Assembly: GCA_002309475.1 (NCBI GenBank)
Contig: DBXJ01000077.1
Span: forward strand, 3,471-63,682
Reading direction: 5' to 3'
Source of the DNA: Bacteroidales bacterium UBA1215
GTDB lineage: Bacteria > Bacteroidota > Bacteroidia > Bacteroidales > WCHB1-69
Length of the DNA stretch: 60,212 nucleotides
Positions 1-60,212 of the stretch are shown in pieces. Below the pieces are notes generated by a model. It saw only the letters and a program-made list of their open reading frames with translations, was not told where the DNA came from and made no database searches. The translations under genes were made by a program, and so were the position numbers. How positions within the stretch are numbered: position 1 is the stretch's first letter; every line of letters begins with the position of its first letter.

Positions 1-218
1 AAATCATTATAAAAAAAAGCCGATTCTTCTTTGTCTGCCAAGATACACAATTGAACATTCTGCTGCTGCTCCTCCAACAATGACAAATAAATAGCTATAG
101 CACTGCCGTTTAAACCTTTCAAATGCAATCTTGACGGATGAGGACTGTTTAGAGCCTCCGATAAGGTTTGAAAAGATGCCAAATGCCGATATGCTTCTAC
201 TAATTGTTTAATCTCCAT
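1..218 (-). CDS. mfd: Transcription-repair coupling factor, N-terminal ~72 codons only (gene runs off the window start)
   Basis: Hand translation of the minus strand from ATG 218-216 gives MEIKQLVEAYRHLASFQTLSEALNSPHPSRLHLKGLNGSAIAIYLSLLEEQQQNVQLCILADKEESAFFYND, open to position 1. The L-KGL-GSA...ILA-D-EE-A-FY-D pattern is the usual Mfd N-terminus. It is absent from the ORF track because it is truncated. It overlaps the stop of the upstream gene by 11 nt. Confidence 0.5.
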   Translation of the reverse strand, partial: MEIKQLVEAYRHLASFQTLSEALNSPHPSRLHLKGLNGSAIAIYLSLLEEQQQNVQLCILADKEESAFFYND

Positions 219-873
219 TTTCTATAATTGTGGAATCATTATAATTAATGATATATTTGAAATTGTTTTCATTGAAAAATGCATCAAATGTCAAACAATT
301 GTATTTCTGACCATCCTCCATCTCTAATATATCCTTTTGCAGCGTGTCATTAAACACATGCCAAAGCATTTCCGTGCAGAAAAATTTGCTGTCATCATCG
401 AAATCAAACGAATTGTCAAAAGGAATTTTTTGCTGCAAAAACCGATTGGCTTTGGCAACTATTTTCCCACCTGCCAAAGTATCTTCACTTATATATCGCA
501 AAACAATAATTGAACCGACATGCCCTTCTCTGACAAATTTTTCCAAAGCATCTTTTTGCATGCCATCCACTTCCACCAAAGAATTGGAAACAGTATGTAT
601 CACCGTCCAAGTTGTATCAGATTCCTGCTGCAAAATTCCGCAATGTGAAACAGGAAATTTCCCTTTGGTATGTTTGGCAATAGCCTCACTGATCATTCCA
701 TAGCCATAGCGAAGAATTACATCTCCATTTTGTAATTGAGCATAGTCTGCGTCTGACAATTGAAAAGTAGCCGGCTTCTCCGTCACGATTTCTTGCTGTT
801 GTCTATTGTGCAAAAAGAACATGACAGAAAACAATATACCTATTATTAATATAAAAGCGACTTTTCGTATCAT
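208..873 (-). CDS. YiiX/YaeF-like permuted papain-fold (NlpC/P60 superfamily) hydrolase, N-terminally membrane anchored
   Basis: 221-aa ORF with a hydrophobic N-terminus. Motifs GDVILRYG...SHCGIL...FDNSFDFDDDSKFFCTEML match the order of the permuted His...Cys YiiX family. Confidence 0.6.
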   Translation of the reverse strand: MIRKVAFILIIGILFSVMFFLHNRQQQEIVTEKPATFQLSDADYAQLQNGDVILRYGYGMISEAIAKHTKGKFPVSHCGILQQESDTTWTVIHTVSNSLVEVDGMQKDALEKFVREGHVGSIIVLRYISEDTLAGGKIVAKANRFLQQKIPFDNSFDFDDDSKFFCTEMLWHVFNDTLQKDILEMEDGQKYNCLTFDAFFNENNFKYIINYNDSTIIENGD

Positions 874-929
874 TTGAAAAAAAAACTGCTTGAATACAAG
901 CAGTTTTTAAATTTTACGGATGTTAAATT

Positions 930-1454
930 TTAGTTTTCTGCCGGTTCATCATCAGAAAAGATACCGTCAATAATATCGTCTGCAAACTCTTTCACAGTTT
1001 CTCCGGCATCTGACTTAGAAGCTTTGCTGCTTGTATTTGCATCTTTATCTTCCGGCATCAACATATCTTCTTTACCAAGGTCAACCAACCATGTTTTATT
1101 TTCCATTTTCAAAGGGATAACTTTTTTAATTTCCTCTTGTTCTGATGTTTCAGGATCGGTTATTTGTATCAAGCAAGAACAAGTTGCATTAGTATCACTT
1201 TCTACTTCACACTCAATATTTTTAACAGCAACGTTAGGAACTACTTCTTGTTGGCTATTTTCCAATGCTTGAGCCATTTTGCGGTAGAAGTCCTTGTTGG
1301 ATTCTGTTACATAGTTCTGTATGTCTGTAAAATTATTTTGATAATAACAAGTGCAATATTTTTCTACTACTGCCTCCGGAGTGTTTTTGTTGCATGAAAC
1401 CAATATCAACGATATGGTTGCTGCTAATACTGATACATATAAGAAATTTTTCAT
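930..1454 (-). CDS. Hypothetical lipoprotein
   Basis: 174-aa ORF with a signal peptide ending in lipobox LVSC, and an acidic C-terminal tail. No family recognised. Confidence 0.6.
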   Translation of the reverse strand: MKNFLYVSVLAATISLILVSCNKNTPEAVVEKYCTCYYQNNFTDIQNYVTESNKDFYRKMAQALENSQQEVVPNVAVKNIECEVESDTNATCSCLIQITDPETSEQEEIKKVIPLKMENKTWLVDLGKEDMLMPEDKDANTSSKASKSDAGETVKEFADDIIDGIFSDDEPAEN

Positions 1455-1471
1455 AGCTACTATTTTTTTTA

Positions 1472-3607
1472 TTACATAACAATTGGTCTATTATCAACTA
1501 CTTTCACCATTTTTCTCAAAGAAGGTGTCAAAGTTTGTTGTACTCTGTTTTGGAACATCATGGATTGTTGTTGACTCATCATGTTGATGGTTTCTGTATC
1601 TGTTTTCACATCTACAGTAGGCACATCCACCTTGTTTACTTTTACAACATAAACTCCCATCTCTCCGCCATAAACTTGGGTAGTTCCTTGTTTTTGACCC
1701 AGCATGCTGCCTATTATTTTGGCTTCCGGACCAAAATGAGATAGATTTCTATCTATGAAAGATACTGTTGTTGCTTCTTTTTCGGTATTATAACTGCTTG
1801 CAATGGCATCTAAGGATTTTCCTGCCTTTACTTGTTTATTCAAAGCTGCTTCCAAGACACTTGATTTTTTATCTCTTTTAGCCATTGTTTCACAATATTG
1901 TTTTACTTGTTCTTGGTCTAAAGGAAGATAGCCTTCCGGATAGATACCTTTTAATGCCACCACTACATAAACTTCTCCTGTTGAAAATACAGTTGACACA
2001 TCACCGAGTTTGGTTTTTTTGTCATAAATCCATTGTATGATATCACGACCGCCATTGGTAACACCCGGCAAAGTATATGTCATAGGTTCAACTCTTTCAA
2101 AACTTCTTTTATCCAAACCATTGGCTTCGGCTTTTTTGTCAAATTCTGAAATAGTTGTCAAGCCGTTCATAAATGTATTGGCACGACTTTCAATATTGTC
2201 GATAGTTTCTTGTGAGGCGGCAATTTCTTTTTTACCGATTGCCACTTGTATTTTTCTTGACGGAGCAGTCACCTCGTTAATTCTGAAAATATAGGTGCCG
2301 CCTATGTTATCATTTTTATATTTTACTATAGAACCCGGTGCCAAGTTGTACAATGTGTCAAAGAAAAATTGACCTTCGGTGCCATCTACCAACCATATTT
2401 TTGCAGAATCGGGTTGACCTTCAACCGGAATGTCTGAATAATTCACACTGGCTTCGTAGAAATTCATACCGCCTTTAACAGCATTGTAGGCCAAATCTAC
2501 GATAGAATCGGCTTCTGCTTTAGTACGGGCTGCCTGTTGTGTACCTTTATCAGCTACAAACATTAAGCTTACGTTGATGGAATCCGGACGATTTTTAGCA
2601 TCCAACAATTTTGCAAATGTCCACATGTTGCCGTCTATATACGGTGCCACCAAAGTGCCGACAGGTGCATTGAACAAAATAGTATCCAAACTCGGTGCCA
2701 ATTCACCTTGTTTGAAATAAGTGCTATCGTAACGAGAATCTATCAATCTGTTTACAAAATCTTGTGGTCTGTCTGTAGTGGAAAATTCGGTAAAAAGTTG
2801 GTTGACTTCGTTTTCTATTGTTTCCAAATCTTCCGGAGATGGTTCTATTCTAAATATTACATATTCTACATCTCTATATTCTTTATCTTGTTTGAAACGA
2901 TATTTGTTAGAATCGTACCAATTTTTGATTTCATCTTGTGTAACGGATATTTTTTCATCACTAACAGACGGATCTGAATAAGAAACTTGTACCACTTCCA
3001 CGTCTGCCTTCAGCAAACTTTCTTCTTGAGCTTTTCTCAACAATGCTTGTGGCATATAGAACGATTTGGATATCAAATTGAAATATTTGTTTACAAGTGT
3101 CTCTCTTTCAATATAGCGTTCCAATTCCATATATTGATTCCGGGCATTTGTATCGTATTGATCCATATTATCCAAGAAATTGTTAGCTAATTGCATATCA
3201 TAGGTGCCATTAGGACTGAAAAATTGTTGAGCATAGCGGTGAGGATTAGCACCTGCCACCAAATCTCTTAATTCTTCTGCTGTAACCGATATTCCCAAAG
3301 CATTAGATTCTCTTGCCAACAATAATGAATCAACCATTGTTTCAAACACTTGATTGCCGACTTCAAAATCTTCTTCAGAGGAAAGATTTCTGTCTTCTCT
3401 TATTTTTATCAAATCTCTATAAGCATTGTAATCGTGCATATATTGATTGTAAGATATTTTATCTTTTCCTACCTGGATAAATTTGTCTTGCAATTTAGCG
3501 TTTCCCTGATTTTTACCTAAATCGCCCAAAATGAAAGCCAACATAGCCACACCCACTATTACTATAAGAATGACGGAATGCTTTCTAATAGAACCAATTG
3601 CTGCCAT
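1472..3607 (-). CDS. ppiD: PpiD-like periplasmic chaperone / peptidyl-prolyl isomerase (SurA N-terminal domain protein)
   Basis: 711 aa with a single N-terminal TM helix (VILIVIVGVAMLAFILGDL) followed by a long soluble region, the typical length and architecture of Bacteroidota PpiD. Confidence 0.7.
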   Translation of the reverse strand: MAAIGSIRKHSVILIVIVGVAMLAFILGDLGKNQGNAKLQDKFIQVGKDKISYNQYMHDYNAYRDLIKIREDRNLSSEEDFEVGNQVFETMVDSLLLARESNALGISVTAEELRDLVAGANPHRYAQQFFSPNGTYDMQLANNFLDNMDQYDTNARNQYMELERYIERETLVNKYFNLISKSFYMPQALLRKAQEESLLKADVEVVQVSYSDPSVSDEKISVTQDEIKNWYDSNKYRFKQDKEYRDVEYVIFRIEPSPEDLETIENEVNQLFTEFSTTDRPQDFVNRLIDSRYDSTYFKQGELAPSLDTILFNAPVGTLVAPYIDGNMWTFAKLLDAKNRPDSINVSLMFVADKGTQQAARTKAEADSIVDLAYNAVKGGMNFYEASVNYSDIPVEGQPDSAKIWLVDGTEGQFFFDTLYNLAPGSIVKYKNDNIGGTYIFRINEVTAPSRKIQVAIGKKEIAASQETIDNIESRANTFMNGLTTISEFDKKAEANGLDKRSFERVEPMTYTLPGVTNGGRDIIQWIYDKKTKLGDVSTVFSTGEVYVVVALKGIYPEGYLPLDQEQVKQYCETMAKRDKKSSVLEAALNKQVKAGKSLDAIASSYNTEKEATTVSFIDRNLSHFGPEAKIIGSMLGQKQGTTQVYGGEMGVYVVKVNKVDVPTVDVKTDTETINMMSQQQSMMFQNRVQQTLTPSLRKMVKVVDNRPIVM

Positions 3608-3653
3608 AATTTTTCTTCTCTTGTTTAATCTGATTTTACATTAAAATAATTTG

Positions 3654-3661
3654 CAAAATTA
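3654..3661 (-). promoter_or_regulatory. Bacteroidota -7 box (TAatTTTG on minus strand) for ppiD
   Basis: The plus strand reads caaaatta, whose reverse complement taattttg matches the TAnnTTTG consensus. It lies ~45 nt upstream of the ppiD ATG. Confidence 0.4.
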
Positions 3662-3871
3662 CCAAAAAAATCAATATGCTTTTCAATTTATACCTATTTT
3701 TTTTCATTTTACTCATAACAGAGAGATTTCTTTTGGCAAATTTTGAGTGATTTTCCTTTTAAAAATATTTTTAGCCGGCTATTTTTTTGTTTTTAAAATA
3801 TTGATTGTTAAATGATAGAAAAAATTTGAGAAAAAAGTTGATTTTTTTTTTATTTGAACGTTTATTTTTTT

Positions 3872-3879
3872 TACATTTG
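3872..3879 (+). promoter_or_regulatory. Bacteroidota -7 box (TAcaTTTG) for the tdh-like gene
   Basis: tacatttg followed by ca, ~30 nt upstream of ATG 3910. Confidence 0.45.
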
Positions 3880-3909
3880 CAAAAAATTTTTTCTAAAGCA
3901 AAATAAGAC

Positions 3910-4869
3910 ATGAATAAAATATTAATTGTAGGATCCGGTGGACAAATCGGAACAGAATTGGTAAAAAAATTGCGTGCTACATACGGAAATTCCAACGTAG
4001 TTGCCAGCGACCTTCGTCAATTGAGCGGTGAAATAGTAGAACAAGGTCCCTTTGAAAGAATTGACTCCACTCAAATCACCCAAATTATCGAAGTAGTAAA
4101 AAAATACGAAATTGACACCATTTACAATTTAGCCGCCATACTTTCTGCCACGGCAGAAAAGAATCCCATGTTGGGATGGAATGTCGGCATCGGCAGTTTG
4201 GTTAATTGTTTGGAGGTGGCTCGCATTTACAATTGTGCCGTATTTACGCCATCATCTATCGGAGCATTCGGTCCCAGCACACCACACAATCTCACCCCGC
4301 AAGACACCATACAACGTCCTAACACCATTTACGGCGTTACCAAAGTAACGGGAGAATTGTTAAGCGACTATTATTTTACCCGCTTTGGCGTGGACACCCG
4401 TTCAGTGCGTTTTCCGGGTTTAATTTCCAATCTTACCTTGCCCGGCGGTGGCACTACCGACTATGCAGTAGAAATATATTATGCTGCCGTAAAAGGTGAA
4501 ACATTTGTTTGCCCCTTGGAAAAAGGCACCTATATGGACATGATGTATATGCCCGATGCTTTGGATGCAATGGTGGATATTATGGAAGCCGATCCTTCCA
4601 AACTGATACACCGTAATTCCTTCAATGTTACGGCTATGAGTTTCGATCCTGAAATTATTTATCAAGCCATCAGGAAATACATACCCGATTTTAAAATGGT
4701 TTACCAACCCGAACCTATCAAGCAAGCTATTGCCAACAGTTGGCCGGACAAAATGGACGACTCTTGTGCCCGCAACGAATGGGGATGGAACCCTAAATAC
4801 GACTTGGACAAAATGACAATCGATATGCTTGAAACCCTTAAAGCAAAACACGCTAAAGGACTTATATAA
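3910..4869 (+). CDS. tdh: NAD-dependent epimerase/dehydratase-fold L-threonine 3-dehydrogenase (SDR type)
   Basis: 319 aa. N-terminal Rossmann motif ILIVGSGGQIGTEL and C-terminal SWPDKMDDSCARNEWGWNPKYDLDKMTIDML, characteristic of SDR-type threonine dehydrogenases. Confidence 0.65.
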   Translation: MNKILIVGSGGQIGTELVKKLRATYGNSNVVASDLRQLSGEIVEQGPFERIDSTQITQIIEVVKKYEIDTIYNLAAILSATAEKNPMLGWNVGIGSLVNCLEVARIYNCAVFTPSSIGAFGPSTPHNLTPQDTIQRPNTIYGVTKVTGELLSDYYFTRFGVDTRSVRFPGLISNLTLPGGGTTDYAVEIYYAAVKGETFVCPLEKGTYMDMMYMPDALDAMVDIMEADPSKLIHRNSFNVTAMSFDPEIIYQAIRKYIPDFKMVYQPEPIKQAIANSWPDKMDDSCARNEWGWNPKYDLDKMTIDMLETLKAKHAKGLI

Positions 4870-4890
4870 AAACATATTATATTGACCATA

Positions 4891-4922
4891 AAAAAATGTC
4901 GCTGTATAGCGACATTTTTTTT
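4891..4922 (+). terminator. Rho-independent terminator of the tdh-like gene
   Basis: aaaaaATGTCGCtgtataGCGACATtttttttt: a 7-bp stem (4896-4902 / 4909-4915) followed by a T-run. Confidence 0.7.
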
Positions 4923-4924
4923 AT

Positions 4925-5032
4925 TTTTTTCCTAATGCGGTTGGATGGGTGATATAATTTCGTGTTTTGTATAAAAAAAATACATCTCTACTATCTATAT
5001 TAAATGTCAATACAATGGATAAAACGACATTC
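4925..5032. repeat. Direct repeat R1, copy a (108 nt)
   Basis: ttttttcctaatgcggttggatgggtgatataatttcgtgttttgtataaaa...caatggataaaacgacattc recurs at 5513-5618 with one substitution and a 2-nt shorter A-run. Confidence 0.9.
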
Positions 5033-5085
5033 CTTTTTCGGCATTCAATGAAAAAACGTGAAGAAAAATGACGGAATAAAGCGTT

Positions 5086-5132
5086 AAAAAGTCTGTGCTG
5101 TTTGAGCATGCCACTCAACAGACGTTTTTTTT
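5086..5132. terminator. Imperfect hairpin flanked by an A-run and a T8 run (bidirectional terminator candidate)
   Basis: aaaaaGTCTGTgcTGTTTGAGcatgccaCTCAACAGACgtttttttt. It sits 22 nt downstream of the stop of the minus-strand mini-ORF 5155-5313. Confidence 0.5.
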
Positions 5133-5154
5133 AAGTAAAAATTCTATTTACAAT

Positions 5155-5313
5155 TCAATACGATATAAATTGTTTACCCTGCGAGTTTACAGACTTTAGC
5201 GGTATGCAGTTATTTTTTAGTTTTTTCATTGCTGCCTTGTACTTTTCTTTTGCTTCTTTTCTTTTGTTACAAGACAAAAGGAAAAGAAGATAACACACTA
5301 TCAAGTAGTGCAT
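5155..5313 (-). CDS. Candidate 52-aa lysine-rich mini-lipoprotein
   Basis: An internal Met of the 86-aa track ORF gives MHYLIVCYLLFLLSC|NKRKEAKEKYKAAMKKLKNNCIPLKSVNSQGKQFISY, a signal peptide plus lipobox LLSC. A terminator hairpin follows. A decayed second copy of the signal-peptide coding part lies at 5626-5673. Confidence 0.25.
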   Translation of the reverse strand: MHYLIVCYLLFLLSCNKRKEAKEKYKAAMKKLKNNCIPLKSVNSQGKQFISY

Positions 5314-5512
5314 GAAGAGATTGATTTTTTTCAACTTTCTTTTCCTCCCATGAAAAGAAAGTAGCAAAGAAAAATCACCGCCAAAGTAAAAAATCGGAAA
5401 ATGAACTGATTTCACTAAAACACAAAACTCCTCCTTTTACAGCCACTGGCTGTAACGTTCGTCAAACAACTTGTGTTTCTTAACGCTACAATCACTCCAT
5501 TTTCTTTTTCGA

Positions 5513-5618
5513 TTTTTTCCTAATGCGGTTGGATGGGTGATATAATTTCGTGTTTTGTATAAAAAATACATCTCTACTATCTATATTAAATGTCAATACA
5601 ATGGATTAAACGACATTC
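5513..5618. repeat. Direct repeat R1, copy b (106 nt)
   Basis: Near-identical to 4925-5032 (see R1 copy a). Confidence 0.9.
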
Positions 5619-5625
5619 TATTTTT

Positions 5626-5673
5626 CTTTTGTTTCAAGACAAAAGCAAAAGAAGATAACGCACTATCAAGTAG
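5626..5673 (-). pseudogene. Decayed copy of the mini-lipoprotein signal-peptide region
   Basis: The minus strand reads (V R) Y L I V R Y L L L L L S * N K, against M H Y L I V C Y L L F L L S C N K in the 5261-5313 copy. The start codon is lost and the lipobox Cys codon TGT has become TGA. Confidence 0.55.
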
Positions 5674-5675
5674 CG

Positions 5676-5744
5676 TACCTTCGGCACGCAAGACGTATGG
5701 ATTGATTCTTTTTTACTCCACACTGCGACCTTCGGTCTTGTATG
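5676..5744. repeat. Direct repeat R2, copy a (~69 nt)
   Basis: taccttcggcacgcaagacgtatggattgattcttttttactccacactgcgaccttcggtcttgtatg, versus 5962-6029 tacctccggcacgcgaaacggaaggattgattctttttactccacactgcgacccttggtcttgtatg. Confidence 0.85.
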
Positions 5745-5961
5745 TAGCTAATAAAATAACATGCCTTCAGCATGTAAGATGTAAGGATTTATTCTTTTTA
5801 CATCACCAACATCAAACGTGCAGTATGCACGTTATATTAATAACTCCATATAAGCGTCAGCGTAAGATGGAGTGAATACATCATCCTATTCACATAGCGT
5901 GTCGAAGACACGCCACATTCATTATTGAAAATTAGTGTTCGTATATGGTCAAATAGTAGTA

Positions 5962-6029
5962 TACCTCCGGCACGCGAAACGGAAGGATTGATTCTTTTTA
6001 CTCCACACTGCGACCCTTGGTCTTGTATG
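5962..6029. repeat. Direct repeat R2, copy b
   Basis: See R2 copy a. By eye roughly 85 percent identical, with one 1-nt indel in the T-run. Confidence 0.85.
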
Positions 6030-6062
6030 GAGTTTATAAAATAGCCTGCCTTTGGCAAAATT

Positions 6063-7211
6063 TTAATTATATTTACTTTTTTTGCTGCCGCTATAAATAT
6101 CAAACAAATAGAAACAGCATTCCAATTCTGCATTGTAAACAACAAATTTTTGTGAGGCATGCAGACCGAATTGTTTCATGGCTTGTTTGTTGGGAGTGAT
6201 GATGCCCGCCTTGCAACCGGTATAATGTTTCTTTAAGGTATCACCGATAGATTGATAAAAAGAATTGATTTCTTCTATTTTCAATCGCTCCCCGTAAGGA
6301 GGATTGCTGATAACAAAGGCAGGAGTTTGTTCCGGACGAGTGTCTTCAAAGGCTTCCAATGACAAAACAATAATGTCATCCAAGCGAAGCTGCTCTACAT
6401 TTTCCCGACACGATTTTACATACCTGCCATTTATGTCGCTGCCATAGATTTTATAATTCCATTCTTCATGCATGGCATCGTCCAATTGGTTGCGGACTTG
6501 CTGCCAAAGTGCTTCATCAAAATTTTTCCATGTCATAAAGCCATAGCCTTCCGTGCGATAATATCCTGACGGCATATTCAGTGCCTTCATGGCAGCTTCT
6601 ATCAAAATAGTTCCCGAGCCACACATAAAATCCACCAGATTGCAGTCGCACTGCCAACCGCTCAATGCTATCAATCCTGCCGCCAACACTTCGTTTAATG
6701 CCGCATTGTGGCGAGTGGTTTTATAGCCGCGACGATGCAACGAGATGCCTGAAGTATCCAAAGAAACGGTGGCTTTGTTTCTATAAATATGCACATCTAT
6801 TGTTACATCCGGATTGTCTTTGTCAACATCGGGACGGCAATTGTAAAGATAGCGAAAACGATCACAAATGGCATCTTTTGTCAACAAACTGGTGTATTGT
6901 GAATTGCTAAAAATGGACTCGCGAATAACTGAATGAACACAAAAAGAACCCTCTTTGTCTAAATAATCCTCAAAATGTATGTCAAACACACTCCGATAGA
7001 ATTGTTCATTGGTGGCGAATTCAAATTCTGCAAGAGGCATCACTATTCTTAGGATTGTTCTGCAATAATAGTTGGCTTTGTAGAGCAATTCCATATCTCC
7101 GCTAAAGCTGACGGAACGCTTGATAACTTGTATATCATTCCCTCCTATTTGTGCCAACTCCGCGGCTGTTGCCTGCTCCAATCCGGCAAATGTTTTGGCA
7201 ATAAACTTCAT
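6063..7211 (-). CDS. THUMP-domain class I SAM-dependent RNA methyltransferase (RlmL/RlmK N-terminal-type, UPF0020)
   Basis: 382 aa. N-terminal THUMP-like region (AKTFAGLE...ELAQIGG), then DFMCGSGTILIEAA (SAM motif I) and NPPYGERL (motif IV). Confidence 0.75.
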   Translation of the reverse strand: MKFIAKTFAGLEQATAAELAQIGGNDIQVIKRSVSFSGDMELLYKANYYCRTILRIVMPLAEFEFATNEQFYRSVFDIHFEDYLDKEGSFCVHSVIRESIFSNSQYTSLLTKDAICDRFRYLYNCRPDVDKDNPDVTIDVHIYRNKATVSLDTSGISLHRRGYKTTRHNAALNEVLAAGLIALSGWQCDCNLVDFMCGSGTILIEAAMKALNMPSGYYRTEGYGFMTWKNFDEALWQQVRNQLDDAMHEEWNYKIYGSDINGRYVKSCRENVEQLRLDDIIVLSLEAFEDTRPEQTPAFVISNPPYGERLKIEEINSFYQSIGDTLKKHYTGCKAGIITPNKQAMKQFGLHASQKFVVYNAELECCFYLFDIYSGSKKSKYN

Positions 7212-7248
7212 ATTGCTTTATTTTGATTGTAATATTAAAACATTTTTT

Positions 7249-7926
7249 CTATTTTTTCTCCACCGGCAACACACATACCTTTTCCAATTTCGGAGATGCC
7301 GACATATCTTGCGGGTTGGTACCGTTCAGACCTTGCGGCACCGGCATTCCCAAAATTGCGAACAACTGTTCCCAATAAACCGGCATATTGCCGTCTGCAT
7401 CTTTAAAATTCATAGGATGGGAGGCAAATATCGGGCAGCCATGCATATCCAAATAACTTTTCTGCACCAATTCGGAACAATAAAGGGAATCGTTGTCTGG
7501 CAAAAAAGCATAGTCATAGGATTTACCGACAAAACTTTTCGCCTTTTCCACGGCTGCCTGAGCCTGTTGCGAAGTGATATTTTTCACTCTCCTGACATCC
7601 AACAAAGGCAGGGAACCGTCTTTGAGGGTAAAATCTGCCAAAAATGTATCCAAAGGATGTCTGTCCACGCCATGCTTAACAGTGGCGTCTATCACCCATG
7701 TTTGCCCGTCTTCCACTTCCAAAATTGCCACGTGAATATAGTTGATTTGATTGCTGTCGCCTGTGGCTGACACAATGGCATTATCCATTGACGAAGCTTC
7801 CAAACTATAATCTACCGGAATGCCTACAAACAGCAAATCTCCGCTTTGTACGCGTGGCTGACCGCAACCTGCCAACAAGATTAAAACGGCTAAAACTAAA
7901 AATTTCACTATTTTTGGGATATTCAT
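7249..7926 (-). CDS. YiiX-family permuted papain-like lipoprotein
   Basis: 225 aa. Lipobox LLAGC, GDLLFVG, YIHVAIL and YDYAFLPDNDSLYCSELV, the classical YiiX Cys motif. It is a paralogue of 208-873. Confidence 0.7.
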   Translation of the reverse strand: MNIPKIVKFLVLAVLILLAGCGQPRVQSGDLLFVGIPVDYSLEASSMDNAIVSATGDSNQINYIHVAILEVEDGQTWVIDATVKHGVDRHPLDTFLADFTLKDGSLPLLDVRRVKNITSQQAQAAVEKAKSFVGKSYDYAFLPDNDSLYCSELVQKSYLDMHGCPIFASHPMNFKDADGNMPVYWEQLFAILGMPVPQGLNGTNPQDMSASPKLEKVCVLPVEKK

Positions 7927-7946
7927 TTTATCGAATTTTTGAAATG

Positions 7947-7954
7947 CAAAGGTA
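7947..7954 (-). promoter_or_regulatory. -7 box (TAccTTTG, minus strand) for 7249-7926
   Basis: Plus strand caaaggta, ~20 nt upstream of ATG 7926. Confidence 0.45.
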
Positions 7955-7959
7955 ACATA

Positions 7960-8084
7960 TTTTTTGTTATTGGTTATATAGCTTCAATAAGCAATTTATT
8001 AAGAATTTTTTCTTGTTGAAAAAAAATTTCCATTGTAAATCTGTTTTATATAAATTTTTTTTGTATATTTGCCGATTGAAAAAT
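7960..8084 (+). promoter_or_regulatory. Repeated promoter-upstream module, copy A (contains -7 box TAtaTTTG at 8064-8071)
   Basis: The 54-nt core at 8031-8084 is identical to 27710-27763 at 49 of 54 positions without gaps. Further upstream, ttattggttatatagcttcaataagcaattt aligns with the second copy. Confidence 0.7.
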
Positions 8085-8162
8085 ATGGTTATGCCAAGAG
8101 ACCATTAAATACATCTTTTTTAGTAAGTTCTTGGCACTAAAAACAAGAAAGGAGCAGATATT

Positions 8163-8651
8163 ATGAAACAAATAAAAAACAATTATAAACTTTTAAATAC
8201 AATAACAATGAAACTGAAATACATAATGCCTATGTTAGCAACGGTCGTCCTGATAGTGGCAGGATTAGTCCTTTTCGCAGGATGTGAAGAGGAAGAAAAT
8301 AAAGTAAAAGAGAAAAACTATATGGATATTCCTTTAGAACAATATCTAAAAGGAACATGGGTACTTGAGAAAGAAATTCCGACACTCAATTATGATTTTT
8401 TTCAAGATACGCTCATTTTTAATAATGGATACTTTGTTAGCAATTGTGAAACATCTGATCATATTCCCTATCAAACACAATATGTCTATTATCCCTATAA
8501 TGATACAGTTAGACAAAATGATACAACTTACTATACAAGATTATTCATTGAAAGATTAGGACCTGATGAAATACTTATTTACAATTATCATCCATGCTAT
8601 GATTATACTTGTGCAGTTAAAAATTCAGCGTTTAGCCGTATAAAAAATTAA
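8163..8651 (+). CDS. Hypothetical lipoprotein (AT-rich gene)
   Basis: 162-aa ORF. The more likely start is ATG 8208 (MKLKYIMPMLATVVLIVAGLVLFAGC, lipobox FAGC). The mature part is Tyr/Asn-rich and no family was recognised. Confidence 0.6.
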   Translation: MKQIKNNYKLLNTITMKLKYIMPMLATVVLIVAGLVLFAGCEEEENKVKEKNYMDIPLEQYLKGTWVLEKEIPTLNYDFFQDTLIFNNGYFVSNCETSDHIPYQTQYVYYPYNDTVRQNDTTYYTRLFIERLGPDEILIYNYHPCYDYTCAVKNSAFSRIKN

Positions 8652-8806
8652 GGTATGAAAAAATATAAAGCCACATTCAAGTCACAAATGCAAATTTGTT
8701 AAACAATTATTTTTTATAAAAGTAGAAAAAAATTTTTTCAATAGATTTTTTTAAGGAAAATTATCTTTTTGTCCGTCTTTATTTTCTAAATCTCAACAAA
8801 AAATGC

Positions 8807-8814
8807 TATCTTTG
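8807..8814 (+). promoter_or_regulatory. -7 box (TAtcTTTG) for alaS
   Basis: gctatctttgcaag, ~57 nt upstream of ATG 8872. Confidence 0.45.
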
Positions 8815-8871
8815 CAAGTTTTTATTCTTTTTCTCTAAAATAGAGAGATAATATAAAAAAATAAAGAAAAG

Positions 8872-11493
8872 ATGACAAATAAAGAAATAAGAAAAGCATT
8901 TTTAGATTTTTTTCGCTCTAAAGAACATCATATAGTTCCTTCAGCACCCATAGTGGTCAAAAACGACCCTACACTTATGTTTACCAATGCCGGCATGAAC
9001 CAGTTTAAAGATATCTTTTTAGGCAATCAGCCTGCCAAATATCTACGAGCTGCCGACAGCCAGAAATGTCTGCGGGTATCCGGCAAACACAACGATTTGG
9101 AAGAAGTCGGCCGCGACACCTACCACCACACTTTTTTTGAAATGTTGGGCAACTGGTCTTTTGCCGACTATTTCAAAAAAGAAGCGATAGAATGGGCATG
9201 GGAGTTTTTAACAGAAGTAGTAAAAATCGACAAAAACAATCTCTATGTTACCGTATTTGGCGGAGATGCAAACGACCACACCGAAAAAGATACGGAGGCA
9301 TATAATTTTTGGAAAAATATCATCAGCGAAGACAGAATTCTCTTCGGCAATAAAAAAGACAACTTTTGGGAAATGGGCGAACAAGGTCCTTGCGGTCCTT
9401 GCTCGGAAATTCATATAGACATCAGAAACGAGGAGGAAAAAAAGAAAATCTCCGGACGTGAATTAGTCAACAAAGACCATCCGCAAGTGATAGAAATATG
9501 GAATTTGGTATTTATACAATACAACCGTAATGCCAATGGACAATTGGAACTGTTGCCGAACAAATATGTCGATACCGGCATGGGTTTTGAACGATTGTGC
9601 ATGGTGTTGCAAGACAAACAATCCAACTACGAAACCGATATCTTCCAACCATTGATACAAGCCATTGCACAAGCCGCACACGTAAACTACGGCGACAATG
9701 CCGAAAAAGACATTGCCATGCGAGTGATTGCCGACCACCTGAGAGCCGTTTCGTTCGCCATAACAGACGGACAACTGCCTTCCAACACAGGTGCCGGCTA
9801 CGTAATCAGACGAATTCTCCGCAGAGCTGTCCGCTACGGCTTCACCTATCTGGGATTTGAACAACCTTTCATCTGCGAACTGTTGCCGACATTAGTCAAT
9901 CAAATGAAAGAACAATTCCCCGAAATTGAAAAACAAAAAGATGTCGCCTATAAAATCATCAAAGAAGAAGAACAGTCATTTTTGAGAACTTTGGCATCGG
10001 GCATACAAAAATTTGAGCAATATATTGCCTCTCACAAAAACGAAAAAGTCATCAACGGCGATTTTGCCTTTGAACTATTCGACACCTACGGCTTCCCTAT
10101 CGACCTCACCCAATTGATGGCCGAAGAAAAAAATATGACCGTTGACATGGTGGCATTCGAAAAAGGACTGGCAACACAAAAACAACGCTCCCGCTCGGTA
10201 GCACAAACCGAAACCGACGACTGGCAAATAGTCAACGATAGCAATGAAAATACCGATTTTGTCGGCTACGACACTTTGACAACAGAAACTAAAATATTGA
10301 AATACAGAAAGGTGACTGCAAAAAATCAATCTTTCTACCAACTAATTCTCAGCCAGACACCTTTCTATGCAGAAGGCGGTGGTCAAGTGGGCGACAAAGG
10401 AATATTAAAAAACAATACCGAAACCATACAAATTACCAACACAAAGAAAGAAAACAATTTATACATTCATTTGTGCAACCAATTGCCAAAAAATCTTTCG
10501 GCGACTTTCACTGCACAAGTAGATGCCGACAGCCGAAAATTAACGGAAAACAACCATAGTGCCACTCACCTGCTGCAATTCGCTTTGCGAAAAGTTTTAG
10601 GAACACACATTGAACAAAAAGGGTCGTTTGTCAATGCAGACAGACTACGTTTTGACTTCTCCCACTATGCCAAGATGAGCAAAGAAGAAATAAGGGAGAC
10701 AGAAAAAATTGTCAATCAACTGATTCGACAAAATATTCCATTAAACGAACACCGCAATGTTCCTATCCACGAGGCGGAAAAAATGGGAGCAATGATGTTG
10801 TTTGGAGAAAAATACGGCGACAAAGTACGTGTTATTCAATTTGGCGATTCTATTGAATTTTGCGGCGGCACCCACACAAGTGCCACAGGCAATATCGGCT
10901 TATTCCATATCATATCCGAATCTGCCATTGCCGCCGGCATCCGTCGTATTGAAGCTGTAACTGCCATCGGTGCAGAAAATATTGTCTATGCACAACAAGA
11001 TACTTTAGAAGAATTACGTAGCTTGTGCAACAATCCCGCCAACTTGACTTTGTCGGTCAAAACTTGTATAGAAGAAAACAACAAATTGAAAAAACAAGTG
11101 GAAGGCTTGCTCAACGAAAGAATCAACGCTTTGTGCCAGCAATTGCTAAAGCAAGTGGAAACTATCGGAGATATAAAGATAATCCGCTATTGCGGCACCG
11201 AAGATGCCGACTTTGTCAAAAAATTGACGGTAATGCTAAAACCTCATTTTGAACACGAAAAATTCGCCTTTGTAGGTGGTAGTGTCTTTAACGACAAGCC
11301 TACCTTAACTTTGTTTTTCACTACTCCGATGACAGAAGCAGGTTTCCATGCCGGCAACATCATCCGACAATCTGCCAAAGTGATAGAAGGCGGTGGCGGC
11401 GGTCAAAACTTTTTGGCAAGCGCCGGCGGCAAAAAAGCCGAAAACATCCGGCAAGCAATTGAAGAAACTGTTAAACTCATTACTGAAAAATAA
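8872..11493 (+). CDS. alaS: Alanine--tRNA ligase
   Basis: 873 aa. Class II AlaRS motifs FTNAGMNQFK and HHTFFEMLGNWSF, editing-domain HSATHLL, and a C-terminal GGGGGQ DHHA1-type tail. Confidence 0.95.
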   Translation: MTNKEIRKAFLDFFRSKEHHIVPSAPIVVKNDPTLMFTNAGMNQFKDIFLGNQPAKYLRAADSQKCLRVSGKHNDLEEVGRDTYHHTFFEMLGNWSFADYFKKEAIEWAWEFLTEVVKIDKNNLYVTVFGGDANDHTEKDTEAYNFWKNIISEDRILFGNKKDNFWEMGEQGPCGPCSEIHIDIRNEEEKKKISGRELVNKDHPQVIEIWNLVFIQYNRNANGQLELLPNKYVDTGMGFERLCMVLQDKQSNYETDIFQPLIQAIAQAAHVNYGDNAEKDIAMRVIADHLRAVSFAITDGQLPSNTGAGYVIRRILRRAVRYGFTYLGFEQPFICELLPTLVNQMKEQFPEIEKQKDVAYKIIKEEEQSFLRTLASGIQKFEQYIASHKNEKVINGDFAFELFDTYGFPIDLTQLMAEEKNMTVDMVAFEKGLATQKQRSRSVAQTETDDWQIVNDSNENTDFVGYDTLTTETKILKYRKVTAKNQSFYQLILSQTPFYAEGGGQVGDKGILKNNTETIQITNTKKENNLYIHLCNQLPKNLSATFTAQVDADSRKLTENNHSATHLLQFALRKVLGTHIEQKGSFVNADRLRFDFSHYAKMSKEEIRETEKIVNQLIRQNIPLNEHRNVPIHEAEKMGAMMLFGEKYGDKVRVIQFGDSIEFCGGTHTSATGNIGLFHIISESAIAAGIRRIEAVTAIGAENIVYAQQDTLEELRSLCNNPANLTLSVKTCIEENNKLKKQVEGLLNERINALCQQLLKQVETIGDIKIIRYCGTEDADFVKKLTVMLKPHFEHEKFAFVGGSVFNDKPTLTLFFTTPMTEAGFHAGNIIRQSAKVIEGGGGGQNFLASAGGKKAENIRQAIEETVKLITEK

Positions 11494-11499
11494 AATTCC

Positions 11500-12657
11500 A
11501 TGAAGCATTTCAAATTTTTATCCGTGCTGTTACTAATAACTATTGTAGTTGTTTCTTGCAAAAAGAAAGACTTTCCTGACGAGCAATATATAGAATTTGC
11601 CAAACACATCGAAGAAAGTATCGCTGCCGGCAATGCAGACCTGCTCAATGCAGCTTTTGACTACAATAGTTTTGAAAAAATTGTCTTTGATGGTCTCAAA
11701 CTCACCGAAGATCAAAAAATTGATGCAGACAAATATATTCGTGAATACATCCGTCCCGGAAGTATCAAAGTGGATGCCGTCACCTACGGTGCTGACTTTC
11801 ACTTTACCAAGTTTTATCGTGACAGTTTGGGCAACGCAAGAATCATCTTCCGCTTGTACAACAACGGAGGCATCTCTATTGAAGACTGGGAGATGAAAGT
11901 GATTGACAAAGAAATAAAAATTGTAGATGCCTTTGCAGTGGCTTCCGGCATTAAATGGAGTGAAGACTGCCGCCAGCAAATCTGCAATCACCTCAACATT
12001 ATCAACGAAGAAGTAATGAACCTCAATCGTTTGATACAAGTCAACATAGCTATCGGCAACGAAGACTTTGCCGCCGCAGACAGTATATTGTTTTATACTT
12101 TGCCGCAGACGAAAGATTTAATGTATGCCAACGTACTCAATCTTAATCTTTCCAGCATTACCGACGACTACGAAAATGTAAAAACAACAGCCGACCAATT
12201 TGTCAAAAAATTCCCTGACGAAGACCGCATTGCCACTTTCTATTTAATGCAAAGTGCTATCGGAAATGGTTTGGTGGAAGAAGTAAGTGCACAAATAGAC
12301 AAAATGGTGAACATGTTTGGCAACGACCCTATCTATTATGTATATCTTTCCTGGGTATTTCAAAATGCCGATGCCTACGATTTGGCATTGGAAGCCATGG
12401 ATAGTGCTATCACCTATTTGCCGAGTCTGTTTGACTTATACATTGAAAAAATGGATATTTTCTATCTTCAAGAACAATACAGCCAAATTGCAGAAGAATT
12501 GAATACTATTGACGAATTGTTTCTGCCGGGCAAAGAAGACGACGACTACTTTTCACGCCGTTATCCCAAGGCTCGCAACAATACCGCATTTAAACAATGG
12601 ATAGACAAACGTAATTACCTAAACTACGATTCTCTTAACAAAGCTATGGGATTTTAA
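11500..12657 (+). CDS. Hypothetical lipoprotein, probably helical-repeat (TPR-like) C-terminal half
   Basis: 385 aa with lipobox VVSC. No catalytic motif seen. Confidence 0.55.
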   Translation: MKHFKFLSVLLLITIVVVSCKKKDFPDEQYIEFAKHIEESIAAGNADLLNAAFDYNSFEKIVFDGLKLTEDQKIDADKYIREYIRPGSIKVDAVTYGADFHFTKFYRDSLGNARIIFRLYNNGGISIEDWEMKVIDKEIKIVDAFAVASGIKWSEDCRQQICNHLNIINEEVMNLNRLIQVNIAIGNEDFAAADSILFYTLPQTKDLMYANVLNLNLSSITDDYENVKTTADQFVKKFPDEDRIATFYLMQSAIGNGLVEEVSAQIDKMVNMFGNDPIYYVYLSWVFQNADAYDLALEAMDSAITYLPSLFDLYIEKMDIFYLQEQYSQIAEELNTIDELFLPGKEDDDYFSRRYPKARNNTAFKQWIDKRNYLNYDSLNKAMGF

Positions 12658-12659
12658 TC

Positions 12660-13247
12660 ATGAATATAAAAGAATTTTATCGCAAATATACCATTCTCAG
12701 CACACTGATTTTAATGATGCTGACAACCCTTGTACTATTGATTATTGTAGTGCAACTCACCAAAATAATCACTTTTCACGGACAAGAATACGAAACGCCT
12801 AACCTTGTCGGTAAGACTCCTGAAGAATTGTCCATATTTTTAGATGAGGAAAATGTGCATCACTTCAAATTGGAAGTAATCGATTCCATGTTTATTCCAG
12901 ACCAACCCAAAGGTGTTGTCCTCAATCAAGATCCTGCACCGGGCAGCAAAGTGAAAAAAAGAAGAAAAATCTATTTGACGACAGTGGCTGTAACGGCTCC
13001 GCAAGTGGAAATGCCTAATTTGGTGGATTTATCACTCCGACAAGCAGAAAATTTGCTAAAAACCAACAATTTGCAATTAGGTCAAGTGATTTACAAATCC
13101 AGCAAATACAACAATGCCGTTTTAGAACAACGCTACAAAGGACGCATTATCGCAACAAGTGAAAAAGTGCCTTATATGGCTAAAATCACTTTGGTAGTCG
13201 GCAAAGAAGAACAAGAAGATGTAGATGTGGATTTGAACTTTGAATAA
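12660..13247 (+). CDS. PASTA-domain membrane protein
   Basis: 195 aa with an N-terminal TM helix and two PNLVG/PNLV...L...A..LL units typical of PASTA repeats. Confidence 0.6.
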   Translation: MNIKEFYRKYTILSTLILMMLTTLVLLIIVVQLTKIITFHGQEYETPNLVGKTPEELSIFLDEENVHHFKLEVIDSMFIPDQPKGVVLNQDPAPGSKVKKRRKIYLTTVAVTAPQVEMPNLVDLSLRQAENLLKTNNLQLGQVIYKSSKYNNAVLEQRYKGRIIATSEKVPYMAKITLVVGKEEQEDVDVDLNFE

Positions 13248-13926
13248 AGATATCGTGAGTAAAGGAAAATTAGCAAAATTCGCGGAAACAAAGACTTTTG
13301 ACAACTTTTTTGAACCGACAAGAAACGAAGTTGTTGAAGGACACTTTGCCTTGAAAGGCAGATGGCACGAATATTTTGGCAACAAGCACCCTATCGTGTT
13401 AGAACTTTGCTGTGGCAGAGGGGAATATACTGTCGGACAAGCACAACTATTTCCCGACAAGAACTTTATCGGTATGGACCGAAAAGGAGCACGTATGTGG
13501 AAGGGATGCCGCCAGTCAATAGACGAAGGAATGAAAAATGTCGCCTTTCTGCGTGGATATATTGACTATGTGAATTTTTGTTTTGACAAAGATGAAGTAA
13601 GCGAAATCTGGATCACATTTCCTGACCCGCAACCACAAAAGCCCAGAAAGAGAATGACAGCCCCCGTTTTTTTGGACCGCTACAGACAAATTCTCCACGA
13701 TGAGGGCAGTATCCATTTGAAAACCGACAGCGAATTGATGTATAATTTCACCTTGGAGGTCATCAATGAACAACAGTTGACAATATTGGAAAATATTGAC
13801 AATTTGTATGCCTTGGATTACCTTGCCGACAATTTGAAAATAAAAACCTACTACGAAAATATGTGGTTGGCACAAGGTGCCACCATTAGATATATTAATT
13901 TTTCACTCAACAAAAAACAATTGTAA
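13240..13926 (+). CDS. trmB: tRNA (guanine-N7)-methyltransferase
   Basis: 228 aa. LELCCGRGEYT SAM motif, WITFPDPQPQK and HLKTDS are hallmark TrmB blocks. The track start is TTG, so the true start is uncertain (GTG at 13255 is possible). Confidence 0.85.
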   Translation: MNKDIVSKGKLAKFAETKTFDNFFEPTRNEVVEGHFALKGRWHEYFGNKHPIVLELCCGRGEYTVGQAQLFPDKNFIGMDRKGARMWKGCRQSIDEGMKNVAFLRGYIDYVNFCFDKDEVSEIWITFPDPQPQKPRKRMTAPVFLDRYRQILHDEGSIHLKTDSELMYNFTLEVINEQQLTILENIDNLYALDYLADNLKIKTYYENMWLAQGATIRYINFSLNKKQL

Positions 13927-14417
13927 TGAACGGAGACCCGAAATTGTATGAATTGTTGAAGAAATTGGATATCGATTTTGAATACATTGAGCATCCTGAA
14001 GCACCTACTATAAAAATTGCCAAGCAATTTTGGGCGGGACACGATGCCAAACACTGCAAAAACCTGTTTTTCAGAAACCACAAAGGCAACCAACATTATT
14101 TGGTTTTATTGGATTGTGACCAGAATATGGACATCCATAGCATTGAAAAAATTCTTAAACAAGGAAAATTAAGTTTTGCATCTCCGGAACGATTGATGAG
14201 ATACTTGGGTGTAACACCCGGCTCGGTAACACCTTTCGGCCTCATCAATGACAAAGACCACCATGTAATAGTTTTTATTGACAGCACATTAAAAAATGCA
14301 GAACGACTAAGTTTTCATCCCTGCATTAATACTGCTTCACTGATGATAAAAAAAGAGGATTTGCTAAAGTTTTTAGATTACTGTACAAATCCATACTATT
14401 GGATAGATTTATATTAA
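13926..14417 (+). CDS. YbaK/ProX-type aminoacyl-tRNA editing (prolyl-tRNA synthetase-associated) domain protein
   Basis: 163 aa. The CKNLFFRN...YLVLL...GVTPGSVTPFGL...SFHP pattern is that of free-standing ProX/YbaK deacylases. Confidence 0.6.
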   Translation: MNGDPKLYELLKKLDIDFEYIEHPEAPTIKIAKQFWAGHDAKHCKNLFFRNHKGNQHYLVLLDCDQNMDIHSIEKILKQGKLSFASPERLMRYLGVTPGSVTPFGLINDKDHHVIVFIDSTLKNAERLSFHPCINTASLMIKKEDLLKFLDYCTNPYYWIDLY

Positions 14418-14424
14418 AAAGACA

Positions 14425-15648
14425 TTGAGTTACAATTATTTTCGATTAGATAACGGCATTCGCATTATTCATAAATTAGTAGCCTCGCCTATTGCACACA
14501 TAGGCGTTGTGGTCAATACGGGCACCCGTGAAGAACTCCCGTCCGAACGTGGCATAGCCCATTTTATTGAACATGTTATTTTCAAAGGAACAGAAAAAAG
14601 AAATACCTACCAAGTACTTTCCTATTTGGAAAATATAGGCGGAGACCTGAATGCCTACACCACCAAAGAAGAAACTTTTTTTTATGCTTCCGTCCTGAAT
14701 CAATACCTCGGACGAGCAGCGGAATTGCTTTCTGACATCATTTTTCACTCCACTTTCCACGAAAAAGACATTGAAACAGAAAAAGATGTAGTAATAGAAG
14801 AAATACAACTCTGCAAAGACACCCCTACTGAATGGATATTTGATGAATTTGAAAACCTGATTTTCAAAGGCAGCAGTCTGGGAACCAATATTTTAGGCAC
14901 AAAAAAGGAAGTAAAGCAAATCAAACGGGAAACCATTTTCAATTTTATTGCCAAAAACTACAACACCGACCAAATGGTGATAGCGATAGTCGGCAATGTA
15001 CCTTTTGAACAGATAAAACGTATTGTTAGTAAATATTTTGCATTGATTCCGGCCAACAAAAGACAATTTACTCGCAAAAAATTAGAACCTTATCAACCTG
15101 ACAGCAAACACATAAAAATCCATAGCAACCAGTCTCATGCGGTAATGGGTTGTGTATTGCCATCTTATGACGAACGCAAAAATCAAATTGCCACTTTGCT
15201 AAGCAATATATTGGGAGGCCAAGGACTCAATTCCCGTCTCAACATGGCCATTCGAGAAAAAAAAGGTTATGTCTATAATATTGAATCTTCTTATTCTGCG
15301 ATGAGCGACTTGAGTATTTTCAATATCTATATCGGTTGTGAGCAGAGAAATTTGGACAAATGTTTTGAACTGACACACAGGGAATTAAACAAACTACGCA
15401 ATGTAAAATTAGGCACACTGCAATTACACCGAGCAAAATTGCAAATGATTGGTCAAGTGGAGATTACATACGAATCCAATCTTACGGAAATGTTGTCCAT
15501 CGGCAAAAATCACCTTATGTTTGAAGATGTGGAAACCATTGAAGGCGTGGTGGAAAAAATCAGCACCATCACTGCCGATGAATTGATTGACATGGCCAAC
15601 GAAATGCTCAACATAGACAATTTGAGTTATATAACTATGGGCAAATGA
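14425..15648 (+). CDS. M16-family zinc peptidase (insulinase-like)
   Basis: 407 aa. Inverted zinc motif HFIEH (HxxEH) followed by FKGT. The start in the track is TTG. Confidence 0.8.
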   Translation: MSYNYFRLDNGIRIIHKLVASPIAHIGVVVNTGTREELPSERGIAHFIEHVIFKGTEKRNTYQVLSYLENIGGDLNAYTTKEETFFYASVLNQYLGRAAELLSDIIFHSTFHEKDIETEKDVVIEEIQLCKDTPTEWIFDEFENLIFKGSSLGTNILGTKKEVKQIKRETIFNFIAKNYNTDQMVIAIVGNVPFEQIKRIVSKYFALIPANKRQFTRKKLEPYQPDSKHIKIHSNQSHAVMGCVLPSYDERKNQIATLLSNILGGQGLNSRLNMAIREKKGYVYNIESSYSAMSDLSIFNIYIGCEQRNLDKCFELTHRELNKLRNVKLGTLQLHRAKLQMIGQVEITYESNLTEMLSIGKNHLMFEDVETIEGVVEKISTITADELIDMANEMLNIDNLSYITMGK

Positions 15649-17084
15649 TGAAAAAAACATTTTTTTTAGCGGTCATTTTATGCTGTTGCCTACAAAGTTA
15701 TGGCAATATAGTTGATAGCACCCGCACACTGACGGCAAAAGAAAAATTTAAAAATTTCTTTTCTCTACGAGATACGGATACGATTAGAGAATTTAATCAA
15801 ATCACCACATACGAATCCTATAAAGAACAAGCCCACCCTAAAAACAACAAACGTTGGGGAGTGGCATTTGGCGGATATATCAGCCAGGACAATATTTTTG
15901 ACACCCGACAGTCAATAACTGCCCGGGAAGGCATCATCACCATGTATCCCGCCAACATCAAAACGGACAAAAACGGCAAAGATATCAATGCCCGGCCAAG
16001 TTTCAATATGTTGGCTATGAATACACGTTTGACAGGAAGAATTACGGCACCAAAGGCACTTGGAGCAGACATTTCCGGCATGTTGGAAGGATGGTTTGTA
16101 GGTGTGGCCAACAGCGATGCCAACGGCTTTTGTCTTCGACATGCCATTATTCAACTACAATGGCCTACTACACATCTTTTAATAGGACAAACCTGGCATC
16201 CGCTTTTCACCGAAAATTGTTTTGCCTACACGCTAACCGGCAGTGCGGGAGCCCCTTTTCAAGCTTTTTCTCGTGCCCCGCAAATACGTGTAAAACAAAA
16301 TTTCGGCATCAACAATTTAATGTTATACATTTCCGCTCAACGCGATTATGCCAGCATCGGTTTTAATGGAACGAGTTCTGAATATCTTCGCAATTCGGCA
16401 ATTCCGGAAGGCGGCATGCAATATTTTTTGGACTTCAAAAAACACAACAAAAAAGATTCTTCACTCACTTCCAACACGTTGATAGGTATTGGTGGCGACT
16501 ACAAATATTTAATACCCAGAGTGGTCACTTCTGACAATGAATACTGCCACAAAGGCGTGCATTCTTGGGCTGTGATTGCATTTTTACACCATCAACATGC
16601 CCTAACACACCATTCACAGTTGGGGTTGAAAGTCAAAGGCATGTATTCGCAAGGTGTCAACGACTTTTTATTAGTAGGTGGCTATGCCGTTCGCTACTAC
16701 GATTCCTATGCATTGAATTCTGCCGTAAATTTTGATTACGTTGGTCTCAACAATGTGAGCGTATGGTTTGACCTTTATGCTAACATAAAATCGTGGGAAG
16801 TGGCAATTTTTGGCGGCTACACACAAAATTTGGGAGCCTTCAAAAATATTCAAGACTGGAACAATGCCAACAGTTATTTTACCAAAGACTATGACATTCG
16901 CTCCATTCAAAGAATTTCTGCAAGGGTGAAATATACCGCCAAACAACTTCAATTTGCATTTGAACCGGAATACACAACTGTTTTATATGGCCAACAACGC
17001 AATAGTTTAGGCGAAGTTCAACGAGAAGGAGCAAAACTTGTTGGCAACCTGAGATTGTTGCTCACAGCTATCTTATATTTTTAA
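15645..17084 (+). CDS. Outer-membrane beta-barrel porin-like protein
   Basis: 479 aa with a signal peptide, alternating aromatic/Gly-rich strands, and a C-terminal ...LLLTAILYF ending in Phe (an OMP sorting signature). Confidence 0.5.
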   Translation: MMKKTFFLAVILCCCLQSYGNIVDSTRTLTAKEKFKNFFSLRDTDTIREFNQITTYESYKEQAHPKNNKRWGVAFGGYISQDNIFDTRQSITAREGIITMYPANIKTDKNGKDINARPSFNMLAMNTRLTGRITAPKALGADISGMLEGWFVGVANSDANGFCLRHAIIQLQWPTTHLLIGQTWHPLFTENCFAYTLTGSAGAPFQAFSRAPQIRVKQNFGINNLMLYISAQRDYASIGFNGTSSEYLRNSAIPEGGMQYFLDFKKHNKKDSSLTSNTLIGIGGDYKYLIPRVVTSDNEYCHKGVHSWAVIAFLHHQHALTHHSQLGLKVKGMYSQGVNDFLLVGGYAVRYYDSYALNSAVNFDYVGLNNVSVWFDLYANIKSWEVAIFGGYTQNLGAFKNIQDWNNANSYFTKDYDIRSIQRISARVKYTAKQLQFAFEPEYTTVLYGQQRNSLGEVQREGAKLVGNLRLLLTAILYF

Positions 17085-17097
17085 ACAAGCATCTATC

Positions 17098-17934
17098 ATG
17101 AGCCAAATTATCACTATTACAAGCGATTGGGGAAATACAGATTTTTATGCTGCCGCTTTCAAAGGGGCGATTCTCAACATAGACCCTACTCTCACTATTG
17201 TGGACATCACCCATAGAGTTAACAAATTTGACATCAATAATGCCGCATACCAGATAAAAAATTGCTATTACTTTTTTCCAAAAGGCAGTATTCATATTAT
17301 TGATGTCAACCAGACTCCGATTACCAATAAAGACAATGCCAAACATTATATTGCCTTCAAATACGACGGTCACTACTTTTTGTGTAAAAACAATGGTTTG
17401 ATGTATTTGATATGCGACAATTCGGCCAATATTGAAAAAATAATAAGGATTAAAAACCTTAAAAATGAAAACCACCACACTTTTAGAGCATTAGATGCTT
17501 TTGTACATCAAGCAAGCATGCTGGCTAAAACCGACGACCTGTCCTCTATCGGAGACGACTACCCTATTGAAAATCTCACCACTTTCAATGTTTCAGAATC
17601 CAACATTCGCTACAATCCTTCTACCAATACTTTGGCATTTAAAGTAAAACACATTGATAGCTACGGCAATATCATTACCGACCTGAAACGTGCTGATTTT
17701 GAAAAATATGCTAATGGAAGAATGTTTAACTTTTCTTCTAACTGCAACCATGAAAGTGCTATGTGCAAAATCACCAACACCTACACGGCTGCCGACCCGT
17801 TTTTCGTTTTCAACACCAATGATTATTTGGAAATTGGCTCCAATGGAAGCGATTTTGCTGCTGTATTGTCACTCAGCAACCGGGATTTTACCCAATGGAA
17901 TCTCTACATCACCTTTCTATCTACAGAACAATAG
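17098..17934 (+). CDS. SAM hydrolase / SAM-dependent halogenase family protein (DUF62, SAM hydroxide adenosyltransferase-like)
   Basis: 278 aa. The N-terminal ITITSDWGNTDFYAAAFKGAIL...IVDITHRV matches the family signature (TDFG..D.Y...KG....DI.H). Confidence 0.6.
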   Translation: MSQIITITSDWGNTDFYAAAFKGAILNIDPTLTIVDITHRVNKFDINNAAYQIKNCYYFFPKGSIHIIDVNQTPITNKDNAKHYIAFKYDGHYFLCKNNGLMYLICDNSANIEKIIRIKNLKNENHHTFRALDAFVHQASMLAKTDDLSSIGDDYPIENLTTFNVSESNIRYNPSTNTLAFKVKHIDSYGNIITDLKRADFEKYANGRMFNFSSNCNHESAMCKITNTYTAADPFFVFNTNDYLEIGSNGSDFAAVLSLSNRDFTQWNLYITFLSTEQ

Positions 17935-17961
17935 TAAGTATTAATGCTTAAGTAAAAATAC

Positions 17962-18402
17962 TTATTTATTTTTTCGCTTTTCGGCGAAAAAGGTTGTTAG
18001 CAATTGCTTGCAATCTTTTTCCAGGACGCCGCCTTTCAAAGTAGTTTTAGGATGTAAGAGTTTGCGTCTGTCTATTTGAATATGAGTTTCATCCTGAGTG
18101 CCATATACAATTTTTGGTATTTGTGTCCAAGCGGCGGCTCCTGCACACATAGCACAAGGTTCTAATGTAACATACAAAGTACAGTCTTTTAAATATTTAG
18201 AACCAAAATAATTAGCAGCAGCCGTAAATGCCTGCATTTCGGCATGTGCAGTAACATCGTTTAAAGTTTGCACTTGATTATGAGCCTTGGCAATGACGAT
18301 ATCGTTGCAAACAATTACACAACCAATCGGGATTTCGCCTTCCTCTTTGGCTTTTTCGGCTTCGTTTAAAGCCAATCGCATAAAATATTCATCATCAAAC
18401 AT
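17962..18402 (-). CDS. tadA: tRNA adenosine(34) deaminase
   Basis: 146 aa with the HAEMQA (HAE) and PCAMCAGA (PCxxC) zinc motifs. Confidence 0.85.
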   Translation of the reverse strand: MFDDEYFMRLALNEAEKAKEEGEIPIGCVIVCNDIVIAKAHNQVQTLNDVTAHAEMQAFTAAANYFGSKYLKDCTLYVTLEPCAMCAGAAAWTQIPKIVYGTQDETHIQIDRRKLLHPKTTLKGGVLEKDCKQLLTTFFAEKRKNK

Positions 18403-19886
18403 TATTTTCTCATTCTTGCAACCGGAATACCGAGTTGTTCTCTATATTTTGCCACCGTTCTACGTGCTACATGATATCCTTTTTCTATCAACATATCACA
18501 AAGAGCCTGGTCGGTCAAAGGATTGTCCTTGCTCTCTTCATCGATAGCATCTTTGATAATTTTTTTGATTTTTCTTGTTGACACATCATCTCCTTCAACC
18601 GTGGTGATAGACTCTGAAAAAAAGAATTTCAATGGAATAGTACCATATTGGGTAAGCACATACTTTTCTTTTACCACACGTGAAATTGTTGATACGTCCA
18701 CCTCTATTTCTTTTGCAATATCATTTAAAATCATTGGTTTGAGCATCATCTCGTCTCCCGTTAAAAAGAATTCTTTTTGATGCTCCATAATAGAAGTCAT
18801 GGTTTTATAAAGAGTGGTTTCCCGTTGAGAAAGTGCTTCTATAAACCATTGAGCGGCATTCACCTTTTGGCGAACAAATTCCATTGCTTCGTCACGTTCT
18901 TTTTGAGCAATATGTTCGTTGTTTTTCAATTCATCGTACATACTTTCGTATTGTTTACTCAGCCGTAAACGTGGTAATTTTATATTTGGCATCAATAGTT
19001 CTAAGGTCTGCTCTCTTTCGTCAACTACCACTTCAAAGTCAGGAACGATTGATGCGGCACCGGTGGCGACAAAAGTACCTTCACCCGGTTTGGGATTCAG
19101 ATTTTTAGTAATAAAATCTATAGCCGAATGAAAATCTTCGTCAGAACAGGCTAAATTCTTTTTGATTCTGTCAAAACGTTTTTTTGTAAATTCATCGTAA
19201 TGATCTGCAACTATTTGTTTGGCCAAACTAATAATATTTGTTTCAGGTTCTATTCTTTCCAACTGGATGAGCAGACACTCACGCAAATCTCTTGCACCTA
19301 TGCCGGCAGGTTCCAAACGCTGTACTACATTTTTTATCAATTTTTCCACGTTTTCCTCCGTAGTGGAAATATTCATAGCAAACAACATATCTATTGCCAA
19401 TTCTGCACTACTTCTTTGGATATAACCGTCTTCGTCAATACTGCCGACAATAAAGTTGGCAATTTTTCTATCTTCGGCCGACAACATCAATAAATCTAAC
19501 TGTGCCAACAGATTTTCCTGGTAGGTTTCGTTGGAGACTTGAGAATTTTCCATAAAACTTCGGCGTTCTTCATCATCGTCACGCGGTTTCATACTCGGAC
19601 CGTCATAATTGTCGTATTCTCTGGAAAAATACTCTTCCACCAAATCTGTATTTCTTGATTCATCAGAATTTTCTTCATAACGTTCAGTATTGAGCATATT
19701 TTCTTCCTCGTTCATTGACGAAGGCTCCTCATCCACCTCTTCCAAAGCAGGATTGGACTCCAATTCCTCGTTGATACGCTGTTCCATCATAACAGTCGGA
19801 ATTTGAAGTAATTTAATAAGCATTATTTGACGAGGATTCAATTTCTGCGTCAATAACATCTCTTCTCTTTGACTTTGTTTCATCAT
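18402..19886 (-). CDS. rpoN: RNA polymerase sigma-54 factor
   Basis: 494 aa. Gln/Leu-rich region I, acidic region II, and the C-terminal RpoN box ARRTVAKYREQLGIP. Confidence 0.9.
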   Translation of the reverse strand: MMKQSQREEMLLTQKLNPRQIMLIKLLQIPTVMMEQRINEELESNPALEEVDEEPSSMNEEENMLNTERYEENSDESRNTDLVEEYFSREYDNYDGPSMKPRDDDEERRSFMENSQVSNETYQENLLAQLDLLMLSAEDRKIANFIVGSIDEDGYIQRSSAELAIDMLFAMNISTTEENVEKLIKNVVQRLEPAGIGARDLRECLLIQLERIEPETNIISLAKQIVADHYDEFTKKRFDRIKKNLACSDEDFHSAIDFITKNLNPKPGEGTFVATGAASIVPDFEVVVDEREQTLELLMPNIKLPRLRLSKQYESMYDELKNNEHIAQKERDEAMEFVRQKVNAAQWFIEALSQRETTLYKTMTSIMEHQKEFFLTGDEMMLKPMILNDIAKEIEVDVSTISRVVKEKYVLTQYGTIPLKFFFSESITTVEGDDVSTRKIKKIIKDAIDEESKDNPLTDQALCDMLIEKGYHVARRTVAKYREQLGIPVARMRK

Positions 19887-19911
19887 AATAGTTGCCTTTG
19901 AATTGGGACTA

Positions 19912-19919
19912 CAAAGGTA
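19912..19919 (-). promoter_or_regulatory. -7 box (TAccTTTG, minus) for the rpoN-tadA unit
   Basis: Plus strand caaaggta, ~25 nt upstream of ATG 19886. Confidence 0.45.
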
Positions 19920-19948
19920 ATAAAAATTTCTATATAAACGAAAAAAAA

Positions 19949-20854
19949 TTAATTAGACCTCATTTGTGAAGGTTTGATTCGCCCCCAGACAAACTTTGGT
20001 ACCGACTTATCAACTAGTTTTGCATCTAATTGTAATTTACTACCATTAAGCACATAATCTTCTATAAATCTGATAGTTTCACTTATACGCAATAGTGGCA
20101 AACCTGCTACTTCATGAGCACAGCCCTGATAACGATAAAACTGATATGGATAACCGAATTTCTTGAAACGTTTGGCAATAGCATTTGCACCAAAAAAACC
20201 TAAATTGAAAAAAGTAATACTTTTATATGTCACTAATTTATCTTCTGTTCCATGCAACATAAACACCGGACAAGGCGGATTGATATAATCTATCAATCCT
20301 TCACGCGAAAATATTGCACCCGAAAAAGATACAACACCGGCAAAATTAAAATTCTCTGGCAACACTTTTGACAATTCCATCCGCCTGCATAGCATATATT
20401 CCGATTGCATAACAGAGACAGCTCCGGCACTGCTGCCTATCAAAACAATTTTTGAAGTATCAATTTTTAATTGCTGCTGATGCTCTATCAAATAAGCAAC
20501 TGCACTATACAAATCTTCACTGGCAATCATAATGGCATTGTGAATCTGTTTAATCGGAATGCCTGACAATTTCTGTCCCTTCAATGCCAGTCTGTAGTCA
20601 ATGGCAACAACTTGAAAGCCGCTATCTTGCAATGCTTTAAAATACTCTACATTCTCTGCTCCCAAACGAGAACCCATCATAAAGCCTCCGCCAAACATAT
20701 AGACAATGCAAGCCCTTGGCACACCTGTCGGATAATAAATATCTAACATCAGATTATAAGTGTCTTTTTGTGCATATTGATAAGTTGCCACCTGCTGGGC
20801 AAACATCGTCTGCGACAAAAACACAACAAGCAATACTAACAAAATTCTTTTCAT
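19949..20854 (-). CDS. Secreted alpha/beta-hydrolase (esterase/lipase-like)
   Basis: 301 aa with a signal peptide, oxyanion-type MFGGGF, nucleophile elbow GSSAGA, and late HG/H residues. Confidence 0.7.
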   Translation of the reverse strand: MKRILLVLLVVFLSQTMFAQQVATYQYAQKDTYNLMLDIYYPTGVPRACIVYMFGGGFMMGSRLGAENVEYFKALQDSGFQVVAIDYRLALKGQKLSGIPIKQIHNAIMIASEDLYSAVAYLIEHQQQLKIDTSKIVLIGSSAGAVSVMQSEYMLCRRMELSKVLPENFNFAGVVSFSGAIFSREGLIDYINPPCPVFMLHGTEDKLVTYKSITFFNLGFFGANAIAKRFKKFGYPYQFYRYQGCAHEVAGLPLLRISETIRFIEDYVLNGSKLQLDAKLVDKSVPKFVWGRIKPSQMRSN

Positions 20855-20974
20855 ACTATGCTTTCGTTTTTATTATCAACGATTTTTTTTTGCTTTTATT
20901 ACCTATGGAAAAAATAAACTTTATTTTGTTGAATACTTATGCCGGCAATAATAAAAGCATGCCATTTGTTTCAT

Positions 20975-20982
20975 TACCTTTG
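20975..20982 (+). promoter_or_regulatory. -7 box (TAccTTTG) for ddl
   Basis: cattacctttgttt, ~33 nt upstream of ATG 21016. Confidence 0.45.
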
Positions 20983-21015
20983 TTTGATTTTTCTAACCAA
21001 TAATCAGTCATAACT

Positions 21016-22002
21016 ATGAAAGCAAAAATTGCAGTTGTAACAGGAGGAAACTCAGGAGAATACGAAATTTCTTTAAAGAGCGGGAAAAATATTGCCGATC
21101 AATTAGATCGTAACAAATACGATGTTTATCTCATTCATTTACGGGGTAGCCAATGGACCTACAAAACCGACAACGATGAGATTATTCCTATTGACAAAAA
21201 CGATTTTTCACTCACTTTGAATGGTCAACACATAAATTTTGACTGTGTTTTTGTGGCCATACATGGCGACCCTGGTGAAAATGGAAAATTGGAAGGATAT
21301 TTAGATATGCTCAACATTCCTTATACAAGCTGCAGCACCATGGTATCGGCTTTGACTTTCAACAAAAATTATTGCAACCGTGTGGTCAATTCCTATGGAA
21401 TTACAACGGCTCCTTCGGTGCATTTGTTCAAATACGACCACATAGACCCACAAGCCGTCATCGACAAAGTCGGTCTGCCTTGTTTTGTAAAACCATGCAA
21501 CTCCGGTTCCAGCGTAGGCATGTCAAAAGTCAACACCAAAGAAGAATTATTGCCGGCATTGGAGACTGCCTTCAAAGAAGATGACCAACTCTTGGTGGAA
21601 ACTTTTATCAAAGGAAGAGAAATCACTTGTGGCATCATGAAATATCAAAATGAAATTCAAGTGATAGGTATCACCGAAATTATCAGCAAAAAGGAATATT
21701 TTGATTTTGAAGCCAAATACGATCCTTCATTGGCCTATGAAATCACCCCTGCCCAAATTCCTGTTGACATACAAGAATTGTGTGAAGAAACATCCAAAAA
21801 AGTTTACAAAGCTTTGGATTGCAAAGGAATTGTTAGAATTGACTATATTTTTAACGACAGCGGATTGTATTTTATAGAAGTGAATACCATTCCCGGACAA
21901 ACTCAAGAAAGTATTGTCCCCAAACAACTTAAAACCAAAAACCTGCAATTTACCACTCTCTGTTCCTACTTTATTGACGAAGCAATTGCTAACAAAAAAT
22001 AA
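21016..22002 (+). CDS. ddl: D-alanine--D-alanine ligase
   Basis: 328 aa. HGDPGENGKLEGYLDMLNIPYT, the ATP-grasp FVKPCNSGSSVG block and EVNTIPG. Confidence 0.9.
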   Translation: MKAKIAVVTGGNSGEYEISLKSGKNIADQLDRNKYDVYLIHLRGSQWTYKTDNDEIIPIDKNDFSLTLNGQHINFDCVFVAIHGDPGENGKLEGYLDMLNIPYTSCSTMVSALTFNKNYCNRVVNSYGITTAPSVHLFKYDHIDPQAVIDKVGLPCFVKPCNSGSSVGMSKVNTKEELLPALETAFKEDDQLLVETFIKGREITCGIMKYQNEIQVIGITEIISKKEYFDFEAKYDPSLAYEITPAQIPVDIQELCEETSKKVYKALDCKGIVRIDYIFNDSGLYFIEVNTIPGQTQESIVPKQLKTKNLQFTTLCSYFIDEAIANKK

Positions 22003-22057
22003 AACTTTATTCATAACGAAAAAAATGCTTGCCTCCGCAAGCATTTTTTTATTTCAT

Positions 22058-24136
22058 CTAATAGGCACCGCTATATTTTCTAATAAACCATTCCACCGAC
22101 AACAACAAAACAATTATTAGCAACAAAGGCCAATAACTTGACAACAATTGATAAGTTTTGTTGTAGTGTGCCACCGATTTAATAGTTTCGTTGTCAACAA
22201 TAGCTTTGTATAGTTTGTCGAACTCTTGATTGGAAAAACACCTTCCTTCGCTTTGTGCCGCCAAATTAACCATCAACTGATAATCCGCTGTTAGATTTAC
22301 ACTTTCCAAATTCACCTCTTTGACGGTAAAATAACCGGATTGTGAATATTTTTTGTTATCCATGTTAGTGCTTGCCTCCCATTTATATGTGCCTTTCGGG
22401 AAAATGCCTGCCTCCAATTGATAGGCACGTCCGACACGAGAAAACAAAAATTGGTGAGTGCCGTTTTCTCCTTGAATGGTCATTTGCACTTCCGGCTCAT
22501 TGACGAGTTCATAGTTCATATTGTACAATTCTGCATCAAATATCACTTCTTCGTTCTCGGCATAAATTTGCTTGCCGGAAACACGGAAAAAACTTTGATT
22601 TTCTTTGGTGCCGATATATTGAAACACTTTCAATATCAACTCATCAAATTGATCGTGTGTTTCGGAATACATATAATCATACAATCTCCATCGCCACAAT
22701 CCGTCTCCAAAAAATATCGCCGAACGGGCACCTTCTCCATAGCTAAACACCAACAAAGGATAATTGGTCTCCACCTCTCCGATTTTTTGCAACAAGACAG
22801 CACTGCTATTGGGAGAAAGACGATATTTGCCGAACGGCACTTCCACCGGAGACAATACATCTATCATCTCTGTAGTTGACGAAGTGAAAGAAATGCCTGA
22901 ATAACTTTTATCTAATATAGGATATACGGTATTTTTCAAATTACCTTTTACATCTATTGCCATACCAAGGTGGCAATCATTGAAAAAATGATAATCTTTC
23001 ATGCTTGCCAGCACATAAAAACAAGGCACTTTTGCCTTTTCTATCTCCTGCACTATCCGCATATCCGCATTATTGGATGGCACTCTATGCATGACCACCA
23101 TATCATAATCCGCCACTTTTTTACCATTGAAATTGCCGGCAACAAATGTCTCCACTTGATAGGCTTCGCTGGATTGCAAAGCAGAGACAATGGCAGCTAT
23201 ATCGGGATGCGGTGACTGATATACAATCGCCACTTTTTTCCGGCTGTCCAACACCTCCACCACCACTTCTCTATGGTTGTTGATGGTAGTAACTTCGTCT
23301 TCTATTTCCGACAATTCCACCCGATAATTGAGCAAGCCTGCTTTTTTTGCTTCAAATGACAGTTTTACCCATTTTGAAAACTCGTTGGAAGTAATATTTA
23401 TCGACTGTTCGTGTACTTTTTTATTGTTTTCATATATAGTCAACAAAGTGGTTTTTCCCGCCAGTTTGTCGGCTTTTACCAACACTTCTACAGGGAAGAT
23501 ATTGTTGAGATAAACTGTCTTGTTATAATTTACTTTGGCTACGAGTAAGTCTTTCTTAACAGTAGTATCTCCCAAAGCCATGGTATAAATACTTGTCGGT
23601 AATTTTTCAGCTACATACAAAGGAGAACTGCCCGTATTGAAGATTCCATCGGAAAACAGCACTACCGCTCCAAGATTGCGTTGATAATAAGCATTTTCCA
23701 ATTCATCAAAAAAGGCCGACAAATTAGTGCTTTTGTCCGAAAAATCTACCTTTTGCCCTTTTCTGCATTCTTCGCCCAAGAGATAGGTTTCCACTTGATA
23801 TTTTTTGGATAATCTTTCCACCAATCGGTCGATATTTTTTTGAAAATCAACTTGATATTGATCATTTTTGGCAGCTATGGCAATGGATGACGAATTGTCA
23901 ATACCCATGGCAATAATCGGTTTTTCTACCTCTTTTTGGGTATGTACCATCAATGGACGAATAAGTAGAAAAGCAATTAAGGAAATGGCCAAACTACGAC
24001 AAACAAAAAGCAGAATTTTCAACTTCTTTTCTATGTTGGGAACAGGCATTTTCCAATATATGATGGAAGCACAAGCTATTCCGAACAAAATGCACAAAGG
24101 CACGAAAAGAAAGGAATATTCTGCGGAGAAATTCAT
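22058..24136 (-). CDS. Membrane protein with a vWA-like (MIDAS DxSxS) domain, function unknown
   Basis: 692 aa. Two N-terminal TM helices, GIDNSSS (DxSxS) shortly after, and a C-terminal TM helix. It lies 7 nt downstream of ileS on the same strand. Confidence 0.45.
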   Translation of the reverse strand: MNFSAEYSFLFVPLCILFGIACASIIYWKMPVPNIEKKLKILLFVCRSLAISLIAFLLIRPLMVHTQKEVEKPIIAMGIDNSSSIAIAAKNDQYQVDFQKNIDRLVERLSKKYQVETYLLGEECRKGQKVDFSDKSTNLSAFFDELENAYYQRNLGAVVLFSDGIFNTGSSPLYVAEKLPTSIYTMALGDTTVKKDLLVAKVNYNKTVYLNNIFPVEVLVKADKLAGKTTLLTIYENNKKVHEQSINITSNEFSKWVKLSFEAKKAGLLNYRVELSEIEDEVTTINNHREVVVEVLDSRKKVAIVYQSPHPDIAAIVSALQSSEAYQVETFVAGNFNGKKVADYDMVVMHRVPSNNADMRIVQEIEKAKVPCFYVLASMKDYHFFNDCHLGMAIDVKGNLKNTVYPILDKSYSGISFTSSTTEMIDVLSPVEVPFGKYRLSPNSSAVLLQKIGEVETNYPLLVFSYGEGARSAIFFGDGLWRWRLYDYMYSETHDQFDELILKVFQYIGTKENQSFFRVSGKQIYAENEEVIFDAELYNMNYELVNEPEVQMTIQGENGTHQFLFSRVGRAYQLEAGIFPKGTYKWEASTNMDNKKYSQSGYFTVKEVNLESVNLTADYQLMVNLAAQSEGRCFSNQEFDKLYKAIVDNETIKSVAHYNKTYQLLSSYWPLLLIIVLLLSVEWFIRKYSGAY

Positions 24137-24143
24137 TGCAAAA

Positions 24144-27100
24144 CTATGCTTTTCGTATCAACATATCCACTTCCAGATTTTCAATCAATTCTACATGGAA
24201 TTTGTCTTGGTCGACAATTTGTGGCACCATGGTCAACTCTGTTGCCAATGTTTCTGAGCAAATATAATTTGTGAAACGTGCTATCACACCTTGCAAAGCA
24301 TCTGCATGGCTGATGGTGACCACGATTTTATCCATTACGTCGAAATGGTTGTCTTTTCTATAATTTTGAATACGATTGACAATTTCTCTTGCCAAACCTT
24401 CTTCTTGCAATTCGGTAGTGACGGTAATATCCAAAGCTACTGTCAGGCTGTTTTCATTAGCAACCACCCAACCGGGGATATCTTGTGTAAATATTTCCAC
24501 ATCGGCCGTTGTCAAAACTACATCCTGACCTTCAATTTCCACATGGTATTCACCATTGAGTTCTATTTCGGCAATTTCTTTTTGTGAGAAAGAAGCCACT
24601 CGCGTTGCAATCGATTTCATTATTTTGCCGTATTTTGGTCCCAAAGTTTTGAAATTGGGTTTGATAGTTTTTACCAAAACATCGTTATCGGCAGACAAGA
24701 ATTCTATTTCTTTTACATTTACTTCGCTAAGAATTAAATGTTTTACTTTGCTTACCTGTTCTATAAAATGATCGCTGTGAGCAGGAATAACTATTTTTGC
24801 CAATGGCTGACGCACTCTTAGATTGTTGCGTTTTCGCAATGACAATACCATGGAAGATATTTGTCGTGCCAACTGCATTCTTTCTTCTAACGATTTATCT
24901 ATATAAGCCTCTTGTACTTTCGGGAAATCCACCAAATGTACAGAATTGGCAGCATAACGTCCGCTTACTTGATTCAAATCGTTGAACAATCTGTCAGCAA
25001 AAAACGGTGCTATAGGTGCTATCAACTGAGCAAGTGTTTCCAAACAAGTATAAAGTGTTTGATAAGCGGAGATTTTGTCGTTGCTATAGTCACCTTTCCA
25101 GAATCTTCTACGACACAAACGCACATACCAATTGCTTAAACATTCATCTACAAATACTTGAATAGCTCTGCCGGCTTTGGTAGGCTCGTAATCTGCAAAA
25201 CTGCTGTCGACTGTTTTTACCAAAGTATTCAATTCTGACAATATCCAGCGGTCAATTTCAGGACGATCTTGAATGGCAATATCGGCTTCTTTGTAAGCAA
25301 AACCGTCTATATTGGCATACAAGGCGAAAAATCCGTAAGTATTGTACAAAGTGCCAAAGAATTTTCTTCTTACTTCGTCAATACCGTCTATGTCAAATTT
25401 CAAATTGTCCCAAGGCTGTGCGTTGGTAATCATATACCAACGAGTTGCATCCGGTCCGTATTGCTCCAATGTTGTAAACGGATTGACTGCATTTCCCAAA
25501 CGCTTCGACATTTTATTTCCGTTTTTATCCAATACCAATCCATTGGAAATAACTGTCTTATATGACACTGTATCGTCTATCATGGTGGCAATTGCATGCA
25601 AGGTAAAAAACCATCCACGAGTCTGGTCAACGCCTTCTGCAATAAAATCTGCCGGAAAAGAGTCTTTTATACTATTGAAAGGATAATGATATTGAGCATA
25701 AGGCATGGCACCGCTGTCGAACCATACATCCACCAAATCGGTTTCCCGAGTCATTTTTTTGCCGGATGGTGACACCAAAAATACATTGTCAATATAAGGA
25801 CGATGCAAGTCAAAGTCATCATAATTGGTTGATTGATACGGATTTTCGGTCATAAATCCTGCTTTGATAGCTTTATCTATTTCTTGTCGTAATTGCTCTA
25901 CAGAGCCGATACAAATTTCCTCATCGCCATCTTCGGTACGCCAAATCGGCAATGGTGTTCCCCAGAAACGTGAACGGGAAAGATTCCAATCCACCAAATT
26001 TTCCAACCAATTGCCGAAACGACCCGAACCGGTGGCTTCCGGTTTCCATTGGATAGTCTTGTTCAATGCTATCATTCTGTCTTTTACTGCCGTAGTACGA
26101 ATAAACCAACTGTCCAAAGGATAATACAATATAGGCTTGTCGGTACGCCAGCAATGCGGATAGTTGTGGGTGTGTTTTTCTATCTTGAAGACTTTGTTTT
26201 GCAATTTCAACATCACACACAAATCCACATCTAAAGTGGTATCTTTATCGGTTAAATTCGGATCGTAGGCATTTTTAACAAATCTGCCTTCGTATTCTTT
26301 GTAGGCATCTACATTAACACATTTGTTTACAAAATCGGCATCCATGTCGCTGAGGAGCATAAATTTACCGGTTTTGTCCACCATAGGTTGACGTTTGCCG
26401 TCTTTATCTATTAAAAACAAAGGTGGAACTCCTGCCAATTTGGCTACACGGTCATCATCAGCACCAAAAGTGGGAGCTATATGCACTATACCGGTTCCAT
26501 CTTCGGTGGTAACATAATCTCCACCTATCACTCTAAAGGCACCTTCGCCCGGATTTACCCATGGTACCAATTGTTCGTATTCTATTCCTATCAATTGTTT
26601 GCCTTTGCATGTTGCCAACACTTGGTAAGGAATATTTTTGTCGCCCTGGTGATAGTCTTCCATCTTCAATTCGGCATTTTTCTCCGGGAAATGTGCATGC
26701 AGCAATGCTTCTGCCAACACTAAATAAACCGGCATGCCGGAATAAGGATTGAAAGTTTTTACCAATAGATAGTCTATATTCGGGCCAACGGCTAATGCGG
26801 TATTAGACGGCAAAGTCCATGGCGTAGTGGTCCATGCAATAAAATACAAATTGTCAGGTATTGTATTCTTGCCGTCTATTTCCACCGGAAATGCCATTTT
26901 TTGAGCGGGTTTTACATGAAACTGTGCCACACAAGTAGTGTCTTTTACATCTCTGTAGCAACCCGGCATATTCAATTCGTGTGAACTCAAGCCCGTGCCT
27001 GCTGCCGGAGAATACGGTTGAATGGTATATCCTTTGTACAACAATCCTTTTTCATAAATTTTTGACAATAAATACCACAAAGTTTCAATGTATTCATTTT

Positions 27101-27557
27101 TAAAAGTGATATAAGGATCTGACAAATCGACCCAATAGCCCATTTTGCGGGTAAGGTCGTCCCACAAATCTTTGTATTGCATCACCTCGCTACGGCAAGC
27201 CTTGTTATAGTCGTCAACAGATATTTTTTTCCCGATATCTTCTTTGGTGATACCCAGTTTTTTCTCTACACCCAACTCTACCGGCAAGCCGTGTGTATCC
27301 CAGCCGGCTTTACGTTTTACATAGTATCCTTTTTGCGTTTTGTAACGGCAAAAAATATCTTTAATGGTACGAGCCATCACATGATGAATACCCGGCTGTC
27401 CGTTGGCAGAAGGAGGTCCTTCGTAGAAAACAAAATTAGGTTGTCCTTCCCGAATACGCATACTTTCCTCAAAAGTATGGTTTTCCTGCCATTGTGCCGA
27501 TATTTCCTTTGCTAACTGCGTTAAATCTAATTTCTCGTACTCTTTATATTTATTCAT
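24144..27557 (-). CDS. ileS: Isoleucine--tRNA ligase (long, type-2-like form)
   Basis: 1137 aa. PSANGQPGIHHV (HIGH region), the CP1 editing insert and KMSKRLGN (KMSKS). Confidence 0.95.
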   Translation of the reverse strand: MNKYKEYEKLDLTQLAKEISAQWQENHTFEESMRIREGQPNFVFYEGPPSANGQPGIHHVMARTIKDIFCRYKTQKGYYVKRKAGWDTHGLPVELGVEKKLGITKEDIGKKISVDDYNKACRSEVMQYKDLWDDLTRKMGYWVDLSDPYITFKNEYIETLWYLLSKIYEKGLLYKGYTIQPYSPAAGTGLSSHELNMPGCYRDVKDTTCVAQFHVKPAQKMAFPVEIDGKNTIPDNLYFIAWTTTPWTLPSNTALAVGPNIDYLLVKTFNPYSGMPVYLVLAEALLHAHFPEKNAELKMEDYHQGDKNIPYQVLATCKGKQLIGIEYEQLVPWVNPGEGAFRVIGGDYVTTEDGTGIVHIAPTFGADDDRVAKLAGVPPLFLIDKDGKRQPMVDKTGKFMLLSDMDADFVNKCVNVDAYKEYEGRFVKNAYDPNLTDKDTTLDVDLCVMLKLQNKVFKIEKHTHNYPHCWRTDKPILYYPLDSWFIRTTAVKDRMIALNKTIQWKPEATGSGRFGNWLENLVDWNLSRSRFWGTPLPIWRTEDGDEEICIGSVEQLRQEIDKAIKAGFMTENPYQSTNYDDFDLHRPYIDNVFLVSPSGKKMTRETDLVDVWFDSGAMPYAQYHYPFNSIKDSFPADFIAEGVDQTRGWFFTLHAIATMIDDTVSYKTVISNGLVLDKNGNKMSKRLGNAVNPFTTLEQYGPDATRWYMITNAQPWDNLKFDIDGIDEVRRKFFGTLYNTYGFFALYANIDGFAYKEADIAIQDRPEIDRWILSELNTLVKTVDSSFADYEPTKAGRAIQVFVDECLSNWYVRLCRRRFWKGDYSNDKISAYQTLYTCLETLAQLIAPIAPFFADRLFNDLNQVSGRYAANSVHLVDFPKVQEAYIDKSLEERMQLARQISSMVLSLRKRNNLRVRQPLAKIVIPAHSDHFIEQVSKVKHLILSEVNVKEIEFLSADNDVLVKTIKPNFKTLGPKYGKIMKSIATRVASFSQKEIAEIELNGEYHVEIEGQDVVLTTADVEIFTQDIPGWVVANENSLTVALDITVTTELQEEGLAREIVNRIQNYRKDNHFDVMDKIVVTISHADALQGVIARFTNYICSETLATELTMVPQIVDQDKFHVELIENLEVDMLIRKA

Positions 27558-27600
27558 TGCTAACTGAATATGTATTGTGTTTACAAAATTTTCAAAATTG

Positions 27601-27608
27601 CAAAGATA
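27601..27608 (-). promoter_or_regulatory. -7 box (TAtcTTTG, minus) for ileS
   Basis: Plus strand caaagata, ~44 nt upstream of ATG 27557. Confidence 0.45.
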
Positions 27609-27631
27609 ACACTTTTTTTTGGAAAAAATGC

Positions 27632-27763
27632 TTTTTTTTATTGATTATATAGATTCTACATAGATTCAACAAGCAATTTTTATGGTTTTTTTTTCAAAAA
27701 AAAATTTTTCATTATAAATCTGTTTTATATAATTTTTTTTTGTATATTTGCGAATTGAAAATT
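27632..27763 (+). promoter_or_regulatory. Repeated promoter-upstream module, copy B (contains -7 box TAtaTTTG at 27743-27750)
   Basis: See copy A at 7960-8084. Copy B carries an extra 11-nt tandem duplication (atagattc tac atagattc). Confidence 0.7.
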
Positions 27764-27871
27764 GATACATTTTTTTAATTTGATAGTTGTGAATGCAAGC
27801 ATGGCTGTCATTTACTGAAACGGACTAAACAAATTGAATAAAAAATTAAATTATTAACATAAATTTTAGCT

Positions 27872-28135
27872 ATGAAAAGAATTTTGATAGTAGCAGCAGT
27901 AGCTGCATGGGTAGCAGGCGTGGCCTTGACAGCTTGCAATACAAACAAAACAGCCGAAGAGACAAGCTCTAATGTCAACGGAATATGCGGTCATAGACCA
28001 CAAGACGTACATATCTATATTGAAGATGCAGACAGCGGAGTTGCCAATTTTACCGACAAAACCACAAATGAAACATGGAAAGGGTCGTTTGTAAAGGTTG
28101 ACAGCTTAACATGGGTTATACACTGTGACCAATAA
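27872..28135 (+). CDS. Small (87-aa) hypothetical lipoprotein
   Basis: Signal peptide plus lipobox LTAC, with a terminator hairpin 29 nt downstream. No family recognised. Confidence 0.55.
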   Translation: MKRILIVAAVAAWVAGVALTACNTNKTAEETSSNVNGICGHRPQDVHIYIEDADSGVANFTDKTTNETWKGSFVKVDSLTWVIHCDQ

Positions 28136-28163
28136 GGTTAACCCTATCTTATAGAAAAAAATA

Positions 28164-28195
28164 ACAGCAATATCTTAGTAAATATTGCTGTTTTT
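28164..28195 (+). terminator. Rho-independent terminator after the 87-aa lipoprotein gene
   Basis: ACAGCAATATcttagtaaATATTGCTGTtttt: a 10-bp stem plus a T-run. Confidence 0.65.
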
Positions 28196-28243
28196 ACTAT
28201 ACATACAAGAAAAGGATTGATTTTACAGAATAAATAAAATGAT

Positions 28244-29905
28244 ATGAAAAAGTATTTAATTTCCGTTTTATTAGTTCTTGGCAGTGCTCTTGCCATAGGA
28301 CAGCAACCCGCTTCTTTTAAGGTATGGAATTATACCATAGATTCCTTACCTGATGAACGGACCATGATGTTTGAATATTTTTCAAGAGTACAACATGATA
28401 TGCCTTTTTACACTTTTTTAGATATAGAACCCAAAGCAAGGCAGATAGGAGATACGCTATTCTATATTATTAAAGAAATGGCTGTCATATATGTTTACAA
28501 TACAATCTCCTATCAGGTAAGAGAAATACCCATGAAAGATAAAATGTACAATGGATTGATAGAATCCGTATATTATCATAATCATGATTCCATTTTCTTT
28601 TTTTTTGATCAAAGAAGAGTTCAAAATCCTCCTGAATTTATAACAGATAGAGGAAAAAAACTCTATGATATCATGCTGATGAACGGACAAGGAGATATTA
28701 TAGGGACCTATATGGTAAATCAACCATTTAAACAATATAGCAGAGATGTCAAAAACAATGTGTTGGGACTAAGTTCTTATGGAATTTGTTGTTCCCGTTT
28801 AAAAAATGATGAATTGTTAATTAAATTTTGGACAATACCTGAGTATTCTAATAAAGAATACGCAGCCTTTGACCCTCCTATAGCAGCCTTATACAATTTA
28901 AAAACAGGTAATTGTCGTATGCTCAATATTCATTATCCATCGGAATATTTTGGTAAAAAGTTTGGAAATAAAGATGATATTTATATAAATGATACTTATT
29001 GGATAATGGAAGGGAAACACAATGATTTGTTTATCTTTTTTGATTTTATACCCACCATTTATCACTATGATTTCCAAAAAGACACTATGACAGAATGGAA
29101 TTGTAGGTATGACAAGATGTTTATCACTGCCGATACCGCAAACATGGAATACGGGAAAATGGCATTAAAATACGATATTCCCCGCTGGTGCAGTGAGGAA
29201 CAATGCTATTTTAGAGAAATCTGGATAGTAGAATATAAAGATTATAAGCATGGAACATTAGTTACAGAAATTTTGGATTCCAACTTTAATCATTTGGCTT
29301 ATGCTATTGGAAAAGAATATAATAAACTTCCTTATACTATTGTAGGAATACCGGTTGTCAAATGCTCAAAAGACCAGCAATGGCATCAAATTCATTTCAA
29401 CAGAAAGCTCAAAAAGATTAAAATGTCAGATTTTGAAAAAAATATGGTAAAAAAGCCTGTTCCGCTAAAAGATACCATAGGAGTGGCAGAATATTTCCAC
29501 CGTTTGAACATTCCTGATAAAAGGTCGGTGGTGTTGATAGTAAACATGAAATATCCGTGCAGCACTTGTTATGATTTTATTTTCTACACTATGCAATATA
29601 ATAGGGAATCTTTTGAAAATAATCAGATTTATTGTATCAGCTATGATCCCAATGGAACTACTCTCATGGATTCTTATTTGGAAAAATATGGTTTGACAGA
29701 TTGTAAAAATATCATAAAAGACACCACCATGTTGGGCAGTGTCTATGGAGGATTCAATTATTGTTTTGGCAATTATCCGTATATATTGCTACAATATATG
29801 GATGACGGCAAATACACATTGGAGTTTCCGGAATTTCAAACACTGCATACAATGTGGGGACAACTGATAAAAAACCAAATAGAATGGAAACGTAAGGAAG
29901 AATAG
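28244..29905 (+). CDS. Secreted hypothetical protein with a C-terminal thioredoxin-like CxxC module
   Basis: 553 aa, very AT-rich gene. Signal peptide ...ALAIGQQ, a long Tyr/Phe/Asn-rich N-terminal region, and near the C-terminus VVLIVNMKYPCSTCYDF, a beta-strand plus CxxC as in TlpA/redoxin folds. Confidence 0.55.
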   Translation: MKKYLISVLLVLGSALAIGQQPASFKVWNYTIDSLPDERTMMFEYFSRVQHDMPFYTFLDIEPKARQIGDTLFYIIKEMAVIYVYNTISYQVREIPMKDKMYNGLIESVYYHNHDSIFFFFDQRRVQNPPEFITDRGKKLYDIMLMNGQGDIIGTYMVNQPFKQYSRDVKNNVLGLSSYGICCSRLKNDELLIKFWTIPEYSNKEYAAFDPPIAALYNLKTGNCRMLNIHYPSEYFGKKFGNKDDIYINDTYWIMEGKHNDLFIFFDFIPTIYHYDFQKDTMTEWNCRYDKMFITADTANMEYGKMALKYDIPRWCSEEQCYFREIWIVEYKDYKHGTLVTEILDSNFNHLAYAIGKEYNKLPYTIVGIPVVKCSKDQQWHQIHFNRKLKKIKMSDFEKNMVKKPVPLKDTIGVAEYFHRLNIPDKRSVVLIVNMKYPCSTCYDFIFYTMQYNRESFENNQIYCISYDPNGTTLMDSYLEKYGLTDCKNIIKDTTMLGSVYGGFNYCFGNYPYILLQYMDDGKYTLEFPEFQTLHTMWGQLIKNQIEWKRKEE

Positions 29906-29941
29906 TCTTTCTTAAAAACATACTTTTTCATAAACAAATAC

Positions 29942-29969
29942 AGGGCAACACTGTTGCCCTTTTGTTTTT
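29942..29969. terminator. Hairpin plus T-run between convergent genes
   Basis: AGGGCAACacTGTTGCCCTtttgttttt. Confidence 0.6.
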
Positions 29970-30002
29970 ATATAAGCCTATAAATAGTCTTATTCTGGAT
30001 TT

Positions 30003-30794
30003 TTACAGTTGGAAATTAATCGGTAAGCAGCGGAACAAAACAGGCACGGCTTTGCCCTTATGTTTTCCGGGTATCCATTTAGGCATGGCTTTTACCACTC
30101 GGACAGCTTCTTTGTCTAAATCTTCATCTACGGAATTTGCCACTTTTACGTTGGTGATGCTCCCATCGGCCTCCACTACAAAACTAACCACTACTTTACC
30201 TTCTACTTTTCTTTCAAAAGCACTTTTAGGATATACCAAATTTTCGTTCAAATATTGAATAAAAGCTTTTTTCCCGCCCGGAAATTCCGGTAACTGTTCC
30301 ACTTCTACAAATACTCTCTCATTTTCTTCTTGGATAGTATTGTTGCTTGACGAATCCGTTGTCGTAGAACTATCCCCAAACTCAAAACTTATAGGCACTC
30401 TATAATATTCACGTATAGCCTTGCCGTCTTGTTCTGCCGGTATCCACTTAGGCATGTTTTTTATCACTCTGACAACTTCTTCGTCCAAATCCTTATAAAG
30501 GGAACGAATCACTTCTACATTGGATATGCTGCCATCGGTTTCCACAACAAATTGAACCAACACTTTACCTTTAAATCTTCTTTCTTGAATAGTAGGAGGA
30601 TATACCAAATTTTCGCTCAAATATTGCATCAAAGCTTCATCTCCACCCGGAAATTTTGGAGGGATGACCGGATCAACAAACACTTCTTGAGTGGTATCTT
30701 TATCGGGAGAGTTGTTCAATGGGTTATTGTTTTGTGCATTTGCCAAAGAAACACACAACAAACAAATAATCATGTATAGCATAGTTTTTTTCAT
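30003..30794 (-). CDS. Secreted protein with two tandem TonB C-terminal (TonB_C) domains
   Basis: I start at the internal Met (ATG 30794) because MKKTMLYMIICLLCVSLANAQ is a signal peptide and the -7 box lies inside the longer track ORF. There are two units of P-x-FPGG...YPxxxxExxxxGKVxVxFVVExDGSIxNVxV...MPKWIPxxxxGKA. Confidence 0.7.
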   Translation of the reverse strand: MKKTMLYMIICLLCVSLANAQNNNPLNNSPDKDTTQEVFVDPVIPPKFPGGDEALMQYLSENLVYPPTIQERRFKGKVLVQFVVETDGSISNVEVIRSLYKDLDEEVVRVIKNMPKWIPAEQDGKAIREYYRVPISFEFGDSSTTTDSSSNNTIQEENERVFVEVEQLPEFPGGKKAFIQYLNENLVYPKSAFERKVEGKVVVSFVVEADGSITNVKVANSVDEDLDKEAVRVVKAMPKWIPGKHKGKAVPVLFRCLPINFQL

Positions 30795-30831
30795 AAAGCA
30801 TAAAAGTTTAAAATACAAAAAGAAATTTTTG

Positions 30832-30839
30832 CAAAGATA
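30832..30839 (-). promoter_or_regulatory. -7 box (TAtcTTTG, minus) for the tandem-TonB_C gene
   Basis: Plus strand caaagata, ~38 nt upstream of ATG 30794. Confidence 0.45.
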
Positions 30840-30932
30840 GTAAAAATAATATGCATGATGGCAAAAAATCATATTTTTTTTTAGAAATACAAAAAAAATA
30901 CATAATCTATTGCCTATTTCAATTAAAAATAG

Positions 30933-30940
30933 TATCTTTG
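30933..30940 (+). promoter_or_regulatory. -7 box (TAtcTTTG) for relA/spoT
   Basis: agtatctttgtt, ~78 nt upstream of ATG 31018. Confidence 0.35.
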
Positions 30941-31017
30941 TTATTTGCAAATTTTCATTTTATAAAATTTGCATTATTTTGGTAATCAATAAGATAGAAA
31001 ATAAATCGTGCTAAATT

Positions 31018-33252
31018 ATGGAGAACAAATGCACAGAAGAGGAATTTAAACTCATCTTATCAAGGTATAGCGACATACAAAAGAAGTTGCGAGGCAAGGC
31101 TACACGGGAGCAGAAAGCGAATGTAAAAAAAGCTTTTCGTTTAGCCCTGTCGGCACATGAAAACATGCGGAGACGCAGCGGAGAACCCTACATCTTGCAT
31201 CCTTTGGAAGTAGCCAATATTATTTTAGACAACATGAATTTAGGCTCTACATCGGTAATATGTGCTTTGCTCCACGACACTGTGGAAGATACAGAATATA
31301 CACTGCAAGATATAGAAGGACTTTTTGGAGAAGAAATCGCCGCCATTATTGACGGACTGACCAAAATTGACGACATATCCGATACACAAGCTTCACAACA
31401 ATTTGAAACTTTCAAAAAGATTTTGCTGTCAATGAGCAAAGATCCGCGTGTGATACTCATCAAACTGGCGGATAGATTGCACAATATGCGTACATTAGAC
31501 GCTATGCCCGCCGACAAGCAAATGAAGATTGCCTCAGAAACGGTTTACATGTATGCCCCGCTCGCCCACCGCTTAGGATTCTACAATATTAAATCCGAAT
31601 TGGAGGATTTGGCTATGAAATACCAAGATCCGGGCAGCTACAACTATATTCTGGAACGGATAAAAGCCACCGAAAACGAGCGTGACATCTTTATCAAAGA
31701 CTTTATCCAACCCATAGAAAACCGCTTGATAGAAGCAGGCTTTAAATACGAAATTCTTGCCCGCACCAAGTCTATCTCTTCTATTTGGCAGAAAATGATC
31801 AAGAAGAAAATACCTTTTGAAGAAGTTTTTGATTTATTTGCCATTAGAATTATCATAGAAGCCGACGATGACTTGCAAAAATCAGCATGCTGGTCGGTAT
31901 ATTCTTTAGTAACCGATGTTTACAAACCCAATAATGACCGTTTGCGAGACTGGATATCCACTCCGAAATCCAATGGCTATCAATCTTTACACACCACTGT
32001 TATGAGCCATACCGGCAAGTGGGTGGAAGTACAAATTCGCACCCGCCAAATGGATGCCATTGCAGAAAACGGTTTTGCTTCACACTGGATTTACAAAGAA
32101 GACGGCAAACAAAACTACGAACAAGGCGTAGAATCATGGTTGGCGAGTGTGAAAGATATTTTGCAACACAGCGAAGGCAACACCGGCGAATTGATATCCA
32201 ACATGAAAATGAATCTTTACGAAAAAGAAATATATGTCTTCACTTCCAAAGGAGAAGAACGTGTATTGCCAAGAGAATCCACCGTGCTGGATTTTGCCTA
32301 CGACCTTTCAGAACAACTTGGCAATTGCTGCATTGGTGCAAAAGTCAATACCAAATTGATGCCTCCGTCCACCAAATTGAAAAACGGCGACCAAATAGAA
32401 ATCATCACTTCTCAAAAACAAGTGGTGCAAGAAAATTGGCTGACCTTTGTTGCCACCGCCAAAGCCACTGACTATATCACCAAAGTATTGGAACAACGCC
32501 GTGAAGACCAAATCAACGAAGGCAAACAAATGCTTCGAGACTATATGGCGAAAAACAATATAGACGTCACCAAACCCAACCGCGACAAATTAATGCTCTA
32601 TACCGGAGTAAAAGAAAAAAAAGAGCTTTATTTGGATGTCTATAAAAATAAAATCACGGAAATTACCGTAAAACAATGTTTTTCGAAAATGGGGTTTTTC
32701 TATAAAATAAAAAATTTGATTAAACCCGTTTTTACGAAACTAAAAGGCTTTAAAAATATTTTCACCGTTGACCACGCTCTTCGCAGAAGAGTTGACAACA
32801 ACCCCAAGGAATTGCTATTAGGAGAAAATGTCAGCGAAATCAAGCAGACGATTGCCACATGCTGCAATCCTGTAGCCGGCGACCCCATTATTGCCTTCTC
32901 TATCGACGACAAAGAAATAGTTGTCCATCGTGCCAACTGCAAAGAAGCCATTTCCATGTCTGCCCGCTATGGCAACAGAATTGTAAAAGCAAAATGGAGA
33001 CCCGACACCCAAAATGTGGAATTTCTTGCAGGCATTTCCATTCGTGGATTTGACTCCAAAGGATTGGTAAACAGTATTACCAGCATTATTTACCAAGATT
33101 TTAATGTCAATTGCCGCAGCATTCGCTTTGACAGCTCCGAAGGCATGTTTGAAGGAACTATCATTTTATACATTCAAAATGTTGACCACCTCAACAAACT
33201 AATGGACAGACTAAAAGTAATATCAGGAATAGAAAAAGTATCAAGAATATAA
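31018..33252 (+). CDS. Bifunctional RelA/SpoT-family (p)ppGpp synthetase/hydrolase
   Basis: 744 aa. HD hydrolase motifs (HPLEVA...LLHDTVEDT...ADRLHNMRT), a synthetase block (ARTKSISSIWQKM...FAIRII...YQSLHT), and TGS and ACT-like C-terminal domains. Confidence 0.9.
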   Translation: MENKCTEEEFKLILSRYSDIQKKLRGKATREQKANVKKAFRLALSAHENMRRRSGEPYILHPLEVANIILDNMNLGSTSVICALLHDTVEDTEYTLQDIEGLFGEEIAAIIDGLTKIDDISDTQASQQFETFKKILLSMSKDPRVILIKLADRLHNMRTLDAMPADKQMKIASETVYMYAPLAHRLGFYNIKSELEDLAMKYQDPGSYNYILERIKATENERDIFIKDFIQPIENRLIEAGFKYEILARTKSISSIWQKMIKKKIPFEEVFDLFAIRIIIEADDDLQKSACWSVYSLVTDVYKPNNDRLRDWISTPKSNGYQSLHTTVMSHTGKWVEVQIRTRQMDAIAENGFASHWIYKEDGKQNYEQGVESWLASVKDILQHSEGNTGELISNMKMNLYEKEIYVFTSKGEERVLPRESTVLDFAYDLSEQLGNCCIGAKVNTKLMPPSTKLKNGDQIEIITSQKQVVQENWLTFVATAKATDYITKVLEQRREDQINEGKQMLRDYMAKNNIDVTKPNRDKLMLYTGVKEKKELYLDVYKNKITEITVKQCFSKMGFFYKIKNLIKPVFTKLKGFKNIFTVDHALRRRVDNNPKELLLGENVSEIKQTIATCCNPVAGDPIIAFSIDDKEIVVHRANCKEAISMSARYGNRIVKAKWRPDTQNVEFLAGISIRGFDSKGLVNSITSIIYQDFNVNCRSIRFDSSEGMFEGTIILYIQNVDHLNKLMDRLKVISGIEKVSRI

Positions 33253-34059
33253 GTGATGAAAAAAATATTATACCTCCTGCTGATTTTTATTTGTTTGCTA
33301 TCTGCTTGCAAAAACAAACAACAAACCGGCAACCAACAAGCGATTGCCGATACTATTGTTGTTCAGCAAGCCACCACACCTATTACCGTAGCAGCAAATA
33401 TAAAAAATTTTGACTATCAATGGTATAGCACACGGATGAATATCAATGTCAGCTATATTAATCCTAAAAAAGACCTTATTGCTATCAACGCATTTATTGT
33501 CAACAAAAAAGACAGCATCATTTTTATCAATATCAGCAAGTTTGCCATTGAGGGAGCCAGAATTGTTCTCACACCCGATTCGGTGAAATATGTCAATCAT
33601 TTAGACCAACAATATTATTGGGGCAGTTATGCATGGCTTAGCAAAAAGATGGGTTTTGAGATAAACTTTCAGACCATTCAAGCACTTCTAACCGCACAAG
33701 ACATCCCTGATTTTGAAAACAATTTCACCAAAGACAGCACAGCAGAAGGCATATTATACTATTCGCAAGTACGAAAAAACAACAACAATCAAATGCTCAT
33801 AGAAGAAAGCATTCTCACCGATACAAAATGCCATTTGTTGAAAAACGATATAAAAGACATCGCCACCTTCAACACTTTGCATATTGCTTATGGGCAATAT
33901 ACAAGCATAGAAAATCAAGATTGCTATCAAACGTTGAAAGTGGAAATTCCAACTATGAACATTTTATTAGACGGCGTACTCAAGTCAACCAAAATCAATG
34001 TTGAAGGACCGACAACAATACGTTTACCGCAAAAATATTCACCTTTGCAACTAAAATAA
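33253..34059 (+). CDS. Hypothetical lipoprotein (possibly LolB-like/DUF4292)
   Basis: 268 aa with lipobox LLSAC. ATG 33256 is an alternative start. The family assignment is from memory of gene context only. Confidence 0.45.
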   Translation: MMKKILYLLLIFICLLSACKNKQQTGNQQAIADTIVVQQATTPITVAANIKNFDYQWYSTRMNINVSYINPKKDLIAINAFIVNKKDSIIFINISKFAIEGARIVLTPDSVKYVNHLDQQYYWGSYAWLSKKMGFEINFQTIQALLTAQDIPDFENNFTKDSTAEGILYYSQVRKNNNNQMLIEESILTDTKCHLLKNDIKDIATFNTLHIAYGQYTSIENQDCYQTLKVEIPTMNILLDGVLKSTKINVEGPTTIRLPQKYSPLQLK

Positions 34060-34985
34060 TGAACACTATTGTCAACGATATCAAACAAAAGGCTCTCTCA
34101 CTCGGATTTTCCGCTTGTGGCATCACCGATTGCGCCCCTATTGACGAAAAGGTGACCGAGGCCTTCGACAGTCGCTTGACACTACACAACAACACTTGTC
34201 TGCCCTATTTGAACAACTACAAGGAAAAACGTTTTCATCCACAACAGTTGATGCCGGAGGCAAAAAGTATCATTATTGTTTTGGCCAACTATCACCAAAG
34301 CAATACACAAAAAAGCCGCTATAAATTTGCACAATACGCTTTGGGTAACGACTATCATACTATCATCAAAACCAAATTGAAAGCCCTGCAAACATATATT
34401 GAAGAAATTGAGCCAAAGAGTGTAAACCGATATTTTGTAGATTCTGCTCCGGTAATGGAAAAATACCTTGCCACCCGAGCCGGATTAGGTTGGATAGGTA
34501 AAAATTCACTCCTCAATACGGAAAACGGCAGTTTTCAATTCATTGGTAGCATTTTCACCTCTTTGGCATTGCCTATTGATGAACCATTTGCAAAAAATCC
34601 ATGTAAAAATTGCCATCTTTGCATGTCAGCCTGCCCCACAGGGGCTATTGTGGAAGATTGTCATATTGACACAGAAAAATGTTTTTCGTATCAAAGTATT
34701 GAAAACAAAGGAGATATAGACAATACTTTAGATTTTTCCACAGAATATGTTTATGGTTGCGACCTTTGCCAGATTGCTTGTCCGTACAATCAACACATAC
34801 CCAGCACAACTTGGGTGGAAATGCAGAGCAATCCGAAAATCATAGAAAAAACCGATGCAGACTGGGAAGAGTTGACAGAAGAAGAATTTTTAACCACATT
34901 TCACCATTCTGCTGTCAAAAGAATAGGATACAATAAATTGAAAAACAATATATTATATATTAAAAATAGAATCAATAACCATTAA
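34059..34985 (+). CDS. queG: tRNA epoxyqueuosine(34) reductase
   Basis: 308 aa. GLGWIGKNSLL and two 4Fe-4S ferredoxin motifs, CKNCHLCMSACP and CDLCQIACP. Confidence 0.85.
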   Translation: MNTIVNDIKQKALSLGFSACGITDCAPIDEKVTEAFDSRLTLHNNTCLPYLNNYKEKRFHPQQLMPEAKSIIIVLANYHQSNTQKSRYKFAQYALGNDYHTIIKTKLKALQTYIEEIEPKSVNRYFVDSAPVMEKYLATRAGLGWIGKNSLLNTENGSFQFIGSIFTSLALPIDEPFAKNPCKNCHLCMSACPTGAIVEDCHIDTEKCFSYQSIENKGDIDNTLDFSTEYVYGCDLCQIACPYNQHIPSTTWVEMQSNPKIIEKTDADWEELTEEEFLTTFHHSAVKRIGYNKLKNNILYIKNRINNH

Positions 34986-34997
34986 AAATACATCAAA

Positions 34998-35990
34998 ATG
35001 AAAATAGGATTAGTAGGTGCAACAGGATTAGTAGGCAGTGTAATGCTTAAAGTATTGGAAGAAAGAGGTTTCGGCAAATATGATTTATTGGTGGCAGCTT
35101 CGGAACGTTCTATTGGCAAAGAAATATCATTTTGCGGTAGAACTTTGAAAGTACAATCGGTACAATCGGTCATTGACAGTTGTGTTGACATTGCCATTTT
35201 CTCTGCCGGCAGCAGTGCTTCGCTTACCTACGCTCCATTGTTTGCCGCTAAAAACAGTTTTGTCATTGACAATTCGTCAGCATGGAGAATGTACGATCAT
35301 ATTCCATTGATAGTACCACAAATCAATGCCGACAGGTTAACTTATAGCGACAAAATTATCGCCAACCCCAACTGCTCTACCATACAAATGGTGATGGCAT
35401 TAGCACCGCTACACAAAGCATTTACTATCAAACGATTAGTAATTTCCACCTATCAATCTGTTACCGGAACCGGTGTAAAAGCCGTACAACAATTGATGTG
35501 TGAACGCAAAGGCGAACCATGCGAAAAAGCCTATCCGCATCCTATTGACATGAATGTATTGCCACATGGCGGCACTTTTGAAGACAATGGCTATACAACA
35601 GAAGAAACAAAGCTATTGAACGAAACCCGTAAAATACTAAATGACAACAACATTCAAATTACCGCAACTGTTTGTCGTGTACCTGTCACCGGTGGACACA
35701 GCGAAGCGGTGAATGTAGAATTTGCCCGTGAATACGATTTGAAACAAGTCTATGAGTTGCTCAATGAGATGCCGGGTGTAGTGGTGCAAGACGATACCGC
35801 CAACAATATTTATCCCATGCCGATTAATGCAAAAGGAAAAGACGAAGTGTTTGTCGGCAGAATTCGCAGGGATTTCAGCAGGGAAAATTGCTTGAATTTA
35901 TGGATTGTTTCTGACAACCTTCGCAAAGGAGCTGCCACCAATGCCATAGAAATTGCGGAATATATCATCCGACAAGGTTGGGTAAAATAA
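34998..35990 (+). CDS. asd: Aspartate-semialdehyde dehydrogenase
   Basis: 330 aa. GATGLVG NADP motif, active-site NPNCSTIQ, and SDNLRKGAA. Confidence 0.9.
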   Translation: MKIGLVGATGLVGSVMLKVLEERGFGKYDLLVAASERSIGKEISFCGRTLKVQSVQSVIDSCVDIAIFSAGSSASLTYAPLFAAKNSFVIDNSSAWRMYDHIPLIVPQINADRLTYSDKIIANPNCSTIQMVMALAPLHKAFTIKRLVISTYQSVTGTGVKAVQQLMCERKGEPCEKAYPHPIDMNVLPHGGTFEDNGYTTEETKLLNETRKILNDNNIQITATVCRVPVTGGHSEAVNVEFAREYDLKQVYELLNEMPGVVVQDDTANNIYPMPINAKGKDEVFVGRIRRDFSRENCLNLWIVSDNLRKGAATNAIEIAEYIIRQGWVK

Positions 35991-35996
35991 AATAAT

Positions 35997-38282
35997 ATGA
36001 AACGATTAGCAATCATTTTATTAGCCATGTTTTATATGGGAAGCATCTACTCCCAAAAGGTGGGTTTGGTGCTTTCCGGAGGAGGTGCCAAAGGAATGGC
36101 ACATGTGGGTGTCCTCAAAGCTTTAGAAGAAAGTGGCATTCCTATCAACTACGTAGCCGGCACATCTATGGGTGCCATAGTTGGAGGCCTGTATGCATCG
36201 GGATATTCTTTGGAAGAAATGGATTCTATTTTCTCTTGTAAAGATTTTACACATTGGATTAAAGGCACCATTTCTGACGAATATATTTATTATTTCAAAA
36301 AAGAAGAACCCAATTCTGCATGGCTAAGATTGGATTTTAACATAGAATCTGCAAAATTTACACCACGATTGCCGGTGAATCTTCTATCACCCAGTCAAAT
36401 GGACTTTGGATTTGTAGAAATTTTCACACGGGCGGATGCCATCGCACAAGGAAATTTTGACAGTCTTTTTGTGCCATTCCGCTGCATCGGCACCGACATC
36501 ACCAACAGCAAAGAAGCTATTTTTTCCGATGGATGCTTAAAAGATGCTATTCGTGCCTCCATGACTTTTCCATTTGTATTCCGACCTATAAAAATAAATG
36601 GCAATATGATGTACGATGGCGGCATGATAAACAATTTTCCGGTAGATGTTATGGAAAAAGATTTTGCCCCCGACTATATTATCGCCGTGGCAGTATCAAA
36701 ACCCAATGAAGACCCGTCTGACGATGATTTTCTATCTATCATCAATAGCATGTTGATGGCCAAACAATTTTACAACATTGATTCCACCAAGATAAAAGGC
36801 ATTGTTATCCGTCCCAATGTCCCCAATTTGTCGGTTACCGATTTTGACAGAGGTCGGGAATTGGTAGAAGTAGGCTACAAAACGATGATGGACAGCATGA
36901 ATATTGTCCGTGAATTTGTCAAAGACAGCATTCCCGCGGAAGTAATTGCAAATAGACGAACCGAATTTCAAGCAAAATGCCCGACCATCTCCATCAACAA
37001 TGTGGAAACCAATATCAAAGACAAGTCCAGAAATCAAATTGTAGAGAATTTGTTTTTTGAAACAGACTCTGTCATCGACATGAAGATGTTCAAAAAGAAA
37101 TATTTCAGTTTAATTAGTGAAAAATATATCAATCACATTTATCCGACATTGTACAAAAATGCTGACGACAGTTTGTTTAAAGCCAACTTGTTCATCACTT
37201 TCAACAAACCATTCCAAATACAATTCGGCGGCTATATTACCACCAACACACAAACAACTTTCTATGTAAAATTCGGCTACAACTTTTGGAGACGCTACTT
37301 TATGAGTGCCAATTTGGAGGCTTATTTCGGACAATTTTATAATTCAGCTTTAGCATCCTTCAAAATCAGCAGTTTAGGCAAACAACCCATGGAACAAACC
37401 TTCAGCATCGGCATTGGCAGATGGAACTATTTAAAAACTTCATGGATATTTACCGAAAGCGACAATCCTTCATTCCTCACCCATACAGAAGGGTTAGCAT
37501 CGTACCAAATCTGTACACCTGCCAGCAGAAAGGCAAAATTCGGCGGACAATTTAATTTTGTAAGTTCCAAGGCAAAATTTTTCTCCACCAACGACTATTC
37601 CCACTCCGACACGAGCGACATCAATAAATTGATGTTGTTGAACATACAATCATTTTTTGAATACAACACACAAGATTTCAATTTTTTCCCGACAAAAGGT
37701 TCTCGTTTTTTGGTTAAATTGGATTATTTCTTCGGTGTAGAATCCAACAATCCGGGCAACACTTCTTCACAAACTAATACAGAAAGCCATATCAGGGATT
37801 GGTTTAGCATCAAATTGGAAGCCGACCACACTTTTGACATCTGCAAACCTTATTCTCTCACTTTGTCATCGCAATTTGCCTGGTCGAATATTCCGCGTTT
37901 GGAAAGTTTTACTGCCACAAAACTGCGTTGCAACGCCTTTACCCCGACTCACGAAAGCCAGATGTTCTACACTCCATTCTATAGAGACCCGTCTTTTATT
38001 ACCATTGGATTGAGTAATGTTTTCAATCTGTATAAGAATTTACAATTGAGAATTTCGGGTTATTACTACCAGCCGTTTTTCGCTATTGTGAGAGTCGGCA
38101 CCGACCGCTGCGATTTCAGCAAATGCTGTGAATTGCGGTCATACATTCTATATGGTTCCTTGGCATACACAACAAAAATAGGTCCTATCAGTGCCAATAT
38201 ATCCTACTACGGAAACAACGATCCGCACATCTTATTCAATATTAGCTTCGGTTACCTGTTCTTCAATAAGAGAATATTCTAA
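35997..38282 (+). CDS. Patatin-like phospholipase fused to a C-terminal outer-membrane beta-barrel region
   Basis: 761 aa. Signal peptide, GLVLSGGGAKGMAH (oxyanion hole), GTSMGA (GxSxG), MYDGGMINNFP (catalytic Asp), and a long Tyr/Phe/Gly-rich C-terminal half ending ...FFNKRIF. Confidence 0.8.
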   Translation: MKRLAIILLAMFYMGSIYSQKVGLVLSGGGAKGMAHVGVLKALEESGIPINYVAGTSMGAIVGGLYASGYSLEEMDSIFSCKDFTHWIKGTISDEYIYYFKKEEPNSAWLRLDFNIESAKFTPRLPVNLLSPSQMDFGFVEIFTRADAIAQGNFDSLFVPFRCIGTDITNSKEAIFSDGCLKDAIRASMTFPFVFRPIKINGNMMYDGGMINNFPVDVMEKDFAPDYIIAVAVSKPNEDPSDDDFLSIINSMLMAKQFYNIDSTKIKGIVIRPNVPNLSVTDFDRGRELVEVGYKTMMDSMNIVREFVKDSIPAEVIANRRTEFQAKCPTISINNVETNIKDKSRNQIVENLFFETDSVIDMKMFKKKYFSLISEKYINHIYPTLYKNADDSLFKANLFITFNKPFQIQFGGYITTNTQTTFYVKFGYNFWRRYFMSANLEAYFGQFYNSALASFKISSLGKQPMEQTFSIGIGRWNYLKTSWIFTESDNPSFLTHTEGLASYQICTPASRKAKFGGQFNFVSSKAKFFSTNDYSHSDTSDINKLMLLNIQSFFEYNTQDFNFFPTKGSRFLVKLDYFFGVESNNPGNTSSQTNTESHIRDWFSIKLEADHTFDICKPYSLTLSSQFAWSNIPRLESFTATKLRCNAFTPTHESQMFYTPFYRDPSFITIGLSNVFNLYKNLQLRISGYYYQPFFAIVRVGTDRCDFSKCCELRSYILYGSLAYTTKIGPISANISYYGNNDPHILFNISFGYLFFNKRIF

Positions 38283-38412
38283 TAAGGATTTTTCTTTATA
38301 TTTCTAAAAAATATTCCCAAGTATTGAGGTGATAGGATTACCCATAATATTAGTTTGCCATAGGTTGTACTTATGAAGATCTTGCAGTGAAAGCAGTGAA
38401 GAAGTTTTAAAG

Positions 38413-38491
38413 GGAATTTCTCATAGGTAAAAAAGGTAATATAAAAGTCGCAGCCTAAAACTGCGACTTTTTCTTGTTTGAGAGAAATTCC
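38413..38491. repeat. Nested inverted repeat: a 10-bp outer arm enclosing a bidirectional terminator hairpin
   Basis: The outer arm GGAATTTCTC (38413-38422) pairs with GAGAAATTCC (38482-38491). The inner element is aaaaGTCGCAGcctaaaaCTGCGACttttt (38443-38472). Confidence 0.7.
38443..38472. terminator. Bidirectional rho-independent terminator between the patatin gene and rseP
   Basis: A 7-bp GC-rich stem flanked by A4 and T5 runs. Confidence 0.65.
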
Positions 38492-38589
38492 TGTCTTCTC
38501 TATGCAAAAATTCATTTATTGATTGAATTTAGGAATTGCTTTATCCTGAAACTCTACAAAATCATTCTATACAGAAAGTTCAAAATGTT

Positions 38590-40053
38590 CTATTTAAACA
38601 ATTTAAAGATATCGTTGCCGATAACAAAAAACATCAGCAGCAAAAGTAATATCATGCCTATAGTTTGAGCATATTGCAGCACAGAATCGGGCACTTTTTT
38701 GCCTGTAAGGAGTTCTATAAAGGTAAACAAGGCATGTCCGCCGTCCAAACCCGGAATCGGCAATACATTCATAAATGCCAATATAACTGACAACAATGCA
38801 GTGATATACCAGAATTTTGCCCAATTCCAAACACCTCCGTATATTTGTGCAATACCGACAGGTCCGGACAAAGAAGTTAATTTTTCTTCACCGGCAAATA
38901 ATTTTTGGAATCCCTTCAAATTCAGCCATAAATTTTTCATAGCATCGCTCCAACCGTAATGCAGACTTTGACCAATGGTATAAGTTTTGGTTTGGTAGGG
39001 CATGCTTGCAATGGCAACGCCCAACATGGCCGAAGAATCAAAAGTTATCAACGAAGACAATGTATCATTGCCATGCAAATACGACACCTCTACCGAGCGA
39101 TTGGCAAATTGTTCTCTATATTCTATCAAAGCACCATAAGACTCGATTACAATTGTATCCAAGCCAATGATAACATCACCTTTTTGTATGCCAGCCTTTT
39201 GGGCTTCGCCTATAGGAAAAACACTATCCACCAATGCCGGAAAATTATAGGGTTGCAAAAACATGCCATTGCTGCTTTTCAACAAATTGTATTCATCGCC
39301 AATAACAATATCTTTTTGTATTCCATCGCGTTCTATGGTGACAATGCTACCGAAATACATTTTTGCAGAAACGGCATCTTGATAACGTTCAAATGTTTTT
39401 CCGTCCACCGAAATAATCTTATCTCCGGTTTGGAATCCTAAATTTCTTGCTTGTTCAAAAGCATATACACCATCGGTAACAGCCTCCAACGGCAAATATT
39501 CTTTTTCGTAATGTCCTAAAACAAAAGCGAATAATAATACACCTACTATCAAATTGACAATCACTCCTGCCAATACTACTATCAAACGTTGCCAAGCAGG
39601 TTTAGACCGATATTCCCAAGGTTGCGGTTCTGATGCCAGATTTTCCACAGACTGCGTTTCGTCTATCATACCTGCTATTTGGCAATAGCCGCCTAATGGT
39701 AACCAACCAATACCATATTCGGTATTTTCCGGATGTTTTCTCCAGTCATCTTCCGGCAACTTGTCTAAATTTATCAATTTAAATTTCTGTTTGCCCTTTT
39801 CATCCAACACCGGTTCTCCGTTTTCGTCAACAACGGGCTCTGTATCCGGCAAATTCTTTGCAAAAAATTTCACTCTCCATTTACCGCCTACTTTTTTAAA
39901 GCAAACAAGCGAAATGCTTGGATTGAAAAACAGATAGAATTTCGGAACTCGTATTTTGAAAGCTTTTGCGGCAAGAAAGTGCCCGCCTTCGTGAACAAAA
40001 ACTAATATTCCCAAGCCCACCAACAATTGGGCTATCATGATTATTGCTGTCAT
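38590..40053 (-). CDS. rseP: RIP (site-2) metalloprotease RseP
   Basis: 487 aa. HEGGHF (HExxH) in the first TM helix, PDZ-like middle region, and the C-terminal NVLPIPGLDGGH motif. Confidence 0.85.
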   Translation of the reverse strand: MTAIIMIAQLLVGLGILVFVHEGGHFLAAKAFKIRVPKFYLFFNPSISLVCFKKVGGKWRVKFFAKNLPDTEPVVDENGEPVLDEKGKQKFKLINLDKLPEDDWRKHPENTEYGIGWLPLGGYCQIAGMIDETQSVENLASEPQPWEYRSKPAWQRLIVVLAGVIVNLIVGVLLFAFVLGHYEKEYLPLEAVTDGVYAFEQARNLGFQTGDKIISVDGKTFERYQDAVSAKMYFGSIVTIERDGIQKDIVIGDEYNLLKSSNGMFLQPYNFPALVDSVFPIGEAQKAGIQKGDVIIGLDTIVIESYGALIEYREQFANRSVEVSYLHGNDTLSSLITFDSSAMLGVAIASMPYQTKTYTIGQSLHYGWSDAMKNLWLNLKGFQKLFAGEEKLTSLSGPVGIAQIYGGVWNWAKFWYITALLSVILAFMNVLPIPGLDGGHALFTFIELLTGKKVPDSVLQYAQTIGMILLLLLMFFVIGNDIFKLFK

Positions 40054-40054
40054 C

Positions 40055-41218
40055 TTATCGTTTTATTTTCTCTATGATTTCTTTGGCTCGTACCCTTGAT
40101 AACGCATCGGTCTGCAAAAAATTGTGCATATTGGCTTCTGCCACATAGTCCACCTTTTGCAAGGTTTCTGCTATCACATCACTTATCTGCAAAAATCCGA
40201 TTTCACCTTTCAAAAATGCCATCACAGCTATTTCGTTGGCGGCATTCATCACACATGGCATATTGCCACCTTTTGCTATCACTTGATAAGCGATGTCGAT
40301 ACAAGAAAATGTTTCTCTATCGGGAGCATAAAATGTCAATGTGGAACAAGTGGTTAAATCGAATTTCGGATAATCGGTTTCCAAACGTTGTGGAAACGAT
40401 AAAGCATATTGTATCGGCAAACGCATATCCGGCAATGCCATTTGTGCTTTTACCGAGCCATCGGCAAAATGTACCAAAGAATGAACTATACTTTGCGGAT
40501 GCACCACTATTTCTATTTCCTTAGGTTGTAAATTAAAAAGCCATTTTGCCTCTATCATCTCCAAACCCTTATTCATCATGGTGGCGGAATCAATAGTTAC
40601 CTTGCTGCCCATTGACCAGTTGGGATGTTTCAATGCCTGCTGTGGCAATACATGTTGCAATTCCTCGCGTTTTTTGCCGAAAAACGGTCCGCCGGAAGCT
40701 GTCAAGGTTATCTTTTCTATCGGATTGACCCACTCGCCCACTAAACATTGAAAAATGGCGGAATGTTCGGAATCTACCGGTAGCAAAGGAATGTTTTTGT
40801 TGTGTACCAAAGGCATAATCATGGCACCGCCGACTACCAAAGTTTCCTTATTGGCCAATGCCACCGTCTTGCCGGCCTGCAAAGCTCTATATGTCGGCTC
40901 CAAGCCGGCAAAACCTACCAATGCCACCAACACCATGTCTATAGTGGACATTTCTACAATATCCAACAAAGAACTTCTGCCGGCAAACACTTTTATATCT
41001 TCATCTTTTAGGGCTTCATTCACTTGTTGATAGCAAGCATCTTCTACAATAACTACCGCATTGGGTTTGAATTGTTTAGATTGCCGTATCAACAAGTCTG
41101 CATTTCGGTTGGCTGTAAGCACTTCCACCTCAAACTGATCTAAATGACAAGATATGACATCCAAGGCTTGTGTGCCGATACTTCCTGTTGACCCTAAAAT
41201 GGCTATACGCTTCTTCAT
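40055..41218 (-). CDS. dxr: 1-deoxy-D-xylulose-5-phosphate reductoisomerase
   Basis: 387 aa. ILGSTGSIG, LANKETLV, PVDSEHSAIFQC and HPNWSMG. Confidence 0.92.
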   Translation of the reverse strand: MKKRIAILGSTGSIGTQALDVISCHLDQFEVEVLTANRNADLLIRQSKQFKPNAVVIVEDACYQQVNEALKDEDIKVFAGRSSLLDIVEMSTIDMVLVALVGFAGLEPTYRALQAGKTVALANKETLVVGGAMIMPLVHNKNIPLLPVDSEHSAIFQCLVGEWVNPIEKITLTASGGPFFGKKREELQHVLPQQALKHPNWSMGSKVTIDSATMMNKGLEMIEAKWLFNLQPKEIEIVVHPQSIVHSLVHFADGSVKAQMALPDMRLPIQYALSFPQRLETDYPKFDLTTCSTLTFYAPDRETFSCIDIAYQVIAKGGNMPCVMNAANEIAVMAFLKGEIGFLQISDVIAETLQKVDYVAEANMHNFLQTDALSRVRAKEIIEKIKR

Positions 41219-41238
41219 TTACTCTTATTAAGAAAATG

Positions 41239-41246
41239 CAAAGTTA
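41239..41246 (-). promoter_or_regulatory. -7 box (TAacTTTG, minus) for dxr-rseP
   Basis: Plus strand caaagtta, ~20 nt upstream of ATG 41218. Confidence 0.45.
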
Positions 41247-41336
41247 ACACTTTTTTGCTGATTTTTCACCCATTCCAAAAATCCGCAAAAGATAATGATT
41301 ATCAATCAGATATATTACAAAAGATTGATTTGTATT

Positions 41337-43865
41337 CTATTCTTCACTGCCGACTCCTTGAACATTTTTCTCCATTTCCAACTTGCCAAAGCGGAAGGTG
41401 ACACCTGCACTGATATAACGGCTGTTGGTCTTGTTAGACGACCAAGACTCATAGTAAGGACTGGTAGTAATATTAGATGACTTGTTCCAGTTGAAAATAT
41501 CTTGAACATTTAAATATACAGAAATCCTTTTCTTCCAAAATGTTGCTCGCAAACCGGCATTGATACTGTAATTGGGTTTGGTTTCGGCAAACAACGATTG
41601 CGAAGCCGAACGATAATTCGCCGAAGCGTGAATTTCCAGTACATTCCATACTTTTGTCCACAAATTGATTCTAAAACTATAAGTGAATTTATGTCTGACA
41701 CTATTCTTGTTTGCATCTTTAGAATCGGAATAGTTGATATAGGAATCATATATATTGGCATAAAATCGCAGATTTAAAAATCCTTTGGGACGATAAGTAA
41801 CATTGAATTCACCTCCTGTATTGAACGATTTTCCCACATTCACCGGCATGGTGTAGCGTACATATCTGCCAAAAACATCACTATATGCCACATCTGTCAA
41901 AGTGTTGATATCTCTATGAGAATTGCGGTGATAGACGGTGATACCCAAAGAACCGAATTTTTCAAAATATTTCATCCAATTGAATTCAAAAGAATTGGTG
42001 GCCACCGATGCCAACAAGGAATTTCCTATGGAATAGTCATCTTCGCCATAGTCAATATATTCCGATAGTTGTGTGTTGCTCGGATTTCGCAGTCGCCTTG
42101 TATAACTCAAATTAAAATTGTGCATCGATTTGGTACGATACGACAAATGCACCGACGGCTTCAAATTGAAAAACGTAGTAGAAACTTTACTTTCCGGATG
42201 TCCTGCCACTTGATAGAAAATATGTGACACCTCTCCCCGTAAGCCGAATTTCATGGTGAAATTGCCGAATTTCTGCCTTAAGGTTACATAAGCATCATAA
42301 TCCTGACTTCTATTCATAGCATCTTGGAATCGCAAAGAGTCAATATTTCTAACATCCGTTCCGAATACCAAAGTATCAGGACTGCTTAAACTACTGCCCC
42401 AGTTGACTGCACCACTTAGTCCTACACTTATTTCTCCATTTTTTGAATAAGGAATTGAATAGTCAACATCGGCATTTAAATCATAACTTTTAGAACTACC
42501 TCGGGTGGATTTGTCTTTTGACAAATCAGTTCCCAAAATATATTTTCTTACATAATCCGAAGAGGAAGCATTATTGGTGATATTTCCATTCAACGATACC
42601 ATGATATTGTGCCCTTGATTATTGAACAAATGTGTATACCAAGTTCCAAAGCCCACCCAGACACCTTTACTGCCGGAATTTCTGTCGGTGGTATAAAAAT
42701 TGTCTTCGTTTAAAAAATATTCCCTACGCAACCTTTGCTCTAAGGAGGAAGACTTACCGCCACTTAACATACTCATCATCCAAAAACTTAAGCTATTCAA
42801 CGAATCGGGAGAATAGTGCATATTGAGACTGATATTGCCCGACCAATTTTTGTTTCTTCCTTCAGAGGTATATCTTTGAAAAGTGCTTGTATCTAACTGG
42901 TCAGTAGTGTCATTGGCGACAAAAGAGGTGGAATAGCCGCTGTTATGATTTTTATTACTAGAATAGGAACCGGAAATCCACGAACTGATAGACCATTTCT
43001 CGTTGGCCCATACAAATGAAGCATGTGGTGAAATTCTCGGCTGTGAACTGCCATTGAGACCAAAACTATAAAATACATTCTTCTTTATTTTCGCATTGGT
43101 AACAATGTTGATAATGCCGCCATCGGTTTTGGTAGCATATTTTGCAGATGGATTGGTGATGACTTCTATTCGTTCCAAGGTATTGGCAGGCAATTGCTGG
43201 ATATAGTTTTTCAAACTTTCTGCTGTCAATCGGGATGGCTTGTCATTAATCCAAATATCTACACTTGACACCCCTCGCAAGGTGACATTACCTTCCACAT
43301 CCACTTCTACTCCGGGCGTATTCTGCAAAGCATCGGAGGTGGTGCCGGTTTGGATGGAGGGGTCTTCACTTACGTTGTACATAATTTTTTCATCTTCCAT
43401 AGAATAGATAGGTCTTGTAGCTGTCACTTCCACTCCGTTAAGCATAGCTGCCCCTTGTTGCAAATACAATTTTCCCATATCCACTGACGAAGAATCTATA
43501 TCTATAGGCTCGTACAACGTTTGATAGCCGATTGCCGATGCCCGCAAAAGATATTTACCGGGAACCACACCTTGCAGAACAAATACGCCACTGTCATCCG
43601 AAGACACTCCTTTGACAAAAAGACTGTCTTCTGCTTGCAATAAAGCTACATTGACATAAAACAAGGTCTCTTTAGTCGTTTTGTCTATCAAGGTACCGGT
43701 AATGCTATAGGTTTTTCCTTTGTATGTTTTTTGAGTTGTTTGTTGCATATTGGGACGATCTCCCATAGGTCTGCCTCCTCCCGGACCAAAACCACCTCCC
43801 GGGAATTGTGCCATAGCTGCACCCATCATCATGGACAATAAAAAATATATTACAACTCTTTTCAT
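41337..43865 (-). CDS. Outer-membrane beta-barrel/TonB-dependent-receptor-like protein with an N-terminal carboxypeptidase-regulatory-like domain
   Basis: I start at the internal Met (MKRVVIYFLLSMMMGAAMAQ signal peptide). Gly/Pro-rich linker, a GTLIDKTTKETLFYVNVAL... CarboxypepD_reg-like domain, a plug-like region (TPGVEVDVEGNVTLRG) and a long barrel. Confidence 0.7.
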   Translation of the reverse strand: MKRVVIYFLLSMMMGAAMAQFPGGGFGPGGGRPMGDRPNMQQTTQKTYKGKTYSITGTLIDKTTKETLFYVNVALLQAEDSLFVKGVSSDDSGVFVLQGVVPGKYLLRASAIGYQTLYEPIDIDSSSVDMGKLYLQQGAAMLNGVEVTATRPIYSMEDEKIMYNVSEDPSIQTGTTSDALQNTPGVEVDVEGNVTLRGVSSVDIWINDKPSRLTAESLKNYIQQLPANTLERIEVITNPSAKYATKTDGGIINIVTNAKIKKNVFYSFGLNGSSQPRISPHASFVWANEKWSISSWISGSYSSNKNHNSGYSTSFVANDTTDQLDTSTFQRYTSEGRNKNWSGNISLNMHYSPDSLNSLSFWMMSMLSGGKSSSLEQRLRREYFLNEDNFYTTDRNSGSKGVWVGFGTWYTHLFNNQGHNIMVSLNGNITNNASSSDYVRKYILGTDLSKDKSTRGSSKSYDLNADVDYSIPYSKNGEISVGLSGAVNWGSSLSSPDTLVFGTDVRNIDSLRFQDAMNRSQDYDAYVTLRQKFGNFTMKFGLRGEVSHIFYQVAGHPESKVSTTFFNLKPSVHLSYRTKSMHNFNLSYTRRLRNPSNTQLSEYIDYGEDDYSIGNSLLASVATNSFEFNWMKYFEKFGSLGITVYHRNSHRDINTLTDVAYSDVFGRYVRYTMPVNVGKSFNTGGEFNVTYRPKGFLNLRFYANIYDSYINYSDSKDANKNSVRHKFTYSFRINLWTKVWNVLEIHASANYRSASQSLFAETKPNYSINAGLRATFWKKRISVYLNVQDIFNWNKSSNITTSPYYESWSSNKTNSRYISAGVTFRFGKLEMEKNVQGVGSEE

Positions 43866-43910
43866 GTTTACTTCTTTTTTTATCAAATTAACAATTTAAA
43901 CCGTTCTACG

Positions 43911-43918
43911 CAAATATA
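43911..43918 (-). promoter_or_regulatory. -7 box (TAtaTTTG, minus) for the OM barrel gene
   Basis: Plus strand caaatata, ~45 nt upstream of ATG 43865. Confidence 0.4.
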
Positions 43919-44157
43919 CCTATCAATTACCTTAAAAAAGATTTGCAAAGTTATAAAAAAAATTACAATTAATTTCACTTTTGTCGCTTTTTATGATTCT
44001 TTCTTTTTGTTTACTCATTTCTTTCCAAATGATTTATAGCATATATCATGCCATCATTTTTAACATAACCATTATTTCTGTTTCTCTATATAATGCCACC
44101 ATTTTTCTAAGTAAAAAAAAGTACTATAAAATTACCTTCATTTTAGGAAAAAAATGG

Positions 44158-44165
44158 TAATTTTG
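44158..44165 (+). promoter_or_regulatory. -7 box (TAatTTTG) for the OadA-family gene
   Basis: ggtaattttgcag, ~21 nt upstream of ATG 44187. Confidence 0.45.
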
Positions 44166-44186
44166 CAGATTATTTTTTTTTGAAAA

Positions 44187-45962
44187 ATGGGTAGAGAAAT
44201 TAAATTCAGTTTAGTATATAGAGACATGTGGCAATCTTCAGGTAAATATCAGCCACGTGTTGACCAACTTGTAAAAATTGCTCCGGTTATTATTGACATG
44301 GGATGCTTTGCTCGTGTAGAAACCAACGGAGGTGCTTTTGAACAAGTAAATCTATTATATGGTGAAAATCCTAATAAAGCAGTACGCGAATGGGTAAAAC
44401 CTTTTAACAAAGCCGGCATCCAAACACACATGTTGGAGCGTGCTTTGAACGGCATACGTATGTATCCTGTTCCGGCAGACGTACGCCAATTGATGGCAAA
44501 AGTAAAGAAAGCCCAAGGCGTTGACATCATGCGTTCTTTTTGCGGTTTGAACGACCATAGAAATCTCGAATTATCCGTTAAATATGCAAAGGAAGCCGGC
44601 ATGATATCGCAAGCGGCACTAAGTATCACTCATTCTCCTATCCATACAGTGGAATACTATATGGGTGTGGTGGACAAATTGGTGGAATATGGTGCGGACG
44701 AAATTTGCTTAAAAGATATGGCGGGTGTTGGCCGTCCTGTTACATTAGGCAAATTGGTAAAATGTATCAAAGACAAATATCCTCATATAGCCGTTCAATA
44801 TCACGGACATTCCGGTCCCGGATTCTCTGTCGCCTCCATGTTGGAAGTGGCACGTGCCGGTGCCGATTACATTGATGTAGCCATGGAACCACTTTCTTGG
44901 GGTATGGTTCATCCGGATATTATCACTATTCGTGCCATGTTGAAAGATGCGGGTTTTACGGTTCCTGATATCAATATGGACGCTTACATGGAAGCACGCA
45001 GATTGAACCAATCGTTTATGGACGATTTTTTGGGAGAATTTATCAACCCGAGAAACAAAATTATGACCTCTTTGTTGGTCGGATGCGGTCTCCCGGGTGG
45101 AATGATGGGGTCTATGATGTCGGATTTGAAAGACATGCACGCCGCCATCAATGCTGCATACCGCAAACATGGTCATCCTGAAGTAACTCTTGACAATCTT
45201 TTGGTGCAATTATTCCAAGAAGTGGAACACATTTGGCCTATGTTAGGCAATCCTCCTTTGGTAACACCTTTCAGCCAATATGTTAAAAATATTGCATTGA
45301 TGAATATCTTTTCACTGGCAAACGGCGAGCCGCGATTCTCTCGTATTGACAAGGATAGTTGGAATATGATTTTAGGAAAAACCGGAAAACTTCCCGGCAC
45401 GCTTGCTCCCGAAATCATTGCTTTGGCAAAAGAGAAAAATTTGGAATTCTACACCGGCACTCCTCACGATATGGTTGAAAACCAATTGGATGTATATCGA
45501 AAAGAGATGGATGAGAATGGTTGGGACTATGGTCAGGATGATGAAGAATTGTTTGAATTGGCCATGCACGACCGTCAATATAGGGATTACAAATCCGGCA
45601 TTGCCAAAAAACGTTTTGAAGAAGATTTGGCAAAATTACGTGCCGAAAAGGCTGCTGCCTTGGCACCTGTTTCCAAAGAAAAACAAATGGAACGTACTTT
45701 GGCATACATTTCCGACAAATATCCTAATGCCACTCCGGTGATTGCCCCTGTAAGCGGAACACTCGTTTGGGAAGCCGACTTCACCGACAAGTCGGTGGCA
45801 CCACAACCGGGAACAAGCTACAAAAAAGGCGACCATATAGCTTCTATTGAGGCATTCTATGGTTTGGAAGATGTAGTGGCTCCTGTTGACGGAACCCTTG
45901 TTGACACTTGTATCGAACAAGGCACCAAAGTAGAAAAAGGCGAAATTATCGCATGGATATAA
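44187..45962 (+). CDS. Pyruvate-carboxyltransferase-domain protein (oxaloacetate decarboxylase alpha / pyruvate carboxylase subunit B / transcarboxylase 5S family) with a lysine-less biotinyl-like C-terminal domain
   Basis: 591 aa. The RD..QS-type N-terminal motif (YRDMWQSS), LKDMAGV (carbamylated-Lys motif) and YHGHSG (HxH metal ligands) are present. The C-terminal hairpin reads SIEAFYGLEDVVAP where EAMKM is expected. Confidence 0.7.
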   Translation: MGREIKFSLVYRDMWQSSGKYQPRVDQLVKIAPVIIDMGCFARVETNGGAFEQVNLLYGENPNKAVREWVKPFNKAGIQTHMLERALNGIRMYPVPADVRQLMAKVKKAQGVDIMRSFCGLNDHRNLELSVKYAKEAGMISQAALSITHSPIHTVEYYMGVVDKLVEYGADEICLKDMAGVGRPVTLGKLVKCIKDKYPHIAVQYHGHSGPGFSVASMLEVARAGADYIDVAMEPLSWGMVHPDIITIRAMLKDAGFTVPDINMDAYMEARRLNQSFMDDFLGEFINPRNKIMTSLLVGCGLPGGMMGSMMSDLKDMHAAINAAYRKHGHPEVTLDNLLVQLFQEVEHIWPMLGNPPLVTPFSQYVKNIALMNIFSLANGEPRFSRIDKDSWNMILGKTGKLPGTLAPEIIALAKEKNLEFYTGTPHDMVENQLDVYRKEMDENGWDYGQDDEELFELAMHDRQYRDYKSGIAKKRFEEDLAKLRAEKAAALAPVSKEKQMERTLAYISDKYPNATPVIAPVSGTLVWEADFTDKSVAPQPGTSYKKGDHIASIEAFYGLEDVVAPVDGTLVDTCIEQGTKVEKGEIIAWI

Positions 45963-46034
45963 ACGTTTTATCTATCTGCAAAAGCACATTTGGAGCCTTT
46001 TGCAAATTATAAAACCCATTATTGATAAGCATGT

Positions 46035-46042
46035 TATCTTTG
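46035..46042 (+). promoter_or_regulatory. -7 box (TAtcTTTG) only 4 nt upstream of the rsmA ATG
   Basis: gttatctttgcaaaATG. The spacing implies a leaderless or near-leaderless mRNA. Confidence 0.4.
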
Positions 46043-46046
46043 CAAA

Positions 46047-46826
46047 ATGATAGACAACGTTAGAGCAAAGAAAAATTTAGGACAACATTTTTTGGTTGAC
46101 ACATCCATTGCCCACAATATTGTCAATAGTTTGTCGGGCGACTACTTGGATGTTTTGGAAGTGGGTCCCGGCATGGGTGCCTTGACAAGCATTTTATTGG
46201 AAAACGATGTCTATCGCCTGCATGTGGTGGAAATTGACCAAGAGTCAGTTGCCTACTTGGAGCAACACCTGCCGCAACTCCGCGGCAGAATTTGGCAAGA
46301 AAACTTTTTGAAAATGGATTTTGACAAAATTTTTTCGCAGCCATTTTCCATCATCGGCAATTTTCCCTACAATATCTCCTCACAAATTCTCTTCAAAATT
46401 CTTGATGAGAAAGACAAAGTGCCGGAAGTGGTCGGCATGTTTCAAAAAGAAGTGGCAGAACGCATTGCCTCTGCCGCCGGGAATAAATCGTATGGAATTT
46501 TAAGTGTACTTCTGCAGGCATTCTACGATATTGAATATTTATTCACTGTCAACGAAAATGCTTTCAATCCGCCTCCCAAAGTAAAATCGGCAGTGATACG
46601 ACTCAAACGCAATCAAGTGCAACATCTCGACTGCGATGAAAAAATATTTAAACAAATTGTCAAAACCGCCTTCAATCAAAGAAGAAAAATGCTACGCAAT
46701 TCTTTGAAAAACATTTGTTTTGAAGAAGACTTTACAAAAAAAAGAATCTTCGACCAAAGACCGGAGACTCTTTCTGTTGCTGATTTTATCTATATTACGC
46801 AGCACGTAACAGACCCATCCTTATAA
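46047..46826 (+). CDS. rsmA: 16S rRNA (adenine1518/1519-N6)-dimethyltransferase
   Basis: 259 aa. LGQHFL, VLEVGPGMGALT and GNFPYNISS. Confidence 0.9.
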   Translation: MIDNVRAKKNLGQHFLVDTSIAHNIVNSLSGDYLDVLEVGPGMGALTSILLENDVYRLHVVEIDQESVAYLEQHLPQLRGRIWQENFLKMDFDKIFSQPFSIIGNFPYNISSQILFKILDEKDKVPEVVGMFQKEVAERIASAAGNKSYGILSVLLQAFYDIEYLFTVNENAFNPPPKVKSAVIRLKRNQVQHLDCDEKIFKQIVKTAFNQRRKMLRNSLKNICFEEDFTKKRIFDQRPETLSVADFIYITQHVTDPSL

Positions 46827-46830
46827 TATC

Positions 46831-47367
46831 TTATTCGCTAATGGAATAATCTTGGCATTCTATATAATAGAATGTTAATGGTTGACCGCCATTTTGTGCT
46901 ATTTGTTCTCTATAGGCTTTTATTTGTTGCAATTGCGGATTTTCTTCCGAATTGATATCCACACCTTGCTGTTCGGTAACACAAATATGTCCTTCTTGCG
47001 TGGTGTCTTGCAAAACTTGTTGTTCCCACTGATTTAAATAATCTTCATCCACTACCAACATCACTTTTACAATTCCGTTAATAGTGTAATGTTTGTCAAT
47101 GGTTTCTTTGTCAAAAGGTGCATTGCCGTCTTTGGTGAAAACTGTTATGGTTTCCTCAGAAGAGTCACTGCCTAACATTAATTTTCTGCCACTTACCGCA
47201 CAAATATGTTTGGCTACTCCTTGCACATTAATGGTGGAATCTACTAATTGTCCCATGATGGATGACAATTCGTCCACGGTGTAAATTTTCGGCTCATTTT
47301 CTTTATTGGCACATGCTGCCAACAAACCAAGAGCTACTACTGCAATAAATACTTTAAAATTCTTCAT
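46831..47367 (-). CDS. Hypothetical lipoprotein
   Basis: I start at the internal Met (MKNFKVFIAVVALGLLAACANK, lipobox LAAC). It lies immediately downstream of nadB on the same strand. Confidence 0.55.
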   Translation of the reverse strand: MKNFKVFIAVVALGLLAACANKENEPKIYTVDELSSIMGQLVDSTINVQGVAKHICAVSGRKLMLGSDSSEETITVFTKDGNAPFDKETIDKHYTINGIVKVMLVVDEDYLNQWEQQVLQDTTQEGHICVTEQQGVDINSEENPQLQQIKAYREQIAQNGGQPLTFYYIECQDYSISE

Positions 47368-47377
47368 GTGTTTGTTT

Positions 47378-48943
47378 TTATTCGTTATTTTTTGGTGGAT
47401 AATCAATAGAATAATGCAAGCCTAAACTTTCTTTTCGTTTCATTGCCTCGCGAATAATCAAATAAGCGGTACAAATCATGTTTCTCAATTCACAAATCGG
47501 TTTAGTGACTTCAGAATGCTGATATAAATCTTCTGTTTCTCTATAAATAATATTCAATCTATCAAAAGCCCGTTGCAAGCGATGGTCGGAACGGACAATT
47601 CCTACATAATAACTCATCATGGCTTGCAATTCACGGACACTTTGTGTTACTAAAATCATTTCTTCGTTGGAAACTGTCCCTTCTGCATTCCAATCTTGAA
47701 TGCCTTCTTGGAAATCAATGTTTGGCAACAAGTTTGAAGAATGTTCGCATGCACGATGAGAAAATACCAATGCCTCCAACAAGGAATTTGATGCCAAACG
47801 ATTGGCACCATGCAAACCCGTAGAAGAGCATTCTCCCAAAGCATATAAATGATTGATGGAAGTTTTGCCCCACTTGTCCACCCAAATGCCTCCACAGGAA
47901 TAATGTGCTGCAGGAACCACCGGTATCATATCTTTTGTAGCATCAATACCTATTGACAAACATTTGCTATAGATATTGGGGAAATGATTGAAAAACACCG
48001 ATTTTTCCAGATGACGGGCATCTAAAAACACGTGACTTTCACCACTGATTTTTATTTCGTGGTCAACAGCTCTTGACACAATATCTCTCGGTGCCAAAGA
48101 ACCTCTTTCGTCATATTTTTTCATAAAAGCATTGCCATGCCAGTCTTTCAATTCTGCACCGGCACCTCTCAACGCCTCGGTGATTAAAAATGCGGGTCTC
48201 TCGTTGGGATTGTACAAAGTGGTGGGATGAAATTGAACAAATTCCATACCTCTTACTGCACCTTTTGCACGATGTACCATGGCCACGCCATCACCGGTGG
48301 CAACACGCGGATTGGTGGTATTGCCATAAATATTGCCAATTCCGCCTGTAGCAACAACGGTAATTTTTGCCAAAAATGTCTCTACCTTTTTGCTATGAGG
48401 ATTGTAAACATAAGCCCCATAGCAACAAATATCGGACGAATGCTTGGTAACTTTTACTCCCAAATGATGCTGGGTGATTAGTTCCACGGCAAAATAATTT
48501 TCCAATATCTCTATATTGGCATTTTCTTTTGCCTTTTGATATAATTTTTGTTCAATTTCTAATCCTGTTTCATCTTTATGGTGCAAAACTCTGAATTCTG
48601 AGTGCCCTCCTTCTCGGGCCAAATCAAATTTTCCCGTTCGATTTTTGTCAAAATCCACTCCCCACTCTACCAATTCTTTCACCCTTGCAGTGGATTCGGT
48701 AATGGTAATTCTCACTATTTCCGGATCTGACAACTCACAACCCGCTATCATGGTATCTTTGATATGCTTTGCGTAGGTATCGGGGTCGTACATAACCGCT
48801 GCGATACCGCCTTGAGCGTATTTTGTGGAAGTTTCTTCTGCATTGTCTTTTGCTATCATGCAAACTTTCCCGAATTTGCTTGCCTTCAATGCAAAACTCA
48901 ACCCAGCTACGCCTGTTCCTATAACCAAATAATCTACTTTCAT
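47378..48943 (-). CDS. nadB: L-aspartate oxidase
   Basis: 521 aa. DYLVIGTGVAGL FAD motif, ATGGIG, HYSCGG, GANRLASNSLLE. Confidence 0.9.
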   Translation of the reverse strand: MKVDYLVIGTGVAGLSFALKASKFGKVCMIAKDNAEETSTKYAQGGIAAVMYDPDTYAKHIKDTMIAGCELSDPEIVRITITESTARVKELVEWGVDFDKNRTGKFDLAREGGHSEFRVLHHKDETGLEIEQKLYQKAKENANIEILENYFAVELITQHHLGVKVTKHSSDICCYGAYVYNPHSKKVETFLAKITVVATGGIGNIYGNTTNPRVATGDGVAMVHRAKGAVRGMEFVQFHPTTLYNPNERPAFLITEALRGAGAELKDWHGNAFMKKYDERGSLAPRDIVSRAVDHEIKISGESHVFLDARHLEKSVFFNHFPNIYSKCLSIGIDATKDMIPVVPAAHYSCGGIWVDKWGKTSINHLYALGECSSTGLHGANRLASNSLLEALVFSHRACEHSSNLLPNIDFQEGIQDWNAEGTVSNEEMILVTQSVRELQAMMSYYVGIVRSDHRLQRAFDRLNIIYRETEDLYQHSEVTKPICELRNMICTAYLIIREAMKRKESLGLHYSIDYPPKNNE

Positions 48944-49003
48944 TTTCTTATCTTAACTGCATTTTCAATCAAAAATGCAAATTTTGTTAAACATTTCAAA
49001 CTG

Positions 49004-49011
49004 CAAAGGTA
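49004..49011 (-). promoter_or_regulatory. -7 box (TAccTTTG, minus) for nadB
   Basis: Plus strand caaaggta, ~60 nt upstream of ATG 48943. Confidence 0.4.
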
Positions 49012-49108
49012 GTAAAAAAATACGAATATCCGCTCATTTTTCTTCCATGCCGACTCGTCGTTTGACTGATTTTCCGTCCTACCTTCCTTTTGTTAACAAT
49101 AAAAATGA

Positions 49109-49116
49109 TATTTTTG
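49109..49116 (+). promoter_or_regulatory. -7 box (TAttTTTG) for the MATE gene; a second identical box lies at 49131-49138
   Basis: gatatttttgcaaattagttatcatatttttgcATG. The second box abuts ATG 49140, so either box 1 is used or the true start is Met16 (49185). Confidence 0.35.
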
Positions 49117-49139
49117 CAAATTAGTTATCATATTTTTGC

Positions 49140-50522
49140 ATGCAAACACACGACAACATCAAAAGAGATGAAAAATATCTCTTGATGACACAAACTGCAA
49201 TAAAGCCGTTAGTACTGAGAATGGCATTGCCAACCATTATCAGCATGATGGTGACAGCCTTGTACAATGTTGTAGATGCGGCATTTATCGGGCATTTGAG
49301 CACAGAAGCCACTGCCGGTGTAGGAGTTTCGTTTGCATACATGACTTTTATACAAGCCTTCGGATTTTATTTCGGGCACGGTTCAGGCAACTATATGTCA
49401 AGAGTTCTCGGTGCCCGACAATACCAAAACGCTGAACAGATGGCGGCTACAGGTTTTGGTTCTTCTTTTCTCATCGGACTCATGGCAAGCATATTGGGAT
49501 TGTGCTTTTTGCCGGCACTTTCGCAACTTTTGGGTGCCACACCGGATATAAAAGACTATTCTAACCAATATTTGACATACATTTTGATTGCCACTCCTTT
49601 TATGATGTCTTCTTTGACACTCAACAACCAACTCAGACTACAAGGGAGTGCACAATATGCTATGATAGGATTGGCATCCGGTGCCATTCTAAATATGATT
49701 TTAGACCCCATTTTCATTTTTGGCTTGCATTGGGGTGTTCGCGGGGCAGCTATTGCAACTGCTTGCAGTCAATTGTTTGCATGGTTGTTGTTACTGCGTG
49801 GCACACGATTAGACGGCAATGTTCACCTGCAATTCAAAAATTTCCAACCTACTTGGCATGCCTACAAGGAAATCACTCGTGGCGGTTTGCCGTCCTTGTG
49901 CCGACAAGGATTGATATGTTTTTCAACCATTTGCCTCAATCGTGCGGCTGCCTTCTATGCACAAACCGGCTTAGAAGCCTCTACCATTGCCGCCTTTGCC
50001 ATTGTTTCCCGTATTATGATGTTCGCCTTTGCCATTATCTTAGGTCTTGGACAAGGCTTCCAACCCGTATGCGGGTTCAACTATGGAGCTAAATTGTTTC
50101 ACAGGGTAAGAGCATCTTACTTGTTTACCATGACATTTTCCACCCTGCTCTTGTTGCTCATGAGTATATTCGGCTATATATTTGCTCCACAATTGATAGC
50201 CATATTTAGAGATGCAGATGCTGATTTAATAATTATCGGCACAAAGGTCCTGCGGTGGCAGTGTGCAGTATTTATTCTCAACGGACTAACCACCCCTACC
50301 AATATGTTATTGCAAACCACCGGCAAAGTGATACCGGCCACCTTTTTGTCTGCCTGCCGGCAAGGAATCTTTTTCCTGCTGGTGATATGCACCATTCCCC
50401 CACTATATGGTCTCAACGGACTGATTGCCACACAAGCAATTGCTGACATACTCACCTTCCTGACAGCAACACCCTTTGCTATTATTGCCGCCAAACGATT
50501 GAAAAACAATAAAGAATTATAA
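49140..50522 (+). CDS. MATE-family efflux transporter
   Basis: 460 aa, about 12 predicted hydrophobic segments, with N-terminal LALPTIISMMVTALYNVVDAAFIGH typical of MATE. Confidence 0.85.
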   Translation: MQTHDNIKRDEKYLLMTQTAIKPLVLRMALPTIISMMVTALYNVVDAAFIGHLSTEATAGVGVSFAYMTFIQAFGFYFGHGSGNYMSRVLGARQYQNAEQMAATGFGSSFLIGLMASILGLCFLPALSQLLGATPDIKDYSNQYLTYILIATPFMMSSLTLNNQLRLQGSAQYAMIGLASGAILNMILDPIFIFGLHWGVRGAAIATACSQLFAWLLLLRGTRLDGNVHLQFKNFQPTWHAYKEITRGGLPSLCRQGLICFSTICLNRAAAFYAQTGLEASTIAAFAIVSRIMMFAFAIILGLGQGFQPVCGFNYGAKLFHRVRASYLFTMTFSTLLLLLMSIFGYIFAPQLIAIFRDADADLIIIGTKVLRWQCAVFILNGLTTPTNMLLQTTGKVIPATFLSACRQGIFFLLVICTIPPLYGLNGLIATQAIADILTFLTATPFAIIAAKRLKNNKEL

Positions 50523-50659
50523 GACAAAATAACACTTCATTATTTGGACGTCCATGAGATAGAATAAAATTTAACTTCCTACATTTTTTTTAAGTTACAC
50601 AATTTCCCACTCAATCCTGCGTTATAAAAGTATATTAACTTTTTAAAATATATTCAAAT

Positions 50660-51124
50660 ATGAAAACTGTAAAAATAACAATTGAAGGCACATTAAAAAT
50701 CGTGTGCTACTGTACAGAAAAGGAAGATTTTTGGGACAATTATTATATGGCTTTTGGTTTTGGTAAAATTGATTCCATAAGTGCTACTATTGATGGCAAA
50801 CGCAAGGATATCCAAAATGAAATAGGAGAAGATACAATTGTTCGCAACCTGCTTCGCTCCCAATTTAATTCTCGCGAACAGGGTCTACCTGTAGAGGTCG
50901 GTGAAGACGAAGATCCCTCCGCTATAGTAAATTATGAAATTCAATTGAAAGATAATGAGGAGTTTGATCCTTCTAAACTCCACCTCCAAAAGTCCGTTAA
51001 GGAGTTTCCGCAATATCCGGTTTGGATTGAGGCCACATCAATTCTATACAAGCGTAAAAAGATTAATACGACATCACACCTTGGTGACTATGAAGGAGTT
51101 GAGCCGGAGTTTGAAGTCGATTAA
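50660..51124 (+). CDS. Hypothetical protein (island gene A), no signal peptide
   Basis: 154-aa ORF in an AT-rich island, followed by a strong terminator. Its C-terminal pattern is shared with island gene D (see findings). Confidence 0.6.
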   Translation: MKTVKITIEGTLKIVCYCTEKEDFWDNYYMAFGFGKIDSISATIDGKRKDIQNEIGEDTIVRNLLRSQFNSREQGLPVEVGEDEDPSAIVNYEIQLKDNEEFDPSKLHLQKSVKEFPQYPVWIEATSILYKRKKINTTSHLGDYEGVEPEFEVD

Positions 51125-51154
51125 ACTACTCTGAAAACACATCTTCATTAATAA

Positions 51155-51192
51155 ATAGGAGGTGAGTTAAATAATCACCTCCTATTTTTTTT
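51155..51192 (+). terminator. Rho-independent terminator of island gene A
   Basis: ATAGGAGGTGAgttaaataaTCACCTCCTATttttttt: an 11-bp perfect stem plus a T-run. Confidence 0.8.
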
Positions 51193-51354
51193 GTCAATTT
51201 CCCTATGACAACCAATATCCGATTTCATAGAAAACATAATTTGTTCCCTTTAAAATATACTAGTTTGTAAATAAGTTATCCAAGCGAGATGGATTGTACG
51301 AAATTGACACCGGATTTTTGGTATCATGAAAAAATTTTCCTATAGTAATTAATA

Positions 51355-52002
51355 CTATCTATCTAATTCTTTCATCCATTCTTCCAACTTATTTTCAATA
51401 TCACCTTTTTTCAACAAAGGTCTCTTACCTATTTTATTTCCTACAAATTTGTCAAAATCATACAAAAATCTATCTAAATCCTCAAATTGAACTCTATAAC
51501 CATGATAGCCATATTTCTCTATTTCATACAATTTATTGAGATAATCTATATAGATATCTATTAGTGTTCCATTATCTTTAACATTTTTGTAATTATCTAC
51601 AGGTTCAAAATCATAAGCAGCTCTAAAAGCTCGTTCATCTATAATTTGATACACACTCGGATTTAAAAACCGTAGATAAGTAGATGCCATAGGAAGCCCG
51701 ACACCTCCTGTTGAAAGAAGATCGGTTAACACATCTCTGGTCTTAGCCTCATCTAATTTTCTAAGTGATTTTAACTTATTGAGATTGTCCAAAGTTTCGT
51801 CCGTTATCTCCGAAGGGCGGTTTGTTTTCCATTCCCTTATTTGGTGAATATTTTCTCTCGTCAGGTCTTTTCCACGAAGACCATCTAACAAATTCGTTAT
51901 TTCTGGCAAATATCCAAATGGTACACTAATTTCTTTCCCGTCTTTCTCTATGCTATAGGAGGGACCACTCTTTTTTTGCGTTTGATTTAAATTTCGCTTC
52001 AT
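51355..52002 (-). CDS. Helix-hairpin-helix (HhH-GPD/OGG-fold-like) protein, putative DNA-glycosylase-like (island gene B2)
   Basis: 215 aa. LLSTGGVGLPMASTYLRFLNPSVYQIIDERAF: G100-V-G102 then Asp122, the same +20 spacing as GVG118 to D138 in E. coli endonuclease III. Position +2 is Pro, not Lys. There is no C-terminal Cys cluster. Confidence 0.5.
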   Translation of the reverse strand: MKRNLNQTQKKSGPSYSIEKDGKEISVPFGYLPEITNLLDGLRGKDLTRENIHQIREWKTNRPSEITDETLDNLNKLKSLRKLDEAKTRDVLTDLLSTGGVGLPMASTYLRFLNPSVYQIIDERAFRAAYDFEPVDNYKNVKDNGTLIDIYIDYLNKLYEIEKYGYHGYRVQFEDLDRFLYDFDKFVGNKIGKRPLLKKGDIENKLEEWMKELDR

Positions 52003-52080
52003 TTTTTAAAATTATTAATGGTAAATATATGCTTATTATTTGATTATTAAACTTTTATCTATTTTAGAGATGTCCGTATG

Positions 52081-53061
52081 TTAATCCCAAAAGTCATCAC
52101 GATATTCACCTTTATAGTATAGGTCTATCGCATAGCCATGTTGCAGACTTTCGATAAAATCTTTAGAAGATATATTGTGTGGTGATATCTTGACTGCTCC
52201 ACCTAATCTAAATTCAACTTCCTTCAAGGTGCTTGGAAATATAATCTTCTGCAATGCTGTACAACCTATAAATGCTTTTGAATCTATATGTTTCAAAGAC
52301 TCATCAAAAGAGATAGTTGTCAAAGATGTGCAATCCTGAAAAGCTTCGGAACGAATTTGAGTGATATGTTGAAAATCAACTTCTTCCAATTCCACATCTT
52401 CCGAAAAAGCATCTGAACGCAGAATATAACCACTATTCATTCCAATTATTTTTTCCTCTTTGTTGATTTTTTTCAACTTTACAATGTGATCTGTATTTTG
52501 CAATGGCATATTATCGACTTCTTTACGTTCAAAAATACTAGAAATTGATTTTGGCAACCAATCATGTTCGGAAAAACCATTATCAATTTCGCCACTCAAA
52601 AAGAGCCATTCTTTGACACTTATTTGCTCAAAAGTCTCAGGATGCTGTTTAAGAAATTTGACAACTCTTGCGTTTAACTCTTTGTGTTCCTCCAGAAATA
52701 CCGATGTTAATTCCGAATAATCCCGTCTGGGAACAACTATCCATGTCTGCCTTGTACCATATGAAAATTCCCGATCTGTAAGAGAAAACGAAAAAGGACA
52801 TGTTCGTTCACATACCATACCATCAATGGTATAATCCTTTAAATGAGTGTCAACTGTATCTTTATCAGCATGATAAGTAACACAATAATAACAGCGAATA
52901 CCATCAACAATGACATACTCATCCATATCGGCCATATCAATATAAATGGTATTGGCATCTTTACAATATACGTTGGCTGGAATTCGAGGTAGATAAAAAG
53001 CTCGTTTGCCAAACATGATTTTTATATACTTTTCCAACATGAGTGTATGTTTTTCTTTCAT
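52081..53061 (-). CDS. Cytoplasmic protein with C-terminal BspA-type leucine-rich repeats (island gene B1)
   Basis: 326 aa with no signal peptide. Residues ~212-285 carry about three LRR_5-like units (...IRSEAFQDCTSLTTISFDESLKHIDSKAFIGCTALQKIIFPSTLKEV). The N-terminal 200 aa are unassigned. Confidence 0.55.
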   Translation of the reverse strand: MKEKHTLMLEKYIKIMFGKRAFYLPRIPANVYCKDANTIYIDMADMDEYVIVDGIRCYYCVTYHADKDTVDTHLKDYTIDGMVCERTCPFSFSLTDREFSYGTRQTWIVVPRRDYSELTSVFLEEHKELNARVVKFLKQHPETFEQISVKEWLFLSGEIDNGFSEHDWLPKSISSIFERKEVDNMPLQNTDHIVKLKKINKEEKIIGMNSGYILRSDAFSEDVELEEVDFQHITQIRSEAFQDCTSLTTISFDESLKHIDSKAFIGCTALQKIIFPSTLKEVEFRLGGAVKISPHNISSKDFIESLQHGYAIDLYYKGEYRDDFWD

Positions 53062-53151
53062 AATGTTATTAACGATTCCCTACACATCGTGAGGTTTTTA
53101 TAGTAACTAAAGTTGTATTAAAACTACCAATTTTGGCTTTATTTTATTTTG

Positions 53152-53159
53152 CAAAAATA
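53152..53159 (-). promoter_or_regulatory. -7 box (TAttTTTG, minus) for the LRR/HhH gene pair
   Basis: Plus strand caaaaata, ~90 nt upstream of ATG 53061. Confidence 0.35.
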
Positions 53160-53433
53160 ATCAAATTTCTAATACCAATTTCTTTTTTCTATAATTTTTT
53201 TGTTGCCAATATATATATGATTATCAATTAGTTGTATTAAAAAAAATCTTTACATTGCTTTTTGTTCTTATAGTATTCCTTCTTTATTATTTGTACACTT
53301 TTTGGAAATTTTCTGCTTCTTCCATTTAATGATTAACGAATCTGACGAATAGTTTCCCAACAATATTGTTTTTTTTCTACCACATATATGTTATCACCCC
53401 AAAATAAACATCCGTCATCGCTTATTTCCGGTT

Positions 53434-53991
53434 TTATATTTTTTTATCATAAATAAAATTATGTACGCTATTCCAACTATCCGAATCCAACAACCCTAAG
53501 ACAGCATCATCTGAATATGGTAGGAAAAAAAACTTATCAAGATGGAATTTGTCATCCATTATTACGAAGGTCTGATACCTTCTTTTTTCAATGGTTTCTA
53601 TTAAAATATAACGACCTTCCGGAATGGACACTATAGGTTTGCTTAATTCATTCCCTAAAGCTATCCATTTTTTATTCTCATAAAAATCTTCCACTCCATA
53701 GAATTCGCACAATTCCATGCTTTCTTCCTCCTTATTATAAACATAATTTCCGTCTTCGTCTTTTACACTAATAAAGAAATCTATATCACACTCTTCCGGA
53801 AATGCCTGATCCATTATATATGCTATATTATCTGCCGTGTCTCTTAGTTTATATGCTTTTTTCTCCGTAATAGTGTTAATTTTTTCATTTGAAGGAATGG
53901 GAATAAGACAAATTTCACGGGCACCTTTAGTATATACTTCTACAGTAAACTTTGAAAGACCTTTACTATCTTTTTTACTTTGTTTTATCAT
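53434..53991 (-). CDS. Hypothetical protein (island gene D), no signal peptide
   Basis: 185-aa ORF. It ends ...NFIYDKKI* inside an A7 run, and the -1 frame stays open for a further 35 codons (see findings). Confidence 0.55.
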   Translation of the reverse strand: MIKQSKKDSKGLSKFTVEVYTKGAREICLIPIPSNEKINTITEKKAYKLRDTADNIAYIMDQAFPEECDIDFFISVKDEDGNYVYNKEEESMELCEFYGVEDFYENKKWIALGNELSKPIVSIPEGRYILIETIEKRRYQTFVIMDDKFHLDKFFFLPYSDDAVLGLLDSDSWNSVHNFIYDKKI

Positions 53992-54123
53992 TTTGAATTC
54001 ATTTAAAATTTTCGCCTACTCTCTTATGGATTTTCAACTTCTTCCGTTTATGTTATTCTACTTTTTATCAATTCTATATGTTAAAAACTAATTCTATTGC
54101 CATTAATAGTATTAATGATGTTA

Positions 54124-54131
54124 CAAATATA
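54124..54131 (-). promoter_or_regulatory. -7 box (TAtaTTTG, minus) upstream of island gene D
   Basis: Plus strand caaatata, ~130 nt upstream of ATG 53991. Confidence 0.3.
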
Positions 54132-54209
54132 TAACAAAAAAACATAAAAAATTAAATAAAGACATTTTTTACTCCAACATTGAACTTATACTTGTTATAA
54201 AAAAAATGA

Positions 54210-54234
54210 AATTATTGATTTTATATCAATAATT
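54210..54234. promoter_or_regulatory. Perfect 10-bp inverted repeat overlapping the -33 region of the ftsE promoter (operator candidate)
   Basis: AATTATTGATtttatATCAATAATT, ending 5 nt before the -7 box. Confidence 0.3.
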
Positions 54235-54239
54235 TTTCG

Positions 54240-54247
54240 TACCTTTG
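54240..54247 (+). promoter_or_regulatory. -7 box (TAccTTTG) for ftsE
   Basis: cgtacctttgcaag. This places the TTG start used by the ORF track inside the promoter, so ATG 54266 is preferred. Confidence 0.45.
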
Positions 54248-54265
54248 CAAGATATATTTTTAGCA

Positions 54266-55066
54266 ATGGAATTAGAAAACACTCCGAATCAAGAACAAGA
54301 AAACAATCAAGAAGTTGTTGCACAAGCAAGCGAACAAGCGGAAACTGTTGAAGCAACAGACCAAGCAGTTGCAAAAGAAAATACTGCCACCGGCAACGAA
54401 GCCAATCAACCGGTTATTTATATTTCACATGCCGACATCTATCAAGGCAAGAATTTAATCCTCAACGATATCAATCTCACCGTCAATCGAGGAGAATTTG
54501 TATATGTGATTGGCAAGACAGGTTCCGGCAAAAGCAACCTGTTGAAACTGCTCTATGGCGATGTTCCCGCTGTCAATGGAGAAGTACAGGTCGCCGGCTT
54601 CAACCTTCGTGCCATCAAATCAAAACATATTCAAAAACTTCGTAGAAAATTAGGCATTGTTTTCCAAGATTTTCAAATTCTACAAGATAGAAATGTATAC
54701 GAAAATTTGAAATTTATCACCAAGGTGACTGGTTGGAAAGACAAGGTTGCACGTGATGAACGTATAGAAGACATTCTCACCATGGTGGGATTAAAAACCA
54801 AGGGCTACAAAATGCCCCACCAACTTTCCGGCGGAGAATTGCAAAGGGTCTGCATAGCACGTGCCTTGATCAACAATCCTGAAATTATTTTGGCAGACGA
54901 ACCAACCGGCAACCTTGACCCGGACACCTCCTACGACATTTTTGCCTTGTTTAGAGATATTGCCAAACAAGGCACCTCCGTTCTTGTTGCCACTCACGAT
55001 TATCTAATTATCAACCAAATACCATCTCGTGTTGTTAAAATCGAAGATGGAAAAGTATTTGAATAA
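54266..55066 (+). CDS. ftsE: Cell-division ABC ATPase FtsE-like, with a ~50-aa acidic low-complexity N-terminal extension
   Basis: Walker A GKTGSGKS, signature LSGGELQRV, Walker [12 protein letters not shown]. The N-terminus is [48 protein letters not shown]. No ftsX lies adjacent. Confidence 0.7.
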
Positions 55067-55068
55067 AC

Positions 55069-55983
55069 ATGTTGTCAATCCTTATTCCTGTCTATAATTG
55101 GGACGTTAGAAGTTTAGTGGCAGAACTCCACAAACAGGCTACCAACTTAGGCATAGCATTTGAAATTCTCCTTTTGGACGATGCCTCCACCGATGAACGC
55201 ATCAAAGAATTCAACCAAGAATTGAAATTACTAGACAATGTTACTTTGCGGGCATTGCCCTCCAATGCAGGTCGTGCCGTTTCCAGAAATCTATTGGCAC
55301 GCGCTGCCAAATACAAGCACTTGCTGTTTATGGATTGTGATAGTGAACCTGTAGACGGAAAATTTTTAGAACGCTATATTCCTTTCTGCCAACAAAATCC
55401 TGTGGTGGTGTATGGCGGCATACAATATAAGAAAATAAAAGTAAAACCGGCTTATAAACTTCGCTGGACTTATGGCATCGTTTGTGAAGAACGCCCTGCC
55501 AAAGAAAGACGCAAGCAACCCAACTCTCAATTCCACACCTTCAATTTCTTGATTTCAAAGGATTTATTTATGTCAATTCAATTCAATGAAATGCTGAAAC
55601 ACTACGGACACGAAGACACCCTTTTCGGCATAGAATTGACAAAAAAAGGTATTACCGTGCAACATATTGACAATCCGCTTTATCATTTGGATATCAATGA
55701 CAACCAGCAATACATTCAAAAAACACGCTATGGCGTTGAAAATTTGCGTATTCTCCTCAATCAATACGAAGACAAACCTTTGTTGACCAAAGAAATTCGT
55801 TTGTTGAAATACTACCATGTGTTAGAAAAAACAAAAATGGTATGGGTAGGCAGTATGTTTTATCATACTTTCAATCAGTTAATGCTTAAAAATTTCAATG
55901 GTTCACACCCTAATCTCACACTTTTCAATCTCTATAAACTCAGTTATCTTTCCAGTTTGAAATTTCAAAAAGAAGCACTATAA
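55069..55983 (+). CDS. Family 2 glycosyltransferase
   Basis: 304 aa. LSILIPVYNW...LLDDASTDE...FMDCDS (DxD-type) pattern. Confidence 0.8.
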   Translation: MLSILIPVYNWDVRSLVAELHKQATNLGIAFEILLLDDASTDERIKEFNQELKLLDNVTLRALPSNAGRAVSRNLLARAAKYKHLLFMDCDSEPVDGKFLERYIPFCQQNPVVVYGGIQYKKIKVKPAYKLRWTYGIVCEERPAKERRKQPNSQFHTFNFLISKDLFMSIQFNEMLKHYGHEDTLFGIELTKKGITVQHIDNPLYHLDINDNQQYIQKTRYGVENLRILLNQYEDKPLLTKEIRLLKYYHVLEKTKMVWVGSMFYHTFNQLMLKNFNGSHPNLTLFNLYKLSYLSSLKFQKEAL

Positions 55984-57740
55984 TGGCTGACTTGAAACAA
56001 TGGTTGCCGTTAAGTAAAAAAGAACTTGCACTACATGGCTGGGATAGTGTGGATGTGGTGCTCATATCCGGTGATGCCTATGTGGACCATCCTTCATTTG
56101 GAACTGCTATTATCGGAAGAGTGATTGAAAGAGAAGGATTTAAAGTAGCCATTGTTGCACAACCTAATTGGCAGGACGATTTACGAGATTTTAAAAAGTT
56201 TGGCAAACCGAATTTATTTTTCGCCATCACCTCCGGCAATATGGATTCAATGGTCAACCATTATACGGCCGCCAAACGGCTCCGCTCCACCGACGCCTAT
56301 ACTGCCGGCAACCGCAGCGGTTTTCGCCCCGACTATGCCACAACAGTCTATTCTAATATAGTAAGAAAATTATATCCCGATAGCCTAATCATTCTCGGTG
56401 GCATAGAAGCCTCTCTCCGCCGCCTCACCCACTACGACTACTGGTCTGACCAACTCATGCCAAGTATTTTAGACAGCAGCCAAGCCGACTTGCTGATATA
56501 TGGTATGGGAGAACAACCGATAAAAGCCATTTTGGAAATTTTTAGAAAAAATCCCAAGGCAAAAAAATCCGATTTCTATCAAATTGCACAAATTGGCTAC
56601 AAAATTCCGCAACAAGACTTCCTAAGCGACAACAATACATTGTTTTTACATAGTTTTCAACATTGTCAGAAGTCGAAAGAAAGTTTTGCCCACAACTTCA
56701 AACTTTTTGAAATTGAATCCAACAAGAAACATCCGAAAAGATTGGTAGAAGCCAATCAAGACCATTATATTGTCATCAATCCTCCTTTCCCGACCATAAG
56801 CGAAAGCGATTTAGATGCCGTTTACGAACTTCCTTTTACCCGCTTGCCACATCCGAAATACGACAAAAAAGGCGACATTCCGGCATTTTTGATGATACAA
56901 AACTCTATCAATATTCATCGTGGATGCTTCGGGGGATGCAGTTTTTGCACCATTTCCGCCCATCAAGGCAAATTTATTGCCAGCCGCAGTGAAAAATCTA
57001 TCTTATCGGAAGTGGAAAAAGTAAGCCAAATGCCCTATTTTAAAGGTTACATTAGCGATTTGGGAGGCCCTTCCGCCAACATGTACAAGATGAAAGGCAA
57101 CAACGAACAACTCTGCAATACCTGCCAAAGACCTTCCTGTATATTTCCGGAAAAATGTAAGAATTTAAATTTCAACCACTTTCCGCTGATAGAATTGTAT
57201 CAAAAAGCCTGTCGCATCAAAGGTGTGAAAAAAATTACTATCGGCAGTGGCATACGCTACGATTTATTGCTATGTGACCAAGCTGCCGTCAATAAAGCAT
57301 ATCATATTGACCAATATTGTGAATTGGTTATCCGCAATCATGTATCCGGCAGATTGAAAATAGCACCAGAACACACTGAAAAACACGTCCTTGACTGCAT
57401 GAGAAAACCATCTTTTGAGCATTTTTTGCAATTTAAACAACATTTTGACACCATCAATGCCAAATACCACCTCAACCAACAATTGATACCGTATTTTATC
57501 TCTTCTCACCCCGGTTGCACCTATGCAGATATGGTCAATTTGGCAAAAAAGATGAAACAAATCTGCTATCATCCTGAGCAAGTGCAAGATTTTACCCCCA
57601 CCCCCATGACACTTTCGTCAACTATGTATTATACCGGATTAGACCCTTATACGGGCAAAAAGATATTTTGTGAGACCAATGCTCAGAAAAAGAAAAATCA
57701 AAATGCTTGTTTCTTTATCAACAATCACAAAAAGAAATAG
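55983..57740 (+). CDS. ygiQ: YgiQ-family radical SAM protein
   Basis: 585 aa. The N-terminal GWDSVDVVLISGDAYVDHPSFG block and the CFGGCSFC radical-SAM CxxxCxxC cluster. Confidence 0.85.
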   Translation: MADLKQWLPLSKKELALHGWDSVDVVLISGDAYVDHPSFGTAIIGRVIEREGFKVAIVAQPNWQDDLRDFKKFGKPNLFFAITSGNMDSMVNHYTAAKRLRSTDAYTAGNRSGFRPDYATTVYSNIVRKLYPDSLIILGGIEASLRRLTHYDYWSDQLMPSILDSSQADLLIYGMGEQPIKAILEIFRKNPKAKKSDFYQIAQIGYKIPQQDFLSDNNTLFLHSFQHCQKSKESFAHNFKLFEIESNKKHPKRLVEANQDHYIVINPPFPTISESDLDAVYELPFTRLPHPKYDKKGDIPAFLMIQNSINIHRGCFGGCSFCTISAHQGKFIASRSEKSILSEVEKVSQMPYFKGYISDLGGPSANMYKMKGNNEQLCNTCQRPSCIFPEKCKNLNFNHFPLIELYQKACRIKGVKKITIGSGIRYDLLLCDQAAVNKAYHIDQYCELVIRNHVSGRLKIAPEHTEKHVLDCMRKPSFEHFLQFKQHFDTINAKYHLNQQLIPYFISSHPGCTYADMVNLAKKMKQICYHPEQVQDFTPTPMTLSSTMYYTGLDPYTGKKIFCETNAQKKKNQNACFFINNHKKK

Positions 57741-58700
57741 TTACTCAACAGGTTTGTAGTATTCTCTATTTTTATGTTCCCTTGGCACCAGTTCCTTATT
57801 GTCTTTATTTCTACCCTCCACTCCGGGCTTGAACACCCAGCGACCGTCAGTCTCCATAAAAGCATCATTCAATGAAGATTCCGGAACATAATATTGTGGA
57901 ATTTTTGCCAATGATTCGTCCAAAGGTATCAAACGATTGAAGATAATCATATCCGCCGGAATAGTATCGTAAGTATATTTATTGGTTTTTCTATCCTTCT
58001 TTTCCGACCGTTTGGAATAATATTCACGACTATAATCCAATTGCAATTTGGCTCCTTTGCGGACATATTCGAATATGATACGCATCGGTTTGGTTTTGTT
58101 GTAGCCTTTGAACAAGGGTGCACCAAAGGTAGGTGTGCCTTTGTTACTTAACGACAATACTTCTATCACTTTGTACTGTGAAAACATGTTGCCGCCGCTC
58201 CACCCCAACAAGGTATAGTAGGTTTTGCCGCCATATTCTGTCTGCAACAATTTATAATACATGGCACCAAACCAAGAATTATGTGTCAAGCGTTGCGAAG
58301 AGGGATTGGAGATTTTTTTGCTCCTATCTGTCAAGGGAAAAACCAAATAACGTTTTTGCTGTTCGCTATAAGCCTGCAGAAAGCCGAAGCATTCGCAATT
58401 GTTACGGTCATCCAAAACATACCAAGTAAACAACCGCACATTTTTGTCGGGCGATGTCAACACGGAAATGGTTTTCAAAGAATCGAATTTATAATGAAAA
58501 GAATTTTTCATCCCCAACACCTCTTCAAACAAATAAAGCAATTGCTCATTCATTTGATAGCGATTTTCCATGATAGGTTCCGACAGCATTTGTTGATGAA
58601 TACGGATAATAGAATCTTCCAAGACGGCAAATTCCGCCTTGCGTTGTGCCAATAAACACCATGGCAACATAAAGATTATTATCAATAATTTTCTACCCAC
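57741..58700 (-). CDS. Secreted hypothetical protein
   Basis: 319 aa with a signal peptide (IIIFMLPWCLLAQ). Its stop codon directly abuts the ygiQ stop codon (convergent, 0-nt spacer). Confidence 0.6.
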   Translation of the reverse strand: MGRKLLIIIFMLPWCLLAQRKAEFAVLEDSIIRIHQQMLSEPIMENRYQMNEQLLYLFEEVLGMKNSFHYKFDSLKTISVLTSPDKNVRLFTWYVLDDRNNCECFGFLQAYSEQQKRYLVFPLTDRSKKISNPSSQRLTHNSWFGAMYYKLLQTEYGGKTYYTLLGWSGGNMFSQYKVIEVLSLSNKGTPTFGAPLFKGYNKTKPMRIIFEYVRKGAKLQLDYSREYYSKRSEKKDRKTNKYTYDTIPADMIIFNRLIPLDESLAKIPQYYVPESSLNDAFMETDGRWVFKPGVEGRNKDNKELVPREHKNREYYKPVE

Positions 58701-58772
58701 AACAAATGTTCTAATATATTGTTAACGAGTAATCGTGTTTTTTATTTTACAAATATTATATAAAAAAGTGCA

Positions 58773-58789
58773 GGCGGAAAGATTCCGCC
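58773..58789 (-). terminator. Weak terminator candidate downstream of lpxD
   Basis: The minus strand reads GGCGGaatctttCCGCCtgcacttttttat: only a 5-bp GC stem, with the T-run after a 5-nt spacer. Confidence 0.3.
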
Positions 58790-58829
58790 CACTAGTAAGT
58801 ATCATGAAATAAATCTTTATATTCCGCAA

Positions 58830-59804
58830 TTATTTTTTCTTTAATGCGGCTATTTCTTCTTTCAAAGTGTGAATTTCCTGCATCAAATCGGGCAACATTC
58901 TCAAGGCTGCCAATTCTCTCCATTTCTTATTCACTTCTGTTGCCGGCACACCGAAAAGTACTTTGCCACCGGCAGGCACAGATTTATCTACGCCCGACAT
59001 GGCCAAAATGACAGTTCCTTTACCAATGACAAGATCTTTGTTGATAGAAACGCGTCCCCAAATCACACAATCGTCTTCTATTTTGGTAACGCCTGCAATA
59101 GCAGAATGTGCTCCCACCAAACATCTTTTACCGATAGAAGTATCGTGACCTACTTGTACATGATTGTCGAATTTGGTGCCTTCACCTACAAAAGTATCTC
59201 CGGAAACCCCTTTATCTATGGCACACAAAGCTCCTACTTCCACATTGTCTTCTATGACCGTTCTACCACAAGACTCCATCTTATCCCAGCAATCTTCACG
59301 ATGTTTGAAATAGAATGCCTCGCCGCCTATCACACTATTGGATTGAATGATGACATTGTTGCCGATAATAGTATGGTCGTATATGCTGACATTGGCATGT
59401 ATGATACAATTTTTGCCTATGGTAACATTTTCACCGACAAAAACACCCGGTTGAAGAATAGTTCCTTCACCTATTTTTGCTGTCGGGTGAATGTAAACAT
59501 CTTGTGGATGAAAATGGCGAAAATGTTTAACTATTTTCACATAATCTCTAAAAGGATTGTCTGAAACTATCAAAGTTTTACCATGTCTGTCTTCAGGCAC
59601 TTTGTCAATGATGATGAAACCGGCCTTGCTTTTTAATGATTTTTCATAATATTTTGCAAGATCCACAAAGGTAACATCACCATCTTCTACCATGTGAATT
59701 TCGTTGACACCATGAACCATGCCATTTTCGTCACCGACAATTTTTACATGGTTGCCGATAATGTCAACTAATTGTTTTACAGATATAGGTTGTTCAAAAA
59801 TCAT
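58830..59804 (-). CDS. lpxD: UDP-3-O-(3-hydroxyacyl)glucosamine N-acyltransferase
   Basis: 324 aa. N-terminal LpxD-specific domain, a long left-handed beta-helix hexapeptide run (IGKNCIIHANVSIYDHTIIGNNVIIQSNSVIG...), and a C-terminal helical tail. Confidence 0.9.
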   Translation of the reverse strand: MIFEQPISVKQLVDIIGNHVKIVGDENGMVHGVNEIHMVEDGDVTFVDLAKYYEKSLKSKAGFIIIDKVPEDRHGKTLIVSDNPFRDYVKIVKHFRHFHPQDVYIHPTAKIGEGTILQPGVFVGENVTIGKNCIIHANVSIYDHTIIGNNVIIQSNSVIGGEAFYFKHREDCWDKMESCGRTVIEDNVEVGALCAIDKGVSGDTFVGEGTKFDNHVQVGHDTSIGKRCLVGAHSAIAGVTKIEDDCVIWGRVSINKDLVIGKGTVILAMSGVDKSVPAGGKVLFGVPATEVNKKWRELAALRMLPDLMQEIHTLKEEIAALKKK

Positions 59805-59810
59805 TTTTTG

Positions 59811-60212
59811 TTATTCTTTTACTCTTTCTGCGTAACGATTGGTACGTGTATCAACTTTGATGCGTTCTCCTTCATTGATAAACAATGGCACCATAACTTC
59901 CACACCTGTTTCTACAACGGCTCTTTTCAAAGCATTGGTAGCAGTATCACCTTTTACACCCGGTTCGGTATAAGTTACTTGCAACTCTACAAATGCAGGC
60001 ATTTCGCATGTAAGCGGAGTTTCCGACTGAGTATGATACATCATTTCCACTGTTTGACCTTCTTTCAACAAGCCGGGATTGGAAATCATGCTTTCTTCGA
60101 TGGCTATTTGCTCGAAAGTTTCTGCGTGCATAAAGTTATACATGTCTCCTTCTTTGTATAAAAATTGGTAAGGACGACGTTCCACTCTTGCCAAATCGAT
60201 TTTTACACCTGC
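59811..60212 (-). CDS. efp: Elongation factor P, C-terminal ~133 codons (gene runs off the window end)
   Basis: ...[21 protein letters not shown]...[49 protein letters not shown]. The frame stays open to position 60212. Confidence 0.9.

Follow-up and report, generated by a model that had tools for sequence, protein, structure and literature searches.

Helix-hairpin-helix (HhH) DNA glycosylases have been described as single-gene phage defences in the case of the Dag proteins of Vibrio integron cassettes, which are about 200 aa long, have an HhH glycosylase-like fold, are overlooked by ordinary annotation and occur across phyla, including the Bacteroidota, within variable islands and cassettes gained by horizontal transfer (bioRxiv 10.1101/2025.10.29.685425). 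Dag1 and Dag2 have a Lys/Asp/Trp pocket and protect against 7-deazaguanine-modified phages, Dag1 being reported as bifunctional with a Lys-Asp pair (bioRxiv 10.1101/2025.10.29.685425). In Bacteroidales, the orphan-immunity arrays known as rAID-1 are low-G+C clusters of small genes without annotation, separated by long intergenic regions that carry motifs (bioRxiv 10.1101/471110). Defence islands or hot spots with swappable cargo and the BspA-type LRR_5 proteins are further points of comparison for the locus analyzed here, a small islet of four genes (A154, B215, C326 and D185) that separates a MATE exporter gene from ftsE in a 60,212-nt stretch of Bacteroidales DNA (the window). With moderate confidence, we consider the islet to be a rare hot-spot allele made up, as a mosaic, of separately promoted accessory cassettes drawn from the gene pool of phages, mobile elements and defence islands, and not one four-gene machine.

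The first-pass annotation had described an AT-rich block at 50523-54240 that differs from its surroundings, with four ORFs of 154, 215, 326 and 185 aa, long intergenic gaps and no recognisable mobile element. The block and its ORFs were all recovered as described, while the exact edges were corrected by BLASTN (Table 1). G+C content in the islet is 31.4%, versus 38.3% in the remaining window; only 0.35% of sliding windows of this size reach so low a value, and the islet also contains the lowest value of the whole window. The proposed check of codon composition gave GC3 values of 0.26-0.27 for B215, C326 and D185 (z -2.2 to -2.4) and an ordinary composition for A154 (38.1% GC). The islet gaps are 137, 230, 78 and 372 nt, plus a last one of 253 or 274 nt according to which ftsE start is taken, versus a window-wide median of 46 nt. 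A154 is encoded on the forward strand and the other three ORFs on the reverse strand.

Table 1. Features of the islet (positions in the window)
Feature	Position	Strand	Description and basis
Islet	50533..54174		Strain-specific replacement segment; 3,642 nt, 31.4% G+C; BLASTN breakpoints versus 19 conspecific contigs
A154	50660..51124	+	154 aa; small, acidic and cytoplasmic; from an accessory family of prophages and mobile elements with frequent LRR_5 fusion or adjacency
Inverted repeat I11	51150..51190		Hairpin and T-run, likely terminator, between convergent A154 and B215
B215	51355..52002	-	215 aa; divergent HhH (HhH-GPD-like) DNA-glycosylase-like protein; family alignment, profile, AF2 model
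C326	52081..53061	-	326 aa; CN domain (aa 1 to ~180) and ~3 BspA-type LRR_5 repeats (aa 215-282)
Conserved 5' leader AACCTCACGATGTGTAGGGAATCG...	53065..53096	-	Stops 3 nt short of the C326 start codon
-7 promoter box TATTTTTG	53152..53159	-	Bacteroidetes-type; for C326, probably for a C326-B215 transcript; regex TAnnTTTG
D185	53434..53991	-	185 aa; ORFan, acidic cytoplasmic protein
DUF805b-like RNA motif	54013..54047	-	D185 5' UTR, 22 nt upstream of the ATG; Rfam RF02914
Promoter-bearing segment	54047..54174	-	~85% identity with the radical-SAM allele, absent from the majority allele; BLASTN to L081, junction sequences
-7 box TATATTTG	54124-54131	-	In the promoter-bearing segment; box scan

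When the MATE-to-ftsE interval was compared with relatives, the islet was found to be missing from most conspecifics, which carry instead a segment of 535 nt with one 149-aa membrane ORF. Against the 19 conspecific contigs, homology stops at 50532 and restarts at 54175, the flanks on both sides being 98-99% identical among contigs, and in one alternative allele (L081) it restarts already at 54047. The latter allele carries a different, radical-SAM cassette at the site, which makes for at least three alternative contents. Independent assemblies from other samples (L084, with 100% identity over 46421-53166, and L089) contain the left junction and three of the islet genes, and thus the islet is not an assembly artefact. 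No tRNA was found at the islet, domain searches identified no integrase or transposase domain in its proteins and no rAID-1-type recombinase domain within or beside it, and neither direct or inverted repeats nor a target duplication are present at the junctions 50532/50533 and 54174/54175. In agreement with the first-pass annotation, an integrative mobile element, a prophage or an integron cassette was therefore rejected, as integrase, att/attC sites, target duplication and tRNA are all absent, and allelic replacement at a hot spot is the better description. The site is a swap or recombination hot spot, and the islet a rare allele in a Bacteroidales species of gut or rumen-type metagenomes, which would most likely have been gained through homologous recombination in the conserved flanks, at the expense of the 535-nt segment. 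The conserved flanks, the exchangeable contents, the foreign composition and the lack of an integrase resemble defence islands with swappable cargo, as does the fact that homologues of the islet genes neighbour McrBC, GmrSD, Hachiman, Gabija and RM systems. The islet differs in being very small (3.6 kb) and in having no recognised defence system, its defensive role being putative: a search of PADLOC-DB 2.0 for known systems matched no component model at E <= 1 to any of the four proteins.

The islet uses both strands and comprises at least three transcription units. As a promoter signal, we used TAnnTTTG, the consensus of the -7 box in Bacteroides promoters. C326 and B215 are probably transcribed together, as neither a TAnnTTTG box nor a terminator-like site was found in the 78-nt spacer between them. 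The inverted repeat downstream of A154 has 16-nt arms (94% complementary) and a 9-nt loop, followed by TTTTTT, and was missed by the terminator scan because its loop exceeds 8 nt. The islet would thus be composed of a C326-B215 unit, an A154 unit and a D185 unit.

In the family alignment of B215, G100 (within GVGLPMAS) and D122, 22 residues apart, are invariant, and W58-K59, D177 and D184 are conserved as well. The AF2 model (pLDDT 90.8) places a helix at 85-96, a hairpin and a helix at 103-113, with D122 immediately before helix 123-129. Thus, B215 has the arrangement expected of HhH-GPD proteins, namely a Gly-rich hairpin and an invariant Asp about 20 residues further on, at a helix N-terminus. 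Profile comparison with the PDB retrieved Ogg2 glycosylases (9o02, E 0.004; 3fhf; 3knt), all weakly (E 0.004-0.15), and Pfam Ogg-HhH matches three of 24 family members (best E 0.002). In the structure-model search, as suggested by the first-pass annotation, the best Foldseek matches of this protein were mainly AlkA, Ogg, MagIII, EndoIII and MutY, again weak (E 0.3-5, TM 0.25-0.34). Among its closest matches by profile and fold, the Ogg2/AGOG-type 8-oxoguanine glycosylases and AlkA/MagIII, the HhH hairpin GLGMKEAS aligns with GVGLPMAS and the spacing to the Asp is equal (IIDRH versus IIDER). The similarity is nevertheless very weak (TM at most 0.34 for the folds), the catalytic Lys is absent, an extra N-terminal beta-hairpin is present in B215, and the gene is strain-variable instead of core. 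A bifunctional Ogg/EndoIII-type glycosylase-lyase was rejected, since the position of the catalytic Lys (GxGxK) is Pro104 in all members. With the HhH hairpin and the invariant Asp but no Lys at the bifunctional position, B215 would act as a monofunctional enzyme, flipping out and excising a non-canonical base.

The B215 family is widespread and solitary, with at least 298 relatives in metagenomes and no recurrent partner gene across 35 non-redundant contexts; many relatives adjoin housekeeping genes. One annotated homologue sits between a RecB-like nuclease and Hachiman, with a type I RM system nearby, and Gabija, AbiE, ParE and OLD genes are among the neighbours of metagenomic homologues. 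LRR_5 genes are also found beside B215 relatives, which may be incidental, since those are secreted or membrane-anchored types. No match to B215 was obtained in NCBIfam or in GenBank phages. We regard B215 as a candidate defence glycosylase, given its weak match to Ogg2/AlkA-type enzymes, and tentatively suggest that its most likely role would be an attack on base-modified phage DNA, by analogy with the Dag glycosylases. When compared by description, B215 and the Dag proteins are alike in size and solitary habit, in the HhH motif and its conserved Asp, and in the conservation of Lys, Trp and Asp residues; B215 differs in having Pro where bifunctional HhH enzymes carry Lys and in lying outside any integron.

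C326 appears to be a cytoplasmic protein in which the CN domain is followed by a short BspA-type LRR. This second part, residues 215-282, is matched by Pfam LRR_5 (PF13306, E 4.7e-14) and is what resembles BspA-type LRR_5 proteins. The differences are the low number of repeats, their fusion to an unrelated N-terminal domain, the lack of a membrane anchor, and the occurrence of related cytoplasmic LRR_5 genes in restriction-rich islands. Inspection of the N-terminus MKEKHTLMLEKYIKIMFGKRAF revealed no hydrophobic signal and thus no signal peptide, and a Por_Secre_tail or T9SS C-terminal domain is absent, whereas the protein of L104 has both signal and tail. A BspA-type surface adhesin was therefore rejected for C326, as the repeats are present but the export signals are not. 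These observations also bear on the possibility that the islet holds ordinary lineage-specific housekeeping genes, with B215 as a repair glycosylase and C326 as an adhesin, which is what BspA-type LRR proteins usually are. The glycosylase-like motif of B215 would agree with this, but the presence/absence polymorphism contradicts it, as the genes are missing from most conspecific genomes, and so do the foreign composition, the missing export signals of C326 and the lack of an NCBIfam match for B215, making it hardly credible.

The CN domain is beta-rich and then helical (N-domain model pLDDT ~80-90), and its model has no match in the PDB or BFVD. Its homologues are standalone proteins in 15 of 15 cases (177-200 aa). 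They lie on long chromosomal contigs in islands with McrBC, GmrSD, PDDEXK_4, AAA_15/21 and cytoplasmic LRR_5 genes, and none was found in the viral contigs searched. The 22-nt core of the C326 leader (53073-53094) ends 11 nt upstream of the start codon, occurs in one copy within the window and has no match in Rfam. In L188-L197, the same motif precedes the ATG of CN, LRR_5, McrB-like, GmrSD and unknown genes by 8-14 nt, and it is found before diverse genes in 18 IMG/VR contigs, sometimes as arrays before small genes.

A full HMMER search identified 20 remote relatives of A154, and these are found at the ends of prophages and mobile elements, after the lysin or beside integrases and serine recombinases; no match was found in GenBank phages. 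Together with the frequency of the leader in viral contigs, this would fit a decayed prophage or mobile-element remnant, whose genes would be phage 'morons', anti-defence genes or genes for host takeover with no role in protecting the host. We regard such an origin as unlikely, since structural, replication and integrase genes are missing from the islet, as are att repeats, its replacement junctions are clean, CN relatives occur among chromosomal restriction systems and were not found in the viral contigs searched, and neither B215 nor D185 has a GenBank phage match either.

The tabulation of genomic neighbourhoods proposed in the first-pass annotation recovered the four-gene set nowhere else, but revealed a partial linkage. 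CN, A154-like and LRR_5 are neighbouring genes in L188-191, the single case outside the window of an A154 family member beside a CN gene; in L188, a 156-aa ORF adjoining the LRR_5 gene is an A154 family member (hmmsearch E 1.5e-8; hhalign 94%). LRR_5 genes flank CN in three of four contexts and are rare in control loci, the exception being L192, which has neither LRR_5 nor A154-like genes. The A154-like proteins P0070 and P0072 bear N-terminal LRR_5 repeats, and a fusion in L194 is weakly A154-like. Three arrangements are therefore observed, namely a CN-LRR fusion with A154 (the window), separate genes (L188) and LRR-A154 fusions (P0070 and P0072). From these sequences, the three parts appear linked, recurring together or fused, in a small number of independent contexts (four for CN and about nine for A154). 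Judging from the fusions, A154, CN and the LRR would probably act together through protein-protein recognition. It is possible, although speculative, that A154-like, CN and cytoplasmic LRR_5 parts constitute an undescribed modular conflict system of Bacteroidales, whose genes would be controlled, with type IV restriction genes and many Bacteroidales phage genes, via the undescribed 22-nt leader and which would here be coupled transcriptionally to an HhH glycosylase-like effector.

D185 has a sole match, a 98%-identical copy, among 5.8 billion proteins, and none in Pfam, PADLOC, NCBIfam or PHROG. The RNA motif upstream of it passes at the borderline, with 35.6 bits equal to the gathering threshold (E 2e-6 for the window, 1.4e-7 locally). 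Going by the name of the family, such a motif would be expected upstream of a DUF805-family gene, and no gene of this kind lies downstream here, D185 having no Pfam match. D185 would thus be an orphan unit transcribed from a promoter of its own, behind a DUF805b-like leader. Proteins of this type, small, acidic, cytoplasmic and unannotated, in a setting of low G+C and long intergenic regions, are also what is known from rAID-1 (bioRxiv 10.1101/471110), and A154, CN and D185 could be orphan immunity proteins against interbacterial toxins, with the islet as an AID-like cluster. One CN relative indeed has an AHH-toxin gene and secretion genes of the WXG100/FtsK type in its vicinity. However, the XerD-family recombinase of such arrays is absent, the genes are of mixed orientation, the leader is present in one copy, no Pfam immunity family was matched, the remaining CN contexts are restriction or nuclease islands, and an LRR fusion is atypical for immunity proteins, so this explanation seems distinctly improbable. 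A rAID-1 cluster in the strict sense was rejected, since the islet shares only the low G+C with it, has no recombinase and uses both strands.

The low G+C, the shared islet, the absence from most conspecifics and the intact recurrence of the window allele in two other assemblies could also suggest a single undescribed defence system of four genes moving as a unit. The neighbourhood data largely refute this, as outside this allele the four families are never found together, D185 has no homologues and B215 relatives have no recurrent partner; with both strands used by at least three transcription units and no PADLOC match in addition, a single system is very improbable. Of the horizontally acquired conflict or defence cassette originally proposed, what stands is the foreign composition, the absence from most conspecifics and a content that points to the gene pool of phages, mobile elements and defence islands, whereas a single cassette or system is not supported. 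This leads back to the mosaic of accessory cassettes, for which the boundaries, the variability between strains, the composition, the family distributions, the fusions and the leader motif are observed, and every biochemical function considered here is a predicted one.

The locus itself is a clean natural three-allele system for cargo exchange at an integrase-free hot spot. If B215 is a defence glycosylase, base-excision immunity would extend to an abundant and environmentally widespread family and would reach the gut Bacteroidales, whose phages frequently carry modifications in their own DNA. A start-codon-proximal leader shared by restriction, LRR and phage genes could be the sign of a regulatory circuit common to mobile and defence genes, in a phylum with poorly understood translation-initiation signals. 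Finally, the linkage between CN, LRR_5 and A154-like parts offers a testable hypothesis for the numerous cytoplasmic BspA-type LRR proteins of gut bacteria.

All four open reading frames reported by the first-pass annotation between the MATE exporter gene and ftsE are present exactly as described (see the table), and their products are named here by length in residues as A154, B215, C326 and D185. The AT-rich anomaly is likewise real: the islet (50533-54174) has a G+C content of 31.4% versus a window average of 37.9%, just 0.35% of the sliding windows of the same size reach so low a value, and the lowest value of the whole window lies within it. GC3 is 0.26-0.27 for B215, C326 and D185 (z about -2.3 versus the 41 other genes), unlike A154, whose composition is ordinary. 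The long intergenic gaps were also confirmed (137, 230, 78, 372 and 253-274 nt, versus a median of 46 nt). No tRNA was found in the islet, domain searches found no integrase or transposase domain in it, and no repeats were found at its junctions, so the absences claimed earlier are upheld. Low G+C also occurs elsewhere in the window, in a 162-aa ORF with a weak T4SS_pilin match (29.0%) and in a region holding a 553-aa ORF without a Pfam match (32.4%) preceded by a 686-nt gap; a further ORF-poor gap spans 1,193 nt.

Positions in the window of the islet genes, associated elements and other segments discussed in the text
Feature	Position	Strand	Basis or remark
A154	50660-51124	+	ORF call
B215	51355-52002	-	ORF call
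C326	52081-53061	-	ORF call
D185	53434-53991	-	ORF call
Leader motif of C326	53065-53096	-	
DUF805b match	54013-54047	-	Rfam
Shared promoter segment	54047-54174		128 nt
MATE exporter	49140-50522		left flank
162-aa ORF	8163-8651		low G+C
Low-G+C region	27250-31000		
553-aa ORF	28244-29905		low G+C
ORF-poor gap	4870-6062		

A scan of the genome collection with the MATE protein returned no close relative (best 59% identity, mostly Firmicutes, no synteny), so strains were compared by looking up the exact sequences of the MATE and glycosyltransferase proteins in the flanks, and this retrieved 19 conspecific contigs. By BLASTN, these are 98-99% identical to the window up to position 50532 and again from 54175, and at least three alleles lie in between. 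The MATE-to-ftsE comparison that had been proposed shows the islet to be absent from most conspecific genomes, with 535 nt between the flanks instead. This common allele, seen in 10 of the 10 loci shown with the identical glycosylase-neighbour glycosyltransferase and in several MATE contigs, encodes a single, C-terminally hydrophobic ORF of 149 aa, which is frameshifted to 113 aa in one contig (L086 2918-3259). The ORF directly follows the MATE gene in most conspecifics (e.g., L091 8574-9023) and is missing from the window allele. A third allele, in contig L081, keeps it and adds a radical-SAM/SPASM gene and two 224-aa genes, and the window allele recurs in contigs L084 (100% identical over 46421-53166) and L089. 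Since no target duplication was found at the junctions, the islet is read as a replacement allele, most likely exchanged through homologous recombination via the flanks. The window and L081 alleles have in common, at about 85% identity, a 128-nt segment that the common allele lacks, and within which TATATTTG, a -7 box of the Bacteroidetes type on the minus strand, points into the cargo. That the islet holds housekeeping genes is, given its absence from most conspecific strains, a weaker reading than that of a small mosaic at a cargo-swapping hot spot.

The L081 cassette (8414-12403) is driven from the same promoter segment as D185 and may serve peptide maturation or defence; its radical-SAM/SPASM protein has 519 aa, one 224-aa protein is listed under PF27257 HI_0787_N, and the cassette further includes either an ORF of 76 aa or a long leader. 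The T9SS-tail, TonB-receptor and LpxD genes around the locus identify its host as belonging to the Bacteroidota, and sample labels suggest ruminant or gut metagenomes. The left flank may itself be an older acquisition, as the closest species-representative relatives of the MATE exporter are mostly Clostridia (40-47% identity), with just a single Bacteroidales MAG reaching 59%.

The relatives of B215 comprise 39 proteins in a word-indexed search, all unnamed and from Bacteroidales, and 298 in a metagenome scan covering soils, sediments, marine and gut samples. In the family alignment, G100 (in GVGLPMAS(T)YLRF) and, 22 residues later, D122 (in QIID.RA) are invariant, as are W58-K59, R62, D177-R178 and D184; with hairpin G100 and D122, B215 carries the HhH-GPD signature motif. 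The top PDB-sequence matches of its profile are Ogg2-type 8-oxoguanine glycosylases only (9o02, E 0.004; 3fhf; 3knt; 3fhg), aligned over exactly the helix-hairpin-helix and the Asp, and Pfam Ogg-HhH weakly matches three family members. The confident AlphaFold model (pLDDT 90.8) finds mostly AlkA, Ogg, MagIII, EndoIII and MutY as its best Foldseek matches, all weak (E 0.3-5, TM 0.25-0.34). On the signature motif, B215 is treated here as a very divergent HhH-GPD-like protein of weak global similarity, and it has a Pro where bifunctional enzymes have a Lys, so that its mechanism, if it is catalytic, is predicted to be monofunctional. The 224-aa HI_0787_N protein was considered as a B215 relative on a shared NP..Y.I.D motif and rejected (hhalign probability 3.8%).

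No conserved operon partner of B215 emerged among 80 metagenomic loci (clustering; Pfam and PADLOC), and no partner is common to the neighbourhoods of 35 non-redundant relatives, where GajA, AbiEi, ParE and OLD appear twice each among otherwise mixed neighbours. The sole annotated homologue is encoded on a Methylobacter megaplasmid, flanked by a RecB-like nuclease and Hachiman HamAB and with a type I RM system nearby. Phages with 7-deazaguanine DNA are countered by diverse, annotation-invisible HhH DNA glycosylases (Dag) encoded in integron cassettes (bioRxiv 10.1101/2025.10.29.685425), a picture that B215 fits when compared by description. Two further Bacteroidales contexts have LRR_5 genes after the B215 relatives, an adjacency that is possibly incidental, as those LRR_5 proteins are of secreted or tail-anchored types. 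An identical B215 homologue is found in three strains (L104, L105 and L106, about 6600-8900) beside a gene for a secreted BspA-type LRR protein with called lengths of 727, 468 and 523 aa, which points to a varying number of repeats, to disruption or to a collapsed assembly of the LRR array. At L107 (5241-5871), an MNT/HepT (NTP_transf_2 and HepT-like) toxin-antitoxin pair directly precedes the B215 homologue, and a tail-anchored LRR_5 protein follows.

C326 has BspA-type LRR_5 repeats at residues 215-282 (E 4.7e-14), with neither a signal peptide nor a T9SS tail. Its N-terminal domain of ~180 residues (CN) has 15 homologues, every one a standalone protein of 177-200 aa, which makes C326 a fusion. 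CN was modelled with fair confidence (pLDDT about 80-90) and has no PDB sequence match, no fold match in PDB or BFVD, and no relatives in IMG/VR. Three other contexts hold CN relatives: one (L188-191) with PDDEXK_4 twice, ATPase_2, two signal-less LRR_5 genes and McrB/McrC; one (L194-197) with three LRR_5 genes, an AAA ATPase, GmrSD, AAA_15/21 and a DNA ligase; and one (L192-193) with a WYL regulator, Vsr, an AHH-toxin protein and WXG100/FtsK genes. An orphan-immunity cluster, with which the AHH-toxin gene near one CN relative could be squared, is a weaker reading than the mosaic; membership of the rAID-1 orphan-immunity arrays was ruled out, there being no recombinase. A nearly identical acidic ORF of 92 aa occurs several times per CN island (L188 5670-5948 and 10177-10455; L189 8001-8279; L194 6877-7155), every copy in L188 and L189 lying directly upstream of a CN or McrB-like gene tagged with the leader described below, and the L194 copy just behind the CN gene. 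A family of 72-96-aa ORFs recurs likewise, and neither has a Pfam match.

The 5' UTR of C326 contains a 22-nt leader, AACCTCACGATGTGTAGGGAATCG, present once in the window; 11 nt separate the end of its core from the start codon. In L188-L197, near-identical copies are placed 8-14 nt before the ATG of all CN genes and of the signal-less LRR_5, McrB-like, GmrSD and uncharacterised genes. The conserved start-codon-proximal leader (AACCTCRCGATGTRYAGGNNAYCG) recurs in L188, L189, L192, L194-L197 and the IMG/VR loci L198-L215, and numerous phage genes carry it. In 18 IMG/VR contigs it stands before small genes of diverse kinds, with arrays of 3-5 copies in the viral loci L205 and L210; it was absent from the conspecific core DNA, B215 loci and A154 loci searched. 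Canonical -7 boxes 35-110 nt upstream place it within the transcript, and its internal ATG keeps no constant reading frame with respect to the gene. Neither Rfam nor the literature gave a match, the folding energies of the C326 and D185 leaders show no stability beyond shuffles, and covariation for a proposed 5-bp stem in the C326 leader is weak. We record the leader as an undescribed sequence motif that marks C326 out as a member of a mobile, defence and phage gene pool.

A full HMMER scan gave A154 20 remote relatives of 150-180 aa, two of which (P0070 and P0072) have N-terminal LRR_5 repeats. A 156-aa ORF in L188-191, immediately downstream of a 399-aa LRR_5 gene and convergent with the CN gene, also belongs to the family (hmmsearch E 1.5e-8, hhalign 94%). 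Elsewhere, relatives occur in an integrase/VapE element close to another LRR_5 gene, next to a large serine recombinase, and behind a phage's tail and lysin genes. The A154 gene ends at a strong hairpin with a T-run. D185, which has its own promoter box, matched a single 98%-identical copy among 5.8 billion proteins and nothing in the domain, defence and phage libraries; profile comparison with the A154 family yielded nothing. The Rfam DUF805b match 22 nt upstream of D185 is borderline (35.6 bits, equal to the gathering threshold), and the gene behind this DUF805b-type leader is not a DUF805 protein. A decayed prophage with morons or anti-defence genes would be consistent with the viral copies of the C326 leader and the phage-borne A154 relative; A154, B215 and D185 have no match among GenBank phages, and this reading is weaker than that of a mosaic.

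As for the genes travelling together, they do not do so as a foursome: over 90 B215, 10 CN and 8 A154 loci, the three families co-occur in the window allele only. A single four-gene system is accordingly a weaker reading than the mosaic, even with some of the parts linked. CN, LRR_5 and A154-like parts come in three arrangements: the islet combines a CN-LRR fusion with A154, L188-191 encodes the parts by separate genes next to one another, and in P0070 and P0072 an LRR part is fused to an A154-like one. Of the 4 CN contexts, 3 have flanking LRR_5 genes, and among controls such genes are uncommon (2 of 80 MATE loci; the 60-kb window has no further copy). This is Rosetta-stone-type evidence, from few independent contexts, for a functional association. 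C326 and B215 are probably co-transcribed, as their 78-nt spacer has no -7 box or terminator-like site in our scan; a sigma-70 promoter scan is uninformative for Bacteroidota.

The best-supported reading is thus a mosaic islet at a cargo-swapping hot spot. Its cargo would comprise a candidate single-gene HhH glycosylase defence (B215), probably transcribed with the CN-LRR protein C326, together with a putative LRR-associated accessory protein (A154) and an orphan (D185). The defence-type cassette first proposed finds partial support, in that the islet is acquired, strain-variable and of conflict-type content, with the single system and the defence role as the unsupported parts. The locus itself is of a familiar kind; what is new here are the undescribed families and a possible LRR-based module.

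Follow-up and report, generated by a model that had tools for sequence, protein, structure and literature searches.

The 215-aa protein encoded at positions 51355-52002 (minus strand) of the 60,212-nucleotide stretch of Bacteroidales bacterium UBA1215 DNA analyzed here (the window) is, with a probability of about 45%, an accessory DNA glycosylase that resembles the Dag proteins, is probably monofunctional, and has a facultative, clade-specific link to leucine-rich repeat (LRR) genes. The protein belongs to a superfamily of HhH-like proteins that is patchy and accessory, and its sequence suggests a distant relationship to the Ogg2-type DNA glycosylases. The initial annotation had described it as an endonuclease-III-like HhH protein that possibly forms a sensor/effector pair with the 326-aa LRR protein encoded at 52081-53061 (minus strand). 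The coordinates of the two open reading frames were verified, and the genes do lie on the same strand, 78 nt apart.

The two genes are located in an accessory island of 3,642 bp (50533-54174) that holds four orphan genes and was delimited by comparison with conspecific contigs and by the GC profile of the window, in which the GC content is about 0.30 in the island and about 0.40 in its flanks. The conspecific contigs, whose NadB is identical, align with the window at 98-99% until position 50532, and the match resumes at position 54175. Where the window has the 3,642-bp island, these contigs have 535 bp. Between the island borders, an unrelated 149-aa gene is present in the conspecific contigs, and nothing is present in locus L119. 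The 3.6-kb insert is strain-specific in this gut Bacteroidales genome and absent from the conspecific strains. Since the 154-aa, 185-aa and family X genes of the island recur elsewhere, each time without the HhH-like locus, the island looks like assorted unrelated cargo. No cassette- or integron-like repeats were seen within the window. The four island proteins had no match to a PADLOC-DB 2.0 family (E up to 1), and the proposed defense pair of the 215-aa and 326-aa proteins does not match a PADLOC defense model.

The HhH hairpin of the 215-aa protein (LSTGGVGLPMAS) extends from G100-V101-G102-L103-P104 through D122 (51637-51705, minus strand), and D122 is found exactly 20 residues past G102, the spacing that the initial annotation had read from the sequence. 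The hairpin conforms to the Gly-rich pattern L/I-x-G-[IV]-G of the HhH glycosylase superfamily. Among the superfamily domains, D122 is retained in 174 of 174 and G100 in 168 of 174, which makes the motif more than a chance occurrence. The lyase Lys position (+2) is occupied by P104, and the protein has no Cys at all, so the earlier observation that both the lyase Lys and an iron-sulfur cluster are missing was correct. In an alignment of 112 sequences (A2), the columns of K59, D122 and Y151 are invariant, and G100, R111, R127, D177, Y181 and D184 are each at least 90% conserved in the superfamily. K59 belongs to a W58-K59-x-x-R62 motif (51817-51831, minus strand), in which R62 is aligned with the 'NR' of Ogg2, and is a candidate for an alternative catalytic or DNA-contact Lys. 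The C-termini of the family vary in length and sequence, and that of the 215-aa protein reads ...MKELDR. In the AF2 model of the 215-aa protein (pLDDT 90), helices 85-96 and 103-113 bracket the hairpin.

Single-sequence searches with the 215-aa protein gave no match in Pfam, NCBIfam, PADLOC or PDB. When two family profiles, A1 and A2, were searched against all PDB sequences, they matched only Ogg2 chains, with an E value of 0.004 and then of 5.7e-4 at best; these matches were weak (E 5.7e-4 to 0.05). The profile-Ogg2 alignments cover about 65-100 residues and bring the hairpin, the Asp and the D-x3-aromatic motif near the C-terminus into register. In these alignments, GVGLPMAS..IID falls on GLGMKEAS..IID (9o00/9o02, 3knt, 3fhg), and the profile segment 'aDriLY' falls on 'LDLFIW' of 3fhg, so that the D177-R-F-L-Y181-D-F-D184 motif of the 215-aa protein (51451-51474, minus strand) places D177 and Y181 on Asp194 and Trp198 of SsoOGG2. 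Ogg-HhH was also the top Pfam family, matched by 26 of the 112 members with a best E value of 1.6e-5, although all these matches score below the curated Pfam cut-off. The second commonest sub-threshold Pfam match (8 of 112 members, best E 3.4e-5) was DUF6308 (PF19827), which was matched by superfamily members and by a divergent copy at locus L032 and not by the window protein; being uncharacterized, DUF6308 adds no functional information. One relative (P0060) is annotated by JGI as a 'thermostable 8-oxoguanine DNA glycosylase'.

The structural comparison of the 215-aa model gave no significant match to the two-lobed, all-alpha fold of known HhH glycosylases. In the Foldseek search against PDB, the best E value was 0.28 and the TM scores were 0.26-0.34; the leading matches (AlkA, Ogg2, MagIII, EndoIII-3 and MutY) were mostly HhH glycosylases, all with E values of at least 0.28. 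A Foldseek search of the model against BFVD also returned no significant match. The profile results nevertheless suggest that the 215-aa family represents distant Ogg2-type relatives within the HhH superfamily, with Ogg2 clearly closer than endonuclease III. The OGG part of the initial assignment was therefore retained, and the nearest known family was corrected to Ogg2.

Ogg2 (COG1059; Pfam PF22175; PDB 3FHF/3KNT for MjaOGG2, 3FHG for SsoOGG2, and 9O00-9O03) and the 215-aa family have in common a length of about 200 aa, the absence of an iron-sulfur cluster, the hairpin G-[IV]-G with an Asp 20 residues on, the 'NR' motif on the N-terminal side of the HhH, and the D-x3-aromatic motif near the C-terminus. 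In the alignment, D122 is the counterpart of the catalytic Asp147 of MjaOGG2. In Ogg2, Asp194 contacts the face of the base, Trp198 is the stacking residue, and a strictly conserved C-terminal Lys discriminates 8-oxoG from G (PMC3397491). Unlike Ogg2, the 215-aa protein has Pro in place of the lyase Lys (K129), the consensus being 'GvgLPMAS' versus 'GIGYKEAS' in Ogg2, and its family lacks the C-terminal Lys. Two further features set the family apart from Ogg2, an additional beta-hairpin at the N-terminus and the invariant 'LWK..R' motif, and it is accessory and strain-specific, not core. For endonuclease III (Nth), the spacing of GVG118, K120 and D138 is identical to that of the G-V-G, the +2 position and the +20 Asp of the 215-aa protein, but the 215-aa protein has no Pfam HhH-GPD (PF00730) match, no iron-sulfur cluster and no Lys, and Nth and MutY appeared only as non-significant Foldseek matches.

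From these alignments we infer a catalytic route in which the HhH hairpin would bind the DNA backbone and the target base would flip into a pocket in which D177 contacts the purine face and Y181 stacks on the base, while D122 would promote cleavage of the N-glycosidic bond. Because the HhH lyase Lys is replaced by Pro, the enzyme would be monofunctional unless K59 substitutes for it. Because the C-terminal Lys that serves Ogg2 as '8-oxoG sensor' is missing, the substrate would not be 8-oxoG; the sequence suggests that it is probably another non-canonical base of the purine type. A non-catalytic DNA binder would account equally well for the missing canonical Lys.

It was reported that stand-alone, sequence-divergent HhH glycosylases (Dag1-Dag17), which come from Vibrio integron cassettes and have homologues in Bacteroidota, protect against 7-deazaguanine phages, and that Dag1 is a bifunctional enzyme with an essential Lys (Lys118, near the HhH), an essential Asp and an essential D-x3-W (Getz et al., bioRxiv 10.1101/2025.10.29.685425). 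Compared by description only, the Dags and the 215-aa protein are stand-alone, sequence-orphan HhH proteins of about 200 aa in mobile or low-GC contexts, and the essential D184/W188 of Dag1 resembles D177/Y181. On the other hand, the position of Lys118 is Pro in the 215-aa protein, and no LRR association was reported for the Dags. Among the Dag entries covered from the supplement of that study (locus tags and WP accessions), neither the relative WP_268120952 nor the relevant taxa were found.

We then analyzed the distribution of the HhH-like family, which comprises 39 close clusters within a superfamily of about 1,079 representative clusters; with strict patterns, 7 loci were found among 185,579 species genomes. 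A viral origin was rejected, as no relatives were present in IMG/VR contigs or GenBank phages, and the sole viral-type match of the family was a weak one to phrog_24538; for the Dag-like reading, this absence is neutral. Most neighbors of wider-family members are ordinary genes, and defense genes occur only sporadically among them. An MNT/HepT TA lies near one relative, a Gp49/HTH TA and ORF6N lie near others, KilA-N genes are found near HhH-like relatives, WP_268120952 is surrounded by Hachiman, a type I R-M and a RecB-like nuclease, and one relative is fused to Mrr_N. Since no neighbor family recurs across 55 independent loci, the idea that the wider superfamily has a conserved partner was rejected. 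The low-GC, strain-specific slot, the patchy family, the TA, Hachiman and R-M neighbors and the Mrr_N fusion make a Dag-like defense role the most likely one, in which the product of a single gene would attack incoming DNA of phages or other mobile elements that carries modified bases.

The sequence of the 326-aa protein indicates a unique and recent fusion of a stand-alone family of about 185 aa with LRR_5 repeats. In the chimera, an N-terminal family X domain (residues about 1-180) is followed by about three LRR_5 repeats of the BspA type and a tail of 45 aa. Over residues 1-176, the protein shares 47-69% identity with stand-alone proteins of 181-200 aa (P0183-P0195), and no full-length relative was found among 5.8 billion proteins. 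The repeats (residues 215-282; 52216-52419, minus strand) match Pfam PF13306 with an E value of 4.7e-14 and a score of 52.8 bits (cut-off 27.7), and they cover positions 4-70 of the 127 profile positions, or about three repeats, as the initial annotation had estimated. Its view that the protein has no signal peptide agrees with the sequence: a hydrophobic stretch of the signal-peptide kind is missing at the N-terminus, which is instead related to the stand-alone proteins of about 185 aa. The 326-aa protein thus lies above the Pfam cut-off like other BspA-type LRR_5 proteins, but differs from them in that it has only about three repeats, lacks a signal peptide as well as an anchor, and is fused to an unrelated cytosolic domain of about 180 aa, an architecture that is unique in the database. 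The AF2 model of the 326-aa protein was poor (pLDDT 54), and Foldseek assignments of the protein and of family X were rejected because matches are meaningless on a model of such low confidence.

The association of LRR_5 genes with the HhH-like gene is real at the level of the Bacteroidales clade, and it probably serves a facultative accessory function, for example in targeting, regulation or partner binding. In this clade, LRR_5 was found at 5 of 18 positions flanking the HhH-like gene versus 0 of 100 other ORFs (p 4.9e-5), and the LRR_5 neighbors occupy at least five chromosomal sites. The HhH-like and LRR genes overlap by 4 nt at locus L009 and are separated by 4 nt at L106. Loci L009 and L012 part directly past the HhH-like gene, yet each then carries an LRR_5 gene, a different one in each case. 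At L014, LRR_5 and the HhH-like domain are fused in one polypeptide without a signal peptide, and at L032 the divergent HhH-like copy is followed by a cytosolic SAM-LRR_5-RRM protein. All these features would fit a dedicated immune module of two components: a cytosolic LRR protein that detects an invader or restrains the enzyme, and the HhH protein as a DNA-damaging effector. Even so, we consider it unlikely that an LRR_5 receptor and a Lys-less, Ogg2-derived glycosylase form a genuine bipartite, sometimes fused, immune module in this gut Bacteroidales clade. The LRR partners are non-orthologous, and they lie downstream of the HhH-like gene elsewhere but upstream in the window. Three of them (L005, L009 and L106) have classical signal peptides, which excludes contact with a cytosolic enzyme. 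An LRR neighbor is missing in roughly half of the close-clade contexts and in practically all of the wider superfamily (about 1,000 clusters). Recurrent LRR-HhH fusions were rejected, as the fused L014 protein forms a singleton cluster. With a unique chimera in the window, non-orthologous and partly secreted partners, a wider family that stands alone and no PADLOC match, a dedicated sensor/effector system, with an interaction between the LRR and HhH-like proteins, is no more than possible. The LRR_5 link is probably not that of an obligate sensor.

It is still less probable, in our estimate, that the HhH-like protein serves LRR surface genes as a DNA-binding or nicking factor that regulates the adjacent, repeat-rich LRR gene or drives its recombination or variation. 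A module of HhH-like, secreted LRR_5 and KilA-N genes does occur at two different chromosomal sites, the length of the LRR array varies among otherwise 100% identical contigs, and the breakpoint of the variable region falls at the 3' end of the HhH-like gene. However, the lengths differ only within 69-nt tandem repeats and by amounts not divisible by 3, a pattern typical of slippage or short-read assembly, and no clustered substitutions were seen in the compared contigs; targeted hypermutation of adjacent LRR genes was rejected on these data. The superfamily is also overwhelmingly stand-alone and remote from LRR genes, and its invariant Asp/Asp/aromatic pattern fits a base pocket, not a regulator. 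That the protein is an ordinary back-up BER enzyme for purines damaged by oxidation or alkylation, or else a decayed HhH DNA binder without catalytic activity, with an unrelated LRR neighbor by chance in a variable slot, would agree with repair enzymes being its closest relatives and with the cargo-like island, but this too is unlikely. The gene is missing from conspecific strains and patchy, unlike core repair genes; both Ogg2 determinants for 8-oxoG (the lyase Lys and the C-terminal Lys) are missing; the strong purifying conservation of the pocket residues speaks against decay; and the LRR adjacency is not a chance event at the clade level.

If the Dag-like accessory glycosylase is active, the newly recognized accessory HhH glycosylases would gain a widespread lineage (about 1,000 clusters) that is missing from Pfam, NCBIfam and PADLOC. 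The active site of this lineage is altered, in that the HhH Lys is absent and an invariant Lys is found at another position, and it could point to a substrate or a chemistry that is new. If the LRR_5 link is functional, it would represent the first role for cytosolic BspA-type repeats and a rare bacterial case of an LRR-linked effector. In a true bipartite module, the LRR receptor would recognize a component of the invader and license or target the base-excising effector; we know of no described counterpart of such a prokaryotic architecture.

The transcription signals around the two genes were also analyzed. The initial annotation had placed a -7 box upstream of the 326-aa gene and none between the genes. 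The candidate Bacteroidetes-type box (TATTTTTG) is present at 53152-53159 (minus strand), 91 nt 5' of the ATG of the 326-aa gene, and the 78-nt spacer (52003-52080, minus strand) contains neither a TAnnTTTG box nor a terminator-like site. However, TAnnTTTG was observed 86 times in the window versus 81.8 expected, and since this frequency equals chance, the box has no statistical weight and was rejected as proof of an operon promoter. Co-transcription of the two genes across the spacer is plausible from their arrangement. A DUF805b RNA was rejected as a feature 5' of the pair, as it is present in a single copy, upstream of the 185-aa gene. Between the convergent 154-aa (plus strand) and 215-aa (minus strand) genes, a hairpin at 51150-51190 (inverted repeat I11) with 16-bp arms (94% complementary), a 9-nt loop and a T-run is likely the shared terminator of both genes, as predicted from its structure.

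The 215-aa HhH-like ORF (51355-52002, minus strand) and the 326-aa LRR ORF (52081-53061, minus strand) were separated by a 78-nt spacer, precisely the layout given in the initial annotation. No terminator-like site was found between the two genes, and a strong hairpin at 51150-51190 separates the 215-aa gene from its convergent 154-aa neighbour. The proposed -7 box, TATTTTTG, was present at 53152-53159 on the minus strand, with none in the spacer. However, since 86 copies of TAnnTTTG were counted in the window and 81.8 were expected, the TATTTTTG box alone is no evidence.

The 215-aa protein had been described as endonuclease-III-like. The motif itself was correctly read, as G100-V-G102-L-P104 is followed by D122 exactly 20 residues past G102 (nt 51637-51705), and the protein contains zero cysteines. 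The sequence alone produced no match in Pfam, NCBIfam, PADLOC or the PDB sequences. Its 38 close relatives (42-55% identity) were all unannotated, and those with a named source all came from Bacteroidales MAGs. An exhaustive profile search extended the family to 1,079 representative clusters, 148 of them at E<=1e-30, and the members were mostly stand-alone proteins of ~180 aa. D122 was invariant across 174 domains, K59 and Y151 were invariant in a 112-sequence alignment, and T36, W58, R62, G100, S107, R111, R127, Y154, D177, Y181 and D184 were at least 90% conserved.

When the family profiles were searched against the entire PDB, only Ogg2-type 8-oxoguanine glycosylases were matched, with an E value of 0.004 for the close-family profile and 5.7e-4 for the broad profile. 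The alignments spanned about 65-100 residues: an upstream 'NR' was in register, GvgLPMAS in the hairpin was paired with GIGYKEAS, the Asp-containing IID with an identical IID, and the C-terminal 'aDriLY' with 'LDLFIW'. Among 112 members scanned singly, Ogg-HhH was by far the commonest Pfam hit (26 members, best E 1.6e-5), followed by DUF6308 (8 members), of which no mention was found in the literature searched; one member is labelled 'thermostable 8-oxoguanine DNA glycosylase' by JGI. These profile matches point to a genuine though distant homology with the HhH superfamily's Ogg2 branch, and not with endonuclease III. The AF2 model of the 215-aa protein was confident (pLDDT 90.2, pTM 0.87). 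Foldseek gave no significant match for this model in the PDB or among viral structures; the top PDB hits were mostly HhH glycosylases (AfAlkA, SsoOgg, MagIII, MjaOgg, EndoIII-3 and MutY), but at E values of at least 0.28 and a TM of about 0.3. The phage family phrog_24538 (function unknown, 109-position profile) weakly matched the C-terminal, HhH-to-D184 half of the window protein (51355-51720, E 1.3e-3) and more strongly the superfamily member P0060 (E 2e-7), while direct searches of viral contigs and phage genomes found no relatives.

For MjaOGG2, published work assigns Trp198 to stacking against the flipped base, equates Asp194 structurally with the Gln of OGG1 that hydrogen-bonds guanine N1, and has a strictly conserved C-terminal Lys discriminate 8-oxoG from G (PMC3397491). 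By these roles and the alignments, the catalytic Asp is retained in the HhH-like family, as are the Asp and the stacking aromatic residue of the pocket, but both Ogg2 lysines are absent. Getz et al. (bioRxiv 10.1101/2025.10.29.685425) described Dag1-17, a set of stand-alone, sequence-orphan glycosylases of the HhH superfamily that come from Vibrio integrons and restrict phages whose DNA carries 7-deazaguanine; homologues in Bacteroidota were also reported. Dag1 requires K118, D184 and W188, whereas it can partly dispense with D132. As judged from that published description, Dag1 D184/W188 parallels D177/Y181 of the window protein and D194/W198 of Ogg2 as a D-x3-aromatic motif. No association of LRR_5 with a glycosylase was described in the literature searched.

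The LRR assignment of the 326-aa protein held, as Pfam LRR_5 (BspA-type) covered residues 215-282 with ~3 repeats (E 4.7e-14, 52.8 bits against a cut-off of 27.7). Residues 1 to ~176 shared 47-69% identity with family X (P0183-P0195), stand-alone proteins of 181-200 aa that have no Pfam domain. Since no full-length homologue was found in a collection of 5.8 billion sequences, the 326-aa protein is, on its sequence, a one-off chimera of family X and ~3 LRR_5 repeats. Its AF2 model was poor (pLDDT 54), and the fold matches were uninformative. Family X islands contained several LRR_5 genes with McrBC, GmrSD, PDDEXK_4, AAA ATPases, Vsr, WYL or an AHH toxin/WXG100/FtsK cluster, and none contained an HhH-like gene. 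ORFs of ~92 aa, recognized by size, recurred between the LRR_5, McrBC, PDDEXK_4 and GmrSD cargo genes (L096:5670-5948, 8863-9153 and 10177-10455; L102:6877-7155) and could be a repeated cassette leader or boundary element.

An LRR_5 gene adjoined the HhH-like gene in five independent Bacteroidales-clade contexts: the window, a hisD–hisC interval (L005-7/L010), a locus near groEL (L008), L009/L012, and an IMPDH–GAPDH interval (L106-8). In every context but the window, the LRR gene directly followed the HhH-like gene in the same orientation; the two overlap by 4 nt in L009 and lie 4 nt apart in L106. Nine independent loci were scored for ORFs of 100 aa or longer, and LRR_5 genes took up 5 of the 18 positions flanking the HhH-like gene and none of the 100 others (Fisher p 4.9e-5). 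Identity between L009 and L012 was 95-97% as far as the 3' end of the HhH-like gene, beyond which they diverged completely, and each still had an LRR_5 gene next, a different one. In a Paludibacteraceae MAG (L014), a single 445-aa ORF without a signal peptide combined LRR_5 (Pfam E 3e-30) with the HhH-like domain (E 5e-45).

The observation in the initial annotation is confirmed, and its interpretation is supported in part. Against an obligate pair, the LRR partners have nothing in common apart from the repeats, and classical signal peptides occur in three of these partners (L005, L009 and L106). The fusion is known as one singleton cluster, and four close-clade contexts have no LRR gene (the P0032 group; L011/17/18; P0033; P0022). 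In the wider family, no type of neighbour was seen more than twice across 55 independent loci, and PADLOC hits among the neighbours were sporadic (UzuA, AbiEi, PDC-S01/S05/S31, WYL and a REase). A true LRR-sensor/glycosylase-effector module has a low probability and would be the interesting outcome. Our best reading, to which we assign a probability of roughly 45%, makes the 215-aa protein an accessory and probably monofunctional DNA glycosylase, derived from Ogg2 and of a defence-associated kind, that would act on a non-canonical purine-type base, with a real but facultative and clade-specific LRR_5 link and a recently formed chimeric LRR gene in the window. On this evidence, a catalytic activity, its substrate, a defence phenotype and any contact between the proteins are all inferences.

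The pair lies in a strain-specific island. Contigs with a 100% identical NadB were 98-99% identical to the window until 50532 and again from 54175; between these points they hold 535 bp with one unrelated 149-aa gene (absent in L119), and the window holds a 3,642-bp insert with four orphan genes (154, 215, 326 and 185 aa). The GC content was about 0.30 in the island and about 0.40 in the flanks, and neither mobility genes nor flanking repeats were found in the island. The 154-aa (50660-51124, plus strand) and 185-aa (53434-53991, minus strand) genes are mutually unrelated, had no match in Pfam, NCBIfam, PADLOC or PHROG, and recurred in none of the other loci compared. A DUF805b cis-regulatory RNA motif (Rfam RF02914; 54013-54047, minus strand; 35.6 bits, exactly the gathering score, E 2e-6) precedes the ATG of the 185-aa gene by 22 nt, with no second copy upstream of the LRR/HhH pair.

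Other family contexts have a conflict flavour, with MNT/HepT and Gp49/HTH toxin-antitoxin pairs, KilA-N and ORF6N genes nearby and fusions to Mrr_N, and also to DUF1643, DUF6508 and Zincin_1 plus WG repeats. The single annotated relative, WP_268120952, is encoded on a Methylobacter megaplasmid, with Hachiman HamAB on one side and a RecB-like nuclease plus type I R-M genes on the other. In the LRR-less P0022 lineage, the HhH-like gene overlaps a 511-aa radical-SAM/SPASM gene by 4 nt (L110:5001-7132; L111, L112), and this alternative, tightly coupled partner adjoins a Gp49/HTH toxin-antitoxin pair and an ORF6N gene.

Several minor observations were made around these loci. Directly downstream of the HhH-like gene in L012 (6721-11916), a two-gene module is tandemly duplicated, comprising a cytosolic LRR_5 protein (368 or 380 aa) and a 439- or 471-aa protein that starts MDFNAFK.KVGQVFNDTKEKVSE and has no Pfam domain; the 95%-identical L009 has a 1,061-aa secreted LRR protein in its place. 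After the HhH-like/LRR_5 pair of L106, ~290-bp direct repeats of 97-98% identity (8423-8711 and 9993-10280; also L107 and L108) bracket a KilA-N gene, and this arrangement may be a small duplicated or mobile unit. At L032:1279-3670, 14 nt separate a divergent HhH-like/DUF6308-like ORF (190 aa) from the downstream gene of a 601-aa protein with an unusual SAM - LRR_5 (E 9e-170) - RRM_1 architecture, and a canonical family member lies 2.3 kb beyond. The LRR_5 searches also returned many LRR_5 proteins with additional precomputed Pfam hits to domains of signalling or DNA-damage type, such as TIR, protein kinase or BRCT (LRR_5+TIR_2 in P0204, P0253 and P0326; Pkinase+LRR_5 in P0348 and P0351 among others; LRR_5+BRCT in P0398), some of which may be of protist origin; BspA-type repeats are thus not confined to surface proteins. 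A ~100-aa predicted membrane protein (motif FLWI..FISP..) recurs one to three genes away from the HhH-like gene in several Bacteroidales loci (L001:5586-5891, L008:8354-8650, and L018, L019 and L021), including contexts without an LRR gene.
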